From Rhodospirillaceae bacterium (GTDB lineage: Bacteria > Pseudomonadota > Alphaproteobacteria > MPNO01 > UBA2964): a DNA stretch of 64,000 nucleotides. Shown here piece after piece: positions 1 through 64,000 of this stretch; the stretch's first letter is position 1; every line of letters starts with the position of its first letter. Below the pieces are notes generated by a model that had not been told where the DNA came from, searched no databases, and saw only the letters and a program-made list of their open reading frames with translations. The stretch spans positions 89,989-153,988 of the forward strand of contig PAPV01000005.1 in the NCBI GenBank assembly GCA_002709075.1. Direction: 5' to 3'. The position numbers and the translations under genes were made by a program.

Positions 1-443
1 TTTTCTTCATTTGCCTCATCAATGCACAGCATCACGTTTACAAAATTGGTGGCATAATTCTCCCAACCTGCTTGCGAGTCCTGGTGAGGTTTAAAGCCAG
101 AACCACCTGGCATTTTGAAATTGATTTTTTCTTTAAATAAATAGGCAGCTTCACCTAATAACTGTTCAACCATAATTTTCAAAACATTGGTTAAAGTTGC
201 AAACCCGTTGTGGAAAGGAGAAATATATTCTATACGGTTTATAAGTTTTTTATTATCGATTTGGCCGCTCTCATGAAAAACCCAATGTTTTCCCGCCTCT
301 TCGGGTAGTTCTTCAACCTCCATTGCCCATTTATCAATTATCTCAATGTCAGATGAAGAAAAAGCATTATACAATGCACAACATCCGTTAGCATTAAATT
401 CACTAATATGTTGGTGTGTGAGAATAGGTGTGACAATCATCAT
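1..443 (-). CDS. PhyH-family Fe(II)/2-oxoglutarate dioxygenase. The 5' end (ATG at 443-441) is present; the 3' end is cut by the window edge
   Basis: Hand translation of the minus strand gives MMIVTPILTHQHISEFNANGCCALYNAF...FKMPGGSGFKPHQDSQAGWENY. The K-x-PGG...HQD block with the H-x-D iron ligands is the PhyH/phytanoyl-CoA dioxygenase signature. The ORF track does not list it because it runs off the edge. Confidence 0.6.
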   Translation of the reverse strand, partial: MMIVTPILTHQHISEFNANGCCALYNAFSSSDIEIIDKWAMEVEELPEEAGKHWVFHESGQIDNKKLINRIEYISPFHNGFATLTNVLKIMVEQLLGEAAYLFKEKINFKMPGGSGFKPHQDSQAGWENYATNFVNVMLCIDEANEE

Positions 444-535
444 AAATCAAGTTTATCGTTCTAAGTATAATCATTCAACGCTGGGAAAATTGACACATCA
501 ATAAATGTAATCGCTAAACTGTGAGAAAGCTACCT

Positions 536-1675
536 ATGATTGACGCAGATGATTTTTTGAACCCAGCGCTTCAGGCTGGTTTTAATTTTTACACTGGTGT
601 TCCTTGTTCATTTCTAACACCAATAATTAATAGGGTTATCTGCTCTGAAACTACGGAGTATATTGCTGCGGCAAGTGAAGGGGAAGCTGTAGGGATAGCT
701 GCGGGTGCTTGGTTGGCAGGGAAACTCCCTGTTATAATGTGTCAGAACTCCGGCCTCGGGAATGCTGTTAATCCTCTTACCTCTCTTAATTATCCTTTTA
801 AAATACCAGCACTTTTGATTGTTACGTGGCGGGGGGCGGTGGGTTTAGATGATGAACCGCAACATCAGCTTATGGGACAGATCACTAAGGATATATTAAA
901 TATTATGCGTGTTCCGTATGGTATGTTCCCCAATAACAAAGCCTCAATTAACCCTGCAATTGAGAAGGCTATTAGTGAAATTTCTAAAAATAACCTTCCT
1001 TATGCCATGTTGATGAAAAAAGGTTCAATTCAAAACGAGGAAATACAGCCATTAAAATCCGATAATTTTATTTCAGGTGAACTTTATGATTGGACAACTT
1101 CAAAAATTTTTCCTAGCAGGGTTTCGGCAATTAAAAATGCACTTGAAATTCTACCTTCAGATGTAGGAATTATTTCTACCACTGGATATACAGGACGAGA
1201 GCTTTATGAAGTGGCTGATCGAGAACAACACCTATATCAAGTCGGATCAATGGGATGCGCTGCTGGAATGGGGTTTGGAATTGCAATTAATTCAGAGAAA
1301 AATATTTGCGTTTTTGATGGAGACGGAGCAGCTTTAATGAAGCTTGGTACCATGGCTACAGTTGGCGCTTACAAACCTAAAAATTTCATCCACATATTAT
1401 TTGATAATGGGACTTATCAGTCTACCGGCGGACAGCCTACAGTTTCATCAAGTATCAATTTTGCTAAAATTGCAATTGCTTGTGGTTATCGGTTAGCTTT
1501 TTCTTGCAATGATTTAACCCATTTTAATGAAGCGTTAAACAAAAGTAAAATTGATGGTGGCCCCACACTGATTCATATGCGGGTAAGAAAAAAATCTTTA
1601 GTTGTCCCAGGGAGGCCTAAGATCGGTCCAGCAGAAGTTGCTGCACGTTTCAGAGATTTTTTAGCGCAAGAATAA
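536..1675 (+). CDS. ppd: Phosphonopyruvate decarboxylase (ThDP-dependent). Track ORF starts at GTG 521; ATG 536 (MIDADDF...) preferred
   Basis: ThDP-binding motif GDGAALMKLGTMATVGAYKPKNFIHILFDNGTYQ (GDG...NN). Overall length and N-terminus are typical of Ppd/AepY and sulfopyruvate decarboxylase relatives. The context with a PhnW-like transaminase favours Ppd. A GAGAAAG RBS-like element sits 6 nt upstream of ATG 536. Confidence 0.7.
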   Translation: MIDADDFLNPALQAGFNFYTGVPCSFLTPIINRVICSETTEYIAAASEGEAVGIAAGAWLAGKLPVIMCQNSGLGNAVNPLTSLNYPFKIPALLIVTWRGAVGLDDEPQHQLMGQITKDILNIMRVPYGMFPNNKASINPAIEKAISEISKNNLPYAMLMKKGSIQNEEIQPLKSDNFISGELYDWTTSKIFPSRVSAIKNALEILPSDVGIISTTGYTGRELYEVADREQHLYQVGSMGCAAGMGFGIAINSEKNICVFDGDGAALMKLGTMATVGAYKPKNFIHILFDNGTYQSTGGQPTVSSSINFAKIAIACGYRLAFSCNDLTHFNEALNKSKIDGGPTLIHMRVRKKSLVVPGRPKIGPAEVAARFRDFLAQE

Positions 1676-1680
1676 TTTTT

Positions 1681-2823
1681 TTATTTACGATTCAAGTTTT
1701 TCGAATTTAAACCAATTGATGCCAAATAAATAGATATTTCTGAGAGTGCGCGGTCAATATCTGTTTTGTTAATATCGCCAATGCAACCAATTCTGAATGT
1801 TTTTTCCTGTGTGACTGCGCCAGGATAAAGTATTACTCCTTTTTTACGCAACGCCTCGTACATCATTTCAAAATCAAAATTTGGATTTTTTGGAAATCGG
1901 ACAGTTACAATTATTGGTGACTGTTGCATTTTAGATAAGAACAAATTAAAGCCTAATAAGCGTAATCCATCCACAAGCTGGTTACAATTAGCTTGATAAC
2001 GTGTTTCCCTTGCCGAAACACCGCCCTCGTTCTCCAGTTCTACAAGGGCTTGATCGAGTGCGGCTAAGACATGTGTGGGAGGTGTAAACCGCCACTGACC
2101 AGTTTTATCTAAATATTTGGCTTGATCATGCAAATCAAGGCAAAGCGAGTTAGCATTTCCGGCAGTAGTATTTAGGATGTTTGTCTTAATTATTGCATAA
2201 GCAATCCCAGGAACACTTTGCAGACATTTGTTTGACGAAGATATCAGCGCGGTTGCAGGTATTTTCTTGAGATTTATTTTTAAAGCACCAAAACTACTCA
2301 TTGCATCAATGATCATTTCACGTTTAGCATTTCTAACGATTGATGCTATATTCTCTATTGGGTTTAGAATGCCAGATGTGGTTTCACAATGGACTACGGC
2401 GACGTGGGTAATATCTGTGTTGGTTTCAAGTCGGGAGGCAATTTCGCAGGGGTCGGGCTGAATGTCTTCAGGTGTTTTGTACACTTCATATGCTCTGCCG
2501 AGATAATCACAGATTTTAGCCATGCGTTCCCCGTAAACGCCATTAATCAGAATTAAACATTTTCCCATTCTACGTGGCAGCAATGTGCCGAGTGTAGCTT
2601 CAACAGCAAAAGTTCCACTGCCTTGGATTGGAATGCAGTTATAGCCTTCTTCTGCCCCTGCAAGTTTACAAAGTTTCGATCGGACTCTAGCGGTCATCTC
2701 TATGAACGTTTTGTCTCTCGATCCTATATCGCGATTTAATGCCTTCCTAACTGTGACTGACGTTGTCAATGGACCCGGTGTGAGGAGAATTTCTCCACGT
2801 TTTCTCTCTTCGTTAGTTTGCAT
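1681..2823 (-). CDS. phnW: 2-aminoethylphosphonate:pyruvate aminotransferase (class V, PhnW-like AEP transaminase)
   Basis: Strong PhnW-type blocks: LLTPGPLTTS near the N-terminus, IDAMSSFG, SSSNKCLQSVPG (PLP lysine region), WRFTPPTH and IYPGAVTQEKTFRIGCIG. Convergent with ppd, with only 5 bp between the stop codons. Confidence 0.8.
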   Translation of the reverse strand: MQTNEERKRGEILLTPGPLTTSVTVRKALNRDIGSRDKTFIEMTARVRSKLCKLAGAEEGYNCIPIQGSGTFAVEATLGTLLPRRMGKCLILINGVYGERMAKICDYLGRAYEVYKTPEDIQPDPCEIASRLETNTDITHVAVVHCETTSGILNPIENIASIVRNAKREMIIDAMSSFGALKINLKKIPATALISSSNKCLQSVPGIAYAIIKTNILNTTAGNANSLCLDLHDQAKYLDKTGQWRFTPPTHVLAALDQALVELENEGGVSARETRYQANCNQLVDGLRLLGFNLFLSKMQQSPIIVTVRFPKNPNFDFEMMYEALRKKGVILYPGAVTQEKTFRIGCIGDINKTDIDRALSEISIYLASIGLNSKNLNRK

Positions 2824-2993
2824 TCTTCCTTGCCTAACTCGTTCCTATCATGCATGAATTTCTAGTATGCACATGTTGACAACTTTATGCCAAGCATACT
2901 TGTCTTTTGAAAACATGGGAGGAACCAATAAGCCATAATACTTGGATACACCGAATTGTACGGAAGGGGGTAAGACCACTTTTAAAGACATCG

Positions 2994-3539
2994 ATGCATC
3001 CCAATTTTCTTACAACACTTAGATTTCTTACCGGAATGTTTTCCGCTTTCCTATTCTCAATCGACAATTTCTATTGGAGATGGGAAGCAATTTTGATACT
3101 TACAATTTCTTTGTTACTAGATCGTGCAGATGGAGAATTTGCCCGTCAAACCGGCCGCACAAGTAAATTTGGTCATAAATATGACTTGGTTGCTGATGGG
3201 GTTTCTAACGCGGCTTTGTTCGCCGGTATAGGGTACGGAATGCCCTCAAACTCTTTAGGCGGTTATGCGATGGAGGTCGGTATGGCTGCTGGAATTGCAA
3301 TTCTAGGCACAGAATTTCTGGTAATGCGAGCACATGATACTGGAATAAAAAATACTAAGGATATTGGAAATTTTTATGGTTTTGATCCTGATGATGGAAT
3401 GTTTCTCGTCCCTGTGGTGCTTGCATTTCATTGGGAAAATGCATTACTCATAATTACGGTAATCGGAGCTATAATTTCATTGCTAGTTACATTAGTTATG
3501 GTTGTTCGTGGATCCAAAAATTCTGCAGGAAAACTGTGA
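2994..3539 (+). CDS. CDP-alcohol phosphotransferase-family membrane protein (small, ~181 aa; ORF extends to a TTG at 2907)
   Basis: Family motif D-G-x2-A-R-x8-G-x3-D-x3-D is present as DRADGEFARQTGRTSKFGHKYDLVADG. The N-terminal PNFLTTLRF matches the usual TM1 entry of this family. Multiple TM helices. No SD seen for either start, so the start is uncertain. Confidence 0.7.
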   Translation: MHPNFLTTLRFLTGMFSAFLFSIDNFYWRWEAILILTISLLLDRADGEFARQTGRTSKFGHKYDLVADGVSNAALFAGIGYGMPSNSLGGYAMEVGMAAGIAILGTEFLVMRAHDTGIKNTKDIGNFYGFDPDDGMFLVPVVLAFHWENALLIITVIGAIISLLVTLVMVVRGSKNSAGKL

Positions 3540-6155
3540 ATGTGGGAATGTTACTTAGGTAGACTTGCCAATAAGGTTGTGCATCTTTCGGTAAAACATC
3601 ACATAATAATTATTACCTCATATGTTTTGATTGCCGGATACTTATTTTGGTACGGTGCGGTAAACCTAGCAATCAATACAGACAATGCTGATCTTTTGTC
3701 TAGAGATCTTCCTTTCCGCACTCACCACATTGAAATAAAGGAGTCATTTCCACAGCTTTCTAACAATATTATTGTGGTCGTAGATGCGTTGACAACTGAG
3801 CAGGCGGATTATGCAGCTCTAAAACTTTTTAACGCTATTAAAGCAAAAAAAAAGTTATTCCCTGCTGTATTTTATCCTGCAGGAGAGAGATATTTTACTA
3901 AAAATAGCCTTTTATTTCTTGATAAGGTTCAACTCAGACATTTAATGGAACACCTAATAGACCATCAGTTTTTTATTGGTCGATTGGCTGCTGACCCGAG
4001 CCTTCGTGGATTATTCAATATTTTAACTCTTGCCCTTAATCAGGTGAAAAATAGTTTTGAAAAAAATGAATTAATTAGGTTCATGGATATGCTAACCAGA
4101 TCCCTCCAATCAGGACTCGAAAGACCGAAGGCAAGTTTTTCTTGGCAAAATTTTATAGGTCAAGATGCAGTTCAAGATCCAAAAAATCGCAGATTTATTA
4201 TCCTTAAACCAAATCTTGATTATGGTTCCTTACAACCTGCACAAAACTCAATGTCAGAAATCCGGAGGCTAGCCTCAAGTTTGAAACTTACCCCTGCTTT
4301 CGGTATTCGAGTGCGGCTCACTGGGACCGTTCCAATGGAACAAGAGGAGTTAGCCAGTGTGGTTGAAGGCATGGGTGTAGCCGGAGTGACATCATTTGTT
4401 TTGGTGTTAACACTTTTATTTGTGGCGATGCGATCATTTAAAATGGTTATTTCGGCTATATTAACATTAATTGCGGCCCTTGGCTGTACCGTCGGATTTG
4501 CGGCATGGGCTGTAGGCAGTCTGAATTTAATATCCGTTGCATTTATAGTTCTTTTCATAGGGCTGAGCGTAGATTTTGCCATTCATTTTTGTTTGCGAAT
4601 TCGGGAAGAAATAATTGATGGGAAAAGAATGTCAGGTTCGGCACCTAGAGCGGCTAGAAAGATAGCAGGCGCGCTCTGTTTGTGCACCGCTACTGCAATG
4701 ATAGCTTTCTTCAGTTTTTGGCCAACAAATTATGTAGGTCTGGCAGAACTTGGGATTATCTCAGGTGCAGGCATGCTTATTGCTCTAATAGTTAATCTAA
4801 CTTTTTTTCCTGCGCTTCTCAAAATGCTTGGGTTTTTTAATAGGTCAACTTCAATATGCAAAAAACCCATTGTTATAAATGAGGCCTGGCAAGTGAGGCA
4901 CTCCTTCAAGATTTTGATATTTGCTTCAGGCCTAACGATTGGGGCATCACTTCTCGTGGTGGATGTTCGTTTTGATTTTGATCCATTAAATCTAAAAGAT
5001 CCAGAAACTCAGTCGGTTTCAACCATGTTGGATTTAATGAATAAATCTGATTTATCGCTTTACTCTGCGGACATTTTAACCAAAGGGCCAACCGAAGCGA
5101 TAAAATTAACTCAAGAACTGAAAAATTTACCCACCGTCGGTAAAGTAGTAAATGCATTTAGCTTCATTCCTGTAGAGCAATCAGAGAAGCTATCTATAAT
5201 TTCTGAGGCTAAACTTCTTATTTTACCAGCGCTGTATTTGCCGAAGATACCCAAACCGAGTGAAATAGAAACTCGTAAGTCAATTGCTCAATTTCTTGAT
5301 TCGGCTACAAAAATGGATCATCAAAAACAACCCAAAATTGCATTTGCAGCTAAAAGTCTGATTAAAAGCATGCAACATTACAACCTAGAAAATCTGAAGG
5401 AATATAAACAACTAGAAGAAAATTTATTGGGTAATTTACCGAACTCAATAGAAAAACTAAAGGAGATGCTTTCCGCCTCCAGCGTTGTATTTGATGACGT
5501 GCCAATTAGTATCCGTCAACGTTTTGTTGATAAAGATAATCGCTGGCGGGTGGAGGTACATGCGGCAAAAAAAACAAGAGATCCAGATAATTTAATAACA
5601 TTCGTAGATGAACTGAAATCAGTGGCGCCGACGGTAACTGGGTCGCCTGTAATTATAGTTGAAGCAAGTCGCGTCGTTGTTCAGGCATTTTTGGTGGCGG
5701 CTGTCATATCCATCGGGGCAATTTCAATCTTGTTGCTCATACTGTTGAGAAGAATTGACGATGTGCTTTTGACATTTGTTCCTTTGGTATTGGCTACTTT
5801 ATTGACTGGCGCAGCAAGCGTTTTGCTTGATATGCCATTCAATTTTGCTAACATAATCGTATTGCCACTAATATTTGGTTTAGGGGTTTCCAGTATGGTG
5901 CACTTGATCATGCGGTCTGATGATTTTAGCATTCCAACCGCAATTTTTTTAACTTCAACCCCACGAGCAGTAAAATTTAGCGCTCTTACTACAATCGGAT
6001 CCTTCTCCACTATCGCACTCTCGAGTCATCCAGGAACCTCTAGCATGGGGGTGCTACTTGCCGTTTCCATCGGCTTCACTTTGGCTTCTTCTTTGATTTT
6101 GCTTCCGGCACTACTAGTATTGAGAAAGAACTTCATAATTAGTCGTGAAAATTAA
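3540..6155 (+). CDS. MMPL/RND-superfamily lipid exporter (HpnN-like, 871 aa)
   Basis: The architecture is TM1, a large periplasmic domain, a 5-TM bundle (GVAGVTSFVLVLTLLFVAMRSFKM...LSVDFAIHF, SSD-like), a second periplasmic domain and a second TM bundle. Size and layout match MMPL and HpnN-type transporters. Confidence 0.75.
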   Translation: MWECYLGRLANKVVHLSVKHHIIIITSYVLIAGYLFWYGAVNLAINTDNADLLSRDLPFRTHHIEIKESFPQLSNNIIVVVDALTTEQADYAALKLFNAIKAKKKLFPAVFYPAGERYFTKNSLLFLDKVQLRHLMEHLIDHQFFIGRLAADPSLRGLFNILTLALNQVKNSFEKNELIRFMDMLTRSLQSGLERPKASFSWQNFIGQDAVQDPKNRRFIILKPNLDYGSLQPAQNSMSEIRRLASSLKLTPAFGIRVRLTGTVPMEQEELASVVEGMGVAGVTSFVLVLTLLFVAMRSFKMVISAILTLIAALGCTVGFAAWAVGSLNLISVAFIVLFIGLSVDFAIHFCLRIREEIIDGKRMSGSAPRAARKIAGALCLCTATAMIAFFSFWPTNYVGLAELGIISGAGMLIALIVNLTFFPALLKMLGFFNRSTSICKKPIVINEAWQVRHSFKILIFASGLTIGASLLVVDVRFDFDPLNLKDPETQSVSTMLDLMNKSDLSLYSADILTKGPTEAIKLTQELKNLPTVGKVVNAFSFIPVEQSEKLSIISEAKLLILPALYLPKIPKPSEIETRKSIAQFLDSATKMDHQKQPKIAFAAKSLIKSMQHYNLENLKEYKQLEENLLGNLPNSIEKLKEMLSASSVVFDDVPISIRQRFVDKDNRWRVEVHAAKKTRDPDNLITFVDELKSVAPTVTGSPVIIVEASRVVVQAFLVAAVISIGAISILLLILLRRIDDVLLTFVPLVLATLLTGAASVLLDMPFNFANIIVLPLIFGLGVSSMVHLIMRSDDFSIPTAIFLTSTPRAVKFSALTTIGSFSTIALSSHPGTSSMGVLLAVSIGFTLASSLILLPALLVLRKNFIISREN

Positions 6156-7144
6156 TGTTTGCGATACGTGTTTTATGTTTGCTGATTGGAGTCGTCCTCT
6201 TAGCCATCATAATTGTTTCAACTGATATATATGCAGCCATAAAATTGATCCAGGGAATGGGATGGGGAATTTTGTTGGTAACGGTAGCTTATAGCGTAAT
6301 CTCATTTGGTGATACGCTATCTTTTCACGTGTTAACCCATAAGATACCCATGACCATAAGAAATTTTTACGAGCTGTGGAAAATAAGGTTAGTCGGTGAG
6401 GCCTATAATCAAGTATTGCCTCTCGGGGGTCTGGGAGGTGAGCCAATAAAAGCGGTTCTCTTAAAGCAGTCAACGGAAATGGATTTGGAAGAAATCACAG
6501 CCTCACTTTTCGCTGCAAAAACGGTAAACATCGTAACCCTAATTATCTTTTTGGCAGTTGGATTTCTTCTGATGGGTTGGGAAAAGAGAATTTCTCCAGA
6601 ATTTTTTCGGGCAGCTGGATTAGGATTAGCGGTTTTGAGTCTGGGTATACTGGGTTTCTTTCTTATTCAACGAATGGGTTTGTTGTCCGTTCTTTTCAGT
6701 AGACTGTTACATCGACTGAAAGGACGCTTTTTAAATGTAATTGCAATAATTTCAAACATTGAACACCGATTATACGAATGTTACCGCTATCGAAAATATC
6801 GTTTCCTAGCTTCGCTTTTTGTCGCTCTTATTGTTTGGGTTGTAAGCATAGTTGAAGTGTATTTAGTACTTTATTTTTTAGGGTATCCAATTAGTTGGAC
6901 AGAGGCATGGATTATAGAATCCGGAGCTCAATTAGTGAAAGCAGGCACCTTTTTTATTCCAGGAAGTATAGGAGCCTTTGATGGAGCATTTTTATTGCTG
7001 TGTGGAATGATTACTGGTTCGCCGGTGGTGGGTGCAGCCGTTGCGGTTGTAAGGAGGCTTCGCGAAATTTCATGGACTGCCTTTGGATTTGCTATCGGGA
7101 TATTCAGGCTGAAAAAATATGAACAAGGAAAGAAAAAATATTAA
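6155..7144 (+). CDS. Flippase-like / UPF0104 (LPG_synthase_TM) integral membrane protein, HpnL-like
   Basis: About eight predicted TM helices, 329 aa, with a conserved RLVGEAYNQVLPLGGLGGEP segment typical of the flippase-like domain. Its ATG overlaps the stop of the MMPL gene (TAATG), which suggests translational coupling. Confidence 0.6.
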   Translation: MFAIRVLCLLIGVVLLAIIIVSTDIYAAIKLIQGMGWGILLVTVAYSVISFGDTLSFHVLTHKIPMTIRNFYELWKIRLVGEAYNQVLPLGGLGGEPIKAVLLKQSTEMDLEEITASLFAAKTVNIVTLIIFLAVGFLLMGWEKRISPEFFRAAGLGLAVLSLGILGFFLIQRMGLLSVLFSRLLHRLKGRFLNVIAIISNIEHRLYECYRYRKYRFLASLFVALIVWVVSIVEVYLVLYFLGYPISWTEAWIIESGAQLVKAGTFFIPGSIGAFDGAFLLLCGMITGSPVVGAAVAVVRRLREISWTAFGFAIGIFRLKKYEQGKKKY

Positions 7145-7146
7145 AG

Positions 7147-7770
7147 TTAATTGGCAGCAAGAAGCCGTCTAGTTTTGGAATTTAAAACGATGGTTAATGC
7201 TTTTGTCCCCCCGGTTGTTAGAATTTTTCTGTATTCAGACCGTCTAGTTGCTAGCTCACTAATGCCACCCGCTAAAATTATATCTATCACACGCCAGACA
7301 CCATTGGTCTCTAGAAGAACGTATGCAATTTGAATTGGCTTGCTGCGTTTGTTGACTATTTGAGTGGTTATAACACGCGATCCACTCGGTCCAAGAGTGT
7401 TAGATAAAGTAATAAATTTTTGACCAGAAAAACTATTAAAACGCAACGCGTAGTTGGCAGCACTATAATTACGAAAAGCCTCAACTAGGTTCTTTTGTTC
7501 AATTAACTTTGCTTTACGCCAATGGTTACCACTAATAAGTTTAACCATCCCCTTTAAGTCAAAAACTTCTTGAACTAGCTCTCTTAGATTTTTATAGCGT
7601 CCTTGCAGCCCCAGATTATTTGCTGTCTTCATTGTATGCAATAAGTTCAAGTGAAATTTTTTTATTTGTAATACGGGTCTGTTCTCGGCGCGTGCGCCCG
7701 CAGACAATACGACCAAAATTATTAATAAAAATTGGAACAAACGTTTTTGTTTTCTATAAATTTGCTTCAT
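7147..7770 (-). CDS. MlaC/Ttg2D-family periplasmic phospholipid-binding protein (HpnM-like). The track ORF extends to 7818
   Basis: Signal peptide (FQFLLIILVVLSAGARA) followed by a ~190-aa soluble domain with the Ttg2D/MlaC pattern (NLRELVQEVFDLKGMVKLISGNHW...). The start at MKQIYRK is preferred over the upstream MFYKL. Confidence 0.6.
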   Translation of the reverse strand: MKQIYRKQKRLFQFLLIILVVLSAGARAENRPVLQIKKFHLNLLHTMKTANNLGLQGRYKNLRELVQEVFDLKGMVKLISGNHWRKAKLIEQKNLVEAFRNYSAANYALRFNSFSGQKFITLSNTLGPSGSRVITTQIVNKRSKPIQIAYVLLETNGVWRVIDIILAGGISELATRRSEYRKILTTGGTKALTIVLNSKTRRLLAAN

Positions 7771-8007
7771 GGTTAATTTGAGTGGCCCTTTGTTGTAATA
7801 TGTTAACTTGTAAAACATTTTTTACCTTATAAACGCAACCTGTAGAAAACTTAATGACAGATGGTGAATCTACTCTATTATCCTAAGGGAATAAGTGATT
7901 TAATCGGTAACGGATGAAACAGTTAGATATTTGTATTTGAGTGCCAGGTTTATTGATGATGATTCTAAATGAATAGTTATACTAAAAAAGTGAGTTAATT
8001 CTTTCAG

Positions 8008-8844
8008 ATGTTGAGTATGGATTTTATTCTAAGAGCCTTCATTCGATCGTGGAAATTGGTAGCAGTATCTATATTCTGTTTGTCAGTTTCCACATCATTT
8101 GCAACAGCATCGAAAATTTACACCACAACAGAGGTTGTTGCTCCCTATAAAATTGACTCTATAGATACAAATGACCCACTTGAGAGTGTAAATAGGGTAG
8201 TTTTTCATTTTAATGATATTATCTACTCATTTGTATTACGCCCTTTAAGTAAGGTTTACGACAAAATACTACCTGACTTTGTTCAGGCAGGCGTCCATAA
8301 CGCTCTGAACAATTTGAATTCACCAGTAATTTTAGCGAACGATCTATTACAAGGTGAATTTGGACGAGCTAAGATCACAATACAACGTGCCGTTATAAAC
8401 ACAACGGTGGGCGTAGGCGGTTTGTATGATGCAGCTTCTAAAATTTGGAAAATACCCATGCACAAAGAAGATTTTGGGCAAACATTCGCAGTTTGGGGTG
8501 TTCAAGAAGGTTTTTATTTAGTGTTACCAATCTTTGGTGCTTCAAATCCGCGTGACGCAACGGGACTAATTGTCAACATGTATGCAGATCCATTTTCTCA
8601 CTATCTAAGAAACATTGGCGAAAATGATGCTGCCATTGCGCGCACCGCGGTTGCAGGTTTAGACAAATTTTCTGAGGTAACGGATGATTTGGAAAAATTA
8701 AAGAAAACTTCGGTTGACTATTATGCAGCAGTTCGCAGTATTTACAGACAAAAGCGCGCGGTTGAAATAAAAAACAGGTCGCACAGAAAAGGCGTATCTA
8801 TTCCAGATTTACATTATGACTTAAATGCTGAGTTACTAAATTGA
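8008..8844 (+). CDS. mlaA: MlaA/VacJ-family outer-membrane lipoprotein
   Basis: Signal sequence, then the characteristic NDPLESVNRVVFHFND...DKILPDFVQ...NLNSPVILANDLLQG blocks of VacJ/MlaA. Confidence 0.8.
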   Translation: MLSMDFILRAFIRSWKLVAVSIFCLSVSTSFATASKIYTTTEVVAPYKIDSIDTNDPLESVNRVVFHFNDIIYSFVLRPLSKVYDKILPDFVQAGVHNALNNLNSPVILANDLLQGEFGRAKITIQRAVINTTVGVGGLYDAASKIWKIPMHKEDFGQTFAVWGVQEGFYLVLPIFGASNPRDATGLIVNMYADPFSHYLRNIGENDAAIARTAVAGLDKFSEVTDDLEKLKKTSVDYYAAVRSIYRQKRAVEIKNRSHRKGVSIPDLHYDLNAELLN

Positions 8845-8946
8845 AAGTACAGACTCAACTGATATTATCGGATAGCAACTTGAATTCTATTGCTGAATAA
8901 CAAAATAATAAATAATAAATAATCTGGCCACATTGATAGGATTAAA

Positions 8947-9798
8947 ATGTTCATACAAACCGAAGGTTTATCGCTGGAAAACCAACTAAGATTTGACCCC
9001 GGTAGGGAAGTACTGCCTGGAAAACCAATAAAACTGGAAAATCCATCAGAGGCTAAAAAGTATCCGTTAGCTGAAAGGCTGCTTCTTTTATCTCATGTAC
9101 GAGCCGTTACTTTGGAAAACAGATCGTTGGTTGTGGAGAGGTCTGATGAAATAGAATGGGTTCAGCTAAAGCCAGCAATTCTCGGTGCTATTATGGACCA
9201 TTTTGTAGCCGGACTACCTGTTTATCATGATGAGGAGCTAAGTACTGATCATGAGCTTGGCGAAGATGACCAGGTGTTTTTGTTGGATCAAAGTGACCCT
9301 ATAGTTGGCGAGCTAACTGAATTAATTGCGACGCGGGTTAAACCAGCTGCTACGCAGAGTGGTGGTGATGTTATTCTTATGGGCTACAGTGACGGAGTTG
9401 TTTATCTCAAATTTGAGGGTCAAAGTTTTCAGCTAGCTAGCGGAATAGAAAATATGTTGCGACACTATATTCCGGAGGTTAAAAATGTAGCCGATTACCG
9501 TGATGCTTTTCCGAAGCCTGGGTTGGATACCCCGGAAGCGCGAGCTATAAAGAGCGTGCTCGAAACACGTATTAACCCCGCGGTCTCAGGCCACGGTGGT
9601 CACATCAGTTTGATAGATGTGGATGGAAATAGTGCCTACATTCGGATGGAGGGCGGTTGTCAAGGTTGCGGCATGGCTAATGCTACTCTCAAAGAAGGTG
9701 TCGAGGTGGAAATTAAAAAAGCTGTTCCTACAATTGAGAGAGTTTTGGACGTCACTGAACATGCAGACGGCACAAATCCTTATTACCAGCAAGGGTAA
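8947..9798 (+). CDS. NifU/Nfu-type iron-sulfur cluster scaffold protein (Nfu_N plus NifU C-terminal domain with CxxC)
   Basis: The C-terminal domain has the GGCQGCGMA motif and the VDGNSAYIRMEGGC pattern. The N-terminal Nfu-like domain has the LKFEGQ motif. Confidence 0.7.
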   Translation: MFIQTEGLSLENQLRFDPGREVLPGKPIKLENPSEAKKYPLAERLLLLSHVRAVTLENRSLVVERSDEIEWVQLKPAILGAIMDHFVAGLPVYHDEELSTDHELGEDDQVFLLDQSDPIVGELTELIATRVKPAATQSGGDVILMGYSDGVVYLKFEGQSFQLASGIENMLRHYIPEVKNVADYRDAFPKPGLDTPEARAIKSVLETRINPAVSGHGGHISLIDVDGNSAYIRMEGGCQGCGMANATLKEGVEVEIKKAVPTIERVLDVTEHADGTNPYYQQG

Positions 9799-9846
9799 TT
9801 TGCTGATTAAAAGTGCATTATCAGACAAAAAAGGGCTGTTTAAAAA

Positions 9847-11097
9847 TCAGGCAGCAGTATTTTCTTTTTGCTCCGATAGAATCCGTGAAACAGGTTTATC
9901 GTCGATTGGTAAATGCAGTAACGATGCCACTATCCCGGCACTGATAATCAACCACCAGGCATAGTCATAAGATCCAGTATGATATTTTATTATACCACCC
10001 AACCATACTGATGTGAAGCTTCCAACCTGATGGCTGAGAAATACTAATCCGTAAAGAGTTGCAAGATAGCGCGGTCCAAATACTTCTGCCACGATACCTG
10101 AGGTTAAAGGTACCGTTGCCAACCATAAAATACCAACCGAACAGGCGAATAAAATAACACTTAATTCAGTTTTTGGGAGAATAAAGAATACAAGAAAAAC
10201 TGTTGATCGAGCCGAATAAATAAATGCAAGCAAATACTTCTTTCTTAAAAATCCGCCAAGAAACCCGGAAGCTTGAGTACCAAGCATGTTAAAAAATCCT
10301 ATGAAGGCAATAGCGGTTGCTGCCATAGCGCCACCAACGGCTGTGGCATTTAAATAATTTTCTAAGTGGTTATTTATGAATTGAACTTGAAATCCACAAA
10401 CAAAGAAAGCGACAGTCAACAACCAAAAGCCACGATGACCTGCCGCTTCTTTTATAGCATCTCCGAGACTTTGACTGTCCTTTTTGGATAAAATGCCTTT
10501 GGCAGCACTTGCCATAGTCAGTGCAAATGGAACGACCAGTAAAGCCATAGTGCCAAGAACAATGGTTGCGTATACCCAACCTTTATAAGAAATTAGATAA
10601 TGTGTTAGGGGAACTATTAGCATCTGGCCTGCTGTACCTCCCGAAACAACAATACCAAGCCAAAAAGTCCGCCATTTTTCCGGAGCGACGCGGCCAACAA
10701 TTGATAATAACATTGGAAGTGCAATACCGGCTGACCCAAGTCCGATGAAGATTCCGACATTAAGCACCAATCCGAATTCAGATGTCGATTGTGACATCAT
10801 GAACAACCCAAAAGAGTAAAGCAAGCCGGATAGAATTAAAACACGAATTGGGCCCCAACGATCGGCGGCCGCACCCAGAAAGGGCGCGGCACAGCCATAA
10901 ATTAATAACTGGAGGCCGGTTGCGAAAGACATCACTCTTACATCGGTCCCCCAACCAAGGGCTTCGGAGACTGGGCGTAAAAACATTCCCATGCTTTGTC
11001 GACCACCATAGGCAAATAGAATGATACTTATCGCGCAAATCAACACGATGAATGGGTTATGCCAAATCGTTGACTTAATTATTTCTGCCCTCCACAC
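9847..11097 (-). CDS. MFS transporter (paralog 1 of 3 in tandem)
   Basis: Twelve predicted TM segments. The N-terminal block YGGRQSMGMFLRPVSEALGW and the LPMLLSIVGRVAPEKWR motif are shared with the next gene. Confidence 0.75.
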   Translation of the reverse strand: MWRAEIIKSTIWHNPFIVLICAISIILFAYGGRQSMGMFLRPVSEALGWGTDVRVMSFATGLQLLIYGCAAPFLGAAADRWGPIRVLILSGLLYSFGLFMMSQSTSEFGLVLNVGIFIGLGSAGIALPMLLSIVGRVAPEKWRTFWLGIVVSGGTAGQMLIVPLTHYLISYKGWVYATIVLGTMALLVVPFALTMASAAKGILSKKDSQSLGDAIKEAAGHRGFWLLTVAFFVCGFQVQFINNHLENYLNATAVGGAMAATAIAFIGFFNMLGTQASGFLGGFLRKKYLLAFIYSARSTVFLVFFILPKTELSVILFACSVGILWLATVPLTSGIVAEVFGPRYLATLYGLVFLSHQVGSFTSVWLGGIIKYHTGSYDYAWWLIISAGIVASLLHLPIDDKPVSRILSEQKENTAA

Positions 11098-11116
11098 ATT
11101 CTCACAAAATCAACAA

Positions 11117-12340
11117 TCACGCTGTTTGCGCAAGTCTTTCCACTGGAGTTTCCTTAATAGGCAGGTGAAAAAGGGCAGCAAGTGCGCCTCCCAGTATGAT
11201 AACCCACCACCAGATTTCATAGGAGCCAGTTGAGTCACGAACTACACCACCCATCCAAGTACTAAATGCTCCACCAATTTGATGACTAAGGAAAGCTATT
11301 GCGTATAGCGTTGCCATATAACGCGGTCCAAAAAGAGTGGATATGATACCTGCTGTGAGAGGGACTGTAGCTAGCCATAATACACCTATACATGAAGCAA
11401 AAATGTACACTGAAGTTTGGCTAATAGGCGCTAGAAAAAACGCAAGCATTACCAGTGAACGACCTACGTAGAGAAATACAAGAAGATTTTTTTTTCGAAA
11501 ATGTCCGCCCAGTTTACCCGCGAGCGCTGTACCAATCATGTTCGAAAATCCAATTAATGCTATGGCATGTGCGCCTATTGTTACACCGGTTCCTGTATCT
11601 TCAAGAAATTTGGGAAGGTGGGTAACAATAAATTGCACTTGGAAACCACAAGTAAAAAATCCTAGGCAGAGATACCAATAACTACGCGCTTCCCTTGCCT
11701 CTGAGAGGGCTTGCCCCAAAGTTTGCGTGTCTTTTTTTTGATCCAGGGCGTTTCCACTGGCTTTTCCAACAATTATTGCCATGGGAACAATTGCAAAAAT
11801 AAATGACGCTAAAATAATAACGGCATCAGTCCAGTCCATTCGTGTTAGTAAAAATCCATTAAGTGGAACAAGAAACATTTGTCCGCCTGTTCCGCCGGCG
11901 GATACAATCCCAAGCCATAGACTGCGTTTTTTTTCTGGTGCAACTCTTCCAACCACTGATAGAAGCATTGGTAGCCCGCAACCTGATGCTGCTAGTCCGC
12001 TAAGAACACCAATGCTAAGAGCGAGATGTAGTTCAGATACGGCATTGCTTAATTGGTACATCCCAAATGCATAGAGTGCACCCCCAATAATAAGCATCTT
12101 GATCGGCCCAAGCCATTTATCTGCAATCATGGAAACAAAGGGAACACTTATTCCGATAATCAGGGTTTGAAGACTGACGGCAAAAGAAAATGGTTCAACT
12201 CTTCCACCGCTGATAGAATCACTTATTGGAACGAGAAAAATGCCAAAACTTTGACGGGTCCCGTATGAAATTAATATGATAAGTGTGCATAGTAAAAGCA
12301 CAATGTATGGACTCTTCCACAAGGTGTTTGTTTCTGACAT
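11117..12340 (-). CDS. MFS transporter (paralog 2 of 3)
   Basis: Closely similar to paralog 1 (LPMLLSVVGRVAPEKKRSLWLGIV, HLPI...P tail). Confidence 0.75.
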   Translation of the reverse strand: MSETNTLWKSPYIVLLLCTLIILISYGTRQSFGIFLVPISDSISGGRVEPFSFAVSLQTLIIGISVPFVSMIADKWLGPIKMLIIGGALYAFGMYQLSNAVSELHLALSIGVLSGLAASGCGLPMLLSVVGRVAPEKKRSLWLGIVSAGGTGGQMFLVPLNGFLLTRMDWTDAVIILASFIFAIVPMAIIVGKASGNALDQKKDTQTLGQALSEAREARSYWYLCLGFFTCGFQVQFIVTHLPKFLEDTGTGVTIGAHAIALIGFSNMIGTALAGKLGGHFRKKNLLVFLYVGRSLVMLAFFLAPISQTSVYIFASCIGVLWLATVPLTAGIISTLFGPRYMATLYAIAFLSHQIGGAFSTWMGGVVRDSTGSYEIWWWVIILGGALAALFHLPIKETPVERLAQTA

Positions 12341-12359
12341 ATTTACTAGTTTCAGTTAA

Positions 12360-13595
12360 TCAACCAATCTTAGTTTGAAGCATCACTTTCCGAGTAACAG
12401 GCTTTTCATCAATTGGCCAGTGAATAAAAACTGCAACAAAACCCAGTCCAACCGCTGTCCACCAAACCGGATCGTAGGATCCTCCCCACCCACGTACAAT
12501 ACCACCAAAAGTGATGCCCACAAAACTTCCTAATTGATGGCTTAAGAATACAAATCCGTAAAGGGTTGCTAAATATTGTGTCCCGAAAATTTGAGCTACA
12601 AGCCCACTCGTTAGGGGAATTGTCCCAAGCCAGGTCAAACCCATCAAAGCAGAAAATATGATTGTGCTAACATCGGTTATAGGCATTAGCACATATACAA
12701 CGATACATAAGGACCTCATCATATACAATCCTGCAAGTAAGTATTTTTTACTATATCTGCCCCCTAAAGCACCCCAAACAAAGCTTCCTAGAATGTTAAA
12801 GAGACCAATTAAGGCAAGTGACCAAGCCGCTATCTCCGCAGATATACCAATATCCTTAAGATACAGAGGTAAGTGACTGGCAATAAAAAGTGTTTGGAAA
12901 CCACATACGAAGAAACCCAGAACTAGTAACAAATACCCACGATGATGAAGGGATTCAAAAATTGCTTCGGTCACACTTTGTCGTCGATCGAATTGGTCAT
13001 TTGAAATTATTGGCTTTCCCGCAATGGGTATTATGAGAGGTATTATAATCAGCATTATACACGATAATATTATCAGTGAACTAGCATATCCACTATCGAT
13101 CATAAAATAATGGGCAAATGGTACTACAATTACCTGCCCGCTAGAGCCACCAGCGCTGGCAATTCCCAAAAACAGACTGCGGCGCTTGAGGTGAATGCTG
13201 CGTCCAATTACTGATAGTATAATCGGGAACCCAGTAGCACTCATGGCAAGGCCAGTGAGAACACCCGTACTAACGTGTATTTCAATCTCAGTTGTTGAGG
13301 TGGCCATTAGGTATAGACCAAGAGCATATAACGCTGCACCAGCACTAATTACTCTGCCAGCACCGTATCTGTCTGCTACCACGCCCCATAGTGGTTGTGA
13401 TAGGCCCCAAACAAGAACCTGTAATCCCATTGAGAATGAAAACACAGAAATATTCCAACCATTCGATTCAGAAATTGGGCCTAAAAAAAGACCATATGTT
13501 TGGCGAATTCCAAAAGAGCTTAATAATATTAATGTGCCACAGATGAGAATTAGAGAGGGTGTTTTCCAACCAATTTTCTGTTCCCCAAAATCCAT
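12360..13595 (-). CDS. MFS transporter (paralog 3 of 3, more diverged)
   Basis: Same topology and conserved blocks (FGIRQTYGLFLGPISE, ILSVIGR...KRRSLFLGIASAGG) as paralogs 1 and 2. Confidence 0.75.
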   Translation of the reverse strand: MDFGEQKIGWKTPSLILICGTLILLSSFGIRQTYGLFLGPISESNGWNISVFSFSMGLQVLVWGLSQPLWGVVADRYGAGRVISAGAALYALGLYLMATSTTEIEIHVSTGVLTGLAMSATGFPIILSVIGRSIHLKRRSLFLGIASAGGSSGQVIVVPFAHYFMIDSGYASSLIILSCIMLIIIPLIIPIAGKPIISNDQFDRRQSVTEAIFESLHHRGYLLLVLGFFVCGFQTLFIASHLPLYLKDIGISAEIAAWSLALIGLFNILGSFVWGALGGRYSKKYLLAGLYMMRSLCIVVYVLMPITDVSTIIFSALMGLTWLGTIPLTSGLVAQIFGTQYLATLYGFVFLSHQLGSFVGITFGGIVRGWGGSYDPVWWTAVGLGFVAVFIHWPIDEKPVTRKVMLQTKIG

Positions 13596-13663
13596 CGTTA
13601 ATCCTACACCATTATTCGGAAGGTCTCAAAAACAAATAATTAAGAGAACATTAAAAAAACTGA

Positions 13664-13882
13664 TTATTTATGACGAAAGATTATCCGCGCTTTAGTAAGG
13701 TCGTAAGGGGTCATTTCGACATCAACTTTATCACCTTCCAGTACACGTATTCTAAATTTGCGCATTTTTCCTGCTGTATGAGCTAATACCTCATAGCCAT
13801 TTTCCAATTCCACCTTAAACATTGCGTTCGGTAAACGTTCTTTCACTATACCCGTAAATTCAAGTAGTTCTTCTTTTGCCAT
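13664..13882 (-). CDS. infA: Translation initiation factor IF-1
   Basis: 72 aa: [53 protein letters not shown]. This is near-canonical IF-1. Confidence 0.95.
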
Positions 13883-14159
13883 GATTTCTCAGCATTTGTT
13901 AAATTCAGCGTCATTAGTCATTGCAATCTAGATTTCGTCAAGAGAGAACTAAAAAAATCTACACTGCCAAACGTTGTTTTTCGCTTAACGTTCAAATACC
14001 AGAATTTAACTATGAAGTAAGAGAAAGTACGAAAAATATTTTCTATAATTATTTTAGGAGAGAACAATCAAGTTAATCCGATTTTTACTTGTATTGCGAA
14101 TTGTATTTGACCAATGGTAACTAATCGGAATGTCTATAGCGCCCATGCTTGATAATTTA

Positions 14160-15389
14160 TTATTCAACCTTTTCTGCATCTTGAAGCATTGCCCACAGCG
14201 AGGATTTCTTGAGATAGTCGCGCGCAGCTGTTTTATCCAAGGATGTGGCTTCCAAATCATCTAGTCGTTTTCGCCTAATATTTATATCATTTTCCTCAAG
14301 GAGTTTCTTGTTGGCGATTGATTGGGCCTGAACATATTTTGTTGCCATGGAACGACGTTGACGATCATACCGTGACAATAGAGTTTCAGGATCCCCATTT
14401 TTTCTATCTATGTCTACAAGTTTTTCAGCTAGATTCAATCCATCATGAATACCTCCATTCATGCCCATTCCTCCCAATGGATTGTTGACATGTGCGGCAT
14501 CCCCAGCCAAAAGCACTCTGCCTTTATGAAAGGTCTCTGCCACTCGCTGATGGACATTGTAAGGGTTGATATCGATAATGTTGTATTCATCTTCATACGG
14601 AAGACATTCAACAAATTTGTGTTGAACCCATTCTACACTTCCTTGTTTAAAACCAGAATCGTCCTTTTCGAGGGCGGGTAATAGAATTCTCCATAGACCG
14701 CTCATGTCGTCACCGGCTACCTTTATAAGTGCTGACCATTGTGTTGGATGCGCAACATAATTTCTGTAATGGTGGCCACCACCTCGCTTTGTCCCGAAAT
14801 CATACTCTGTGGTAGCAATTACAAAGCGTTCCCCCCAAGTAAATCCAGGAAAGTTAATATCCGCAATTTTTCGTGTTATACTGCGTCCCCCGTCGGCTCC
14901 GATGAGATATTTTCCGCGGAAAGTTTCAGTTTCTCCTTCAGGATTTTTAGCTGTGACGGTTACTCCATCTTCATCTTGAATATGATTGGTAACCTGCCAA
15001 GGTCTCAGCAGTGTGAAATATGCTGAATTTTCAGCTAACTTGTGTGTGGTGTTAACTACTTTGTGCTGTTCGACTTGGAGAGCAAACGGATGGTCAAACA
15101 GGTCATCTAAAGCTTGGTAGTCGAATTCAGCTACAATTCTATCGTCAAACCTGTCTCGGAATTGGAAAATCTCTGAAATTATGCCCTGAGGGATAATTTT
15201 TTCGGTTATTTTTAGTGCAGCAAGCATATCCAATGTAGTCGGATGCACAGTAGATGCACGATGATCTCGTGGGGTAGTTTCTTCAGAATCAAACAATATT
15301 ACGGGTATTCCTTGGGTAGATAAATAATAGCCGGTTATAGTTCCAATTGGCCCAGCTCCCGAAATGATAATTGGTTCTTTTGAATTCAT
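14160..15389 (-). CDS. FAD-dependent aromatic-ring monooxygenase (PheA/TfdB/MhpA-like)
   Basis: N-terminal GxGxxG (IISGAGPIGTITG) and a C-terminal DAAHVNNPLGGMGMNGGIHDGLNLAEKL motif typical of class A flavoprotein hydroxylases. Confidence 0.65.
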   Translation of the reverse strand: MNSKEPIIISGAGPIGTITGYYLSTQGIPVILFDSEETTPRDHRASTVHPTTLDMLAALKITEKIIPQGIISEIFQFRDRFDDRIVAEFDYQALDDLFDHPFALQVEQHKVVNTTHKLAENSAYFTLLRPWQVTNHIQDEDGVTVTAKNPEGETETFRGKYLIGADGGRSITRKIADINFPGFTWGERFVIATTEYDFGTKRGGGHHYRNYVAHPTQWSALIKVAGDDMSGLWRILLPALEKDDSGFKQGSVEWVQHKFVECLPYEDEYNIIDINPYNVHQRVAETFHKGRVLLAGDAAHVNNPLGGMGMNGGIHDGLNLAEKLVDIDRKNGDPETLLSRYDRQRRSMATKYVQAQSIANKKLLEENDINIRRKRLDDLEATSLDKTAARDYLKKSSLWAMLQDAEKVE

Positions 15390-15681
15390 TGTATTAACAT
15401 AGTATTTTTACAAATTATGAAGGTAACCATACGGTAAGTTCGGTCAAGGGCTTAAACACAAGTTACATAATCAAAAAGAATTATAAAAATTCAGACTAGC
15501 TTGACATCTGTTTTAACTGAAATCACTTTCTAATCGCTAATTTGGTTTGTATTGATTGATTGGCTAAAAATTTTATCATGTTTAATTTATTTAAAAATTT
15601 GTTTTAAATAATCATGGAGTGATATTTTTTGTTCTTAACAAAAGCAATTGCCTCGCCCACGTATCAACTGTGGAGTGGAAG

Positions 15682-16812
15682 ATGATAGCAATTATCGGCG
15701 GTGGAATCTGCGGGTTGGCCATCGGTTGGCGTCTCGCTCAAGAAGGATTCTCTGTTACCATAGTGGATAAGGGAAAAGCTGGAATGGAGGCTTCCTGGGC
15801 TGCCGCTGGTATGCTTGCCCCACTAATCGAAGCAGAGCATGCGGAGGAGATGCTTTTGCCTCTAGCAATAGAAAGTCGCAAGCGATGGCCGCAATTTGCG
15901 GCAGAGCTAGAGAACTTCACTGGTATTAATGTTGATTATCGTACAGAGGGAACTCTACAAATTGCGCTTCATCGTGATGATCAGGAGGCACTAGAACATC
16001 GTTATTCATTTTTCAAGAAGAATAACTTTGAAATCGAAAAGTTATCCGGTTCGCAGGTTAAAGCACTACAGCCTCATCTCTCCCACAATGTTACAGGTGG
16101 AATTCTAAGTCCAGAGGATCATCAGGTTGACAATCGCCTGGTAGTTTCTGCTTTACTAAAAGCCTTTAAGAAGGCTGGTGGAATTTTACATGAGAATACA
16201 GAGGTTGATGAAATATGCACGAATAATGGACGTGTTAATGGTATTTGTATGGGTGGCGAAAAAGTGGTAGTCGAACATCTGGTATTATCGGCAGGAGCTT
16301 GGTCACGGAATATCCCTGGCATTCCAAAAGATGCACGTCCTCCGGTTAGGCCACTTAAAGGCCAAATGTTGGCACTTGAAATGCCGAGTAAAATGCCATT
16401 GCTTGATCATGTTATTTGGGGTCCTGGTAATGCTATAGTATCAAATATTTATTTGGTACCAAAAAGTGATGGGAGGTTGATTATTGGAGCGACAGTGGAG
16501 GAAATGGGGTACGATACCAGAATTACTTGTGGTGGTTTATTTGAGTTGCTGAGAGCAGGGTGGGAAGTGTTGCCCAGTATATATGATTTGCCAGTTTTAA
16601 GTAGTTGGGCGGGTTTACGTCCTGCCAGCCGAGATGATGCTCCTATTCTGGGTCCTTCAGGGGTGGATGGGCTAACCATCGCCACCGGTCACCATCGAAA
16701 CGGTATTTTACTTGCACCTATTACAGCCTCAGAAATAACTGCTTATATCACCAACCAGAAGGTTTCGCCGTTAATTAAACCCTTTCAACTCAACCGATTT
16801 CAGAAACCTTAG
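15682..16812 (+). CDS. thiO: Glycine oxidase ThiO (FAD-dependent). The track ORF starts at 15619; MIAIIGGG preferred
   Basis: GGGICGLAIGWRLAQEGFSVTIVDKG dinucleotide fold, DAO-family body, and position immediately upstream of thiS-thiG-thiE. Confidence 0.8.
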   Translation: MIAIIGGGICGLAIGWRLAQEGFSVTIVDKGKAGMEASWAAAGMLAPLIEAEHAEEMLLPLAIESRKRWPQFAAELENFTGINVDYRTEGTLQIALHRDDQEALEHRYSFFKKNNFEIEKLSGSQVKALQPHLSHNVTGGILSPEDHQVDNRLVVSALLKAFKKAGGILHENTEVDEICTNNGRVNGICMGGEKVVVEHLVLSAGAWSRNIPGIPKDARPPVRPLKGQMLALEMPSKMPLLDHVIWGPGNAIVSNIYLVPKSDGRLIIGATVEEMGYDTRITCGGLFELLRAGWEVLPSIYDLPVLSSWAGLRPASRDDAPILGPSGVDGLTIATGHHRNGILLAPITASEITAYITNQKVSPLIKPFQLNRFQKP

Positions 16813-16843
16813 ACATCGTCATGAGTAAAGGTTTTTTTAAAAG

Positions 16844-17062
16844 ATGTCCTTTATGAGTAAAAAAATAAATCTTAATGGGAGGATGATATATTTTCCGGGA
16901 GTCTATTTGTCTGACTTGCTTACGTCTCAGGGACTGGATATGGATTTAGGTGGTGTTGCAGTTGTAGTTAATTCTACAATAGTTTCACGGTCCAAGTGGA
17001 AAAAAATTAAAATTAATGCAGGCGATAAAATAGAAATCGTCCATATTGTTCGCGGAGGTTAG
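16844..17062 (+). CDS. thiS: Sulfur carrier protein ThiS
   Basis: ~70 aa ending in GG (…[10 protein letters not shown]), placed between thiO and thiG. Confidence 0.8.
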
Positions 17063-17067
17063 AATTA

Positions 17068-17850
17068 GTGGAACAAACAACAGATCAAAAACTTAGTATT
17101 GCAGGAAAAACTCTAAATTCTCGATTGTTGATCGGAACGTCTTTATATCCAAACCAGCAAGTTATGATGGATGCACTTGCTGCGAGTGGAGCTGAAATTG
17201 TCACTGTTGCTGTTCGGAGGGTAAGCCTTGATGGTGGTGGCGAAAGTGTATTTGACTTATTAAAAGGAAAATATCATTTTTTACCTAACACAGCTGGCTG
17301 TTTTACTGCTAGCGATGCCGTTTTTACTGCGGAACTGGCCCGTGAGGCTCTTGAGACTAACTGGATTAAGTTAGAAGTAATAGGAGATGATGAAACACTC
17401 TTTCCCGATGTCGAACAGCTACTTCTGGCTTCGGAAGAATTGGTTAAAAAGGACTTTGTTGTATTAGCATACTGTAATGATGATCCCATATCCTGCAAAA
17501 AATTAGAGGATTTAGGTTGTGCAGCTGTGATGCCGCTAGGGGCGCCAATAGGGTCGGGTATGGGAATACGAAACCCATACAATCTGCAAATAATTCGGGA
17601 ACAATGTTCAGTGCCACTTATTGTAGATGCTGGGGTCGGAACAGCGTCTGACGCTGCCCAAGCAATGGAAATTGGGATGGATGGTATATTACTTAATTCA
17701 GCCGTTGCGGGTGCAAGAGATCCGGTTCGTATGGCAAAAGCTATGCGTTTAGGCATTGAAAGTGGACGGCTCGCTTTCGAGGCCGGGCGAATCCCACGGA
17801 AACTTTATGCGTCATCTTCAACGTCACTGAACGGAATGATCGATCTTTGA
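17068..17850 (+). CDS. thiG: Thiazole synthase ThiG (GTG start with GGAGG 9 nt upstream)
   Basis: 260 aa with the TIM-barrel ThiG pattern ([42 protein letters not shown]). Confidence 0.9.
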
Positions 17851-18476
17851 GAAATCAACACAATCATCTTCCTTACCCACCCTTTCTTCTGATAACCGAT
17901 AGAAAACAAGCCTGCTTGCCTCTAACGGATATTTGTGCGGCAGCTTCGCGCGCCGGCTGCAAATGGTTTATGGTTAGAGAGAAGGAAATAGGAGCTAATG
18001 ATCTCACTAGATTGACTCGTAGGATAATTGAAGTAGTTGATCCAGAAGCACGAGTAGTTGTTAATGGAAATGTTAGTTCGGCACTAAAAGCAGGCGCCAG
18101 TGGTATGCATTTTCAGTCGATAGAACTGGCTATAGAAGCTCGAAAGACCCTACCCTGTCACTTCTTAATCGGGTATTCTGCTCACAGTATTTCGGATGCG
18201 GCCGCCGCTGAACGTGCTGAATTGGATTATGTGACCTTAAGTCCAATTTTTAATACGAAAAGCAAACCTGGCTATGGACCCATTTTAGGGCTCAGTGGCC
18301 TCCGTTCTGCTGTAGTCGCACTTAATATTCCAATCATCGCTCTGGCTGGTATTTGTCATCAAAATGCTTCCGACGTTATATCTTCTGGCAGTGCAGGTTT
18401 TGCAGTGATGGGAGAGGTGATGCGGTCACCAAGACCGGAACCGACAACATCGAAATTTGTTGAAGAATACCTATGA
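17847..18476 (+). CDS. thiE: Thiamine-phosphate synthase ThiE
   Basis: 209 aa, overlaps the thiG stop; PFLLITD start and [15 protein letters not shown] motif. Confidence 0.8.
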
Positions 18477-18628
18477 AAAAACCTCAATGATATCAAAATA
18501 TTTGTTAAAATAATTTAGAAATTAAAATTAAATTATTAACAACAATTTTCCCTTAGGCAAAATGCAAAATAAATCATTAGAAATCAATATTCTCCAACGA
18601 TATTTCTCTCGAAGGCTTTAAAGTGATT

Positions 18629-19396
18629 TTAGAAGACAAATTGTTCATTTAGTATTCGATCTTCTAAATTATGTTCAGGGTCAAAAAGAAGGCTAAGAGT
18701 AATATCACGGTTCTGACTTACTATAACATTTTTAACGTTTCGAACCTCAGTGTAGTCTGCTACGGCGCTTACAGGGCGTTTCTCTGCTTCTTGAATTTCC
18801 AAATCTATTCTGACATGTGCTGGGAGTAGAGCACCACGCCATCTCCTTGGCCTAAATGCACTTATTGGAGTAAGCGCTAAAAGATCTGTTCCCAATGGAA
18901 TAATTGGTCCATGTGCAGACAGATTATATGCGGTGCTACCAGCGGGTGTTGCGATCAGGGAGCCATCACAAATTAACTCCTCCATTCGGACTTGTTGGTC
19001 AATTGAAATTCGTAACTTTGCGGCTTGTCGTGTTTGACGTAACAGCGCCACTTCATTTATGCAAAGTGCACGTGATTTATGTCCGTGAATGTCTTCTGTT
19101 AGCATTTCCAAAGGATGAAGCTTTACCACTTTAGCATTATTAAGTCGATTTTTTAGTCCGGCTTCTTTATACTGATTCATAAGAAAACCAATAGTTCCCC
19201 TGTTCATGCCATATATTGGTAGTCCATTTTCAAATCCACTATGCAGTGTCTCGAGCATAGTACCGTCGCCTCCTAACACAACCATGGCGTCAGCATCTTT
19301 GATTTCAACATTACCATACAGTTGCCTCATGCGAAGCGAAGCATTGTAAGCATCTTCTTCGTCAGAATTTACAAAGTGAAGTTTTTCAAAGCTCAT
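18629..19396 (-). CDS. nadK: NAD(+) kinase
   Basis: GGDGTML motif ([17 protein letters not shown]) and the NE/D short motif region; 255 aa. Confidence 0.9.
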
Positions 19397-19735
19397 TACA
19401 ATAATTTAGTAGATATTGGATTTTATTTCTATAAGTTTTACGGACAATTGAAATTCCTAATTATCGAGGTGACAATATTGTTTTAACCATCTCTGGCCCA
19501 AATATAGGACCAACATTCCAAATCTTGTCCTTAAATTACTCTCAAACTGTCAAAATGAGAAAAATGCGGTGCTTTATTAAAAATTCAATAAAGTATTGCG
19601 TTGCTCTTGACTGCTTCTAAGTTCTCAAAATTTTATTAATATGAATTTTTAATTGTTTTTTTAATAAAATCATTATCTCTACGATGTCGATTTTATACCA
19701 TCTATAGTTTATTCTCGTCTGCCATTCCAACTATC

Positions 19736-20308
19736 CTATTTTTCCTGATCGTGTGCTAAATCTTCTTCCTGTATCGGCGCTCCAGACTGCGATTGTGTGG
19801 CTTTGGAAACTTGTTCGTCGCGGGTACTATTGACTTCATTAGCTTGCAGTTCTGCTTCTTCCTCTGACCTGGCTACGTTTATGGTGACCGAAACTGAAAT
19901 TTCGGGATGCAGCAGAATGCGTATGGAATGAAGACCCAATGACTTTATTGGATTGCCCATCTGAACCTGCTTGCTATCAATAGTGAAACCGGCATCAGTT
20001 ACAGTTTGGGCAATATTCCGAACAGTTACCGAACCATACAGTTGATCATTGTCACTTGCTTGACGAACAATCACAAAGATTTGATTATTCAGTTTGAGAC
20101 CAACGGCCTCAGCTTCCGATTTTCTTTCTAGATTTACTGCTTCTAACTGGGCGCGGTGATTCTCAAAGCTTTGGCGGTTTGCGGTCGTAGCCCGCAAAGC
20201 TTTTTTCTGCGGCAAAAGATAATTTCTGGCAAAGCCTGGCTTGACGGTTACTACATCTCCCATTTGTCCAAGCTTCTCGATTCTCTCGAGAAGGATCACC
20301 TCCATCAT
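19736..20308 (-). CDS. rplI: 50S ribosomal protein L9 with an acidic C-terminal extension
   Basis: [37 protein letters not shown] is canonical L9. Confidence 0.95.
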
Positions 20309-21240
20309 TCGTCCTCCTTACTAATACTTTGATCCGGACCAAAGCGTCGCCTGAGCCCGGCCCATTGTTCAACTGCACCCAAAAAGGCCAAACATCCCGC
20401 CAAAACGAAAAGAAGACCAAATAAAACACCAAGCACAAATAGTGCTATGTAAACGCCAAAAAGAATTGATTTCTTCCTGTCACTTCTTCTTGAAAGCGTG
20501 TGTATAACTGCTAACCCGGCGAGAAGAAAGGGAAATGATAGAAATATTGCCGAATTCAAACCTAATTTTCCTAAAAAATTGGGGAAGAAACAAGCAATTA
20601 TGGATGTGAAAAATAAGACACAGAGCCAGTTAGGAAGCTTAGTGCTAGAATAATGCGGTCTTCGCAATGTGGATTTGTCGGAATGAAAAAGTATTCTTTC
20701 AACAAACACTCCGTTTAGAACTAAAATTATAAACGCTACAATTGCCAACCCAGCCGGAGCAATGGAAGAGGCATAATGCACCATAAGTTTGTATGCATTG
20801 GCGGCATGTTGTTTCTGTTCAGGGTTTGAACCTAATTGTAACTGAGAAAAAAATTGCCCAAAAGTTTTTTCTATTTGTGTCTCAATCCAAGTACCTATGC
20901 TTAAAATATCAATTGTTATAAAGGAAATGACCAATAAGCCGAAAACAGAAATTGTCGCTAAAATTTTTCCACAATCGGGACGACTCCCAGTTTCTGAGCT
21001 TTTAAAAGCAATCCAAATAGTAATTGCTGATGGTATCGCGGTAGTTCCGAGATATAAAAGCGTGTCTACACCGCCAGCTACATAAAGCATAGAGAGAGCG
21101 CCGAAAGCTGCACTAATTGATGCAATAGAGGCACCAAAAACCAGTCCCATGCCGATCAACGGGGCTGGCCCAAAAATGAGAAGACTCAGAAAGGCGCTAC
21201 AAAGACCAGACAGTAGCGCCAAGAGAAGCGCTTTATTCAC
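20305..21240 (-). CDS. Conserved polytopic membrane protein (DUF2232-like) between rpsR and rplI
   Basis: Eight or more hydrophobic helices. Its position between rpsR and rplI is conserved in alphaproteobacteria. Confidence 0.5.
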
Positions 21241-21260
21241 GAAAAGTCCCGAATGGTATA

Positions 21261-21491
21261 TTAATCGAGAACAAACGGCATAAGTGCGAGATTGCGTGCT
21301 CGCTTTATTGCTCTCGCCAATTCACGCTGTTTTTTTGATGAAACAGCAGTGATCCTGCGAGGCACAATTTTTCCTCGCTCAGAGACAAACCGCTGGAGTA
21401 GTTTAACATCTTTATAATCAATTTTGGGAGCATTTGGTCCAGAAAAAGGACAACTCTTCTGACGTCGAAAGAACGGACGGCGGTTTTTCAT
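21261..21491 (-). CDS. rpsR: 30S ribosomal protein S18
   Basis: [58 protein letters not shown]. Confidence 0.95.
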
Positions 21492-21937
21492 TCATCAACT
21501 CCCGTATTAGAAAAATTTTCTTCGGACGAGGTATCTCCGGTGTATTCTTTGCTGTAAGCGTTGTTATCTGGTTCAGCACTCTGATTGTCCTGCGGCACTC
21601 GATCCTCACGAGGTCCTTTGTTGCGAATCATGACAGATGGCTCTTCCTCCAATGAGTCAACTTTGATAGTCAAAAAACGCAAAATATCTTCATTTAAGCG
21701 CATGTTTCTTTCTAGTTCCTTTATCGCTGCTGGTGGAGCTTCTAATTTTATCATTGTGTAGTGCCCCTTGCGATTTTTCTTAATTTTGTAAGCAAGAGAT
21801 TTTAATCCCCAATATTCATCATTGGCAGGTGCCCCACCGTTTTCAACAATAATTTGTTTCAATGACTCTGTAAGAGACTCTACCTGAGCGGCAGTGATGT
21901 CTGGACGAGCAATAAAAACGCTTTCGTAATATGACAA
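21488..21937 (-). CDS. rpsF: 30S ribosomal protein S6. The preferred TTG start gives [13 protein letters not shown]; the track extends to ATG 21970
   Basis: The S6 N-terminus is conserved as M-x-x-YE-x-VFI(A)R. A GAGGAG Shine-Dalgarno lies 6 nt upstream of the TTG at 21937. Acidic C-terminal tail. Confidence 0.85.
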
Positions 21938-21943
21938 TTTTTT

Positions 21944-21949
21944 CTCCTC
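21944..21949 (-). promoter_or_regulatory. Shine-Dalgarno (GAGGAG) for the rpsF TTG start
   Basis: Perfect anti-SD complement 6 nt upstream of the TTG. It lies inside the extended ORF called by the track. Confidence 0.6.
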
Positions 21950-22207
21950 AATAACGCAGGAAAATAACATCTATCCAAAATGATCCGGTGTAATATAATC
22001 ACATATACTGAAACATTTTTACATCGAAAAAAGGATAACTGAGCAATGTTCCCCAGAGGGGCGCGAATATACACATTTGACGTGTAGTTGCAAGTCTATG
22101 AAAGTTAAATCCAAATGTGTTTGTATCTCTAGTTGACATGATCTTTCGTAAGCTTATCAATCAATTTAGTGGATCAAATTAATTTAAACTGAATTTGTGG
22201 AGGTTTT

Positions 22208-23149
22208 ATGACACTTGCATTTGTCTTTCCCGGTCAGGGCTCGCAAGCAATTGGCATGGGGCAGGATCTAGCTGATGCGTTTATTGAGGCGCGAGAAACA
22301 TTTGAAGAGATAGATGATGCACTTGAACAAAATCTATTCCGGCTTATGTGCGAAGGGCCGGAAAGTGATTTAACACTCACCGAGAATGCGCAGCCCGCGT
22401 TGATGGCTGTAAGTCTCGCTGTAATCCGTGTGCTAGAAAGACATTGCGGACTTGATTTGGTTCAAGAATTATCTTTTGTAGCTGGACACTCCCTTGGAGA
22501 GTACTCCGCTTTAGCTGCAGCGAAAACCTTTTCAATTTCGGATACCGCAAGACTTTTAAAAATTCGCGGTCAGGCTATGCAAGCAGCAGTGCCGGTAGGT
22601 CAGGGTGGAATGGCGGCAATCATAGGTGTGGATCTTGACAGCGCGATATCACTTGCAAAGGCTGTCTCTGCAGACGAAGTATGTACCACTGCAAACGATA
22701 ACGCGCCGGGGCAGATTGTTCTGTCGGGGGATATTAACGCCATCGAAAAGGCTGTTAGAAAAGCAGCAGATTACGGTGCTCGACGTGCAATTCCTTTGCA
22801 AGTGAGCGCACCTTTTCACTGTTCATTGATGAAACCTGCAGCCAAGAGAATGGCTGATGCTCTAAACTCTGTAGAAATATCAGCACCTCTAATCCCGCTA
22901 ATTGCTAATGTCACTGCAAAGCCAGTAGCTGATCCTAATTCGATACGTCAACTGCTTATTGAGCAAGTAACTGGAATGGTTCGTTGGCGAGAAAGCATAC
23001 TCGTCTTGAAAGAACTAGGTGTGCACAAGTTAGTAGAAGTTGGATCGGGAACAGTACTTTCCGGGTTAAGCAGAAGGATCGACAAAAGTTTGAGCACAAC
23101 TTCTATCTCAGATCCGGATGGAATAGATAGCTTTGTTGAAAGTTTGTAA
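22208..23149 (+). CDS. fabD: Malonyl-CoA:ACP transacylase
   Basis: FVFPGQGSQAIGMG and GHSLGEYSAL active-site motifs. Confidence 0.95.
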   Translation: MTLAFVFPGQGSQAIGMGQDLADAFIEARETFEEIDDALEQNLFRLMCEGPESDLTLTENAQPALMAVSLAVIRVLERHCGLDLVQELSFVAGHSLGEYSALAAAKTFSISDTARLLKIRGQAMQAAVPVGQGGMAAIIGVDLDSAISLAKAVSADEVCTTANDNAPGQIVLSGDINAIEKAVRKAADYGARRAIPLQVSAPFHCSLMKPAAKRMADALNSVEISAPLIPLIANVTAKPVADPNSIRQLLIEQVTGMVRWRESILVLKELGVHKLVEVGSGTVLSGLSRRIDKSLSTTSISDPDGIDSFVESL

Positions 23150-23179
23150 ACACCTTGAGGGTTTGGAAGGATCGTAAAA

Positions 23180-23917
23180 ATGTTTGATTTTTCAGGAAGA
23201 AACGTATTAATAACCGGAGCTAGTGGTGACATCGGGCATGCTATTGCACATTCCTTTCATTCACATGGTGCAAAGATAGCAATTAGTGGGCGCAATGAGA
23301 CCTCGCTTAACAATTTAGTTGCTGAATTAGGTAAAAATACTTATGCGATTCCAGCATCGCTCGATAATGCGGAAAATATTTCTAATTTATTTAAGTCCGC
23401 AATGAAAACAATTGGAACAATCGACATTTTAGTAAATAATGCTGGAATTACGCGTGATATGTTAGCAATGCGAATGTCAAATGAGGATTGGTCCTCAGTA
23501 ATACAAGTAAATATGACTGCGTCCTTTCAACTTTGCAGGGCGGTGTTAAGGGGAATGATAAAGGTGCGTCGGGGCAGAATTATTAATATTACATCTGTTG
23601 TTGGAGTTACCGGGAATCCAGGCCAAGCAAATTATGCTGCTTCAAAAGCAGGTTTACTAGGGATGAGCAAAGCACTAGCGTTGGAAGTAGCACAGCGAGG
23701 GATTACAGTTAATTGTGTTGCTCCTGGTTTTATTAGTACAGCAATGACAGAAAAGTTATCCGAACAACAGAAAAATTTGTTACTTGAAAAAACGCCTGCT
23801 GGTCGTCTTGGAAAACCAGAAGACGTTGCCGCTTGCGTAACTTTTTTGGCAAGTGATGAAGCCAGTTTTATCACAGGGCAAACCTTACACGTTAATGGTG
23901 GTCTAGCAATGATTTAA
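23180..23917 (+). CDS. fabG: 3-oxoacyl-ACP reductase
   Basis: SDR with TGASGDIGHAIA and the YAASKAG catalytic block. Lies between fabD and acpP. Confidence 0.9.
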   Translation: MFDFSGRNVLITGASGDIGHAIAHSFHSHGAKIAISGRNETSLNNLVAELGKNTYAIPASLDNAENISNLFKSAMKTIGTIDILVNNAGITRDMLAMRMSNEDWSSVIQVNMTASFQLCRAVLRGMIKVRRGRIINITSVVGVTGNPGQANYAASKAGLLGMSKALALEVAQRGITVNCVAPGFISTAMTEKLSEQQKNLLLEKTPAGRLGKPEDVAACVTFLASDEASFITGQTLHVNGGLAMI

Positions 23918-24065
23918 TTTAAATGTGGGCTTGCAGTTTGTGCTTGATTGGTCGTACAACCAATTTACTTGGTGTGGATTAAATGGAATATCTTTTGATT
24001 CTTCCTCACCAGGTATAGCGTTAGTTGAAAACTTATGTACTTAAAAAATTTAGGGATAAACCGGT

Positions 24066-24305
24066 ATGAGTGAAATTGCAGAAAGTGTAAAAAAAATTGT
24101 TGTTGAACATCTTGGTGTAGATGAATCAAAAGTAGTTGATACCGCTAGCTTTATAGATGACTTGGGAGCTGACAGTTTAGATACTGTAGAGCTTGTAATG
24201 GCGTTCGAGGAAGAGTTTGAGTGTGAGATACCCGATGATGCTGCGGAGAAGATTTTAACAGTTAAAGATGCTATTTCCTTCATTGAGGAAAATTCTGGCA
24301 GTTAA
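24066..24305 (+). CDS. acpP: Acyl carrier protein
   Basis: [20 protein letters not shown], the phosphopantetheine-attachment serine motif. Confidence 0.95.
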
Positions 24306-24362
24306 GATTTGGTTGGCCCAATGTCTTATATTTTGTGATGCTCTCCTACGGACCTTAAAAAA

Positions 24363-25622
24363 ATGAGGCGCGTTGTTGTTACAGGACTTGGTTTGGTCAC
24401 ACCCTTGGGCGAGGGTGTTGAGGCTAACTGGCAAAAACTAATTGCTGGCGAGTCTGGGGTCGGCAGCATAAAGAGTTTTGATACTTCTGGTCTTAGTGTA
24501 ACAATCGGTGCTGAGGTCCCTATCGGTGATGGACTGGGTGAGTTTAATGCTGATAATTGGCTTGAAGCTAAAGATCAGCGCAAGAACGACAAGTTCATAA
24601 TCTATGCTATTGCTGCAGCATCTCAGGCAGTATTAGACTCGGGGTGGCATCCCGAGGACACAGAGAGTAGTGAACGCACTGGCGTCATGATTGGTTCTGG
24701 TGTCGGCGGACTGCCAGGTATTTACGATGCTTCGGTGGTTTTGCACGAGCGGGGTCCAAGACGAATCTCGCCATTTTTTATATCCTCAACTTTAATCAAT
24801 CTTGCATCTGGCCAAGTTTCAATTCGATTTGGGTTTAAGGGACCAAACCATTCGGCGGCAACCGCATGCTCAACGGGAGCTCACGCGATAGGGGACGCGG
24901 GACGGTTTATACAAATGGGTGATGCAGATGTTATGATTGCTGGAGGTGCAGAGGCCGCAATTTCTAGGATTGGAATTGCTGGTTTTGCTGCTGCAAAAGC
25001 TTTAGCGCGAAAATATAACGATAATCCATCAGCAGCTTCACGCCCTTGGGATAAAGCTCGAGATGGATTTGTTATGGGTGAAGGGGCAGGTGTGCTTGTT
25101 TTAGAGGAATTAGAACATGCGAAGGCGCGAGGAGCAAAAATATATGCTGAGCTCGTTGGATATGGTTTGTCGGGCGATGCATATCATGTGACAGCCCCCT
25201 CTCAGGATGGTGATGGAGCAGTGCGGGCGATGAAAGCGGCTCTTAAGAGAGCTGGTTTGGCACACGAGGAGGTTGATTATGTGAATGCACACGGGACTTC
25301 AACACCGCGCGGCGATGAAATAGAACTAAATGCGGTAAAGCAAGTTTTTCAATCTCATGCTTATAACATTTCAATGTCTTCAACAAAATCAGCTATAGGA
25401 CATCTCCTTGGGGCAGCAGGTGCTGTTGAAGCTATTTTTTCGATCCTTTCTATGCGCGACTTTGTGGTGCCCCCTACACTTAATCTAGATAATCCGGCCG
25501 AAGGTTGTGACATCGATTTAGTACCTCATAAAGCTAAAGAGCGCCCCGTTAAAGCCGCGATGTCGAATTCTTTTGGATTCGGAGGAACTAACGCAACTCT
25601 CATATTTAAAAATTTTTCCTGA
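24363..25622 (+). CDS. fabF: 3-oxoacyl-ACP synthase II
   Basis: KAS II pattern (ACSTGAHAIGDA, HGTSTPRGDEIE, GHLLGAAGAVEAI). Confidence 0.95.
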   Translation: MRRVVVTGLGLVTPLGEGVEANWQKLIAGESGVGSIKSFDTSGLSVTIGAEVPIGDGLGEFNADNWLEAKDQRKNDKFIIYAIAAASQAVLDSGWHPEDTESSERTGVMIGSGVGGLPGIYDASVVLHERGPRRISPFFISSTLINLASGQVSIRFGFKGPNHSAATACSTGAHAIGDAGRFIQMGDADVMIAGGAEAAISRIGIAGFAAAKALARKYNDNPSAASRPWDKARDGFVMGEGAGVLVLEELEHAKARGAKIYAELVGYGLSGDAYHVTAPSQDGDGAVRAMKAALKRAGLAHEEVDYVNAHGTSTPRGDEIELNAVKQVFQSHAYNISMSSTKSAIGHLLGAAGAVEAIFSILSMRDFVVPPTLNLDNPAEGCDIDLVPHKAKERPVKAAMSNSFGFGGTNATLIFKNFS

Positions 25623-25629
25623 CCAAAAA

Positions 25630-26613
25630 ATGAAGTTGTTTCTTCGTCTAAGCTTAATTACAGCTGGTTTTACTTTAATTTTTATTATTGTGTTTATTTC
25701 TTGGTTTTGGATTTGTTACAACGCCGTTGTTACGATAAATCCAAAAAAGAGAGTTATTATTGATCGCGGCATGGGTATTGCTTCGATTTCCATCAAGCTT
25801 GCGGACGCGGGTGTAATAAATAACCCATTAGTGTTTAGAATAGGGGCCCAGTTTGATGGGCTTTCTAAAAAATTAAGAGCAGGTGAATTCCACTTTGCAG
25901 CAGGTTTAAGTGCCCGTGAGGTCGCACAACATATTGCAGCGGGGCAAATTGTTCAGCGGAGATTGACTATACCGGAAGGTTTATCCAGTGCCCAAATAAT
26001 AGATATGGTCAATAATGCTACGGGGTTGGTAGGAACAATTAGATTAAAATCCATAGCAGAGGGCAGCTTATTTCCAGACACCTATTTTTATGTATGGGGA
26101 GATAGCCGAAAAGCACTAATTCTGAGAATGGAAAAGTTGATGAAGAAAGCTGTAGCAGAACAATGGGAGAATTTAAGTCCTAAATCAATTTTGAAAACTA
26201 AGGAAGAATTACAGATACTAGCATCAATTATAGAAAAAGAGACCGGAGTAAATGCTGAGCGAGCAAGAATATCAGCTGTTTTTCAGAATCGACTTCGTAG
26301 GGGCATGAGATTGCAATCTGATCCTACTGTTGTTTATGCACTCACGCGTGGTAAGAGGCGCTTAAACCGGCGGCTGACATATGCAGATCTGAGAAAGAAC
26401 TCGCCTTATAATACATATCTCCACCACGGATTGCCGCCGGCTCCTATTGCCAGTCCAGGATACGATTCACTGAGGGCAGCAGCTCAACCACTGGTTAGCA
26501 AAGAACTTTATTTTGTGGCTGACGGAATGGGAGGACACGCATTTGCTCGCACCTTAAAAGATCATAACCGGAATGTTGCCAAGTGGCGTCGTAAAAGGGG
26601 CAAGGTAAATTAA
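25630..26613 (+). CDS. mltG: Endolytic murein transglycosylase MltG/YceG. The track ORF starts at 25573, inside fabF; MKLFLRL preferred
   Basis: N-terminal TM anchor, YceG-like body and position after fabF. Confidence 0.8.
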   Translation: MKLFLRLSLITAGFTLIFIIVFISWFWICYNAVVTINPKKRVIIDRGMGIASISIKLADAGVINNPLVFRIGAQFDGLSKKLRAGEFHFAAGLSAREVAQHIAAGQIVQRRLTIPEGLSSAQIIDMVNNATGLVGTIRLKSIAEGSLFPDTYFYVWGDSRKALILRMEKLMKKAVAEQWENLSPKSILKTKEELQILASIIEKETGVNAERARISAVFQNRLRRGMRLQSDPTVVYALTRGKRRLNRRLTYADLRKNSPYNTYLHHGLPPAPIASPGYDSLRAAAQPLVSKELYFVADGMGGHAFARTLKDHNRNVAKWRRKRGKVN

Positions 26614-26813
26614 TATAAATAAAAGTGATTGATATAAATCTACCAGTCATTGGTAATTGATTTTGTAAGTTTGTGTAATTCATGAAGAATTACGGGCAAA
26701 AATACATATATCAAATATTTGAAGAAAAAAGATCCGCACACTATTTCTGAAATATGTATTAAAAAATGAACGCGGTAAAAAATCTTTCGCGCGATGGGAT
26801 GGTTTAAAACAAT

Positions 26814-27557
26814 TTATTCTTTGTTTGGGAATTTGTTTGTTAAGTAATCGAAAAAGATGTTTGGCAACAACATCAATAATTTTATTGCCAGGTACATTTG
26901 CCAAGGAAAAATTATCAGCCTCTTATTACGTTGCATTCCTTGGCGAATTAGGTGTGCTGCGCGTGAGGCTGTCATTAAAAAGGGCATATAAAAATCATTG
27001 TTGGCGGTTATTCGGCTTTCTACGAACCCCGGACATATGACACATACTCTAATTCCTGAAGAAGCGAACCTGGAACGAAGTGCTTCCCCCCAAATTTTTA
27101 CGAATGCCTTGGAGGCTGAGTAGGCCGGAGCAGAAGCTAATCCTCTAAATCCAGCAATAGAACTTACAATGCCAATTTGTCCACCACCATTTTTTAGCAT
27201 AGTTTCCACTGAGGGAATCACTGTGTTCGTTATGCCGGCAACATTCACAGAGAAAATCTTTCTTGTTGTTTTAGAGAAACCAGCCCCCCTCTCTCCGGAA
27301 ATTCCAGCGTTCGCAAAGACAATGTTGAACGGCCCTTCAGCGTGAATAAGATTATTCATTGCTTCTTTGTCAGTAACATCAGCAATATGATCGTGCACAG
27401 TTGCTCCCTTTTTACGGCAAGAATTCGCAATGTGAGTTAAACGTGCAAGGTTCCTTCCGCAAAGTACTAAGTGTGTCCCGAAATCTGCATATTCTAGAGC
27501 CAATGCTTCACCTATCCCTGATGACGCCCCTGTAATCAGTATTGAATTATTTTCCAC
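26814..27557 (-). CDS. Short-chain dehydrogenase/reductase
   Basis: ILITGASSGIGEALA Rossmann motif and YSASKAF catalytic tetrad region. Confidence 0.8.
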   Translation of the reverse strand: MENNSILITGASSGIGEALALEYADFGTHLVLCGRNLARLTHIANSCRKKGATVHDHIADVTDKEAMNNLIHAEGPFNIVFANAGISGERGAGFSKTTRKIFSVNVAGITNTVIPSVETMLKNGGGQIGIVSSIAGFRGLASAPAYSASKAFVKIWGEALRSRFASSGIRVCVICPGFVESRITANNDFYMPFLMTASRAAHLIRQGMQRNKRLIIFPWQMYLAIKLLMLLPNIFFDYLTNKFPNKE

Positions 27558-27659
27558 TTTGCTTCCCGTTTCTCACACTTGTTGTTCCTATTAGCTCTGA
27601 TTATAATAAAAGGCTATAGAAAATGGCAAACGGTGGGGCGTCTTTTGGCTTTAGCGAGC

Positions 27660-28532
27660 ATGACTGGATTTAGTGTCGTTACTGGGAATAGTGGTAGTTA
27701 TGCCTGGAGTTGGGAGCTGAGAAGCGTTAATTCGAGGTCTCTGGATTTAAGAATTAGGCTGCCTTCTGGCTTTGAACAAATCGAATCAGACATTAGAAAT
27801 CAAATTGCTGAAAAATTTTCCCGGGGAAATATTTCTGTTCATCTATTATTGAGTGCTCCGGAGAAGCAAACACATTATCAAATAAATGAAAAAGCATTCA
27901 CGGAGCTCTATACTGCCTCGGCTGTTATGGCCAAAAAGTATGAAATGCCAACACCAATGATTGATACATTGCTCGGTTTACGCGGGGTAGTCGAAATTGT
28001 TGAGCAAGAACCAAGCGCCCAACAGAGACAAGTGTTGTATTCGGAATTGAAAAAGACTTTTTCTTTTGCTGCTGAAAAACTCTCAGAGAATAGACTGGAA
28101 GAAGGCCAACGGCTCCAAGCAGTAATCGAAGATGTCGTCAAAGAGATCGACCTCTTAGTTAATGCTCTCTCTAGAATTGCAGATGAGCAAAAAGTTGTAA
28201 TTCAACGAAGATTGTCTAAAAAGATTAATGAAATATTAGATGGAGATGAACGGTTGGCCCCAGAGAGATTGGCCCAAGAAGTCGCTTTTATAATGGCAAA
28301 GTCGGATATTAAAGAGGAAAGAGATAGATTGCAATCGCACATCTCAGCTACACGGGCGTTGCTAGATACCGATGAACCAGTAGGACGAAAACTTGATTTT
28401 TTGTGCCAAGAGTTTATTCGAGAGGTAAATACTATTTGCTCAAAAGCTGCAACAATAGATATAACAGATAACGGTCTTGCATTGAAAGCAGCCATAGATC
28501 GAATTCGTGAACAGGTTCAGAATATTGAATAA
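27660..28532 (+). CDS. yicC: YicC-family stress-induced protein. The track ORF starts at 27579; MTGFS preferred
   Basis: MTGFS...WELRSVNSRSLDLRIRLP is the YicC N-terminal signature. Confidence 0.8.
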   Translation: MTGFSVVTGNSGSYAWSWELRSVNSRSLDLRIRLPSGFEQIESDIRNQIAEKFSRGNISVHLLLSAPEKQTHYQINEKAFTELYTASAVMAKKYEMPTPMIDTLLGLRGVVEIVEQEPSAQQRQVLYSELKKTFSFAAEKLSENRLEEGQRLQAVIEDVVKEIDLLVNALSRIADEQKVVIQRRLSKKINEILDGDERLAPERLAQEVAFIMAKSDIKEERDRLQSHISATRALLDTDEPVGRKLDFLCQEFIREVNTICSKAATIDITDNGLALKAAIDRIREQVQNIE

Positions 28533-28581
28533 TCTTCAAGGAAATTCGTTTTATAAATCTAGCATAGGGCGGCGTGGACTA

Positions 28582-29187
28582 ATGCTCGTACTTTCTTCTC
28601 CTTCTGGGGCAGGAAAAACAACGATTTCCCGACATCTAATGGAACTTGATACCCAACTAACTATGTCTATCTCGGTAACAACCCGTCATAAACGGCCAGG
28701 AGAAAAGAACGGTAAAGACTATTATTTCGTTGATCCAACAGAATTTAATTTGATGATTAATCGGAGGGAGTTACTAGAACATGCCAAGGTATTTGGCAAT
28801 TATTATGGGACACCCGCAATTGCTGTGGAGAATGCATTAAAAAATGGTCGAGATGTGATATTTGATATTGATTGGCAAGGTGCACAACAAATTGCAGAAC
28901 GAGCAAGGGAGGATTTAGTAAGTGTTTTTATTTTACCACCCTCAACTGCAGAGTTAGATCGGAGACTGCACCGTCGTGCTCAAGATCCTGATGAGGTGGT
29001 CGCAGCTCGTATGGCTCGTGCACCCGACGAAATGAGTCACTATGCTGAATATGACTTCATCATAATTAATCATGATATAGATGAAAGTATTCGCAAGGTT
29101 CAGGCAATTTTAGCCTCTGAAAGAATTCGTCGTCGTCGATTGGTAGGACTTACTGAATTTGTGAAGCGCCTTCAAGAAGGTTATTAA
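28582..29187 (+). CDS. gmk: Guanylate kinase (start uncertain; the track ORF begins at 28507)
   Basis: P-loop SSPSGAGKTT and the GMP-binding region YYFVD. Confidence 0.85.
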   Translation: MLVLSSPSGAGKTTISRHLMELDTQLTMSISVTTRHKRPGEKNGKDYYFVDPTEFNLMINRRELLEHAKVFGNYYGTPAIAVENALKNGRDVIFDIDWQGAQQIAERAREDLVSVFILPPSTAELDRRLHRRAQDPDEVVAARMARAPDEMSHYAEYDFIIINHDIDESIRKVQAILASERIRRRRLVGLTEFVKRLQEGY

Positions 29188-30050
29188 TTTAAATCGGTCG
29201 AATGAATTTTTGCGTAATTTCTTGCTATCGCGCAATATTTTTCAATGGAGATTTGCTCGGCTCTCATTGTCGTATCAATCTCGGTGTCGTGTAGGATTAT
29301 TTCTGGACATTCTATCAATGTTTTAAGGGATGATTTCAGCATTTTGCGCCGCTGTCCAAATGTAGCTCGAGTTACTGCCTCAAGAGCTGAAAATTTTGCT
29401 GGAAATATTTTGGATGTACGTGGTTTTAGCGTTATTAAACTGGAAATCACTTTTGGTGCTGGCACAAATGCTGAAGCGGGCACATTGAATAGTTTTTGAG
29501 TATGGCATAGCCACTGCGAGAGGATACTTAGGCGGCCGTATGATTTATTTCCACTACGGGCAGTTATCCGTTCTGCTACTTCTTTTTGAAACATTAGGGT
29601 CATTGAATTTATTCTAGACAAATCACGCAACCAGTGAATTAATATTTTGGTGCCCGCGTTATATGGTAAATTGGAAACAATTTTGGCTGTTCTATTACTA
29701 CTGATAACTTCTTTCAAAAAAATCTGGGTGGCATCACCAATAATAACTTCTAAACGCCCATTTGATTTAATTGCGAGTTGTTGCAATGCATTGGAAAAAC
29801 GATGATCGCGCTCAATCACAATGACTTTCTCGGCAACTTCTAGCAGTCCGCGTGTAAGGCCACCTGGTCCAGGTCCAATTTCTATGACGGTCTCTCCAAC
29901 CAAATTTCCAGCATTTTTCACAATGCGACGTATTAGATTAATATCAAGCAAAAAATGTTGACCATAAGAATTGCGGGAAGACAGATTGTTTGAGCGTATT
30001 ACTTCGCGTAATGGAGGTAGAAAAGTGGAGTCAAAATAATTTCGGCTCAT
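29184..30050 (-). CDS. rsmA: 16S rRNA (adenine1518/1519-N6)-dimethyltransferase
   Basis: SAM motif VIEIGPGPGGLT and the NLPYN catalytic motif. Confidence 0.9.
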   Translation of the reverse strand: MSRNYFDSTFLPPLREVIRSNNLSSRNSYGQHFLLDINLIRRIVKNAGNLVGETVIEIGPGPGGLTRGLLEVAEKVIVIERDHRFSNALQQLAIKSNGRLEVIIGDATQIFLKEVISSNRTAKIVSNLPYNAGTKILIHWLRDLSRINSMTLMFQKEVAERITARSGNKSYGRLSILSQWLCHTQKLFNVPASAFVPAPKVISSLITLKPRTSKIFPAKFSALEAVTRATFGQRRKMLKSSLKTLIECPEIILHDTEIDTTMRAEQISIEKYCAIARNYAKIHSTDLN

Positions 30051-30054
30051 CCTT

Positions 30055-31068
30055 TTATTTTTTCTTCCTTAACTTTTTTTTTGCCATCTCCCCTGCAAGA
30101 TTTACAGCTGAAATAAAACTATTGGAATTAGCTCTTCCGGTACCAGCAAGATCAAGAGCGGTACCATGGTCTGGAGAGGTTCTGATAATGGACAAACCGA
30201 GCGTTATATTTACTCCTTCATCGAAGGCCAGTGTCTTTGCAGGTATCAGAGCCTGATCATGATACATACAAATTGCCGCGTCATATTTAATGCGAGCATC
30301 TTGGTGAAACATAGTATCGGCTGATAGAGGACCAGATACTGAGATTCCTTCACTGATGAGTCTTTCTACAGCAGGCCGTATAATATTTATTTCCTGTGTT
30401 CCCAGGTGTCCCCCTTCTCCAGCATGAGGATTTAGACCTGAAATAACTAAACGCGGATCTTTAATATCAAAATAGACGCGCAGAGCATCATGAATAGTGC
30501 GTGCGCAGTATAGAATCGACTCCACGTTGAGACATCCAAGTGCCTCTATTAAGGAAAGATGGGTTGTAACTGGTGTTACTCGGAGATATTTTGACACAAG
30601 CATCATGACCGAATTGCCATTACCTGCTTTTTCTGCCAAATATTCAGTATGGCCTGGGTATTCAAATCCCGTTGCATATAGTGTTTCTTTACTGATTGGG
30701 TTAGTGACCATTGCCGCAGCAGTGCCGGATTTGACAATTTTAATAGCTCTATCAATTGACTCAATAATTGCAGGACAATTAGTGGTATGAGGTTTCCCGG
30801 GTTCAGATTCAACAGTTTGTGTGAGTGGCAATACCGGTAAAGCGCGACGGAAGATATTTTTGCAGTCTGCAGCTGTTTCTATTTTTTCAATGGGGCACTC
30901 TATTCCCATAAATTTTGCTAGTTTGTAAAGCCTATCGGGGTTGTCTATTATGAAAAATGGTATTGAGTCACGGCTTCTTTTAGTCCACGCGTCTAAGGCT
31001 ATTTCTCCTCCTACCCCCGAAGGTTCCCCCATAGTGATTGCAATGATTAAATTGTTAAGCCCTTCCAT
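30055..31068 (-). CDS. pdxA: 4-hydroxythreonine-4-phosphate dehydrogenase
   Basis: PdxA family blocks (GEPSGVGGEI, GHTEYLA, HGTALD). Confidence 0.9.
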   Translation of the reverse strand: MEGLNNLIIAITMGEPSGVGGEIALDAWTKRSRDSIPFFIIDNPDRLYKLAKFMGIECPIEKIETAADCKNIFRRALPVLPLTQTVESEPGKPHTTNCPAIIESIDRAIKIVKSGTAAAMVTNPISKETLYATGFEYPGHTEYLAEKAGNGNSVMMLVSKYLRVTPVTTHLSLIEALGCLNVESILYCARTIHDALRVYFDIKDPRLVISGLNPHAGEGGHLGTQEINIIRPAVERLISEGISVSGPLSADTMFHQDARIKYDAAICMYHDQALIPAKTLAFDEGVNITLGLSIIRTSPDHGTALDLAGTGRANSNSFISAVNLAGEMAKKKLRKKK

Positions 31069-31070
31069 TG

Positions 31071-32423
31071 CTAGATCCGTATGTCTATAACAGCACTTGC
31101 CCGCAAATCCCGAATGTAACGTCGAGACAGCATGCCCAATCGTTCATTCAGAATTGTTCTTTTTATATCATCTCTATTAGGAGGTTTTACTTTTGGCACC
31201 CTCCGATCACAAATCATAAACAGGGCTACCTTATCACCAATTCGTATTGGTGGAGTTGATCTTCCAAGTTTTAGTTTCCTGACATGCTGACGCACAATGG
31301 GACTTAAATCCCGAATTTTTACAAGTCCCATCTTAGTATTTTCTCGGAAACCGGCTTCTCTTGCGGCTCGGTCAAAGTCAACGCAACCAGAAGTTGTTCT
31401 CTCGATTTGTTGCGCAAGTTGAAAAAAAACGGGCTTTTTGTTTTGTTTCCTGTTCGGAGACAAATTAAATAATATTCTCCTCAGATCTATTTTGGTATCT
31501 AATATTGAGCTGGTAAGAATACGTCGCACTTCATTTAATTTAAGAATGTAATAACCGTCAATTGTTCTTATGGGCTCCGCAATTTCGCCAGCTCGCATTT
31601 GTGGAACGATAGATTTAAAATGTTCCGGGAGAGTTTCTTTTTGAAACCATCCAATGTTACCACCTATTGAAGCACTTGAGGAATCCGAAAACTGTCTTGC
31701 CATAGCCGTAAATTTTGCACCCTTTTTTATATTTTTTCTTATCAAATATGCATTTCGTTTGCTGTTTCCTTCCACTTGGCTACCTCTTTCAGAAACCAGT
31801 ATTTCTGAGAGATTGAATTCTAGATTACCTTTTTGACGTTGGAGATTTGAGAGCTTTTCATCAACTTCATCGTCACTAATGGTTATTTTATGTCTAATAA
31901 CGCGGCGGAGCAGTTTTGACCAAATAATTTGTGCATTGATTTGCGTCACCATGGCATGCCAATTAATATTTTTTGCTAAAATAAAATTTTTAAAAGTACC
32001 GGGTCGCAAGCTATTATTTTTTTCAAGTTCAGAGATTGCACGTGAAAAATCTTTTTTGCTAATGGATATGTTTCTTTTTTTTGCTTCTTGTTTTTGAAGT
32101 TTTTCATCAATCAACACCTTTAATACACGTCGGCCAACTTGCTTTACCATCGATTTTGTTGGCTTAAATTTTGCTGAAGTGAATATAATTCGCATACGCT
32201 CATTCACATCATGAACTGTAATTATGTCGCTATTCACAACCGCAGCAATCCTCATGATTTCTTGAGCGTGGATATTATTTTTTGGTAAACCAAGTAATAT
32301 TACAGTCACTATTATAGAGCTGATAATTTTCGCAGCCAATGTGCCTTTATTCGGATTGATATTAAATCGAAGTAAAATATTTCTTCTGAGGTTTGACATT
32401 GTATTACAAATTGAAGGTGCCAA
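31071..32423 (-). CDS. surA: Periplasmic chaperone/PPIase SurA-like. Its start may be the internal Met at 32399, which would remove a 20-nt overlap with lptD
   Basis: Signal peptide, SurA N-terminal domain and one parvulin domain. Position in the lptD-surA-pdxA-rsmA block. Confidence 0.75.
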   Translation of the reverse strand: MAPSICNTMSNLRRNILLRFNINPNKGTLAAKIISSIIVTVILLGLPKNNIHAQEIMRIAAVVNSDIITVHDVNERMRIIFTSAKFKPTKSMVKQVGRRVLKVLIDEKLQKQEAKKRNISISKKDFSRAISELEKNNSLRPGTFKNFILAKNINWHAMVTQINAQIIWSKLLRRVIRHKITISDDEVDEKLSNLQRQKGNLEFNLSEILVSERGSQVEGNSKRNAYLIRKNIKKGAKFTAMARQFSDSSSASIGGNIGWFQKETLPEHFKSIVPQMRAGEIAEPIRTIDGYYILKLNEVRRILTSSILDTKIDLRRILFNLSPNRKQNKKPVFFQLAQQIERTTSGCVDFDRAAREAGFRENTKMGLVKIRDLSPIVRQHVRKLKLGRSTPPIRIGDKVALFMICDRRVPKVKPPNRDDIKRTILNERLGMLSRRYIRDLRASAVIDIRI

Positions 32424-34563
32424 GGTTTTTAAATGTAAGTTGGAATAAGACAGTGTCGGTGGGTTCTATCTCCCGATCCTGCACAAAAGAACGATTGTAA
32501 CTTACATCAAAATTGAAGCAATCACATATATATGTTAGACTAATTGACTGCGAAGAGGTGAATTTATTCGTCAAATCATGGGTCAGACTACTACGCAATT
32601 TCCATGACTCATTTATTCGAGAGGTTGTTCTAACTGAAATTTCCTCGCGATTAGGCAATGAAGCGCTACCTGAATTAACATCGATTAGATTATAATCCAA
32701 CTGAACATTGAGTGCTGGCGGCCCAGCGTTGATAAAGACCGAATTTCTCCGGAAAGCTAAAGTATCTTGATCTATTTGAAAACGATATATTATATCTAAT
32801 GGCAGTGATGGTCTAATCATAACCCGGCCTACATAATCGGATAGTTTACCATCAACACCAGACCCAGATGGAAACGTATCATCATTGTTTAGACGGTAAC
32901 TCTGTCCGAAAAATATAGAAGAGTATCCTGATGGTCTATACGTAGCACCGCTGAGACCAAAATAAAGACGTTGTCCACCTTCCACACGGTCTCTGCCAGA
33001 AAAAAGATTCCGACTTGTAAGATTGGTATCGTCGAATTCAAATGCTTGGCTATCCTCATCTGGTATTAGTGCGGGGTTACCGCCTCGTGGACTAACCATC
33101 ATGCCAGCTATGGGTTCGAGTTGTAGCGATGTGGTTCCCAAAATTTTTTCAAGAGGGTATCTCCATTCAAATCCCACGCGCGGATAAATGCGGCCTGCAA
33201 AGCCGCTTGAGGTGTCATCTGAGTTTTGGTTTTTTTTGGATACTTGGGACGCTTGATAAAGATCTGTCTGAAGCATTGCAAAAGCACCAATTAAATGCCC
33301 GGATGTAGAAATAGCTCTTTGGTTCCAAGCAGATCTGACTGAAATCCGCCGGCTATCAGTTCCGTTAGTTCGAGTAAGTGCTGTAAAATTCGCATCGATT
33401 TCTAAATTTCCACCTGAACGCGTCAGTGGACTTACGTAATTATACTGTAAGAATGGTGCCACTATCGGCATGTCCCCTTGTCTGTTATTAGGCCTCAAGT
33501 CTTGCCAAAGGTATGTATTTGCTGCGATGTAACTATCGTTATCAAACGCTTCTACAAAAAAATTATTTTCTAAGACAGTGTCATTGCTAAAACTATAGCG
33601 TTGAAGATAAGTATCATCAGAGCTCAATCGGATGTCCCCTCTTGCTCTTAAATTCTCCTTGGCATGATGTCTAAAGTGGCCGAAAAGATGCCCACGCGGT
33701 TTGTTTTTACCCTCAACTTGATTGCTTGCGCCAGCGGTTTTTGGCTTAATGTCTGTTACAGTTCCGCTAAAATCAAGATCAACAATACCAGACGCAAAAC
33801 GTTGCCGGTACTCGTTGTTGAGTATCTGTCCACCATTAGTTGTTGAAATTAGCTCAACTGTAATGTCTTTATCTGTACCAATCTCAACAAAATATGGTAT
33901 CCGAGCAAATGTGCCGAGTTTAGAATTGTTTCCACCTGAAATCGGTAATAGACCAGTCCTTCTTTTCACAGTTGGGTCTGGATGAGATAAATAGGGGGTG
34001 TATGCTACAGGAATGCCGAACATCTCCATAAACGCATCCTGATACTCAATAGTTTTATCTTCTCTATCATGAATAATTTTGTAGGCTTTAATTTGCCATA
34101 AGGGTACCCCTTTGATTCCCTCACATGATTGGCAAGGTGTATAAACGCCACGACGCAATTTTGTTATTTTTCCATTCGACATACGTCCACTAAAAGCTAC
34201 AGCTCTCGAATTATCAGCTAACAAAAGGCGGATATTATCTGCAATACCATTCTTGAAGTCACCAGTTATTTCAGCGTGGTCTGCAAAAACAACGTCTCCT
34301 TCGGGATTAAGAATAGCCACATCACCACTTGCACTCATTAAGTCATCTTTTTGATTATAAGTGACTGTTTGCGCAGTTAATATTCTTTTACCCTGTATCA
34401 ATTCGACATTACCTCGGGCAACGACTAAACTTAATTCCCTGTCATATTCAACTTCGTCAGCCTTCAGTAAAACTGGAATTTTATTTTCATTGACCTGTTT
34501 TGCCAACACTTTGAATGGAAATGTCCAAATTGTGAGAATTGTAACAAGCAAAACTATGCGCAT
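32404..34563 (-). CDS. lptD: LPS-assembly outer-membrane protein LptD
   Basis: 719 aa with a signal peptide, an OstA N-terminal domain and a large beta-barrel. Lies downstream of lptFG. Confidence 0.9.
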   Translation of the reverse strand: MRIVLLVTILTIWTFPFKVLAKQVNENKIPVLLKADEVEYDRELSLVVARGNVELIQGKRILTAQTVTYNQKDDLMSASGDVAILNPEGDVVFADHAEITGDFKNGIADNIRLLLADNSRAVAFSGRMSNGKITKLRRGVYTPCQSCEGIKGVPLWQIKAYKIIHDREDKTIEYQDAFMEMFGIPVAYTPYLSHPDPTVKRRTGLLPISGGNNSKLGTFARIPYFVEIGTDKDITVELISTTNGGQILNNEYRQRFASGIVDLDFSGTVTDIKPKTAGASNQVEGKNKPRGHLFGHFRHHAKENLRARGDIRLSSDDTYLQRYSFSNDTVLENNFFVEAFDNDSYIAANTYLWQDLRPNNRQGDMPIVAPFLQYNYVSPLTRSGGNLEIDANFTALTRTNGTDSRRISVRSAWNQRAISTSGHLIGAFAMLQTDLYQASQVSKKNQNSDDTSSGFAGRIYPRVGFEWRYPLEKILGTTSLQLEPIAGMMVSPRGGNPALIPDEDSQAFEFDDTNLTSRNLFSGRDRVEGGQRLYFGLSGATYRPSGYSSIFFGQSYRLNNDDTFPSGSGVDGKLSDYVGRVMIRPSLPLDIIYRFQIDQDTLAFRRNSVFINAGPPALNVQLDYNLIDVNSGSASLPNREEISVRTTSRINESWKLRSSLTHDLTNKFTSSQSISLTYICDCFNFDVSYNRSFVQDREIEPTDTVLFQLTFKNLGTFNL

Positions 34564-34569
34564 TCGGAT

Positions 34570-35664
34570 CTACCCGTCTTCCATATGAAAAAGCAGTCCC
34601 GTTCCTAAGAGTAAAGCTATTGTTGGCGGACTCCATGCAGCCAGTAAAGGCGGTAAATGAGATGATACTCCCAATGCGTATACTACATCAGAGCCAAAAT
34701 ATATTAAAAACCCGGTGCAGACACCCAGCGCTACCGCCACCAATGCACCACCACGACGTTGTTGACGTAAAGTAAATGCACCAGCAAACAGAGTCATTGA
34801 ACAAAGTAACAAAGGTGTGGCTAATAGGGAATAAAAATAAATACGATGCCGAAGTCCTGAAAATCCTGCTCTTTCCAAAACTTCTATGAAACCAGGTAAT
34901 TGCCAAATAGATATAGTTTCTGGCTTGGCAAAACTGTCTTGGATATTCTCTTGTGTTAGGTCTGTCGCTAGTTCGTATCTCGAAATATTACCAACTGGGG
35001 TTTGAGGCCCAGTAATTTTTACTTTTGAGAATATCCACCTGCCATCTTCAAGCCGAGCTGTTGAAGCATCCACTCGTTTGAAAAATCGGTTTGACCCGTC
35101 GAACTGAAAAACAATTGTATCTCTTAAAGTCATTGTATTTGATGAAATTCCGGCACCATGCAAAATATAATGACCGGTTTTCATTGATTGTTTAAACCAA
35201 ATCCCTCCTGGGGACAGAGCAGCCAAGCTTCGTTTCCCTTTTATATGCTGATTTTGAAGTTGTTCAAACCGAAGCATCATAGTAGAAGCAAAAGGTCCGT
35301 ACAGTGTAATTTGAATGACACCAATCATTAAAGCTATGATAACAGCCGGCAATAAAAATTCCCATGCTGAAACGCCTGCAGCACGAGCTACAACAAACTC
35401 TTGGTGTCTATTAAGTCTCCAAAATGCTGTCATGCCTCCAAATAGTATCGTGAAAGGTATAGCTTTCTCCATCAGCCCAGGAAGTTTAAAGAATACCATA
35501 GATAAAATCAGACCCAATGAGATATCAGCAGTGCTGGCTGTAATTCGGAGAAGTTCGATAGCATCAAATAATGAGACTAAAATAGCGATAAGCGCAAATG
35601 CGCTGAACCACCAGAATAAGAACTGCCTTCCGATATATTGAGCGAATGTTAAATGAAGATGCAT
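34570..35664 (-). CDS. lptG: LPS export permease LptG
   Basis: YjgP/YjgQ permease family, second of a pair upstream of lptD. Confidence 0.8.
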   Translation of the reverse strand: MHLHLTFAQYIGRQFLFWWFSAFALIAILVSLFDAIELLRITASTADISLGLILSMVFFKLPGLMEKAIPFTILFGGMTAFWRLNRHQEFVVARAAGVSAWEFLLPAVIIALMIGVIQITLYGPFASTMMLRFEQLQNQHIKGKRSLAALSPGGIWFKQSMKTGHYILHGAGISSNTMTLRDTIVFQFDGSNRFFKRVDASTARLEDGRWIFSKVKITGPQTPVGNISRYELATDLTQENIQDSFAKPETISIWQLPGFIEVLERAGFSGLRHRIYFYSLLATPLLLCSMTLFAGAFTLRQQRRGGALVAVALGVCTGFLIYFGSDVVYALGVSSHLPPLLAAWSPPTIALLLGTGLLFHMEDG

Positions 35665-35673
35665 AGAAAATTG

Positions 35674-36804
35674 TCAGCTTATTGTAGAATTTTGGGGAAG
35701 AGATTTGTCTTTGCTGCATAAGATTTGTGACATTGGACTTAGGGCAAAGATCGAAATTATAGTTGGAAGTAAGGGAACAATGTACATGCCAATGGATAGT
35801 GCTGGTGTTCTTTCACCAAGATTCTGTATACCAAGATGAGCTAATTGAATACATAATGTCAACGAAATTGCAGACAACACGCGCCAAAGTTGTCCCCTTC
35901 GATTAAAATCTCCACTTAGAAGCACGGCAAGAACTGAAAATGCTAAAGCAATTGGAATAAGTGGCATGGAAAGTCTAAAATGTCCTTCCATCCGAAGCTT
36001 ATGGTAATTCCAAAGATGTGATTGTTGTGATTCGGGAAAGAATAATTCGTGAAGATACCGTTCCTTTGGCTCACGCCACCTTACAGCACGTTGTTTGCCG
36101 ACAGAGTCCAGAGCAAAACGATATTTATCGAAGTATAAGAGAGATAATTGGCCCGTTTTTCGATTTACCTGCTGACGATTTCCTTTAATCATTATAGCTT
36201 TTGGACCTGTTTCCCCTGGCACAATAGCACCTTTTTCAGCCATTATAGTAACTGGTGTTTCAGGGGTCCTAGTGTCGTGGATTATAATTCCTCGTAGTTC
36301 CCCATTTTTTTGAAGTTTTCTAACATAGACAGTGATGCCTTTAGTCATTTGATTAAAAACACCTTCTTGAAGCATTATTGTAGGGAAAGTATTTCGAAGA
36401 TTGAACTGCAGATCTTTGAAGTCTCTAAATGACGCTGGTATCAGATAGATTGACATGCATATACATATGGACGACACTACACTTGCCAAAATTATTGATG
36501 GTTTGGCTAGTCCAAATTGACTAAACCCCCCTGCGCGCATTACCAGTAACTCGCTATCTGTAAGTAGTCGATTATAGACGAAAATAATGGCAGCAACCAA
36601 CGCTAAGGGGAGTATAAGACTTATGAAAGTGGGAAGTAGAAGGAATGTAAAATATACAAAAACCGGGATAGACAATCCTCGGTTTACAATCATTTCTATC
36701 AGTCTTACAGATTGCATCAACCAAACCACACCAGTAAGTGTGACGGTTATAAATAAAGTTGCCGTAATAAGTTGCCGAAAAAGATACCAATCGAGTTTCT
36801 TCAA
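35674..36804 (-). CDS. lptF: LPS export permease LptF
   Basis: YjgP/YjgQ permease family, first of the pair. Confidence 0.8.
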   Translation of the reverse strand: MKKLDWYLFRQLITATLFITVTLTGVVWLMQSVRLIEMIVNRGLSIPVFVYFTFLLLPTFISLILPLALVAAIIFVYNRLLTDSELLVMRAGGFSQFGLAKPSIILASVVSSICICMSIYLIPASFRDFKDLQFNLRNTFPTIMLQEGVFNQMTKGITVYVRKLQKNGELRGIIIHDTRTPETPVTIMAEKGAIVPGETGPKAIMIKGNRQQVNRKTGQLSLLYFDKYRFALDSVGKQRAVRWREPKERYLHELFFPESQQSHLWNYHKLRMEGHFRLSMPLIPIALAFSVLAVLLSGDFNRRGQLWRVLSAISLTLCIQLAHLGIQNLGERTPALSIGMYIVPLLPTIISIFALSPMSQILCSKDKSLPQNSTIS

Positions 36805-36877
36805 GATATTCTCGCCATTCCAAGGTTTTAGGAGTTTAAGTTAAATTCGCATAGCTGAGACAATATTCCTGTTCAAA

Positions 36878-37987
36878 TTACGACTTTGAACTGCGTCTCT
36901 CTGCCAACAAGTATGCGAGCCTTTTAATTTCAAGACGGCTACGTCCGAGACTATCTAGTAACACACCACAAATGAAGGAAGTGTATGCCAGAATGATTAT
37001 GCCGGTGGACAATATGGCAGTTGGAAATCTCCTAACCAGTCCTGTTTCAATAAATTCTACAAAAACAGGGTAACTGAGAAATATTGATATGAAAACAAGG
37101 AGTGTTGCAAGGGCAGAGAAAAATAAAAATGGTCGTGCATCTTTGAATAAAAGTAAAATTGTCCACAAGATACGGAGACCATCCTTCCATGTACTAAGTT
37201 TACTTGCTGATCCATCTGGACGAGCTGAGTACTTTGTTTTGACCTCCAAAATTGGTAGTTGGAGATAGAGTGAATGAAACGTCAATTCGGTCTCTATCTC
37301 GAAACCTTTGCTTAATGCAGGAAAACTTTTAACAAATTTTCTTGAAAAAACTCGATATCCAGATAGCATATCTTTTAATTGGCGGCCAAAAATTACTCCG
37401 GCGAACCATGTAAGGATCTTATTTCCGAATTGATGCCCAGTTCGGTATTGACCATCTTCTGATGAATGAGACCGTGCTCCAACAACCATATCAAGATCTC
37501 TATCGCACAATGTTTTTATCAAAATTGGAGCTATTGTGGCATCATAGGTGCCGTCTCCATCAGCCATAACGAAAATATCTGCCTCTACATCAGCAAACAT
37601 TCTCCGAACAACATTTCCTTTGCCCTGCATTGGTTCATAACGAACAGTTGCTCCCGCTTTTGCAGCAGCGCACCCGGTGCCGTCAGTCGAATTGTTATCG
37701 TACACGTATATTTTTGCATCTGGCAACGCAAATTTAAATTGGTTTATAACATCTACGATTGTTACAACCTCATTGTGACACGGAAGTATTACGGCTGTTT
37801 TTAGCTGCACTTTGTTAATCCTTTCCTCTTGAGGATATTTTTTTCTTAAATAAATAAGGAAACCTATTTGATAAATAAAAAAGCAATGCAATAGCTTTGG
37901 AGCATGAAATACTAATCGGTTCGAAAAACATTTTAGAGAAATAAATAAATTTTGAATGGAAAAATATTTTTGCTGTAGCGTTAACAT
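36878..37987 (-). CDS. GT2 polyprenyl-phosphate glycosyltransferase (GtrB/ArnC-like) with C-terminal TM helices. The N-terminus is probably over-extended
   Basis: VILPCHNE...YVYDNNSTDGT...DGDGTYD GT-A motifs (DxD-like) and two C-terminal hydrophobic helices. Confidence 0.7.
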   Translation of the reverse strand: MLTLQQKYFSIQNLFISLKCFSNRLVFHAPKLLHCFFIYQIGFLIYLRKKYPQEERINKVQLKTAVILPCHNEVVTIVDVINQFKFALPDAKIYVYDNNSTDGTGCAAAKAGATVRYEPMQGKGNVVRRMFADVEADIFVMADGDGTYDATIAPILIKTLCDRDLDMVVGARSHSSEDGQYRTGHQFGNKILTWFAGVIFGRQLKDMLSGYRVFSRKFVKSFPALSKGFEIETELTFHSLYLQLPILEVKTKYSARPDGSASKLSTWKDGLRILWTILLLFKDARPFLFFSALATLLVFISIFLSYPVFVEFIETGLVRRFPTAILSTGIIILAYTSFICGVLLDSLGRSRLEIKRLAYLLAERRSSKS

Positions 37988-38161
37988 TAGCCTACGAATT
38001 CCTCTTCGTATGTCAAAAATGCATCTTTAAATACACTCTTAGCATGGTTGAGCCTAATGACCCAATTCAATTAATTGTGAGGACTCTCTTTCAAATTTAT
38101 TGAAAAACGTTATTTTCCTAATAAATATTGCCACTTCTGATAACTGAAAGGATTCCTCATC

Positions 38162-39658
38162 ATGCGTATAAAATTTGTTTCCGCGCAATTAAAACAAAAA
38201 GGAACGATAGCGGTTTTTGTGTCAGCTAAGGGATCTCTTCTTTCAAGTGCCACGAAACTTAATGAGAAAACTCAGGGAGCTCTAAAACGTGCTACTTCGA
38301 ATGAGGGATTCTCCGGAGCCGCAGGCCAAGCTCTTGTAATAAATTCTCCCAATGGAGTTAATGCATCGAAAATTGTGCTTGTGGGCATTGGGGAGGGCAA
38401 GAAACTTACTATTTCCGCAGCACAAGCTGCTGGTGGAAAACTATGGTCGCTCATTGAGAAAAGTAATGACGCTGTTCTAATTGTAGACCCAGTTCAGGGC
38501 TCAGCTCTCTCCGTGGCGGAAATAGCTGCTAATATGGCCTACGGTGTACTTCTCAAAAGCTATCGGTTTGATAAATATCGTACAAAAGAAAAAAGAAAGG
38601 ATAAACCGACATTACGTACTTTGTCTGTTGGGGTGCGTGACCCAGCTAAGGCTAAGAAAGCTTTTGATCCCCTTCAAAAAATCTCAAACGGTGTGTTTTT
38701 TACACGTGATTTAGTTTCAGAGCCCGCAAACATTTTAAATCCGGAAAATTTTGTAACTAAATGCCGAGCTTTGAGTAAATTGGGTTTGAAAATGCAAGTG
38801 CTTACTGAAACCCAGATGAAAAAGTTGGGCATGGGGGCACTTCTTGGTGTTGCGCAAGGAAGCGCTAATTCCCCAAGAATCCTTGCTATGAAGTGGAATG
38901 GTGCTCCTCAGGCCAGGGAAAAACGCCCTATCGCTTTCATCGGGAAGGGAGTGACCTTTGATAGTGGGGGAATCTCTATAAAGCCTGCCGGTGGTATGGA
39001 GGATATGAAATGGGACATGGGTGGAGCCGGAGTGGTAGCAGGTTTGATGTATGCTTTGGCAGCACGAAAAGCAAAGGTAAATGCAGTTGGTATTGTTGGG
39101 TTAGTTGAAAATATGCCGTCTGGAACAGCGCAGCGTCCGGGTGATGTGGTCACAAGCATGTCTGGGCAAACCATAGAGGTAATAAACACGGATGCAGAGG
39201 GCAGACTCGTTTTGGCAGACGCTATGTGGTGGTGCCAGCAAAAATTTAACCCGCATACAATGATAGATCTAGCTACACTAACTGGCGCAATCATCATCGC
39301 CTTAGGCTATCATCACGCTGGGATGTTTTCCAATGACGATGATCTTTCTTTGAAATTGATCGACAGCGGCAAAAGCACTGGTGAGTTGCTTTGGAGAATG
39401 CCGCTTGCTGCTGAATACGATAAGCAGGTTAAATCACAAATTGCAGATATGAAAAATGTGGGCGGCCGTGATGCAGGAAGCATTACTGCAGCGCAAATCC
39501 TTCAGCGTTTTATTAGGGGTGATGTAAAGTGGGCGCATTTGGATATTGCAGGGGTAACCTGGACAAATGAGAACAAACCTATAGTTCCCAGGGGTGGTAC
39601 AGGGTTTGGGGTAAGGCTTTTGGATGATCTAGTTGCAAGATTTTATGAGAAAGGCTAG
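38162..39658 (+). CDS. pepA: Leucyl aminopeptidase (M17)
   Basis: NTDAEGRLVLADA and GKGVTFDSGG motifs. Confidence 0.95.
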   Translation: MRIKFVSAQLKQKGTIAVFVSAKGSLLSSATKLNEKTQGALKRATSNEGFSGAAGQALVINSPNGVNASKIVLVGIGEGKKLTISAAQAAGGKLWSLIEKSNDAVLIVDPVQGSALSVAEIAANMAYGVLLKSYRFDKYRTKEKRKDKPTLRTLSVGVRDPAKAKKAFDPLQKISNGVFFTRDLVSEPANILNPENFVTKCRALSKLGLKMQVLTETQMKKLGMGALLGVAQGSANSPRILAMKWNGAPQAREKRPIAFIGKGVTFDSGGISIKPAGGMEDMKWDMGGAGVVAGLMYALAARKAKVNAVGIVGLVENMPSGTAQRPGDVVTSMSGQTIEVINTDAEGRLVLADAMWWCQQKFNPHTMIDLATLTGAIIIALGYHHAGMFSNDDDLSLKLIDSGKSTGELLWRMPLAAEYDKQVKSQIADMKNVGGRDAGSITAAQILQRFIRGDVKWAHLDIAGVTWTNENKPIVPRGGTGFGVRLLDDLVARFYEKG

Positions 39659-39674
39659 GTGTGGTTGGGTCGAT

Positions 39675-40157
39675 ATGACTGAAATTGGATTTTATCACAT
39701 CACATGTTCAACAGTAGATTTGGTATTGCCGAAGTTACTTGAAAAGGTTCTGGCTTCAGGTAAAAGGGCATTACTTCGGGTGGGGTCTGAAATACGTGTG
39801 AAATCATTGAACACGATTTTATGGACTTATGAGCAGGACTCATTTTTGCCACATGGAACTTGTTTTGAGGGATATTCTGATAATCATCCAATATGGATTA
39901 CTCATTCTGTTGAAAATCCAAATAATTCTCAGGTTCTCATAGTATTGGATAATGCCTCTATTTCAGACTTTAATGACTTTGATAGATATATTGAGCTTTT
40001 TGACGGAAATGACGTGAGCGCTGTAAATTTTGCACGTGAGCGATGGAAGAATTATTTTGCCTCTGGTCATGCATTAACGTATTGGGAGCAATCACAAAAT
40101 GGTGGCTGGGTAAAAAGTAAAGAATACACGACGATAAAAACACAAACATCAAATTAA
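39675..40157 (+). CDS. holC: DNA polymerase III chi subunit. The track ORF starts at 39633; MTEIGFYH preferred
   Basis: ~160 aa. The FYH...L N-terminus is typical of HolC, and the gene follows pepA as in many proteobacteria. Confidence 0.75.
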   Translation: MTEIGFYHITCSTVDLVLPKLLEKVLASGKRALLRVGSEIRVKSLNTILWTYEQDSFLPHGTCFEGYSDNHPIWITHSVENPNNSQVLIVLDNASISDFNDFDRYIELFDGNDVSAVNFARERWKNYFASGHALTYWEQSQNGGWVKSKEYTTIKTQTSN

Positions 40158-40438
40158 CATTACGCTTGCACCAATACACACTGTTATTATTCAAAAACCT
40201 TCAATACTATACAGCAAAACACCAAATTGAAGTTTAATAAGAATTGTAAAATGTTTGCGCACAATTTTCTGCTCTTGAAGTAACTATTATATATTTCTCG
40301 GCAGGAAGTTGCTGTACCTTTATGGGGAAATTAAAAAATATGGCGGTATTAAAAAAGAAATTTCAATACTCACTTGTAGTTAACGTCACAACCGGCTATA
40401 AGCCGCGCCGTTAGAAAAATTTATAGGTAGTAATTATC

Positions 40439-40861
40439 ATGGCTATTGAGCGCACTCTTTCGATCATTAAACCTGATGCAACTAAGCGGAATTTAACTGG
40501 TCAGATTAATGAAAAATTTGAGGCAGCGGGTTTAAGAATTATTGCGCAGAGGCGGTTGCAATTGACCTCGGTTCAGGCAGAATTATTTTATGCGGTTCAT
40601 CAAGACCGAGCATTCTTCCGAGATTTATGTGACTTTATGATTTCCGGTCCCGTAGTAGTTCAGGTTCTTGAGGGTGAAAATGCTGTTACCCGCAACCGTG
40701 AAATCATGGGGGCGACAAATCCTGCAAACGCTGATGATGGAACTATAAGAGCAATGTATGCTGAGTCTATACAAGCAAATTCAGTCCACGGCTCAGACTC
40801 AATCGAAAATGCAGCAGTGGAGATTTCCTTTTTCTTTTCTCAAATCGATATAGTTGGCTAA
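40439..40861 (+). CDS. ndk: Nucleoside diphosphate kinase
   Basis: [12 protein letters not shown]-terminus and the NxxHGSD active-site histidine region. Confidence 0.95.
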
Positions 40862-40896
40862 TTGTAAGTTATTGTGCCAATACTGGTATTTTAGCG

Positions 40897-41025
40897 TTAC
40901 AGTAGAAAGATTGCCATAAGAAGGAGTACCACGATTATTCCTATTGTGCTGTAGATCGTAACTGTACAGAAGCCTTTAAAGCCATCTTCTGCTTTTTTAG
41001 CGATGTCTTCATTTGTGTAAGCCAT
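40897..41025 (-). CDS. Unlisted 42-aa single-TM protein, possibly a bacterial aa3-type cytochrome oxidase subunit IV-like (COX4_pro_2-like) peptide
   Basis: Hand translation gives MAYTNEDIAKKAEDGFKGFCTVTIYSTIGIIVVLLLMAIFLL. The F-x-GF...T...hydrophobic-helix pattern resembles the ~45-aa subunit IV of alphaproteobacterial aa3 oxidases. Lies 56 bp downstream of purN on the same strand. Confidence 0.35.
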   Translation of the reverse strand: MAYTNEDIAKKAEDGFKGFCTVTIYSTIGIIVVLLLMAIFLL

Positions 41026-41081
41026 AATATACCCTTATAAATCCAAACTAACTATTTTGTACAAATATCCTGGCGTATAGG

Positions 41082-41762
41082 TCAAGTCCCGGTTTCATCA
41101 CTTGTATTTGTGCTTGAATCAGGATTCGCAACTCCTCGCTGCGGTTGTAAAACACCATTAAATTGTACCTTTTCATCCTCAACATAAATATTTCCTAGAG
41201 CTATCTCGCGAAGCGCAAATGCATAACATTTGTGTTCTTCCTCCAAAACGCGTGAAGCTAATGTTTCTGGAGTGTCATTAACTAATATTGGTATTGCAGT
41301 TTGGATTATGATTGGTCCAGAGTCTACTCCAACGCGAACATAATGAACGGTACAACCAGCAAACTTAGTATCATCGGATATAGCTCTTTCATGAGTGTAC
41401 AATCCGGGATAAGCGGGAAGCAAAGAGGGATGAATATTAATCAATTTGTTGTACCATCGGTCAACAAACTTCTTGGTTAGAATCCTCATAAATCCGGCCA
41501 AGCATACAAATTCGACACCTGATAACATTAGTCGGTTGGTGAGAGCTTCCTCAAATTGTTCACGGTTTGGAAAATCTGTGTGATCAATAACATCATAATT
41601 TAATCCGAATTCTGCTGCTAGGCTAAGCCCTGGAGCGTCATTTGTATTGGATATTACGAGAGCTATTTCTGCCGCAGAATTAGATCTGTTGCATTCTTCA
41701 ATCAATGCTTGCATATTGCTTCCCCGGCCAGAAATTAAGACCGCGGTTCTTAGGCGCGCCAT
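41082..41762 (-). CDS. purN: Phosphoribosylglycinamide formyltransferase
   Basis: VLISGRGSNMQAL N-terminus and the formyltransferase core with HPSLLP. Confidence 0.9.
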   Translation of the reverse strand: MARLRTAVLISGRGSNMQALIEECNRSNSAAEIALVISNTNDAPGLSLAAEFGLNYDVIDHTDFPNREQFEEALTNRLMLSGVEFVCLAGFMRILTKKFVDRWYNKLINIHPSLLPAYPGLYTHERAISDDTKFAGCTVHYVRVGVDSGPIIIQTAIPILVNDTPETLASRVLEEEHKCYAFALREIALGNIYVEDEKVQFNGVLQPQRGVANPDSSTNTSDETGT

Positions 41763-42847
41763 AACTGATCCGGATTCAGAATCTTCAAGCCTTTATTTTG
41801 GTTAGAAACTGTTTTCACCTCTCCAATTTTTTTAGATTCTTGTCCGCTTTCTGAGAGCAAACATAATGCTTTATGATGGTGTTCTGGTGCAACGAAGGCG
41901 ACCATTCCAATGCCACAATTAAACGTTTTAATCATCTCATTTGCTGTAACATTTCCTAACTCATGCAACCATGAAAATATTGGTGGTACCACCCACTCCT
42001 TTGCATCTAGAATTACTTGTTTCTCTCTCGGAACCACGCGTGGAATGTTTTCAACTAAACCTCCTCCAGTGATGTGAGCGAAACCTTTGGCCAAGCCCGC
42101 TCTATGTAACAACATGCATGCATTAACATAGATTGTGGTAGGTTTTAGTAGTTCTTCGTAAAGAGTATTGCCATTATAAGGGACTTTGTCGGAAAGTGAT
42201 AATCCATTATTTTTAAGTATTTTTCTTACGAGAGAGAAGCCATTTGAATGCAGTCCGCTCGATAACATACCTAAAACAATGTCACCAGAAGATATTGACG
42301 ATCCATTGATTAATGATTCTCTTTCAACTGCTCCAACTGCAAAACCGGCGAGATCATAATCATTTTTCGCGTATAAACCGGGCATCTCTGCCGTTTCCCC
42401 ACCAATTAAAGCGCAACCACTGCGCCGGCAGCCGTCGGCTATTCCAGCAATAACCTTTTTTGCGGTATTTGTGTTTAATTTACCAGTAGCAAAATAATCA
42501 AGAAAAAAAAGAGGCTCCGCACCTTGAACAATCAAGTCATTAACGCACATCGCAACAAGATCAATGCCTATTGTGTCGTGTTGATCAGTCTCACTTGCTA
42601 TTTTTAGCTTTGTTCCCACGCCATCTGTAGCAGCAACGAGCACAGGATCTTTGTATCCAGCAGCAGCCATGTCAAATAATCCCCCAAAACCACCTATCTC
42701 AGTGTCAGAGCCAGATCGTTTCGTTGACTTAACGAGAGGTCTTATTTCATTTATAAGATTTACTCCTGCCTCTATATCAACGCCAGCCCCCTTATAAGTA
42801 GCGTGTTTTGTCTCTTTCTTGCTGGTTGAAATCTGGATAATCTCCAT
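41750..42847 (-). CDS. purM: Phosphoribosylformylglycinamidine cyclo-ligase
   Basis: AIR synthase family pattern (YKGAGVDIEAG, DGVGTK, ITGGG). Confidence 0.95.
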   Translation of the reverse strand: MEIIQISTSKKETKHATYKGAGVDIEAGVNLINEIRPLVKSTKRSGSDTEIGGFGGLFDMAAAGYKDPVLVAATDGVGTKLKIASETDQHDTIGIDLVAMCVNDLIVQGAEPLFFLDYFATGKLNTNTAKKVIAGIADGCRRSGCALIGGETAEMPGLYAKNDYDLAGFAVGAVERESLINGSSISSGDIVLGMLSSGLHSNGFSLVRKILKNNGLSLSDKVPYNGNTLYEELLKPTTIYVNACMLLHRAGLAKGFAHITGGGLVENIPRVVPREKQVILDAKEWVVPPIFSWLHELGNVTANEMIKTFNCGIGMVAFVAPEHHHKALCLLSESGQESKKIGEVKTVSNQNKGLKILNPDQLWRA

Positions 42848-42898
42848 AAACTATGTGTTAATAAGATTAGAAAGATACCTTTTCTCTATGGGTTTGCA

Positions 42899-44026
42899 AT
42901 GTTCAGTTTGTCTTTTACCTCTCGTTTTCTATTTGTTGTTATCTTAATGACATCAATGATGGTTTATTTTATCAGCACTCCGTGTGCTCAGTTGCTTGAT
43001 ACTTATACCATTAATGGTGTGGAGGTAGACAAAACAGCAAAATCGGCAGCAGCGGCCCGCAGACTTGCACTGGCCGAAGGACGACAGCTCGCATTTTTGA
43101 GGTTAATCGAACGGCTTGTACCCAAAAAAGAACATCAAAATGTTCAAAAACCTAAAATTGAGCCCCTTGAGAGAATGATTTCGGGTGTGCAGATTGAAAG
43201 TGAAAAAAATTCACAGGTTCGGTACATAGCATCCCTAAACATTGAATTTGTAGCTTCGGAAGTACGCCGCTATCTAAGAGGGGCGGGCGTAGGCTTTGCT
43301 GAGACATTTAGTAAGCCCATCTTGGTATTGCCCATTTTACGAAGGGAAAGTGGAGATGTATTATGGAGTGAGATGAATGAATGGCATGAGGCATGGAAAA
43401 AATTACCAAAGTCATATTCATTAACACCTTTCAAAATACCTGATGCAGATCCGTTACTGAGTGGTTTAATTAATGCAGATCAGGCGTTAAATGGTGAACA
43501 AAGTCGAATTAATGCAATAGCTTCTTATTTTGGAACAAAAGGAGTTCTGTTAGCGGTTGCGACTGTGAAGCAAGATCGTTTATCGAGCGAGAACATTGTC
43601 GAGTTAGTTGTTAGTCGTTTTGGGACCGGCATTTCTGACAATACCGAAGTACGAAGTTTGCGTACGCCCATCTCTACTCCCATGAGTTCGTTTTTTGCGT
43701 CTGCTGCCAAACGGATAAGGGATGACTTTTCCGAAACCTGGAAAATAAATAACCAAATAAGATTCGCCGATCGCGATACTATTTATGTCACAGTAGAGTT
43801 TGACAGTCTTTTGGAGTGGATCGATATTCGGACTAAGTTGGAGGCTGTTGCAGCTTTAGAACAGATTGATGTAACCCGGATTTCATTGGATAAAGTGCTT
43901 TTAAGGCTCAGCTATTTTGGGAGTCCTGATCAGCTTTCTATGGGTTTGTCGCAAAAGAATTTGGAACTTAAACAAAATAACGGTAACTGGGCAATTACTT
44001 CTGTTAGTGGTGTTGTGCCCAACTAG
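42899..44026 (+). CDS. Conserved secreted hypothetical protein (DUF2066-like)
   Basis: N-terminal signal/TM segment and no catalytic motifs. Position upstream of pgsA. Confidence 0.4.
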   Translation: MFSLSFTSRFLFVVILMTSMMVYFISTPCAQLLDTYTINGVEVDKTAKSAAAARRLALAEGRQLAFLRLIERLVPKKEHQNVQKPKIEPLERMISGVQIESEKNSQVRYIASLNIEFVASEVRRYLRGAGVGFAETFSKPILVLPILRRESGDVLWSEMNEWHEAWKKLPKSYSLTPFKIPDADPLLSGLINADQALNGEQSRINAIASYFGTKGVLLAVATVKQDRLSSENIVELVVSRFGTGISDNTEVRSLRTPISTPMSSFFASAAKRIRDDFSETWKINNQIRFADRDTIYVTVEFDSLLEWIDIRTKLEAVAALEQIDVTRISLDKVLLRLSYFGSPDQLSMGLSQKNLELKQNNGNWAITSVSGVVPN

Positions 44027-44034
44027 GTCTTGAA

Positions 44035-44595
44035 ATGTTTTCCATCAATCTTCCGAATGTAATTTCTTTGGCAAGACTTTTCAGTGTTCCAATATTAGTT
44101 TGGCTTATTTTGAACGGACAGTTTCTTTGGGCTTTATGGCTATTTGTTGGTGCAGGTATCTCAGATGCCCTCGACGGATATATCGCCAAAAAATGGTCGC
44201 AAACTTCAACCCTTGGAACTTTCCTTGATCCTGTAGCTGACAAAGCATTGCTCGTTGGAGTATATTCAACGCTTGGTTTTATTGGAGAAATACCTCTTTG
44301 GATTGTGATCTTAGTGGTATTTCGTGATGCATTAATTATTGGTGGTGTGATTATGCTGCATATATCAATGGCGAGTGTGAAGATGCGCCCTATACTAATA
44401 AGTAAGGCTAACACTGCTTTTCAGATTTCTTTAGCAGTCTGGATACTTGGAGAGTTAGGATATGGCCTCGTGTTTTCAGGAATTAAATTTGGATTAATTT
44501 ATTTGGTTGCACTCTCAACCGTGCTGTCTGGAGGGGCGTATATAATGAGTCTGTTCGGTAGTGAAATGAATAAATCCGATGGTGGAGTTAAATAA
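44035..44595 (+). CDS. pgsA: CDP-diacylglycerol--glycerol-3-phosphate 3-phosphatidyltransferase
   Basis: DALDGYIAKKWSQTSTLGTFLDPVADK is the CDP-alcohol phosphatidyltransferase motif. 186 aa with an NLPN start. Confidence 0.85.
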   Translation: MFSINLPNVISLARLFSVPILVWLILNGQFLWALWLFVGAGISDALDGYIAKKWSQTSTLGTFLDPVADKALLVGVYSTLGFIGEIPLWIVILVVFRDALIIGGVIMLHISMASVKMRPILISKANTAFQISLAVWILGELGYGLVFSGIKFGLIYLVALSTVLSGGAYIMSLFGSEMNKSDGGVK

Positions 44596-45650
44596 TGCAA
44601 AAAGTTTTGTGGGTCATATTAGCGGCACTGTTACTCGTTGCTTTTATTTGGAGCATTTCGCAAATTTTATTTCCCTTTTTAATGGGTCTAATACTTGCTT
44701 ATTTGCTTGATCCATTGGTAGATTGGTTGGAACATATGAGGTTGCCTCGTTGGTTAGCGGCAATAGCAGTTACTTTGATGACAATTTTCATTGTGGTTGG
44801 TGTTTTATTGTTGCTTACACCTCTTCTCTATAATCAATCCTTGAGCTTAGCTGAAAAGGTTCCAATTTTTCTTCAAGAGTTACGTTTGATTGCACTAGAT
44901 TTTATGGACCAAATCAAGGAAAGACTCACTGGAGAACAGACCGCTGCACTCAAAGAAAAAGTAAATGACTTAGCTGGAAAAGGCTCATTTACATGGATGG
45001 CGGAAATCATTTCAAGTGTATGGGGTGGGGGGCTTGCGCTGATTAATGTTGTTTCACTTTTGATAATAACCCCTATTATTTTATTTTACATGTTAAGAGA
45101 TTGGGATCGCATTGTTGCTTCCACAAATAGACTGTTACCACCCAATCAGGCAGACACTATTCGTGACCTAGTAAAAAAAATAGACCGTGTACTGTCTGGT
45201 TTTATTCGTGGTCAGTTGATGGTATGTATCATGCTTGGATTATTATATTCGCTTGGTCTTGTTTTAATCGGATTAGATTTTGGTCTGGTGATTGGTCTGA
45301 CGACAGGATTTCTTTCTTTCATCCCATATGTCGGAATGTTGATTGGTTTTTCCCTGAGTGTGCTTGTAGCAATTGCTCAATTTGAGGCATGGCAGCCAAT
45401 CATTTACATTTTAGTCATCTTTGGATTAGGACAAATTCTTGAGGGAAGTATAATCACTCCAAAGTTTGTAGGCGATAAGGTCGGTTTGCACCCTACTTGG
45501 ATGATTTTTGCATTAATGGTAGGTGGAAGTTTATTTGGTCTTCTTGGAATATTGATGGCCGTCCCGGCTGCCGCAACTTTTGCTGTAATAGTTCGTTTCG
45601 TTTTGGCAAGCTGGCAAAAGAATGAGAGTTCGGCTGGCAATGTCCCCTAA
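44595..45650 (+). CDS. AI-2E family transporter (PerM/YdiK-like)
   Basis: Eight TM helices with an AI-2E-type N-terminus (FPFLMGLILAYLLDP). Confidence 0.75.
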   Translation: MQKVLWVILAALLLVAFIWSISQILFPFLMGLILAYLLDPLVDWLEHMRLPRWLAAIAVTLMTIFIVVGVLLLLTPLLYNQSLSLAEKVPIFLQELRLIALDFMDQIKERLTGEQTAALKEKVNDLAGKGSFTWMAEIISSVWGGGLALINVVSLLIITPIILFYMLRDWDRIVASTNRLLPPNQADTIRDLVKKIDRVLSGFIRGQLMVCIMLGLLYSLGLVLIGLDFGLVIGLTTGFLSFIPYVGMLIGFSLSVLVAIAQFEAWQPIIYILVIFGLGQILEGSIITPKFVGDKVGLHPTWMIFALMVGGSLFGLLGILMAVPAAATFAVIVRFVLASWQKNESSAGNVP

Positions 45651-46326
45651 GATTTTGCAAAAAAACAGACAATTTACACTTAAACTGCCGCGAAGGGCAG
45701 CCTTTGGTAAAGAAGAGTTTTTTGTTTCATCTTGTAATAGTAGGGCGGTGGATTGGATTGATCGTTGGCCCAAATGGCCATTACATGGTTTGGTTATTTG
45801 CGGTCCGCCAGGCTCAGGAAAGACCCATTTAAGTGCAGTCTGGCAGGCTCGTAGTAATGCAGCCGGTTTTAAAGGAAATGAAATACTTCAGGGTTTAGAA
45901 GTTCTTTTGAATAACGAATCACTTAAATCTTGCTTTGTGGATGATGCAGACTGTGCGGACCAAGAGATCCTTTTCCATATTTTCAATTGCGTTGTATCGC
46001 GAGGTGGGCAATTGGTCGTTACTGCTGTTGAACCACCAGCCAGATGGGCTCAAGGCCTGCCGGATTTGGTTTCACGATTGAAAACTCTCCCTGTAACGCA
46101 AATTGAGCGGCCTAATGACGAGATGTTACAGGTTGTATTGATGAAAATGTTTTCCGACAGGCAGTTAACGGTTTCTTTGGATGTTTTGACATATATAATT
46201 GTGAGAATGGATCGTAGTTTTGACTCCGCTCGGTATGTTGTGGAGACTCTCGATGTTGCATCTCTTTCTTATCAAAGGGCAATTACAATACCCTTTGTAA
46301 GGGAGGTATTTAAGGAGTGGACTTAG
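45640..46326 (+). CDS. hda: DnaA regulatory inactivator Hda (DnaA-homologous AAA+)
   Basis: Walker A ICGPPGSGKTHL and DnaA domain III-like body; ~230 aa. Confidence 0.8.
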   Translation: MSPKILQKNRQFTLKLPRRAAFGKEEFFVSSCNSRAVDWIDRWPKWPLHGLVICGPPGSGKTHLSAVWQARSNAAGFKGNEILQGLEVLLNNESLKSCFVDDADCADQEILFHIFNCVVSRGGQLVVTAVEPPARWAQGLPDLVSRLKTLPVTQIERPNDEMLQVVLMKMFSDRQLTVSLDVLTYIIVRMDRSFDSARYVVETLDVASLSYQRAITIPFVREVFKEWT

Positions 46327-47486
46327 ATTTCTTCTCCAGGTTTGACGAGTTTTATGTCTGAACCACTCGCGGTTAGGGCTAATTCCCCTTGTAATACTGA
46401 AACGGCGAACTGACCAAATAATTCTCCTCTCCATCCTGTCAAGGGACGGGGTTTAGAATCTGGGTTTGATATTACCATTTCTATTTCCTCTGAGGTTGAG
46501 ATCAACTTCTGTGCCACACCATTTTTTTCAGAACAGTACTTTAGTAACACTCTAATCAGTTCCCGAGCTCCTTCCATGTTCGAAACTTTATTGGGTCTAT
46601 GGGGTACTATGGGACAATAGTTTTCGGGTAATTCTTGACCTTGTCTTATTGCCTTCAATAATGCTTTTAGCGGTTTCCCTCTTAACTTTTCATTTCTCAT
46701 ACCCCTTAATGCTCTCAAGGCTATTTCATCTTTTGGCGCTTGAGCAGCTATCTCGAGCAAACCTTCGTCACGGACAACTCTATTCCTTGGAACATTGCGT
46801 CGTTGCGCTTCAATTTCTCGCCAAGCGGCGACTTCACGAAGGATAAGTAAAAAGCGGGGCTTTGTAGATCTAATTTTCAGCCTCCGCCACGCCTCCATCG
46901 GGTCAGGGTAATATGTAGCATTATTTGTAAGGGTTTCCATTTCTTCCGCTACCCAATCTGCCCGACCGTTTTCAGCAAGGGTTTTTCTCAATTTTTCATA
47001 TACCACCCTTAAATGTGTAACATCAGAAAGTGCATACTCGAGCTGTTTTTTAGAAAGAGGACGCCGTCGCCAATCAGTGTAGCGCATGGATTTATCAATT
47101 CTTTCTTTAGTTAGGCTTTTTACGAGTGCGTCATACCCAATAGAGTCCCCGTAGCCACAAACCATTGCAGAAATTTGCGTGTCAAATACAGGGGTCGGTA
47201 ATTTACCCATTAATTGCGAAAATATCTCAAAGTCTTGCCGTGCCGCGTGAAATACCTTTGTAACAGAGTTATTCAGCATAAGGTTAAACACTGGGGCAAG
47301 GTCAATCCCTGGGGCCATTGTATCAATTGCGGCTGCACACTCTTTGCCGCCAATTTGAATAAGACAAAGTTCCGACCAATATGTTCGTTCACGAATAAAT
47401 TCTGTATCAACAGTAATATAATCAGAAGAAGTTGATACTTTCTCGCAGAATTCTCTCAGGGATTTGTTATCAGAAATAAATGTCAT
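46323..47486 (-). CDS. rnd: Ribonuclease D. The track extends 53 codons further; MTFISDNKSL preferred
   Basis: DEDDy exonuclease motifs (ITVDTEF, YALSDV), HRDC region, divergent from aspS. Confidence 0.85.
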   Translation of the reverse strand: MTFISDNKSLREFCEKVSTSSDYITVDTEFIRERTYWSELCLIQIGGKECAAAIDTMAPGIDLAPVFNLMLNNSVTKVFHAARQDFEIFSQLMGKLPTPVFDTQISAMVCGYGDSIGYDALVKSLTKERIDKSMRYTDWRRRPLSKKQLEYALSDVTHLRVVYEKLRKTLAENGRADWVAEEMETLTNNATYYPDPMEAWRRLKIRSTKPRFLLILREVAAWREIEAQRRNVPRNRVVRDEGLLEIAAQAPKDEIALRALRGMRNEKLRGKPLKALLKAIRQGQELPENYCPIVPHRPNKVSNMEGARELIRVLLKYCSEKNGVAQKLISTSEEIEMVISNPDSKPRPLTGWRGELFGQFAVSVLQGELALTASGSDIKLVKPGEEI

Positions 47487-47626
47487 ACCTTTTCTATACA
47501 CAAATGTATGAAACTGCGATAGGTAAAGCTGTAACCACTTGACAGGTTGGGTGAATCCGTGGCCTTTGCCGAGGTGGCTTGGCCGAACTTTTGGATTTTG
47601 TCGAGTTTTAAATTTTGGGGCTAGAA

Positions 47627-49414
47627 ATGCACGAATATCGAACACATCGTTGCGGCGATTTACGTAAAGAGAACGCAGGAGAAAAGGTTAGATTATCTGG
47701 CTGGATACATAGGAAGCGTGATCATGGGAATTTGCTTTTTATTGACTTGCGAGATCATTACGGTATTACGCAATGTGTCATAGATGTATCCAGCCCAATA
47801 TTTCAGAGTGTGGAAAACGCAAGGTTAGAGACCGTCATCAGAGTTACGGGTGAAATTGTCAAGCGAAGTGATGACACTATTAACGCATCATTATCTACCG
47901 GTGACATAGAATTAAATATTAGCGAATTTGATGTTTTAGGTGAGGCAGGAAACTTGCCTCTCCAGGTAAATAGCGATGATGATTATGGAGAGGAAACTCG
48001 TCTCCGATATCGATTTCTCGATCTAAGACGTGATAGAATCCACAAGAACATTGTTCTTCGGTCTAGAGTGATTTCTGATATACGTCGTCGAATGACTGAT
48101 CAAGGTTTTATAGAGTTTCAGACACCAATTCTTACTTCAACCTCACCTGAGGGTGCCCGCGATTTTCTCGTTCCGAGCCGACTTCATCCAGGCGAATTTT
48201 ATGCGCTTCCTCAAGCCCCACAACAATTTAAACAACTAATAATGATTGCTGGATTTGATCGTTATTTTCAAATCGCCCCTTGTTTTCGTGATGAAGATGC
48301 TCGAGCCGATAGGTCACCTGGTGAATTTTACCAACTTGATATGGAAATGTCTTTTGTCTCTCAGGATGACGTATTTGACGCACTAGAACCCGTTTTACAC
48401 GGTATTTTTTCAGAATTTGGAAATAAAAAAGTGGTAACAAGTCCACCTTTCCCTCGTATCCCTTACGATGAAGCCCTTTTAAAATATGGCACTGATAAGC
48501 CGGATTTGCGTAATCCTATTGAAATCGAAGATGTTACTGAAATATGGCGTGGCACTGAATTTAAGATTTTTGCAAGTGCCATTGATAAAGGTTCGGTTGT
48601 TCGGGCAATTCCTGCGCCGGGAGCGGGCTCAAAACCACGAAGTTTTTTTGACAAGTTAAATGATTGGGCTCGAGCGGAGGGTGCAGGTGGTTTGGGTTAC
48701 ATTGTTTTTGAGAAAGGCGAAGGGAAGGGTCCAATTGCACGTTTTTTGGATGACGAGAGAATTAATAAGCTGAAGGTGCAAGCTGATTTAAAAGATGGTG
48801 ATGCGGTTTTTTTTACATGTGCCGCAGAATTAACGGCTTCACAATTTGCTGGAAAGGCAAGAACCAGAATTGGAGTTGATTTGGAATTAATTACCGATGA
48901 TCGTTTTGATTTCTGCTGGGTTGTAGACTACCCAATGTACGAAGCGGATCATCACACCGGTGAATTACAGTTTAGCCATAATCCATTCTCGATGCCGCAA
49001 GGTGGGTTGGAGGCGTTAGAGAAATTAGATCCGCTTGAAATTAAGGCTTACCAATATGACATAGTTTGTAATGGAATAGAACTCTCTAGCGGTGCTATAC
49101 GAAATCATCGTCCAGAAATAATGTACAAAGCATTTCAAATTGCCGGTTACACAACTGAGGAGGTGGAAACACGTTTTGGCGGTATGCTTAATGCACTAAA
49201 ATATGGTGCGCCACCGCACGGAGGATCAGCTCCAGGTATCGATCGGATAGTAATGTTATTGGCTAATGAAGAAAACATCAGAGAGATAACTATGTTTCCT
49301 ATGACACAGCAAGCACAGGATTTGATGATGGGAGCACCTGCTCCTGCTGATCGTTCACATTTAGATGAATTACATCTTGATGTTATTAAAAAACCCGAAA
49401 CAGGAGACAACTAA
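47627..49414 (+). CDS. aspS: Aspartate--tRNA ligase
   Basis: Class II aaRS motifs ([30 protein letters not shown]). Confidence 0.95.
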
Positions 49415-49528
49415 AAAGCGATTTAACTAAGCTGTAATGAAAAATTAAAATCTTACGTATTATGAATAGTTTTTTCTTCTTTCCGAGTAGCTCACAATCT
49501 TTTAATTTTTTTACTTCTTTTAATGGGG

Positions 49529-49696
49529 TTACTTGATTTTTTCTTCCTTAAACATGACATGTTTGCGTGCTACTGGATCATATTTACGTTGTTCCATTTT
49601 TTCGGTTATGGTCCGGGGGTTTTTACGAGTGATGTAATAATAACCTGTATCCGCGGTACTAACTAATTTTATTTGGATTGAATTTGTTTTTGCCAT
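49529..49696 (-). CDS. rpmG: 50S ribosomal protein L33 (55 aa, not in the ORF track)
   Basis: Hand translation gives [55 protein letters not shown], a canonical L33 pattern. Confidence 0.9.
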
Positions 49697-49928
49697 GGTT
49701 CACTTTGTATTAGATTCATTTGGTTCAAGTTACACTTAACGACAAGCGTATCAAGGATTCTAGTTATTTTTCACTTATATATAACAGAGGTTTTTTTATG
49801 ATGTTAAATATCATGCTTTTTCTGTCTATCATACAATTCACAATTTTCAAATAGGGTTTAAGAAAAATAAAACTTTAAATTTAAGTTTTTGATGAATTGT
49901 TTTAAGTAATTCGGTGCATTTATTTATT

Positions 49929-52097
49929 TTAATTTGAAAACGGTTTTTTTTTTCTAGCAGAGCCATTGAGTGGTAGCGACACAGTAATTTTTCCAGTTAT
50001 TGTATCTATTGATTTGATTTCAACTATGAGCTTGTCACCGAGTGCAAATTTTTTTCTTTTTTTCTTTGCAATGAGCGCTCGAGACCCTTGGTCAAATTGA
50101 TATTTTTCATTTCCGAGTAGAGAAATTGGTAAAAATGCATCAGCCCCGTTTTCTTTTAGCTCAACAAACAAACCAAATTTTTCAACCCCGGTTATGTGCG
50201 CCTCGCTTTTCCCTCCCTCTCGGCCTTTCAGTAAGATTGCTGCATATCGATCAAAGGCTTCATGTTCCGCTGCAGCAGCGCGACGTTCGGTGAATGAAAG
50301 ATGTTTTCCTAAGCTTTTGAAATCCTCATCTGGGATATTCATAAGTTTTTGTTCGTCTGTATTTAAAGAGTCAATTAAAGCCCTATGGACGACTAAATCA
50401 GAATAGCGTCGAATTGGAGAGGTGAAATGAGCGTAATTATTCAAGGCAAGACCAAAATGCCCAAGATTGATTGGGCTATATGCGGCTTTTGATTGTGTTC
50501 TTAAAATAGCATTCTGTATACCTAATGTATTCGTTTGACTTTTAGTGTTCTTTAAAAGTTGACAAAAATGGTGTGGTTTGACGTTTTGGCCACCTGGAAG
50601 ATTGAGATTTAAGGATTTTAAGAACACCCTTAATGACAACAGCCTTTCTGCTGTTGGATTTTCGTGGTTGCGAAAGATACATGGTAAATGTTTTTTTTGT
50701 AGAGTTTCTGCCGCACAAATATTGGCAATAATCATAAATTCCTCTATCAATCGATGGCTGTTAAGCCTTTTACGTTTCTTGATTTTTTTTGGTTGGCCAC
50801 AATCTCCCAAAATGATCTTTTTATCTGGAAAGTCCAAATCCAAAGCACCCCGTTTTTTACGTGCTTTTGCAATCGCTTCAAATGCCCCATAGAGAGAGTT
50901 TAAACGTGATTTTTTAAGTGGAAGATCTTTTTCTTTTTCTTCGCGAAGGGATTGCACTTGCTCATAAGTCAACCTAGCTGAGGAGCGCATTATTCCGCGC
51001 ATAAATTTATGCTTGATTTTGTTGCCTTCAGAGTCAATGTCTATTTCGACAGCAAGGCAGGGTCGGTCCTTATGTGGTATGAGAGAACATAAGTTATTGG
51101 AGAGTTCTTCGGGAAGCATAGGAACAACACGATCTGGTAGGTAAACCGAATTGCCACGGTTACGGGCTTCTATATCTACCGGATCTTGTGGTCGGACGTA
51201 GAAAGCAACATCTGCGATCGCAACTAGTATTCTCCATTTCACTTTACCAGTAGCGATGTGTTCTGCCCAGACTGCATCATCAAAGTCACGTGCGTCGGCG
51301 TCATCGATTGTTACAAGGTCCAAGTTTCGAAGGTCCACGCGACCTCTAGTTGGCGCTGTTTTTTTATTTTTTGCAGATATTATTATATCTTCGTTAACTT
51401 TGACAGGTATATCATTTCTTGCCAGCACTAGGTCACCAATGGCGCCGGGATCATTAAGCTTTCCCAATACTTGAGTTACTTTTACTTCCCTTAAGCCGAA
51501 ATGTTTTTCGTTGCGAATTGTGCAAACAACAATATCACCATCCTCGGCATTTTTTTTAAATTTTTTTCCTACAATATATTCTTCGTGTTGCTTATGTGAC
51601 ACAGGTTTTATGCGGGCACCGTGTTTATATTCTTTAAGGATACCGTAGGTGGGAGAATTTTTGTGCTCTAACTTTCGAATAATGCTTGCTTGATATTCAT
51701 TTGAATGTTTTGAAATTTTAACTAAAAGTCGATCACCAACCGCAATGTTGAAGCTCTGTTTATTGTTTTGGATTAAATAAATTTCTGGGGCAATAGTTGC
51801 ATATTCTGATTTGATTGGGCTAAGCAACAAACCACCGTCCGAATCAATTTTAATTGCATCCACTATTAAAACTGGCGGCAATCTTTTTGCTATTTTGTAT
51901 TTCCTATTGCGTTGGCGTTTTATAACTCCCTCATGTTCTAGTTCTTTTAGAATAGACTTAATATCTTTACGGGAATTTCCCTTGAGCTTAAACCCATTTT
52001 GAATGTCACGCGCACTAATCGCATTTTTGTGACGCTCAATAAATTCCACAAGTTGTTCTCGGGTGGGGGAAGACAAAGTTTTTGAGGTGGACCCCAT
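49929..52097 (-). CDS. rnr: Ribonuclease R
   Basis: N-terminal HTH/cold-shock region, RNB catalytic domain (DDADARDFDDA) and C-terminal S1-like region. Confidence 0.9.
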   Translation of the reverse strand: MGSTSKTLSSPTREQLVEFIERHKNAISARDIQNGFKLKGNSRKDIKSILKELEHEGVIKRQRNRKYKIAKRLPPVLIVDAIKIDSDGGLLLSPIKSEYATIAPEIYLIQNNKQSFNIAVGDRLLVKISKHSNEYQASIIRKLEHKNSPTYGILKEYKHGARIKPVSHKQHEEYIVGKKFKKNAEDGDIVVCTIRNEKHFGLREVKVTQVLGKLNDPGAIGDLVLARNDIPVKVNEDIIISAKNKKTAPTRGRVDLRNLDLVTIDDADARDFDDAVWAEHIATGKVKWRILVAIADVAFYVRPQDPVDIEARNRGNSVYLPDRVVPMLPEELSNNLCSLIPHKDRPCLAVEIDIDSEGNKIKHKFMRGIMRSSARLTYEQVQSLREEKEKDLPLKKSRLNSLYGAFEAIAKARKKRGALDLDFPDKKIILGDCGQPKKIKKRKRLNSHRLIEEFMIIANICAAETLQKKHLPCIFRNHENPTAERLLSLRVFLKSLNLNLPGGQNVKPHHFCQLLKNTKSQTNTLGIQNAILRTQSKAAYSPINLGHFGLALNNYAHFTSPIRRYSDLVVHRALIDSLNTDEQKLMNIPDEDFKSLGKHLSFTERRAAAAEHEAFDRYAAILLKGREGGKSEAHITGVEKFGLFVELKENGADAFLPISLLGNEKYQFDQGSRALIAKKKRKKFALGDKLIVEIKSIDTITGKITVSLPLNGSARKKKPFSN

Positions 52098-52155
52098 TGT
52101 TATTTCAAACTCAAGAGGAAGCCTCGACGTCGCCGGACTTTGACCTTAATTTCAA

Positions 52156-54714
52156 TCATTCTGACTTAATTTTACTCGATTTTTTTCCAGATTTTTTTCC
52201 AGATTTTTTCGCCTTTTCTCTAGCAATGATTAGTTCCAGTCCCCTTTCTAGTGTGATGTTTTCGATAGATTCATTTTTAGGGATAGAAGCATTCACTTTT
52301 CCATATTTTACATAAGGACCATACCTTCCATCAAAGATATTGACTGGCTTCCCATCATTTGGGTGATTTCCAAGTTCTCGAATGGGTGTGGCCGTTTTTT
52401 TGCGGGGTTTTTCCTTAATTACTGCCATCGCTCTATTTATGCCGATAGATAGGACATCATCCTCAGCCCCCAACGATATATAGGCGCCTCCAACCCGAAG
52501 ATATGGACCGTATCTGCCAATGCCGGCACTAATTATTTCACCTGTTTCAGGGTGCTTTCCGACTTCGCGGGGTAAGGCTAATAAGGCAAGGGCTTGTTCT
52601 AAATTTATTTCCGTGGGAGATGCAAATTTGAGTAGTGTGGCGCGTTTTGGTTTTTCTTTACCCTCAATTTCACCTAATTGCACATAGAAACCGAATGGCC
52701 CTTTTCGCAAGGTCACCTCTCTTCCAGTGTCCGGATCTTGTCCAAGAAGTTTCGGTAAAGTTAACGAAGCAGTCTCGCTATCTTCACTAATACTTCTTGA
52801 AAGTGACGTAGTGTAGGAACAGTCAGGGTAATTACTGCAACCTATAAATGGTCCGCCACGACCTAGTCGCAACCCCAAGCGACCGGTTTTGCAGGATGGA
52901 CATTCTCTGTTTTCCGTACCATTATCATTTTTTTTGAAAAAGTGGGGTCCAAGATCGGCGTCTAAAACGTCTATAACATCGGAGATTTTTAGTGTTTCAG
53001 TTTCCTTGATGGCTGAGAAAAAAGCGGACCAGAATTCATGCAAAACATGTTTCCAATCCATCTGACCTTTTGCTACCCGATCTAAGCGATCCTCTAGGTC
53101 TGCAGTGAAATCATATTCAATATATTTTTGAAAAAAACCTGAGAGGAATGCAGTTACCACGCGGCCTCTGTCTTCAGGCGTGAAACGGTGCTTATCGAGC
53201 CGAACATAATCTCGTTCTTGTAACACAGAAATAATTGACGCGTATGTGGACGGCCTGCCAATTCCCAGTTCCTCCATTTTTTTGACAAGGCTTGCTTCGG
53301 TATATCGAGGTGGTGGCTTCGTAAAATGTTGTTCCGAATTTACACTGTGTGTCTGAAGTATTTCTTTTTCTGTAATCGGGGGTAGAAGTTTACTTTTTTG
53401 ATCATCTGCCTCGGACGGATCATCTCTATCTTCGCGGTAAAGCTTTAAGAAACCGTCAAATTTTATTATTTGTCCAGTAGCTCTCAAAACCGTGGAGTCC
53501 CTCATCTCAGAGATTCTAAAAGCAACTTGTTCCAACTCAGCTCGCTTCATCGCGCTTGCTAATGTTCTTTTCCATATAAGATCGTATAGTTTACGACCAT
53601 CCTCATCTAAAAAGGAACCAACATTCTTTGGAAGCCGGGTTACATCTGTTGGACGGATGGCCTCATGTGCCTCTTGTGCATTTTTTGAACGGTTACGAAA
53701 ACTATTTGGAGTTTCAGGCACATAATTATCACCGTATAAACGGCTAATGAGACTCTGAGCCGATGCAACCGCTTCTTTCGCCATATTTATGCTGTCAGTT
53801 CTCATGTAAGTTATTAAGCCTACGGTTTCGTCACCCAAGGCTATACCCTCGTATAGTTTTTGTGCACAACGCATGGTCCTTTGTGCTCCAAAACCAAGTT
53901 TTCTTGAAGCCTCCTGTTGTAAGGTAGAAGTTGTAAATGGAGGCTGGGGGCGGCGCATCAAAGACTTACGTTCAATTTTTTTTACGGAAAAAAGTTCTTT
54001 TTCTACAATTTCAGCAGCACGCACAGCTTCATCTTTATTTTTTAATCCATATTGATCAATTTTTTGTCCGTTGATATGTGTTAAAACTGCATTAAATACA
54101 TCCCCGTTAATTGTTTTAAATTCCGCTTCCACCGACCAATATTCTATTGGATTAAATATCTCAATTGCATTTTCTCGTTCACAGATTAACCGCAATGCAA
54201 CTGACTGAACACGCCCAGCCGATCGACTTCCGGGCAATTTTCGCCACAAGACTGGAGAAAGAGTAAATCCAACGAGGTAGTCTAGAGCCCGTCGTGTCAG
54301 GTAGGCTTGTATGAGACCCTCATTCAACCCTCGGGGTGCTTTAATAGCATTGAGTACAGCGTCCTCTGTTATTTCATGAAATACTATTCGTTTTACATCC
54401 ACGCCTTCTAAAACATTTTTGTTGTTGAGCACCTCCAACACATGCCATGAAATTGCTTCCCCCTCACGGTCAGGGTCGGTGGCAAGGTATAAATGCGAAG
54501 CTCCTTTTGTGGCTTCGGCAATTTGTTCTAAATGGTCGTTAGATTTACCATCAATCTCCCAAATCATTTTAAAGTTATGCTCGGGATCAACCGAACCATT
54601 TTTTGAAGGCAGGTCCCTTACATGACCGTAACTGGCAAATACCTTGAAGCCAGAGCCAAGATATTTGTTAATAGTTTTGGCTTTTGCGGGAGATTCTACG
54701 ACTACGACATCCAT
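52156..54714 (-). CDS. topA: DNA topoisomerase I with a Lys-rich C-terminal tail
   Basis: TOPRIM start MDVVVVESPAKAKTI, active-site Tyr region, a C-terminal zinc ribbon (CPSCK...CSNYPDC) and a KSGKKSGKKSSK tail. Confidence 0.95.
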   Translation of the reverse strand: MDVVVVESPAKAKTINKYLGSGFKVFASYGHVRDLPSKNGSVDPEHNFKMIWEIDGKSNDHLEQIAEATKGASHLYLATDPDREGEAISWHVLEVLNNKNVLEGVDVKRIVFHEITEDAVLNAIKAPRGLNEGLIQAYLTRRALDYLVGFTLSPVLWRKLPGSRSAGRVQSVALRLICERENAIEIFNPIEYWSVEAEFKTINGDVFNAVLTHINGQKIDQYGLKNKDEAVRAAEIVEKELFSVKKIERKSLMRRPQPPFTTSTLQQEASRKLGFGAQRTMRCAQKLYEGIALGDETVGLITYMRTDSINMAKEAVASAQSLISRLYGDNYVPETPNSFRNRSKNAQEAHEAIRPTDVTRLPKNVGSFLDEDGRKLYDLIWKRTLASAMKRAELEQVAFRISEMRDSTVLRATGQIIKFDGFLKLYREDRDDPSEADDQKSKLLPPITEKEILQTHSVNSEQHFTKPPPRYTEASLVKKMEELGIGRPSTYASIISVLQERDYVRLDKHRFTPEDRGRVVTAFLSGFFQKYIEYDFTADLEDRLDRVAKGQMDWKHVLHEFWSAFFSAIKETETLKISDVIDVLDADLGPHFFKKNDNGTENRECPSCKTGRLGLRLGRGGPFIGCSNYPDCSYTTSLSRSISEDSETASLTLPKLLGQDPDTGREVTLRKGPFGFYVQLGEIEGKEKPKRATLLKFASPTEINLEQALALLALPREVGKHPETGEIISAGIGRYGPYLRVGGAYISLGAEDDVLSIGINRAMAVIKEKPRKKTATPIRELGNHPNDGKPVNIFDGRYGPYVKYGKVNASIPKNESIENITLERGLELIIAREKAKKSGKKSGKKSSKIKSE

Positions 54715-55201
54715 AAATTAGCCAATTGTTGAGAACACAATTTAATTTGCATTACCATGCCTAACAGCAACACTTAATTTTCTTTGACCGCTTGCGAATA
54801 GTTAAAAGCTCTCTATTAAACGAAAATTGAGACTTAAAACTTTTTGACTCGATCAAATGACTTACAAAATTAGAAAAGATTTGGCATTCAAGTGACGGTT
54901 CGTCAACAGCTACCGATAAATGTTATTTTTAAAATACCTTTTTAAAATTTTCAGTATGCATCCAATTATAAAATTTTTACCTAAGAAGAGGTATAAAATA
55001 AGTTTTTTCTTTTTTACAAAACAAAGCGCAAATATTGTTAAAAATTGGAGGTTTTTTTCAAATAACCTTATAAATTACAAAAATTTAATATTAAATATTT
55101 GGCACTTGTAAAAAGTTATAAGTTAAAAATTTTCATTAAGTTTTGCATTAAACTCGGTTGCAACTGAGGGGTTGTTATCTAAAAAGCTATTTAAATTTTT
55201 G

Positions 55202-55804
55202 CTAAATCTTTGTCTCCGTTCCGCTCAAAAGCCTTTTTATATTAGAAAAATGACGTACCCAAATTAAACAAACCATTATTGTATAAAATTCTGCGATTTG
55301 CGCTGTTGAAAAATACCATGCAAGGATTGGTGCTAATGCACTAGCTATAAGTGCAGCCAACGATGAGTAACGCGTAAGAAAAATTACTGCGACCCAAGTT
55401 GCCAGAGAACAAAGTGCAATTGGCCACGTTAATGCTAGCATCAGGCCAAGTGATGTTGCTACTCCTTTTCCGCCCTTAAAACGGAGCCAAATCGGGAAAA
55501 AATGCCCACATAGCGCACCAAATGCTGCAATAATTTGTATATCTGGACCAAATTGTGAACCAATTAATACAGTCAGTACACCTTTACCAGTATCCATAAT
55601 TAGCGTTGCTGCTGCCAAGTGTTTTTTTCCGGTTCGTAGTACGTTGGTTGCACCAATGTTTCCGGAACCAACTGAACGAATATCACCGAGCCCGGCGTAG
55701 CGCGTTATTAAATATCCAAAAGGAATAGAGCCAAGCAGATACCCGCACCCGAGTGCTGTTAGAATGTATGGATATGAAAATTCCCAGCTTATTGGACTTA
55801 TCAT
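55202..55804 (-). CDS. plsY: Glycerol-3-phosphate acyltransferase PlsY
   Basis: GSIPFGYLI...GSGNIGATNVLRTGKK motif. Confidence 0.9.
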   Translation of the reverse strand: MISPISWEFSYPYILTALGCGYLLGSIPFGYLITRYAGLGDIRSVGSGNIGATNVLRTGKKHLAAATLIMDTGKGVLTVLIGSQFGPDIQIIAAFGALCGHFFPIWLRFKGGKGVATSLGLMLALTWPIALCSLATWVAVIFLTRYSSLAALIASALAPILAWYFSTAQIAEFYTIMVCLIWVRHFSNIKRLLSGTETKI

Positions 55805-56027
55805 TTTAATGACCTTTGTAATTATTGTTCAATAACGGAAAAATATTTTCCGATACAGACCTATTCCGAAGGTATTATCCACAGAAATCAAGTGCAAGGA
55901 GTCGAATCTTCTCGCAAAAACGAACTGCATGTTCTATGATACACATTTTATTAGGAACTATACCGGGTGGGGTGTTTCTTAAATCCATTTATAGGCGATA
56001 AGCCAAGGCAAATTGGGGAATAGATCG

Positions 56028-56342
56028 ATGAATTTTGATCCAAGTGTAAAAGAAATGACTAATCTTTCAGGAATTGCCGGAGAAGTTACTTTATTTCGTG
56101 CAGTGATTGCGAGAGCTTTTCATGATGCACTCAACCGTCGTGCTATGGACGGCAGAGCCGTTGACAGTGACGCTCGTGAAGCGCGTATGCTTCGCGAAGA
56201 AGCACGCGAGTGGTTGCTAACAGATAGCTCAGATTTTCGTCGGGTTTGCGAATGGGCATTGTTGGAACCCGAAGCTGTTCGAGATTCAGCTGAGAGAGCA
56301 ATAGCTAATTGTGATTCAGGGTCGGGACAAGCCGCCGCTTGA
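56028..56342 (+). CDS. Hypothetical Arg/Ala/Glu-rich small protein (GC-rich orphan)
   Basis: ORF with a GGGGAA RBS-like element upstream and a clean coding-type composition. I recognise no family. Confidence 0.35.
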   Translation: MNFDPSVKEMTNLSGIAGEVTLFRAVIARAFHDALNRRAMDGRAVDSDAREARMLREEAREWLLTDSSDFRRVCEWALLEPEAVRDSAERAIANCDSGSGQAAA

Positions 56343-56445
56343 AGTAATCAGTTTTCTAAAAATAATTGAATAATGTGGACGAGTTTTTAGAAAATTAATT
56401 ACACAAAATGGTATTGTGGTTTTTATATAAGTTAAAGTAAAAACG

Positions 56446-56766
56446 TTAGCCGGTTCTTTGAATAATATGATAACCAAAGTCAGTTTTTATAATCTCTGAT
56501 AAATCGCCAATTTCCATATTAAAAACAGCATTTTCAAACTCTGGCACCATTTGTCCGCGCCCAAAACTGCCTAGATCTCCGCCCTGGGTGCCGGATGGAC
56601 AATCTGAAAATTCTCGTGCAAGCTCGCCAAAATTAGTGCCTTCTTCGACCTGAGATCTTAACATTTTAATTTTATCTTTAGCTTCATCTTCGCTTCTGTC
56701 ATTGCTAGAATTAGTTGAGCCCTTATACATCAGGAGAATATGTGATGCGCTGACTTGGTCTACCAT
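56446..56766 (-). CDS. Parvulin-type peptidyl-prolyl isomerase (PpiC-like)
   Basis: SASHILL...GGDLGSF...GYHIIQ parvulin signature; 106 aa. Confidence 0.8.
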   Translation of the reverse strand: MVDQVSASHILLMYKGSTNSSNDRSEDEAKDKIKMLRSQVEEGTNFGELAREFSDCPSGTQGGDLGSFGRGQMVPEFENAVFNMEIGDLSEIIKTDFGYHIIQRTG

Positions 56767-56784
56767 TTTGTATCCTTTTCGTGT

Positions 56785-57435
56785 TTATTTAGCTGCTATT
56801 TTAGGTGTTAGTTTTTCTTCAACAGTTTTCTTTTTCATAGAAAATACTTCCTCGACAGTGCAATAATCCATGTATCCCAACCGAGCAATGGGTTTGATCT
56901 TGCATATATCAACGAGACCATCTCCACCAACATAATCATCATTGATGTGTACCATAACGACACGACCAATTATCATATGATGCACCGACTCCGGGTCATG
57001 TCCTGGCAACTCGATAGTTTTGTGATAGACGCACTCCATGTGTGCTGGTGCTTCCTTCACCAAAGGAACCTTAACTCGTTGCCCTCTCGCCGGAGTAAGT
57101 CCACACTCTTTCATTTCATCTATCTTAGAATCGTCTATCCAACTCGTGTCTGACATTTTTTTCCTCGTATCCCAATTGGCCATGTTAAACACGAACTCAC
57201 CAGTCTCCTCAATATTTAAAACCGTATCTTTTTTTGATCCATCCGCTTTACAACCTGCAGATATCATTAAATACGCTGGGTTGTAACTCAACATATTAAA
57301 GAAACTGAAAGGGGCAAGATTACCAACTCCCTCAGCACTTACAGAACTGATCCAGCCAATAGGCCGTGGCACCACTAGTCCTTTTATTGGGTTATAAGGC
57401 AGGCCGTGATCATTTATATCGGGATCATAAAACAT
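56785..57435 (-). CDS. Flavin reductase-like FMN-binding protein
   Basis: RPIGWISSVSAEGVGNLAPFSFFN is the split-barrel flavin reductase family motif. Confidence 0.65.
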   Translation of the reverse strand: MFYDPDINDHGLPYNPIKGLVVPRPIGWISSVSAEGVGNLAPFSFFNMLSYNPAYLMISAGCKADGSKKDTVLNIEETGEFVFNMANWDTRKKMSDTSWIDDSKIDEMKECGLTPARGQRVKVPLVKEAPAHMECVYHKTIELPGHDPESVHHMIIGRVVMVHINDDYVGGDGLVDICKIKPIARLGYMDYCTVEEVFSMKKKTVEEKLTPKIAAK

Positions 57436-57506
57436 AACTTATTTCCTGTGCCTATAATATTTAATCAACAAAAATTTTCTGGTATCATACAATATCACAA
57501 TTCACC

Positions 57507-58451
57507 CTAAAAAATCCATTTTATAACGACAGTTATCTCTGTTGCCCAATTTAATACAATCGGAATAGCGATGGCGGATAACAGAGTTTGGATTGTCAGA
57601 ATTGCCGCCATTAATGGGGCGTCACCCCCGAGTTGTCGAGCCAAAACATATGATGCAGGGGAAGCGGGGCAGGTTGCAAATAACATCACAATAACAAACG
57701 TAAGCCCTGTAAGACCGGTGAATGACATTATAAGGGCCGCAGATACAGGCATAAATATTAATTTTAAGATGCAAGTTATGAACAAAGTTTTGTACATCGA
57801 GTAGCTGAAACCCGCCACTAGTCCTGCCCCCACGCAGAGTAACGCTAACGGCAGTGCTGCTCGATCTAAAATATTTAAAAACTCTATTGCCACATTTGGC
57901 AGAGGTAGAGACACAATATTTATTACCCATCCTATTATGCAGGCCAAAATTATTGGATTGCGCGCAATTTCTTTTGGGACATTTGCCCACTTTGGACCGT
58001 CGGAATGTGCATAAAAGGCTAAAGCGCTGATGCAAATAATATTACAAACGGGCATCGCAATTGCAACGAATAAAGCACATAGTATTATTCCATCTGGTCC
58101 ATATATTAAATCCGCGACCGCAAAAGCTATGTAGGCGTTGATTCTTGTTGAGCCTTGCAGAACGGATGTGAATGCTGGACCGCTCATTTTGAAAAGTGGT
58201 CGGAGTATAGTTATAAAACAGGTTGAAATTAAAATTAAAACCACAATCGTGATTGCGATATTACTTACTGGCAAAACGGTTAGGTCAGCTTTGGAGAGCT
58301 TTCCTATTATTAGTGCTGGTAACAAAATGTAGTATGCTAGGTTTTCGGCTGGTTGCCAGAAGGAAGGCTTTAAAAAACCAAAACGACAGAAACCATACCC
58401 AGCTAATATTAACAAGAAGATTGGTGCGACGGTCAGGGCTATATCAGACAT
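57507..58451 (-). CDS. AEC (auxin efflux carrier)-family transporter
   Basis: Ten TM helices with AEC-type N- and C-terminal repeats (PIFLLILAGY..., LLPALI). Confidence 0.65.
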   Translation of the reverse strand: MSDIALTVAPIFLLILAGYGFCRFGFLKPSFWQPAENLAYYILLPALIIGKLSKADLTVLPVSNIAITIVVLILISTCFITILRPLFKMSGPAFTSVLQGSTRINAYIAFAVADLIYGPDGIILCALFVAIAMPVCNIICISALAFYAHSDGPKWANVPKEIARNPIILACIIGWVINIVSLPLPNVAIEFLNILDRAALPLALLCVGAGLVAGFSYSMYKTLFITCILKLIFMPVSAALIMSFTGLTGLTFVIVMLFATCPASPASYVLARQLGGDAPLMAAILTIQTLLSAIAIPIVLNWATEITVVIKWIF

Positions 58452-58481
58452 CTGTTTATTAATCGGTATGGTAGAGAAATG

Positions 58482-58949
58482 TCATTTCTCTCTGTTTAAA
58501 AAATCGATTGCACCTTGCAGAATAAATGCAGCAGCTATTTTATCAACTAGAGCTTTTTGCCGTCTACGGGACAGATTAGCTTCTATCATTGTGCGTTTTG
58601 CCGCAATAGTTGAAAGCCGCTCGTCCCAAAAAGTAATATTAATAGGAGTTCTTTTTGAGAGGTTTACCGCAAATTGCCTTGTTGATTGTGAGCGGGGACC
58701 CTCACTCCCATTCATATTTATAGGCAAGCCAAGTACTATTGCGACAACTTCCTCCGACTCTGCAAACTCAAGTAATTTAAACGCGTCCTGTTTAAATTTT
58801 TGCCTTAATATTGTTGTTCTGGGTGAAGCTATGGTGCGCAAGACATCAGAAAAAGCGATACCTATGGTTTTCTCTCCAACATCTAGTGCCATCAGACGCC
58901 CCTGCCTAGGCAGTACATCAACTAGTTTATCTATGTTGCGGATAGGCAT
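58482..58949 (-). CDS. ruvX: Holliday-junction resolvase-like RNase RuvX/YqgF
   Basis: LMALDVGEKTIGIAFSD N-terminal RNase H-like motif; 155 aa. Confidence 0.85.
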   Translation of the reverse strand: MPIRNIDKLVDVLPRQGRLMALDVGEKTIGIAFSDVLRTIASPRTTILRQKFKQDAFKLLEFAESEEVVAIVLGLPINMNGSEGPRSQSTRQFAVNLSKRTPINITFWDERLSTIAAKRTMIEANLSRRRQKALVDKIAAAFILQGAIDFLNREK

Positions 58950-59025
58950 GACCAGTGATATTTCTTCAATCTATGAATTTAGTCTATGTATATACAACTT
59001 TATACCGATTGGAGTCGATTACGTT

Positions 59026-59316
59026 ATGTTAGTTGACAAATCTACAGTGCTTCATATTGCGAATTTAGCTAAGATAGAAGTTCCGGATGGAGATCTCGAA
59101 AATCTAGCGTCAGAATTGTCCCACATTCTTGGTTGGGTTGAACAACTTAATGAAGTTAATACCGATGATGTTATTCCCATGTGCTCGGGCGTGGCGAGCA
59201 TGCAACTTCGACTTCGTCAGGATAAAATTTCTGAAGAAAACCAACAAAGCGACGTGCTCTCAAACGCACCAGATTCGCGTGATGGTTTCTTTGCAGTTCC
59301 TAAGGTTTTAGAGTAG
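59026..59316 (+). CDS. gatC: Glu/Asp-tRNA amidotransferase subunit C. It is hidden in the last 97 codons of the spurious 282-aa track ORF 58468..59316
   Basis: [41 protein letters not shown] is canonical GatC, immediately upstream of gatA. Confidence 0.85.
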
Positions 59317-60791
59317 TGGTTTTACTAACCGATTTGACAATCGCTGAGGCACGAGATGGCTTAGCGAGGAAAGATTTTTCTTCGAAAGAACTTACAGAAG
59401 CTCATATTCGCGCGATTGAGTCTGCTCGCGCATTTAATGCTTATGTTCTTGAAACTCCTGATCGTGCGATAGAGGATGCAGTTGCTTCTGATAAGCGTCG
59501 TGCAAAAGGGGAGATTGGGGCATTAGATGGAATTCCCATAGCAGTAAAGGATATCTTTTGTACTAAAGGTATTCGCACTACAGCATGCTCCAAAATATTA
59601 GCTGAATTTGTACCACCTTATGAATCGTTTGTTACACAAAAATTACGACAAAGCGGCACAGTTCTCCTAGGTAAAACAAATTTAGATGAATTTGCGATGG
59701 GGTCATCAAATGAGACCAGTGCTTTTGGACCAGTTTTAAATCCATGGAAAAGTTCAATAGATACTGCAAAGTTGGTTCCGGGAGGATCTTCAGGCGGATC
59801 TGCTTGTGCGGTTGCGGCAGGTTTATGTTTAGGGGCTACGGGAACGGATACTGGTGGGTCAATTCGCCAGCCAGCGGCTTTTTGCGGAATTGTTGGAATG
59901 AAACCTACATATGGCCGTTGTTCGCGGTGGGGTATTGTGGCGTTTGCATCCTCATTAGATCAGGCAGGGCCAATGACGCGCACCGTGCAAGATTCCGCGA
60001 TTATGCTAAGTGCGATGGCTGGATTTGATCATAATGACTCTACATCGTCGAGACAAATAGTGCCAAATTTTGAAAGTTCGTTTGAGAAAAGTATTAAGGG
60101 AGTAAGAATTGGGATCCCTGATGAATATCGGGTAGAAGGAATAGATCCTGAGATAAATGAATTATGGGAAACCGGCATTCAGTGGTTGAAGCAGCAGGGG
60201 GCTGAAATTTGCAGTATTAGCCTTTCTCAAACACAAAACGCTCTGCCCGCATATTACATCATTGCACCGGCTGAGGCTTCTTCTAATCTCTCTCGGTATG
60301 ACGGAATGCGCTACGGGTCACGCGTTAGTGATGTATCTTTAACGAAGACATATTCCAAGACCCGTGGCGGTGGTTTCGGTCCGGAAGTTGTACGGCGTAT
60401 CCTGGTTGGTACCTATGTTCTTAGTGCAGGTTACTATGACGCCTACTACTTAAAGGCACAGAAAATCCGCAGGCTGATTTCAGAAGAATTTAACAATGCT
60501 TTTAGCGATGTTGATGCAATCTTGGTCCCTACTTCTCCAACTCCAGCTTTTGCAAAGGGAGAAAAAGAAAATGATTTGATTGCAATGTACCTCAATGATG
60601 TTTTAACCGTCCCCGCCAGTTTAGCCGGACTGCCAGCTATATCGGTTCCTGCGGGTTTATCGAAAAGTGGCTTGCCACTCGGTTTGCAATTAATTACTCG
60701 TTCATTTGATGAAGAAACTTTGTTTCGCGTAGCCCAGTCAATAGAAAATTCAGCCGGCTGGCACCATAGACCCTCTAAGTTTATGTTTTGA
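59316..60791 (+). CDS. gatA: Glu/Asp-tRNA amidotransferase subunit A
   Basis: Amidase signature ([18 protein letters not shown]). Confidence 0.95.
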
Positions 60792-60795
60792 TAGC

Positions 60796-61119
60796 GTGCG
60801 ATTTCATTTCTGGTACGTTTTAATTCATGTGGGTCTTGGGCTTGTAGGTTTTGAATTTTTTTTATTTTCAAATACAGGAGGTGTACTTGCATTTGGATCG
60901 GCGCTAATAGTTCAAAGTTATGCAGTTTTTGAAATTCATCGAGCGGCATGGCAGCGGTTCAAAATTGTTCAAGATACAGAGAATAGCTTGCAAAGACGTA
61001 ATAAAATGTTCGCGAACTATAAAAATCGATTGCTGCGAGTTTGGTTTATGCGAAGTTGTCTTTACGCGTTATTAACGCTGATTTCCGCAATGGCAGTTCG
61101 AGGAGATGGATTGGGGTGA
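60796..61119 (+). CDS. Small 2-TM hypothetical protein between gatA and gatB (GTG start, no SD)
   Basis: Open frame whose stop overlaps the gatB GTG start (GTGA). Two hydrophobic segments. No recognised family. Confidence 0.3.
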   Translation: MRFHFWYVLIHVGLGLVGFEFFLFSNTGGVLAFGSALIVQSYAVFEIHRAAWQRFKIVQDTENSLQRRNKMFANYKNRLLRVWFMRSCLYALLTLISAMAVRGDGLG

Positions 61120-62564
61120 GTAAACTTGAAGGAAAGACCTGGACTTGGGAAACAGTAATTGGACTCGAAATTCATGCGCAGATCACAACAAAGTCAAAGT
61201 TGTTCTCTGGGGCATCAACTAAATTCGGTGCTTTGCCCAACACACAGGTTACATTAGTAGATGTTGCCATGCCAGGAATGCTGCCGGTGCTTAATGAGAT
61301 GGCGGTTGAACAGATTGTACGAACTGGGCTTGCGATTAATGCAGAAATAAATCTCTACTCAGTATTTGATAGAAAAAATTATTTTTATCCAGATTTGCCC
61401 CAGGGTTATCAGATCTCACAATTTAGTGATCCTATAGTTGGTAAGGGTGAGATAGAGATAAAGATGGATGATGGTGAAAAACGAGGAGTCGGAATTACGC
61501 GGATACATTTAGAACAGGATGCTGGAAAAAGTATTCATGATATGGACCCTAGTTTTACGTATGTGGATCTGAATAGGTCGGGAGTTCCACTTATGGAGAT
61601 TGTTTCAGAGCCAGATTTGCGTTCGAGTGCAGAGGCAGCAGCCTATGTCAGAAAAATACGGGCAATTCTTCAGTATATAGGCAGTTGCGATGGAAATATG
61701 GAGCGAGGTAACCTCCGCTGCGATGTAAATGTATCGGTTCGCAGAAAAGGAGATCCGCTTGGTACTCGATGTGAGATAAAAAATGTAAATTCTATACGCT
61801 TTCTAAAGCAAGCAATTGATTACGAGGCAAATCGGCAATTAAATATCATCGAGAATGGTGACAAAGTAACTCAAGAGACCCGTTTATTTGACTCGGTTAC
61901 CGGTAAAACGCGTTCAATGCGGTCTAAAGAGGAGGCACACGATTATAGATATTTTCCAGATCCGGATTTGCTGCCGCTACAGTTAAAAAAAAGTTATGTG
62001 GATCGCCTCAGTGCTGAACTGCCTGAATTACCCGATCAAAAACTGTTGCGCTTCGTAAATGAATTGGGCTTGTCACTTGATGTTGCAGAGGAGTTTGTTT
62101 TCGAGAAAGAGAAAGCTGATTATTTCGAACCCATAGCTACAGGACGTGATGCAAAGTTAGTGGCCAATATGGTTCGGAAGGATGTTTTTGGTTATGCCAA
62201 TTTTCATTCTATAAACATTTCTGATGTTCCTGTAACTCCCCAAAAATATGGAGAACTCATCGATTTGATTGTTGAGGGAGATATAAACAACCGTATCGCG
62301 AGCGAGATTTTTATTTTGATGGCTAAGACTGGAAAAGATGCTGAAGTGATTGTCCAAGAAAAAGGTCTCAGGCAACTTTCTGATACAAACGAACTAGAGG
62401 TCGTTATTGAAAAAGTTATTGAAGTTTCAGAAAAACAGGTCGCTCAATATAAAAATGGCAATCAAAAAATAATTGGGTGGTTTGTTGGTCAAATTATGCA
62501 AAAGACCAAAGGACAGGCCAACCCGAAAGTCGTGAACGCGTTACTTCGAAAAAAGCTTAATTAG
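61116..62564 (+). CDS. gatB: Glu/Asp-tRNA amidotransferase subunit B. GTG start with AGGAGA 9 nt upstream; the track ORF starts at 61041
   Basis: VSKLEGKTWTWETVIGLEIHAQI is the canonical GatB N-terminus, and the GatB body follows. Confidence 0.9.
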   Translation: MSKLEGKTWTWETVIGLEIHAQITTKSKLFSGASTKFGALPNTQVTLVDVAMPGMLPVLNEMAVEQIVRTGLAINAEINLYSVFDRKNYFYPDLPQGYQISQFSDPIVGKGEIEIKMDDGEKRGVGITRIHLEQDAGKSIHDMDPSFTYVDLNRSGVPLMEIVSEPDLRSSAEAAAYVRKIRAILQYIGSCDGNMERGNLRCDVNVSVRRKGDPLGTRCEIKNVNSIRFLKQAIDYEANRQLNIIENGDKVTQETRLFDSVTGKTRSMRSKEEAHDYRYFPDPDLLPLQLKKSYVDRLSAELPELPDQKLLRFVNELGLSLDVAEEFVFEKEKADYFEPIATGRDAKLVANMVRKDVFGYANFHSINISDVPVTPQKYGELIDLIVEGDINNRIASEIFILMAKTGKDAEVIVQEKGLRQLSDTNELEVVIEKVIEVSEKQVAQYKNGNQKIIGWFVGQIMQKTKGQANPKVVNALLRKKLN

Positions 62565-62645
62565 CGAATTTTCTGGGTCCCGTTTTTTCGGCATTTTAGT
62601 ATATGTCGTCAGAATTGAGAAAGCATATTTTATTTTAATGGGTTT

Positions 62646-63938
62646 TTATTCATTAATTTTTTCGGATCGAGAAACCCAAATAGAAAGGCAAATAAGCGCC
62701 ACCACCCCAAAAATACCAACTATATAGAAACTGTTTGCAAGACCAAATAATTGTGCAAGACCTCCCATTATGGGTGGTACACACATACCCCCAAATCTGT
62801 TAAAGGATACTCTCATAGCCGTCACCCTTCCCTGAAAAGAAGACCCGACGTTGCGACTTAAAATTAACATCATGAGTGGTAGATTTAGTCCTTGGCCGAT
62901 GCCACGGCAACAGATAGCAATCAGAAGTAATGGAAACAAATCCCCCAAAATAGGTGTAACAGCGATAAAAATGATCGAGATAGCTATCGTAATGATTAAT
63001 AGCCAATGATCTTTTATAACTTTTGTCAGCCCTCCCACGCTTAATGCTGCAAGAGCAGAAGTTGCGTTTGCACATCCAATTAGAAGACCAATCAAAGATC
63101 CCGAGAGTTGAATTTCTTCCCGTAGCCAGATTACGTAAAAGCTTGTTTGTACTCCGGAGCCAGTTTGTCGCATCATTGTAACCATAATTACCATTGCAAC
63201 GGCCGGGATTAGTAGAAGTTGAAAAGTTGACTTATAGTTTCCTCTGTTAAACTCATTATTTTCATTAATTAAATTATCTGGTGCATTTGTATCATTTGGT
63301 CTTTGTTTTGCAGCAGGAATAAATGCGGCAGCTATAATCCCGCAAAGGATCCAACCAGCAAGGAATCCAAATCCGCCCCAAGATCCAAATTCATCCCAGG
63401 CAGCGCCAACGGAAATTGGACCTACAAACCCCCCAATTCGAGCGGAAAATGTCATTCGTCCCGCATAAATGGGTTGTCCCTTCATCAATTTTCCCACTAG
63501 AGTTTGGCTGCCGATCCATCCGGTTGCTTCCGCGAACCCAGATAACATTTGTAAGACAATCAACATTGCAATGAATACCCAGGGCGGAGACTCCATAGCG
63601 ACATCTAAATTAACATTAAAAATATCTATTGAAAGTGGGAATGATAATGCTGATGCTACACCCAGAAATCCAAAAAGAATAATTACCTTTTTGGTTCCAT
63701 ATAGATCCATAAGAGCACCCCCATGGATTGACATTGTTACTGTAAGAAACTGGCGCGACGCAATTATTAAGCCAATTAATAAAGTAAGTTCTGGATTGAT
63801 TACGGCAACAAGTAGGAGAGCGACAATAGTTGTTGCCATTGTTTGAACTGTACCGTTAAAAAAACCCGTTGCATAAATTGGTAGTTGCAATGTCCAGGGA
63901 AATACCGCTTGTTTTTTAGTCATTTTTGTTGCAGGCAA
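62646..63938 (-). CDS. MFS transporter
   Basis: Twelve TM helices with MFS motifs. Unrelated to the three tandem paralogs. Confidence 0.7.
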   Translation of the reverse strand: MPATKMTKKQAVFPWTLQLPIYATGFFNGTVQTMATTIVALLLVAVINPELTLLIGLIIASRQFLTVTMSIHGGALMDLYGTKKVIILFGFLGVASALSFPLSIDIFNVNLDVAMESPPWVFIAMLIVLQMLSGFAEATGWIGSQTLVGKLMKGQPIYAGRMTFSARIGGFVGPISVGAAWDEFGSWGGFGFLAGWILCGIIAAAFIPAAKQRPNDTNAPDNLINENNEFNRGNYKSTFQLLLIPAVAMVIMVTMMRQTGSGVQTSFYVIWLREEIQLSGSLIGLLIGCANATSALAALSVGGLTKVIKDHWLLIITIAISIIFIAVTPILGDLFPLLLIAICCRGIGQGLNLPLMMLILSRNVGSSFQGRVTAMRVSFNRFGGMCVPPIMGGLAQLFGLANSFYIVGIFGVVALICLSIWVSRSEKINE

Positions 63939-64000
63939 AATAGGATTGATTTATCTGATGCTTTAGAAATATATGGTTGTCGAAGAAACACATAATAATT

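What the first reader, a model, noticed from the sequence alone, without database searches (positions are those of the whole stretch)
2907..3539. Stand-alone small CDP-alcohol phosphotransferase next to the phosphonate genes, distinct from the housekeeping pgsA at 44035
The window contains two CDP-alcohol phosphotransferase-family proteins. One is the syntenic pgsA. The second, small copy (motif DRADGEFARQTGRTSKFGHKYDLVADG) sits between the AEP transaminase and the MMPL exporter. This is the expected place for an enzyme that transfers phosphono-ethanolamine from CMP-AEP to a lipid acceptor. That is an ethanolamine-phosphotransferase-like reaction. Its start codon is ambiguous (TTG 2907 or ATG 2994) and neither has an SD.
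Basis: inference. Interest (0 to 1): 0.6.

Follow-up and report, generated by a model that had tools for sequence, protein, structure and literature searches.

The report
Phosphonate head-group transferase inside hopanoid island

Summary
The ORF at 2907-3539 (+) is real. It is a 210-aa, six-helix CDP-alcohol phosphotransferase with all four catalytic Asp. The start is TTG 2907, because the N-terminal ISHNTWIHR block is conserved in homologues; the public 181-aa call is truncated. It reaches no cut-off for PgsA, PssA, PIPS, AIPS or ClsA. Its fold is closest to AF2299, IPCT-DIPPS and PIPS.

Across 80 genomes it recurs with an NTP_transf_3 cytidylyltransferase, a PhnY*-like 2OG hydroxylase, Ppd/AEPT (often PepM-PntC) and an MprF-flippase-like "HpnL". 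This matches the published but biochemically uncharacterised "Group 1 / Burkholderiales_CDP-OH" phosphonolipid cluster. Natural fusions join this enzyme type to the cytidylyltransferase, the oxygenase, the flippase domain and, once, HpnN.

The module is embedded in a hopanoid island (shc-hpnG-hpnH-hpnA ... hpnN-hpnL-hpnM-mlaA-like). The gene abuts hpnN (TGAATG).

Best reading: it transfers (1-hydroxy-)AEP from the CMP-activated phosphonate to a lipid alcohol, and the product is then flipped and exported. The acceptor is unresolved: diacylglycerol as published, or a hopanoid polyol. No PEP mutase lies in the window or in 7 kb of the same contig to its left. The 44035 gene is only PgsA-like.

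The parts
1..440 (-). 5' part of a PhyH-family 2OG/Fe(II) dioxygenase, related to PhnY*. The gene runs off the left edge of the window; the first 146 of 251 aa are inside.
   Evidence: Translation. tblastn against the full gene of L001 is 100% identical over aa 1-146. The full protein hits PF05721 at 81.8 bits, and its only NCBIfam hit is methylphosphonate hydroxylase NF052437 at 142 bits, E 2e-41, below the 500-bit cut-off.
536..1675 (+). Phosphonopyruvate decarboxylase (Ppd/AepY). The ORF list opens at GTG 521; the public gene call starts at ATG 536.
   Evidence: TIGR03297 at 424 bits, above the 312.5 cut-off; gene call in L001.
1681..2823 (-). 2-aminoethylphosphonate:pyruvate transaminase (AEPT/PhnW-AepZ), divergent from the CDP-AP gene.
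   Evidence: NF010006 486 bits; TIGR03301 457.7 bits, above 360.8.
2907..3539 (+). The finding: a type-1 (T1) CDP-alcohol phosphotransferase, 210 aa, starting at TTG 2907.
   Evidence: PF01066 at 57.6 bits. Complete catalytic motif and the family-specific invariant GFDPDD at aa 158-163. AF2 model with pLDDT 87.4 and pTM 0.83, mostly long helices. Foldseek best matches are AF2299, PgsA1-PIPS and IPCT-DIPPS.
3540..6155 (+). HpnN-type RND/MMPL lipid transporter. Its ATG directly abuts the CDP-AP stop codon (TGAATG).
   Evidence: TIGR03480 HpnN at 871 bits, above 751.85; NF052374 at 692.7, below 1100. Junction sequence.
6155..7144 (+). HpnL-like protein with the MprF flippase-type domain (LPG_synthase_TM). 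Its start overlaps the hpnN stop codon (TAATG).
   Evidence: PF03706 at 96 bits; TIGR00374 flippase-like at 54, above 43.2; TIGR03476 HpnL at 159.4, below 195.65. Junction.
7147..7818 (-). HpnM (MlaC-like periplasmic lipid carrier).
   Evidence: TIGR03481 at 167.6 bits, above 160.1; PF05494 at 112 bits.
8008..8844 (+). MlaA/VacJ-like outer-membrane lipoprotein, called 'HpnS' in PMC12324291.
   Evidence: PF04333 at 223 bits; preprint text.

Best explanation
The gene encodes an integral-membrane CDP-alcohol phosphotransferase that is the last biosynthetic step of a phosphonate head-group module.

Proposed pathway, with each step marked:
- Ppd and AEPT make 2-aminoethylphosphonate. The enzymes are identified by family models above cut-off; the activity is inferred.
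- A PhnY*-like 2OG dioxygenase probably hydroxylates it at C1 (inferred from homology).
- The NTP_transf_3 cytidylyltransferase, encoded about 330 nt to the left of the window, makes the CMP-phosphonate (inferred by analogy with PntC and IPCT).
- This enzyme transfers the phosphonyl group to the hydroxyl of a membrane lipid on the cytoplasmic leaflet (inferred).
- The co-translated HpnL-like flippase-type protein would flip the product. HpnN, HpnM and the MlaA-like lipoprotein would carry it to the outer membrane (inferred from operon structure and fusions).

The acceptor is not resolved. Diacylglycerol is the published default for homologous clusters. A C35 hopanoid polyol is the alternative suggested by the context.
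For: Active enzyme: all four catalytic Asp and the rest of the signature are invariant, and the AF2 model is confident.

Not a housekeeping synthase: PgsA 24 bits against a cut-off of 109, PssA 33/107, PIPS 46/170, AIPS 55/180, ClsA 23/240.

Conserved partners in 46 loci with at least 6 kb on both sides: HpnL-like 76%, HpnN 72%, NTP_transf_3 70%, PhyH 63%, HpnM 63%, HpnA 59%, any of PepM/Ppd/AEPT 48%.

No other transferase (no LicD, no glycosyltransferase family) and no hpnI/J/K is conserved in these loci. This enzyme is therefore the only conserved candidate to use the cytidylyltransferase product.

Split-gene logic: the cytidylyltransferase and this protein match the two halves of the bifunctional IPCT/DIPPS model NF041135, at profile positions 6-219 and 235-418.

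Natural fusions among family representatives: CDP-AP with NTP_transf_3 (P0188), with a 2OG oxygenase (P0181), with LPG_synthase_TM in both orders (7 representatives), and T1 with MMPL/HpnN (P0123).

Burkholderia multivorans carries the same functional set: CDP-AP at 34% identity, a 2OG oxygenase, LPG_synthase_TM, PntC, PepM-PntC, Ppd and AEPT. This is the 'Burkholderiales_CDP-OH' / Group 1 phosphonolipid core (PMC8942020). PMC5987646 Fig. 7 labels the same cluster genes (CDP-alcohol phosphatidyltransferase, 2OG-Fe(II) oxidase, NTP transferase, pepM, ppd, AEPT, hpnL), shows a proposed pathway, and lists HAEP, CMP, DAG and AAG among its abbreviations.

Operon coupling: TGAATG and TAATG junctions.
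Against: No enzyme of this clade has been assayed, and no phosphonolipid has been isolated from any organism with this cluster type (PMC8942020).

No PEP mutase is present in the 64-kb window or in the 7 kb of the same contig to its left. The closest relatives (L005, L007, L008, L018) also lack it within 10 kb on either side of the gene. Whether this organism can make phosphonopyruvate is therefore unknown.

Nine of the 46 loci keep the cytidylyltransferase, hydroxylase and CDP-AP but have no phosphonate genes within 10 kb.

The sequence and fold neighbours with a known reaction (PIPS, DIPPS) use phosphorylated polyol acceptors. PIPS uses CDP-diacylglycerol as donor, DIPPS uses soluble CDP-inositol, and AF2299's reaction is unknown. 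None transfers to diacylglycerol as an EPT does.
Confidence: 0.62

Rival explanations
1. Same chemistry, but the acceptor is a hopanoid. The enzyme would put the (hydroxy)aminoethylphosphonyl group on a side-chain hydroxyl of bacteriohopanetetrol, giving a phosphono-hopanoid. HpnL would flip it and HpnN/HpnM/MlaA-like would export it.
For: The module occupies the head-group-tailoring position of the hpn island: shc-hpnG-hpnH-hpnA-[NTP3-PhyH-Ppd-AEPT-CDP-AP]-hpnN-hpnL-hpnM-mlaA-like. This arrangement recurs in alpha- and gammaproteobacterial genomes and on a Roseomonas marmotae plasmid. Hopanoid genes are near the gene more often than phosphonate genes are (HpnN 72% and HpnA 59% against 48%). 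HpnN follows T1 directly or after one paralogue in about 30 of 67 loci. One T1-HpnN fusion exists. No hpnI/J/K or other tailoring gene is conserved in these loci. A 'phosphonoterpene' has been speculated for a Nitrosococcus cluster (PMC8942020, PMC7285500).
Against: No phosphorylated or phosphonylated hopanoid has been reported. A UHPLC-HRMS survey of 54 alphaproteobacterial cultures included Skermanella aerolata 5416T-32, the strain of locus L040, and listed only known classes (PMC12583986). In Burkholderia and in loci such as L035, L039, L048 and L049 the module stands apart from hopanoid genes. The T1-HpnN fusion rests on one 3.6-kb contig. The published proposals name diacylglycerol.
Confidence: 0.25
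2. Reversed roles: the enzyme uses CDP-diacylglycerol as donor and the C1 hydroxyl of 1-hydroxy-AEP (or another small amino alcohol) as acceptor. The product would be a phosphatidyl-hydroxy-AEP with a free phosphonate, analogous to PGP, PIP or PS synthesis.
For: The nearest characterised relatives by profile and fold include the CDP-DAG-dependent PIP synthases. The hydroxylase is a tight partner and would create the required hydroxyl. The invariant acidic GFDPDD motif, specific to this family, could hold an amine (inference).
Against: This leaves the conserved and sometimes fused cytidylyltransferase without a consumer. The IPCT/DIPPS-like split architecture points to a soluble CDP/CMP-X donor.
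Confidence: 0.1
3. The donor is an ordinary phosphate ester (CDP-ethanolamine, CDP-choline or similar) and the adjacency to phosphonate genes is incidental. The product would be a conventional phospholipid or phospho-decorated lipid.
For: Nine of the 46 loci have the cytidylyltransferase, oxygenase and CDP-AP but no phosphonate genes within 10 kb. No PepM was found in this window. RefSeq names the Roseomonas cytidylyltransferase 'phosphocholine cytidylyltransferase family'.
Against: Ppd and AEPT, or PepM-PntC-Ppd-AEPT, are inserted at the same spot, between the oxygenase and the CDP-AP, in many lineages. The oxygenase's only curated relative is a phosphonate alpha-hydroxylase. Ppd has no known role outside phosphonate biosynthesis (established knowledge).
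Confidence: 0.07
4. It is a redundant housekeeping phospholipid synthase (PgsA, PssA, a CDP-AP-type cardiolipin synthase, or PIPS).
For: It belongs to PF01066 and gives weak hits to all these models.
Against: It scores far below every equivalog cut-off. It shares 24% identity over 79 aa with the PgsA-like gene of the same window. Its family-specific motifs (ISHNTWIHR, GFDPDD) and its conserved specialised context argue against this role.
Confidence: 0.02

Closest known systems
CDP-alcohol phosphatidyltransferase gene of the 'Group 1 phosphonolipid' / 'Burkholderiales_CDP-OH' ppm clusters (Li & Horsman 2022, PMC8942020, which attributes the Group 1 label to Yu et al., its ref. 2; also drawn for lichen Nostoc in PMC5987646)
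   Same: It is homologous, at 34% identity over 188 aa to the Burkholderia multivorans gene. The partner set is the same: 2OG oxygenase, stand-alone PntC-like cytidylyltransferase, LPG_synthase_TM/'hpnL', Ppd and AEPT. The predicted role is the same.
   Different: It belongs to a distinct subfamily (T1: DRADG...GHxYD, ISHNTWIHR, GFDPDD), whereas the Burkholderia protein has DHTDG and GFETED. The oxygenase here is of the PhyH/PhnY* type, while Burkholderia's is a different 2OG family that gave no tblastn hit with the PhyH query. No PepM-PntC is in the local cluster. The module is embedded in the hpn island and co-translated with hpnN. The reference cluster is itself biochemically uncharacterised.
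IPCT-DIPPS (bifunctional CTP:inositol-1-P cytidylyltransferase / di-myo-inositol-phosphate-phosphate synthase, PDB 4MND) and AF2299 (PDB 4O6M)
   Same: These are the best sequence and fold matches: AF2299 profile E 1e-10, and 4MND with a TM-score of 0.71 normalised to the query. The logic is the same: a cytidylyltransferase makes a soluble CDP-X that the six-TM transferase uses. Here the two activities are separate genes, and in P0188 they are fused.
   Different: It scores 42.9 bits against a 580-bit cut-off. No inositol genes are present. The context points to a phosphonate donor and a lipid product, whereas DIPPS makes a soluble osmolyte.
Eukaryote-type ethanolamine/choline phosphotransferases (EPT1/CEPT1/CHPT1), which make phosphonolipids from CMP-AEP in ciliates (own knowledge)
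   Same: This is the reaction type proposed: CMP/CDP-activated head group plus lipid alcohol. The catalytic signature is shared.
   Different: It is not a member. The model shows about six transmembrane helices, whereas the CHPT1/CEPT1 chains are much longer (364-387 residues against 210), and the Foldseek matches are weak (E 0.1-1, TM 0.39-0.55).
MprF (lysyl-phosphatidylglycerol synthase fused to a flippase)
   Same: The architecture is analogous: a head-group-adding enzyme is paired with, and in 7 family representatives fused to, the same LPG_synthase_TM domain. In MprF that domain flips an amine-bearing lipid (established knowledge).
   Different: The synthase part is unrelated: a CDP-AP rather than an aminoacyl-tRNA-dependent transferase. 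The flippase role here is inferred only.

Membership tests
CDP-alcohol phosphotransferase superfamily (PF01066) | Signature D(x)2DG(x)2AR(x)7-8G(x)3D(x)3D on TM2-TM3 | tested here: met
   D72, D75, G76, A79, R80, G89, D93 and D97 are all present and invariant in 107 homologues.
CDP-alcohol phosphotransferase superfamily (PF01066) | Pfam score above the gathering threshold, and the six-TM fold with an N-terminal interfacial helix | tested here: met
   57.6 bits against 22. AF2 model with pLDDT 87.4 and helices at 13-27, 32-51, 55-82, 87-111, 116-145 and 161-209. Foldseek probability 1.00 to AF2299, PIPS and DIPPS.
PgsA (CDP-DAG:glycerol-3-P phosphatidyltransferase) | Score above the TIGR00560 / NF008090 equivalog cut-off | tested here: not met
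   24.0 bits against 109.1, and 16.1 against 304. Foldseek to PgsA 7DRJ/7DRK gives E 0.8-2.4.
PIP synthase / archaetidylinositol-P synthase | Score above the NF045883 / NF040950 cut-off | tested here: not met
   46.0 against 170 and 54.9 against 180. These are the best-scoring curated families and the nearest folds, but the scores are far below membership.
PssA / CDP-AP-type cardiolipin synthase ClsA | Score above the TIGR00473 / NF053678 cut-off | tested here: not met
   33.4 against 107 and 22.8 against 240.
Eukaryote-type EPT/CPT | A much larger multi-helix architecture that shares the CDP-AP core | tested here: not met
   210 aa with about six TM helices, against CHPT1/CEPT1 chains of 364-387 residues. 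The structural matches to CHPT1 and CEPT1 are weak.
Group 1 / Burkholderiales_CDP-OH phosphonolipid gene cluster | Ppd and AEPT adjacent | tested here: met
   Ppd at 536-1675 and AEPT at 1681-2823, both above equivalog cut-offs.
Group 1 / Burkholderiales_CDP-OH phosphonolipid gene cluster | 2OG/Fe(II) oxygenase in the cluster | tested here: met
   A PhyH-family gene at window 1-440 (minus strand; full length in L001) that is PhnY*-like. It belongs to a different 2OG family from the Burkholderia gene.
Group 1 / Burkholderiales_CDP-OH phosphonolipid gene cluster | Stand-alone PntC-like cytidylyltransferase | tested here: met
   An NTP_transf_3 gene of 241 aa lies just left of the window, at L001 5949-6674. 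It is 39.5% identical to the Burkholderia gene.
Group 1 / Burkholderiales_CDP-OH phosphonolipid gene cluster | PEP mutase (usually fused to a second PntC) in the cluster | tested here: not met
   There is no PepM motif or tblastn hit in the 64-kb window or in L001. It is present in 26 related loci, for example L012. The rest of this genome could not be searched.
Group 1 / Burkholderiales_CDP-OH phosphonolipid gene cluster | CDP-OH transferase plus LPG_synthase_TM ('hpnL') pair | tested here: met
   2907-3539 and 6155-7144. The pair is conserved in 76% of loci and fused in 7 family representatives.
Group 1 / Burkholderiales_CDP-OH phosphonolipid gene cluster | Product is a phosphonolipid | not testable with these tools
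   No product has been characterised for any member (PMC8942020).

The most novel reading that the evidence does not exclude
The enzyme phosphonylates a hopanoid. It would transfer (1-hydroxy-)2-aminoethylphosphonate from its CMP conjugate to bacteriohopanetetrol, creating a class of composite hopanoid that has never been observed. HpnL would be its flippase and HpnN/HpnM/MlaA-like its export route. This would also give HpnL its first function.
Probability: 0.25. Interest if true: 0.85.

Novelty: new member of a known kind. Interest (0 to 1): 0.5.

Why it matters
Homologous ppm clusters with a CDP-alcohol transferase are the largest group of bacterial phosphonate clusters in RefSeq (36% of neighbourhoods in PMC8942020). 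Even so, neither the lipid nor the transferase has been characterised.

This locus and its relatives add three things:
- The transferase travels with a flippase-type protein and is sometimes fused to it, which argues for a lipid product.
- In many marine and soil Alpha- and Gammaproteobacteria the module is built into the hopanoid island and co-translated with hpnN.
- Cultured carriers exist in which the acceptor (diacylglycerol or hopanoid) can be determined: Skermanella aerolata KACC 11604 and Roseomonas marmotae 1318.

If the acceptor is a hopanoid, this would be a new biomarker class and a new sink for marine phosphonate. If it is diacylglycerol, the locus is an ordinary member of an already predicted pathway.

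Tried and rejected
- PEP mutase: I searched the window and L001 with the EDKxxxxxNS motif and by tblastn with a PepM-PntC fusion from L012. None was found.
- I tried to learn whether the source MAG has PepM elsewhere by searching the protein database with a PepM domain and looking for the MAG's locus-tag prefix. The names shown carried no tags, so this was inconclusive.
- The promoter and terminator scan of 2600-8100 gave no more sites than shuffled sequence and was not used.
- PDB sequence searches with the cytidylyltransferase and the oxygenase gave only distant, uninformative hits.
- Yu et al. 2013 is not held in the library. Supplements of the hopanoid preprint are not held.
- Literature searches for hopanoid with CDP-alcohol, hopanoid with pepM, phosphonolipid with hopanoid, and CMP-AEP with phosphonolipid found no experimental work on this enzyme.
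- The model coordinates are not exposed, so the position of GFDPDD relative to the active site could only be inferred from the helix order.
- I considered and rejected a catabolic reading of the PhnY*-like gene, because no PhnZ-type HD phosphohydrolase appears in the called genes of L001 or among the conserved neighbour families.
Full report
**Observation**

The ORF at 2907-3539 (+) is present exactly as described. It encodes 210 aa and matches Pfam CDP-OH_P_transf at 57.6 bits, against a cut-off of 22. The quoted motif begins at nt 3120. It is the complete CDP-alcohol phosphotransferase signature: D72, D75, G76, A79, R80, G89, D93, D97. All of these positions are invariant in alignments of 26 and 107 homologues.

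An AlphaFold2 model built on the 107-sequence alignment is confident (pLDDT 87.4, pTM 0.83). It shows an N-terminal interfacial helix followed by long, mostly transmembrane-length helices. Only two genes in the window carry this signature, this one and 44035-44595.

**Start codon**

TTG 2907 is the only ATG/GTG/TTG in frame between the upstream stop codon (TGA 2877-2879) and the peptide ISHNTWIHRIVR (aa 8-19). That block is nearly invariant across homologues of 37-64% identity, many of which begin MSHNTWIHR. In the model, residues 13-27 form the interfacial helix. The public 181-aa call from ATG 2994 (P0001) removes this helix and is most likely a mis-called start.

**What it is not**

It reaches no curated equivalog cut-off:

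| Family | Score (bits) | Cut-off (bits) |
|---|---|---|
| AIPS | 54.9 | 180 |
| PIPS | 46.0 | 170 |
| IPCT/DIPPS | 42.9 | 580 |
| PssA | 33.4 | 107 |
| PgsA | 24.0 | 109.1 |
| ClsA | 22.8 | 240 |

A profile search of PDB sequences puts AF2299 first (E 1e-10), then mycobacterial PIP synthase. Foldseek agrees: AF2299, PgsA1-PIPS, IPCT-DIPPS (TM 0.71) and Renibacterium PIPS (TM 0.73). PgsA and the eukaryote-type choline/ethanolamine phosphotransferases match only weakly. By ancestry the enzyme is nearest the AF2299/DIPPS/PIPS group rather than EPT/CPT.

**Source and wider context**

An identical protein is annotated in a marine MAG named Rhodospirillaceae bacterium. A 158-kb contig with the same sequence extends the window to the left (L001). 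The gene order there is:

SQS_PSY – squalene-hopene cyclase – HpnG-type phosphorylase – HpnH-type radical SAM (minus strand) – HpnA – NTP_transf_3 – PhyH (minus) – Ppd – AEPT (minus) – CDP-AP – HpnN – HpnL-like – HpnM (minus) – MlaA-like – Nfu.

- HpnA scores 471 bits, above 367.65.
- HpnN scores 871 bits on TIGR03480, above 751.85.
- HpnM scores 167.6 bits, above 160.1.
- The 'MMPL exporter' is therefore a hopanoid-type RND transporter, and the finding lies inside a hopanoid biosynthesis and transport island.
- The CDP-AP stop codon abuts the hpnN start (TGAATG), and the hpnN stop overlaps the hpnL-like start (TAATG). The three genes are an operon with translational coupling; this is shown directly by the sequence.

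**Comparative genomics**

A scan of one genome per species returned more than 507 relatives, of which the best 80 loci were kept. Most are Alphaproteobacteria (Rhodospirillales and relatives), with some Gammaproteobacteria. Cultured examples include Skermanella aerolata KACC 11604 and Rhodospirillaceae bacterium LM-1.

Neighbours were found by tblastn with the L001 proteins. In the 46 loci with at least 6 kb on both sides, the frequencies are:

| Neighbour | Loci (%) |
|---|---|
| HpnL-like | 76 |
| HpnN | 72 |
| NTP_transf_3 | 70 |
| PhyH | 63 |
| HpnM | 63 |
| HpnA | 59 |
| HpnH | 48 |
| MlaA-like | 46 |
| Ppd | 46 |
| PepM-PntC | 37 |
| AEPT | 35 |

- HpnN follows the gene directly in 14 of 67 loci, and after one intervening paralogue in about 16-18 more.
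- De novo clustering of all ORFs in the loci found no other conserved transferase and no hpnI/J/K.
- Where phosphonate genes are present they sit at the same spot, between the oxygenase and the CDP-AP. In some loci this is Ppd-AEPT, as here. In others it is PepM-PntC-Ppd-AEPT, as in L012, whose 545-aa protein is a PEP mutase (TIGR02320, 395 bits) fused to a nucleotidyltransferase.
- A Roseomonas marmotae plasmid carries hpnA-...-shc-hpnG-hpnH-ispH followed by the CDP-AP, AEPT, an LPG-synthase-domain protein, aepY, aepX, a cytidylyltransferase, an MMPL gene and a VacJ gene.

**Link to the published phosphonolipid clusters**

Burkholderia multivorans chromosome 2 has a homologue at 34% identity. 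It is followed by a 2OG oxygenase, an LPG_synthase_TM protein, a PntC-like gene, PepM-PntC, Ppd and AEPT.

This is the seven-gene 'Burkholderiales_CDP-OH' core, which Li & Horsman equate with the 'Group 1 phosphonolipids' of Yu et al. (their ref. 2). It makes up 36% of the RefSeq ppm neighbourhoods they analysed. It is predicted to make a 1-hydroxy-AEP lipid, and no product has been characterised (PMC8942020). The same cluster is drawn for lichen Nostoc with the labels CDP-alcohol phosphatidyltransferase, OG-Fe(II), NTPT, pepM, ppd, AEPT and hpnL, together with a proposed pathway; the paper's abbreviation list includes HAEP, CMP, DAG and AAG (PMC5987646).

It is reasonable, but it is not new in kind.

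**Evidence for the mechanism**

1. The oxygenase's only curated relative is the phosphonate alpha-hydroxylase PhnY* (NF052437, 142 bits, E 2e-41). It keeps the HxD motif (PHQD). No PhnZ-type gene is among the called genes of L001 or the conserved neighbour families. A biosynthetic hydroxylation of AEP to 1-hydroxy-AEP is the economical reading.
2. The cytidylyltransferase and the CDP-AP match the N- and C-terminal halves of the bifunctional IPCT/DIPPS model. That enzyme makes a soluble CDP-alcohol and uses it immediately.
3. An exhaustive profile search of 1.84 billion representatives found 165 family representatives at E<=1e-30. Among them are natural fusions of this enzyme type:
   - with NTP_transf_3 (P0188);
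   - with a 2OG oxygenase (P0181);
   - with LPG_synthase_TM in both domain orders (seven representatives);
   - once, a T1-type enzyme continuing into an HpnN (P0123, a single 3.6-kb contig).

   The flippase-domain fusions copy the MprF layout and argue that the product is a membrane lipid that must be flipped.
4. PntC enzymes are known to make CMP-AEP (PMC6697681).

Every catalytic step for this protein is inferred. None has been shown.

**Open points**

- No PEP mutase is present in the window or in the 7 kb of the same contig to its left. The closest relatives (L005, L007, L008, L018) also lack it within 10 kb on either side of the gene. A protein search could not tell whether the MAG has one elsewhere.
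- Nine of the 46 loci keep the cytidylyltransferase, oxygenase and CDP-AP but have no phosphonate genes within 10 kb. Either those genes are unlinked, or AEP is imported, or the donor is not always a phosphonate.
- The acceptor is unknown.

**The acceptor: diacylglycerol or hopanoid**

For a hopanoid acceptor:
- the position of the module in the hpn island;
- the tighter linkage to hopanoid genes than to phosphonate genes;
- the coupling with hpnN;
- the absence of any other conserved tailoring gene in these loci;
- an earlier passing speculation about a 'phosphonoterpene' in Nitrosococcus.

Against it:
- No phosphorus-containing hopanoid has been reported. A recent survey included the very Skermanella strain that carries the cluster (PMC12583986). 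That survey did note an unexplained lack of Rohmer degradation products from the strain.
- The module stands alone in Burkholderia and in some alphaproteobacterial loci.
- Two recent hopanoid genomics papers list HpnL as of unknown function and do not mention this gene or phosphonates.

I put the hopanoid acceptor at about 0.25.

**Paralogues**

Related loci hold up to three CDP-AP types:
- T1 (DRADG...GHxYDLxAD, GFDPDD), the type in this window;
- T2 (DHFDG...GYYxDYxxG, GFELED), in which the fourth catalytic Asp is replaced by Gly; it is usually divergent, between T1 and hpnN;
- T3 (DNCDGE[IV]AR), which lies after hpnN.

The window's organism has T1 only.

**The second CDP-AP in the window**

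The gene at 44035-44595 matches PF01066 at 104.9 bits but PgsA at only 86.4 bits, below the 109.1 cut-off, and ClsA at 86.8, below 240. Its context is purN-purM / DUF2066 – CDP-AP – AI-2E transporter – Hda. It is clearly a different enzyme from the finding (24% identity over 79 aa). 'Housekeeping pgsA' is plausible but not demonstrated.

**Verdict**

The enzyme is a new member of the predicted, uncharacterised phosphonolipid-cluster transferases. The hopanoid-island context, the operon with hpnN and the domain fusions are the useful additions, and they make the acceptor question testable in cultured strains.

Noticed in passing
window 44035-44595 (+), with neighbours 41082-46326: The second CDP-alcohol phosphotransferase scores below the PgsA equivalog cut-off (86.4 against 109.1 bits) and equally well on ClsA (86.8 against 240). 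It has DALDGYIAK, with Lys in place of the usual Arg. Its context is purN-purM / DUF2066 / CDP-AP / AI-2E transporter / Hda. Its identity as the housekeeping pgsA is unproven.
   Followed up: partly
window 2994 (ATG) versus 2907 (TTG); protein P0001: The public 181-aa annotation of this gene starts at ATG 2994. That cuts off the conserved N-terminal ISHNTWIHR interfacial helix, so it is a probable start-site mis-call.
   Followed up: yes
L012 10630-11289 (-), and 38 other loci; L034 13863-14534 (+), and 14 other loci: Two further CDP-AP paralogue types occur in related clusters. T2 has Gly in place of the fourth catalytic Asp (DHFDGELAR...GYYxDYxxG), which may make it inactive or altered in chemistry. 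T3 (DNCDGE[IV]AR) sits after hpnN. Neither is present in this window.
   Followed up: partly
P0123 (L087 176-3445); P0163, P0194, P0195, P0201, P0204, P0210, P0251; P0188; P0181: Natural fusion proteins join this CDP-AP type to HpnN/MMPL (one short contig), to the MprF-type flippase domain in both orders (seven representatives), to an NTP_transf_3 cytidylyltransferase, and to a 2OG oxygenase.
   Followed up: partly
window 1-64000 and L001 1-10000: There is no PEP mutase anywhere in the window or in the 7 kb of the same contig to its left, although Ppd and AEPT are present. The closest relatives (L005, L007, L008, L018) share this gap, while 26 other loci have a PepM-PntC fusion between the oxygenase and Ppd.
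   Followed up: partly
window 9847-13595 (-) and 14160-15389 (-): Three tandem MFS_1 transporter ORFs of about 410 aa lie immediately downstream of the Nfu gene, with a fourth ORF of similar size nearby that was not checked. Their substrate is unknown, and whether they relate to the lipid module (for example by importing AEP) was not examined.
   Followed up: no
L040 (Skermanella aerolata KACC 11604 = 5416T-32): This cultured strain carries hpnN-hpnA-T1-HpnL-like-PhyH-NTP3-PepM-PntC-Ppd-AEPT. A 2025 hopanoid survey reported that it gave no Rohmer degradation products although intact BHPs were seen by LC-MS, and called this unexplained (PMC12583986).
   Followed up: partly
L085 13637-15466 (Burkholderia multivorans chromosome 2): The Burkholderia version of the cluster uses a 2OG oxygenase from a different family. 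It gave no hit with the PhyH query, and its motif is WHYD...H. This looks like a non-orthologous replacement at the same step.
   Followed up: no
L018 1709-5218: One relative has extra genes inserted between the cytidylyltransferase and the PhyH gene. By eye these are a GDSL-like hydrolase and a TauD-like dioxygenase; neither was checked with a family search.
   Followed up: no

Follow-up and report, generated by a model that had tools for sequence, protein, structure and literature searches.

The genes hpnN, hpnM and an intervening gene for a PF03706 membrane protein, found near the start of the 64-kb stretch of DNA analysed here (the window), very probably constitute the transport arm of a cluster for making and exporting hopanoids, in the metagenome-assembled genome (MAG) of a marine Rhodospirillaceae bacterium; this reading draws on family assignments, synteny, tight gene junctions and recurrence in other genomes. 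The initial annotation had described the three genes as a module without hopanoid genes, an apparent absence that is an artefact of the window edge. Their embedding among phosphonate genes is no accident: the two modules are interleaved in many genomes, so that a lipid carrying a phosphonate may be among what is transported. It is this phosphonate head-group module inside the hopanoid clusters of many bacteria that sets the locus apart, a phosphonate-terpene linkage having previously been remarked on only in passing.

Hopanoid biosynthetic genes adjoin the window

The parent Tara Oceans contig of the window is 158 kb long. On it, hpnD, shc, an hpnG-like gene, hpnH and hpnA form one cluster about 1-7 kb 5' of window position 1. 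In profile searches of this parent contig, HpnD (305 bits, cutoff 279), SHC (TIGR01507, 764 against 431), HpnH (549 against 225) and HpnA (471 against 368) all exceed their cutoffs, and the hpnG-like product scores under its HpnG cutoff. The gene order is hpnD, shc, hpnG-like, hpnH (minus strand), hpnA, a pntC-like cytidylyltransferase gene, phyH (minus), ppd, aepT (minus), a CDP-alcohol phosphotransferase gene, hpnN, the PF03706 gene, hpnM (minus), an mlaA-like gene and nfuA; the window starts within phyH. The initial annotation had reasoned that shc and hpn genes elsewhere in the genome, with these three as its only HpnLMN homologues, would imply a plain hopanoid role; the shc and hpn genes lie closer than that, on the same contig and in the same cluster. 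ENA, JGI, Logan and NCBI provide independent assemblies with the same cluster junctions, so that a chimeric parent contig is unlikely.

The transport proteins

HpnN (RND/MMPL), HpnL (PF03706) and HpnM (PF05494) are known to co-occur in hopanoid clusters. Here hpnN (3540-6155, plus strand) encodes an RND/MMPL inner-membrane lipid exporter of the HpnN family, correctly recognised from the start as an 871-aa MMPL protein (PF03176, 114 bits); it exceeds the HpnN cutoff (TIGR03480, 871.2 against 751.85) and stays below that of the stricter equivalog NF052374 (693 against 1100). It aligns over its full length with the structures of Burkholderia multivorans HpnN (6wu0/5khn; 432 bits), its residues D345, T817/T818 and L52 matching D344, T818 and L48. 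The stop codon of the CDP-alcohol phosphotransferase gene abuts the hpnN start codon (TGA-ATG at 3537-3542), a junction overlooked by the initial annotation, and at its other end hpnN overlaps the PF03706 gene in the TAATG that had been reported (6153-6157).

The PF03706 gene (6155-7144, plus strand) encodes an MprF-flippase-like membrane protein of 329 aa, which clears the Pfam threshold (96 against 33.4) and misses the HpnL cutoff (TIGR03476, 159.4 against 195.65). The description 'HpnL-like' thus holds for the family and fails for HpnL itself: an alignment of PF03706 proteins resolves two subfamilies, and the window protein belongs to the HpnL-like 'type A' sister subfamily. At sequence level, no solved structure matches the protein; its flippase activity is predicted from the domain it has in common with MprF and AglD, from both of which it differs in lacking a fused synthase or glycosyltransferase domain. 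In MprF, this domain translocates a lipid with a modified head group.

Convergent with the PF03706 gene, their stop codons 2 bp apart, is the gene earlier assigned to the Ttg2D/MlaC family (7147-7818, minus strand; 223 aa; PF05494, 112 bits). It encodes HpnM, a periplasmic MlaC-fold lipid carrier (TIGR03481, 167.6 against 160.1); the likely true start at 7770 yields the signal peptide MKQIYRKQKRLFQFLLIILVVLSAGARA, followed by ENRP. The AF2 model (pLDDT 91.3) finds its best PDB matches in MlaC (7vr6/2qgu/5uwa, TM 0.77-0.82). The next gene (8008-8844, plus strand), passed over initially, encodes an MlaA/VacJ-family protein (PF04333, 223.4 against 25) that scores only 95.9 against a cutoff of 375 for the E. 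coli-type MlaA equivalog NF011672; it is equivalent to 'HpnS', a proposed outer-membrane acceptor (Lawrence et al., 2025).

By family, HpnN would act as a proton-driven RND/MMPL pump taking hopanoids from the inner membrane, HpnM, with its MlaC fold and Sec signal peptide, would ferry them through the periplasm, and the MlaA-like protein would receive them at the outer membrane. Work by Doughty in 2011 and by Kumar in 2017 is said to have placed HpnN in hopanoid trafficking. That the MMPL protein extracts the lipid and the MlaC-like protein carries it, as suggested before, is reasonable and not new: an HpnN-HpnM-HpnS pathway has been proposed for Rhodospirillales, named as having co-occurring HpnM and HpnS, and for other proteobacteria (Lawrence et al., 2025, preprint, PMC12324291). 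The window agrees with that proposal in taxon, in having the three families near shc and hpnH, and in the full-length match of its HpnN to the solved B. multivorans protein; it differs in that hpnN is flanked without intergenic spacing by the phosphotransferase and a sub-threshold HpnL relative, and in the interleaved phosphonate pathway (the terms phosphonate and CDP-alcohol have 0 occurrences in PMC12324291).

Two further systems are comparable in outline. The E. coli Mla system (MlaFEDB-MlaC-MlaA) likewise pairs a periplasmic MlaC-fold carrier with an MlaA-family outer-membrane partner, but its inner-membrane component is the MlaFEDB ABC complex rather than an RND/MMPL pump; no mlaD, mlaE or mlaF gene is found among the annotated window ORFs, and the MlaC and MlaA equivalog scores fall far under their cutoffs. 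The sterol transporter BstABC of Methylococcus capsulatus, whose cargo is also a polycyclic triterpenoid (PMC10942540), combines an inner-membrane RND protein with lipid-binding partners in the periplasm and at the outer membrane; these have BstB and BstC folds instead of MlaC- and MlaA-like ones, and the window HpnN matches BstA only weakly (NF045600, 152 bits against 1400).

The phosphonate module

The earlier placement of the three genes in a phosphonate locus is borne out by a phosphonopyruvate decarboxylase and a transaminase above their TIGRFAM cutoffs and by a CDP-alcohol phosphotransferase identified through PF01066. Within the window, the module begins with the 5' part (1-440, minus strand; about 146 codons, ATG at 438-440) of a gene for a PhnY*-like PhyH-family 2-oxoglutarate/Fe(II) dioxygenase, which is cut by the window start and complete on the parent contig (L002, 9150-9905; PF05721); it scores 142 bits against a cutoff of 500 for the methylphosphonate hydroxylase NF052437. 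It continues with the decarboxylase (Ppd/AepY; 536-1675, plus; TIGR03297, 424.2 against 312.5), 379 aa long in the gene calls of 15 public contigs, and the 2-aminoethylphosphonate:pyruvate transaminase (AEPT/PhnW type; 1681-2823, minus; NF010006, 486 against 296; TIGR02326, 462 against 400.8; TIGR03301, 458 against 360.8). The phosphotransferase (2994-3539, plus; PF01066, 57.6 against 22) is a membrane enzyme with the complete motif DRADGEFARx8Gx3Dx3D, and this hpn-linked paralogue shares just 24% identity with the PgsA-like one at 44035-44595. Counting against the overall reading, neither the 64-kb window nor the 9.5 kb preceding it yielded a pepM, and none was located elsewhere in this MAG. 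Three MFS transporter genes lie downstream.

These genes correspond to the 'Burkholderiales_CDP-OH' or Group 1 phosphonolipid cluster (Li & Horsman, 2022, PMC8942020; Yu et al., 2013, as cited), with which they share Ppd, the transaminase, a 2-oxoglutarate oxygenase, a PntC-type cytidylyltransferase, the CDP-alcohol phosphotransferase and a PF03706 protein. Unlike that cluster, the window lacks a Ppm (PepM-PntC fusion) gene, and hpnN interrupts the module, which is set among hpn genes; the PF03706 protein of the window is of type A, whereas those of four Burkholderiales genera (27-29% identical to it) resemble true HpnL, judged by identity only. A catabolic role, in which seawater 2-aminoethylphosphonate (AEP) is degraded with no tie to lipid synthesis, would fit the PhnW-type transaminase, the resemblance of the PhyH protein to PhnY-type hydroxylases and the MFS genes; it is nevertheless highly improbable, as Ppd is a biosynthetic enzyme, phnX, phnZ, phnA and C-P lyase genes are all absent from the cluster, the cytidylyltransferase and CDP-alcohol phosphotransferase are conserved partners, and many relatives carry pepM in-cluster.

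Recurrence and cargo

Among 80 species-representative loci, whose counts lack phylogenetic independence because they were retrieved via the phosphotransferase and are mostly Rhodospirillales MAGs, hpnN occurs in 36 and shc/hpnG/hpnH in 24; pepM/ppd/aepT are found in 37, of which 26 have hopanoid genes as well. Within the 36 hpnN loci, the phosphotransferase gene lies immediately 5' of hpnN in 27, PF03706 and hpnM are each present in 30, and an mlaA-like gene follows hpnM in 25. The complete gene order is kept in diverged relatives (phosphotransferase identities of 45% in L008, 63% in L011 and 44% in L017). The modules are merged on plasmid p1318-3 of Roseomonas marmotae and adjacent, within about 11 kb, on pBRH01 of Mycetohabitans rhizoxinica, both cultured and RefSeq-annotated; in PLSDB, 14 of 15 phosphotransferase-bearing replicons carry an HpnN homologue, with only 29 HpnN-positive among 72,556 records.

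The initial annotation suggested a more general lipid shuttle, which would be independent of hopanoids and, on the narrowest reading, would here serve a phosphonate lipid only. The head-to-tail junctions of the phosphotransferase, hpnN and PF03706 genes, the occurrence of type-A PF03706 proteins in phosphonate-only clusters as well, and the NF052374 score of HpnN would agree with this, but it is very improbable: shc, hpnH, hpnG-like, hpnA and hpnD share the cluster both here and in diverged relatives, and HpnN and HpnM pass hopanoid-specific cutoffs. As the genes lie within a bona fide hopanoid cluster, they provide no evidence for such a shuttle. Phosphonate-only clusters (L010, L035, L042 and B. 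multivorans) moreover have no adjacent MMPL or MlaC gene; the transporter thus travels with the hopanoid, not the phosphonate, genes.

For the hopanoid export arm, this leaves the relation of the two pathways to be weighed. They may be co-located yet chemically separate, the phosphonolipid being based on diacylglycerol or ceramide, HpnN, HpnM and the MlaA-like protein moving hopanoids only, and adjacency reflecting joint control of envelope lipids (in response to phosphate or osmotic stress, for instance) without a shared product; we consider this a serious contender, at somewhat under even chances. Eukaryotic phosphonolipids derive from CMP-AEP and diacylglycerol, and the seven-gene phosphonate/CDP-OH core, PF03706 included, is found by itself in B. 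multivorans, Cupriavidus, L010 and L042, where hopanoid genes are absent within 10-20 kb. The core has been assigned to the Group 1 phosphonolipid clusters (PMC8942020), and the literature that could be searched yielded no hopanoid containing phosphorus. Against separation, the modules are interleaved rather than just adjacent (pntC and phyH between hpnA and hpnN, PF03706 after hpnN), the phosphotransferase has its recurrent place directly 5' of hpnN, the two modules are linked in varying gene orders across Alpha-, Beta- and Gammaproteobacteria, and the Group 1 product, for all its prevalence, has never been detected in the form of a conventional phosphonolipid (PMC8942020). A phosphonate-decorated hopanoid is accordingly possible, and attachment of the head group to a hopanoid is offered tentatively, as the less probable outcome.

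The phosphonate genes represent the conserved Group 1 core merged into an hpn cluster. Ppd and the transaminase would produce AEP, probably hydroxylated at C1 by the dioxygenase; the cytidylyltransferase would form a CMP-phosphonate, and the CDP-alcohol phosphotransferase would attach the phosphonyl head group, on the cytoplasmic side, to a lipid alcohol of the membrane, for which the bacteriohopanetetrol side chain and diacylglycerol are candidates. The PF03706 protein would flip the phosphonyl-lipid, enabling pick-up by HpnN. Among solved structures, AF2299 and IPCT/DIPPS come closest to the phosphotransferase, at weak scores (E about 2e-3 in the PDB comparison; 43-47 bits where the cutoff is 580) and with substrates that certainly differ; both the phosphotransferase and the cytidylyltransferase encoded upstream have the two halves of bifunctional IPCT/DIPPS among their best NCBIfam matches, which fits a split pair for CTP activation and subsequent transfer to an alcohol.

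The transport genes form the distal part of a hopanoid cluster

An exact-sequence look-up places the window within a Tara Oceans contig of 158 kb; independent assemblies of the region exist in ENA, JGI, Logan and NCBI. Immediately before window position 1, the contig carries hpnD (TIGRFAM score 304.8, above the cutoff of 278.6), the squalene-hopene cyclase gene shc (763.7, above 431.1), a gene for an HpnG-like phosphorylase (sub-threshold at 164.2, below 187.1), hpnH (549.2, above 225) and hpnA (471, above 368), followed after hpnA by an NTP_transf_3 cytidylyltransferase and then by a PhyH-family dioxygenase, which is cut by the window start. The five hopanoid genes lie 4-10 kb upstream of hpnN; of the squalene synthesis set HpnC/HpnD/HpnE, HpnD alone is seen within the 9.5 kb upstream, with a hydantoinase gene further upstream. 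Because hpnD, shc, the hpnG-like gene, hpnH and hpnA lie just beyond the window start, the trio is the distal part of a hopanoid cluster, and not a module without hopanoid genes, as the initial annotation had proposed; hpn genes elsewhere in the genome were to have counted against that proposal, and here they are adjacent. Very probably, the three genes serve as the export arm of this hopanoid cluster, into which a phosphonate head-group module is integrated.

The three open reading frames are as first called, with profile scores confirming their MMPL, PF03706 and MlaC-family identities. The 871-residue MMPL protein encoded by hpnN (3540-6155, plus strand) scores 114 bits on PF03176 and 871.2 on the HpnN model TIGR03480 (cutoff 751.85); the 329-residue product of the next gene (6155-7144, plus strand) scores 96 bits on PF03706 (cutoff 33.4) and 159.4 on the HpnL model TIGR03476, below its cutoff of 195.65; and hpnM (7147-7818, minus strand) scores 112 bits on PF05494 and 167.6 on TIGR03481 (cutoff 160.1). 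Family assignment at the profile level thus stands for HpnN and HpnM and fails for HpnL. Two further features had been overlooked: a MlaA/VacJ-family ('HpnS') gene at 8008-8844 (PF04333, 223.4 bits, cutoff 25), and the junction of hpnN with the CDP-alcohol phosphotransferase gene at 2994-3539 (PF01066, 57.6, cutoff 22), whose TGA stop immediately precedes the ATG of hpnN. Since hpnN in turn overlaps the PF03706 gene in the sequence TAATG (6153-6157), these three genes form one head-to-tail unit; the stop codons of the PF03706 gene and the convergent hpnM are separated by 2 bases. A promoter and terminator scan of 2700-9000 yielded counts not above those of shuffled sequence.

Two subfamilies of PF03706 proteins

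The description of the PF03706 protein as HpnL-like holds for its domain and for its position, directly after hpnN in most related loci, and does not extend to family membership: as it scores 159.4 against a cutoff of 195.65, while true HpnL proteins (from the retrieved loci L030, Skermanella aerolata; L087, Sphingomonas sp.; L068 and L033) score 251-303 bits, it is by profile comparison a member of a sister subfamily. This subfamily, here called type A, comprises the window protein and those of L008, L010, L021, L035, L046 and L059, all sub-cutoff on the HpnL model at 146-165 bits (154-165 for the window-protein orthologues in L008, L021 and L046), and its genes occur either after hpnN or within phosphonate-only clusters. 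Type B, found in Skermanella, Sphingomonas, L068, L033, L018 and L061, scores 225-303 bits and thus represents true HpnL.

The phosphotransferase neighbours both subfamilies. The bona fide HpnL proteins of L030 and L087 (294-303 bits) are encoded inside the phosphonate/CDP-alcohol module and not among the hopanoid genes, and that of L068 next to the phosphotransferase; the arrangement in the former two hints that HpnL works with this enzyme. The PF03706 genes of Roseomonas marmotae (L091) and of three Burkholderiales genera (Mycetohabitans, Burkholderia and Cupriavidus; L092-L094) likewise lie inside the phosphonate module; their products are type-B-like by identity alone (27-29% to the window protein). 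A general rule that HpnL always belongs to the CDP-alcohol module was rejected: when metagenome contigs were scanned with HpnL as the starting point, no more than 13 of the 80 loci had a phosphotransferase in the vicinity. Most long loci of a large soil clade of HpnL-like genes are without any hopanoid or phosphonate reference gene. In the two inspected, the HpnL-like gene lies beside an ABC-2 ATPase and permease, a DUF6268 protein and a SCP2 sterol-transfer-family protein (L112, 6160-10999), or beside an ABC-2 permease, the permease alone having been scanned, and a DUF6268 protein (L135, 6424-10999); this neighbourhood may represent another lipid-trafficking set. A sequence search of the window PF03706 protein against the PDB gave no match; by analogy with the flippase domain of MprF, it would flip a lipid.

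Recurrence of the merged arrangement

In L008, a homologue of the phosphotransferase (45% identity) occurs in an identical 15-gene order. For a wider survey, an alignment of homologous phosphotransferases served as the query against one genome per GTDB species; annotation of the 80 loci returned used blastp, the queries being the proteins of this cluster and a PepM reference. Among these 80 loci, which were selected through the phosphotransferase and are phylogenetically clustered, 36 carry hpnN; in these 36 the phosphotransferase lies directly upstream in 27, and PF03706 is found in 30, hpnM in 30, the mlaA-like gene in 25, phyH in 28 and the cytidylyltransferase in 26. At least one of shc, hpnG and hpnH is present in 24 of the 80, and at least one of pepM, ppd and aepT in 37; hopanoid genes accompany these in 26 loci, and 8 of the remaining 11 are on contigs shorter than 15 kb. 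Where at least 19 kb is available (n=37), both modules are present in 15 loci, the hopanoid module only in 9, the phosphonate module only in 2 and neither in 11. The typical order is hpnD-shc-hpnG-hpnH-hpnA-pntC-phyH-[pepM::pntC]-ppd-aepT-CDPOH(1-3 copies)-hpnN-PF03706-hpnM(1-3 copies)-mlaA; many related loci (L015, L021, L034, L082 and others) have tandem paralogues around hpnN, with 2-3 copies of hpnM and 2-3 phosphotransferases, as against single copies in the window lineage.

The arrangement is carried by Rhodospirillales, Thalassospiraceae, Kiloniellales, a Hyphomicrobiales MAG and some Gammaproteobacteria, with Skermanella aerolata and Sphingomonas sp. PP-CE-1G-424 among cultured strains. 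In RefSeq-annotated replicons, the two modules are merged on the Roseomonas marmotae plasmid p1318-3 and adjacent, within ~11 kb, on Mycetohabitans rhizoxinica pBRH01. Of the 15 PLSDB replicons that encode the phosphotransferase, 14 also have an HpnN homologue, as compared with 29 HpnN-positive records among all 72,556, the matches spanning four genera only; on Burkholderia chromids (NZ_CP143551.1, NZ_CP091013.1 and others), the phosphonate cluster, of the Group 1 type described below, and hpnN share one replicon at a distance of ~1 Mb or more, as against ~11 kb at most in Mycetohabitans and Roseomonas. Judged by gene order, the phosphonate module in the hpn cluster is a conserved insert and not an accident.

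The phosphotransferase and its phosphonate neighbours

The hpn-linked phosphotransferase has the catalytic motif Dx2DGx2ARx8Gx3Dx3D (DRADGEFARQTGRTSKFGHKYDLVAD), whose residues are invariant across a 30-sequence alignment. Among solved structures, AF2299 and IPCT/DIPPS are the closest to it, and the best match of the adjacent cytidylyltransferase is the other half of IPCT/DIPPS; the two fit a pair in which CTP activation would precede transfer to an alcohol. A role as the housekeeping PgsA was considered and rejected, since a separate PgsA/ClsA-like CDP-alcohol phosphotransferase with only 24% identity is encoded at 44035-44595 (plus strand; Pfam 105 bits; TIGR00560 86, below 109), which is probably the housekeeping phospholipid enzyme.

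The phosphonate neighbours include Ppd (TIGR03297, 424 against a cutoff of 312.5) and a 2-aminoethylphosphonate (AEP) transaminase (TIGR02326, 462 against 400.8). That these genes serve to break phosphonates down is very improbable: Ppd, the cytidylyltransferase and the phosphotransferase act in biosynthesis, and the cluster lacks phnX, phnZ and C-P lyase genes. The set matches the seven-gene core of the Group 1 or 'Burkholderiales_CDP-OH' clusters, which consists of a Ppm-PntC fusion, Ppd, AEPT, a 2-oxoglutarate oxygenase, a second PntC and two 'phospholipid' genes, and whose product was never characterised (Li & Horsman, PMC8942020). In the annotated Mycetohabitans cluster, the two 'phospholipid' genes are a CDP-alcohol phosphotransferase and a PF03706 protein. 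Ppd, AEPT, the 2-oxoglutarate oxygenase, PntC, the CDP-alcohol transferase and the PF03706 gene are all six found here, whereas Ppm (PEP mutase, usually fused to PntC) is absent from the cluster. A six-frame scan for the EDKx5NS motif found no PEP mutase in the window or in the retrieved locus L001, and a blastp search using a PepM reference likewise gave none for L001-L008 or for the window extended upstream (64 kb plus positions 1-9465 of L002, the preceding stretch of the parent contig); a relative's PepM used as protein query gave 7,107 matches, none identifiable as belonging to this MAG.

Ppd and the AEP transaminase are nonetheless intact in the window, although no PEP mutase gene was found there. 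pepM lies within the cluster in L016, L021, L030, L032, L034, L050, L087, L091 and L093. Conversely, L015, L046, L057, L064 and L073 keep hpnA, pntC, phyH, the CDP-alcohol transferase and hpnN but lack pepM, ppd and aepT over a distance of 10 kb; L073 has ~1.5 kb of unannotated sequence between pntC and phyH and is missing ppd and aepT, two genes that its close relative L017 has after phyH. Several relatives without local ppd and aepT retain pntC, phyH and the phosphotransferase; on this comparison, the genes for the phosphonate precursor are evidently dispensable in cis and separable from the transfer genes.

The transport arm

The HpnN protein aligns to the solved HpnN of Burkholderia multivorans (6wu0) with 432 bits, residues 12-859 on 8-860; it is below the cutoff of the stricter equivalog NF052374 (692.7 against 1100). 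D344 (the aspartate of TM4), T818 and L48 of 6wu0 correspond to D345, T817-818 and L52 of the window protein, and L826 to I825; these are residues that Kumar et al. reportedly found to be functionally important in HpnN in 2017. By alignment, the protein thus belongs to the HpnN family, with the TM4 aspartate and the other positions conserved as listed. HpnM passes its model narrowly, with 181.8 for its L008 orthologue; an AF2 model built from a 13-sequence alignment (pLDDT 91.3) finds as its best PDB matches in Foldseek the lipid-bound MlaC structures 7vr6, 2qgu and 5uwa (TM 0.77-0.82, E down to 3e-11). The model predicts an MlaC fold, and a plausible Sec signal peptide ending ARA/E, read by eye, would target the protein to the periplasm. 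The MlaA-like gene adjoins hpnM and hpnN; the N-terminus of its product (...AVSIFCLSVSTSFATAS) has a cysteine without the canonical L-[AS]-[GA]-C box. Unlike in the Mla ABC system, where MlaFEDB genes lie next to mlaC and mlaA, no MlaD, MlaE or MlaF family is found among the annotated ORFs from window position 1 to ~59.3 kb, a scan that leaves aside the last ~4.7 kb with the ORFs at 59316-60791, 61041-62564 and 62646-63938.

The trio in itself is ordinary, as an HpnN/HpnM/MlaA-like export set has already been proposed for Rhodospirillales: in a 2025 preprint by Lawrence et al. (PMC12324291), in which the function of HpnL is listed as unknown, HpnN hands hopanoids to HpnM and HpnM to the MlaA-like 'HpnS'. 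The mechanism first suggested for the trio, with the MMPL protein extracting a lipid and the MlaC-like protein carrying it, matches this published hypothesis for hopanoids and is not a new general shuttle. A shuttle independent of hopanoids, proposed from the occurrence of the trio in a phosphonate locus, is improbable: because phosphonate-only clusters lack a neighbouring MMPL or MlaC gene, the transporter is seen to follow the hopanoid genes.

The acceptor of the head group

Granted an export arm of a hopanoid cluster with an integrated head-group module, the lipid onto which the head group goes has two candidates. In the first, the hpn-linked phosphotransferase would move AEP or its 1-hydroxy form from the CMP-phosphonate to the polyol side chain of bacteriohopanetetrol; the phosphono-hopanoid so formed would be flipped by the PF03706 protein and brought to the outer membrane by HpnN, HpnM and the MlaA-like protein. 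The interleaving of the modules, the coupling of the phosphotransferase to hpnN and the recurrence in different gene orders across three proteobacterial classes argue for this, as does the fact that Group 1 clusters have yet to yield a conventional phosphonolipid; we nevertheless regard a hopanoid acceptor as tentative and, on balance, rather unlikely. The second candidate is a separate diacylglycerol phosphonolipid, to which we give a little less than an even chance; in its favour are the phosphonate modules that stand alone in B. multivorans, Cupriavidus, L010 and L042, and the absence of phosphorus-containing hopanoids from the searchable literature.

The linkage of phosphonate and hopanoid genes has been noticed in the literature only in passing, as 'phosphonate-terpene' antiSMASH calls in Nitrosococcus (PMC7285500), a 'possible phosphonoterpene' (PMC8942020) and an 'undiscovered terpene-phosphonate' in Acetobacteraceae (PMC8776678); nothing in the searchable literature analyses how widespread it is, its coupling to hpnN or the split among PF03706 proteins. 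Merged genes for phosphonate synthesis and for hopanoid synthesis and export occur in many Alpha-, Beta- and Gammaproteobacteria, cultured strains included, which makes the question of the acceptor directly testable. Skermanella aerolata, whose merged cluster is L030, gave no Rohmer degradation products though LC-MS showed hopanoids, which its authors left unexplained (PMC12583986); we take this as a lead and not as evidence.

Were the product of the two modules shared, it would be the one so far missing for the most abundant class among bacterial phosphonate clusters: the Group 1 phosphonolipids in Burkholderiales, Acetobacteraceae, Rhodospirillales and other taxa would be phosphono-hopanoids, a lipid class never reported. 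This would add a phosphorus-containing member to the bacteriohopanepolyols, which serve as geochemical biomarkers, would tie marine phosphonate production to membrane lipids, and would give HpnL-type PF03706 proteins a function in flipping lipids with modified head groups, and perhaps HpnA one as well.

Flanking genes

The remainder of the window holds alphaproteobacterial housekeeping genes. Directly 3' of the mlaA-like gene lies a gene for an Nfu_N+NifU Fe-S scaffold (8947-9798, plus strand); an Nfu-type gene follows the mlaA-like gene also in L008, L011, L017, L027 and L073, a conserved synteny with no obvious link, though HpnH belongs to the radical-SAM Fe-S enzymes. Past the end of the cluster are three tandem MFS genes (9847-13595, minus strand), SfMCT- or oxalate-formate-antiporter-like and far below the family cutoffs, and an equivalent trio lies downstream of the cluster in the diverged relative L008. 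At 36878-37987 (minus strand), a family-2 glycosyltransferase resembling archaeal AglJ and polyprenyl-phosphate hexose transferases (TIGR04182, 198, below 325) adjoins lptF/lptG.
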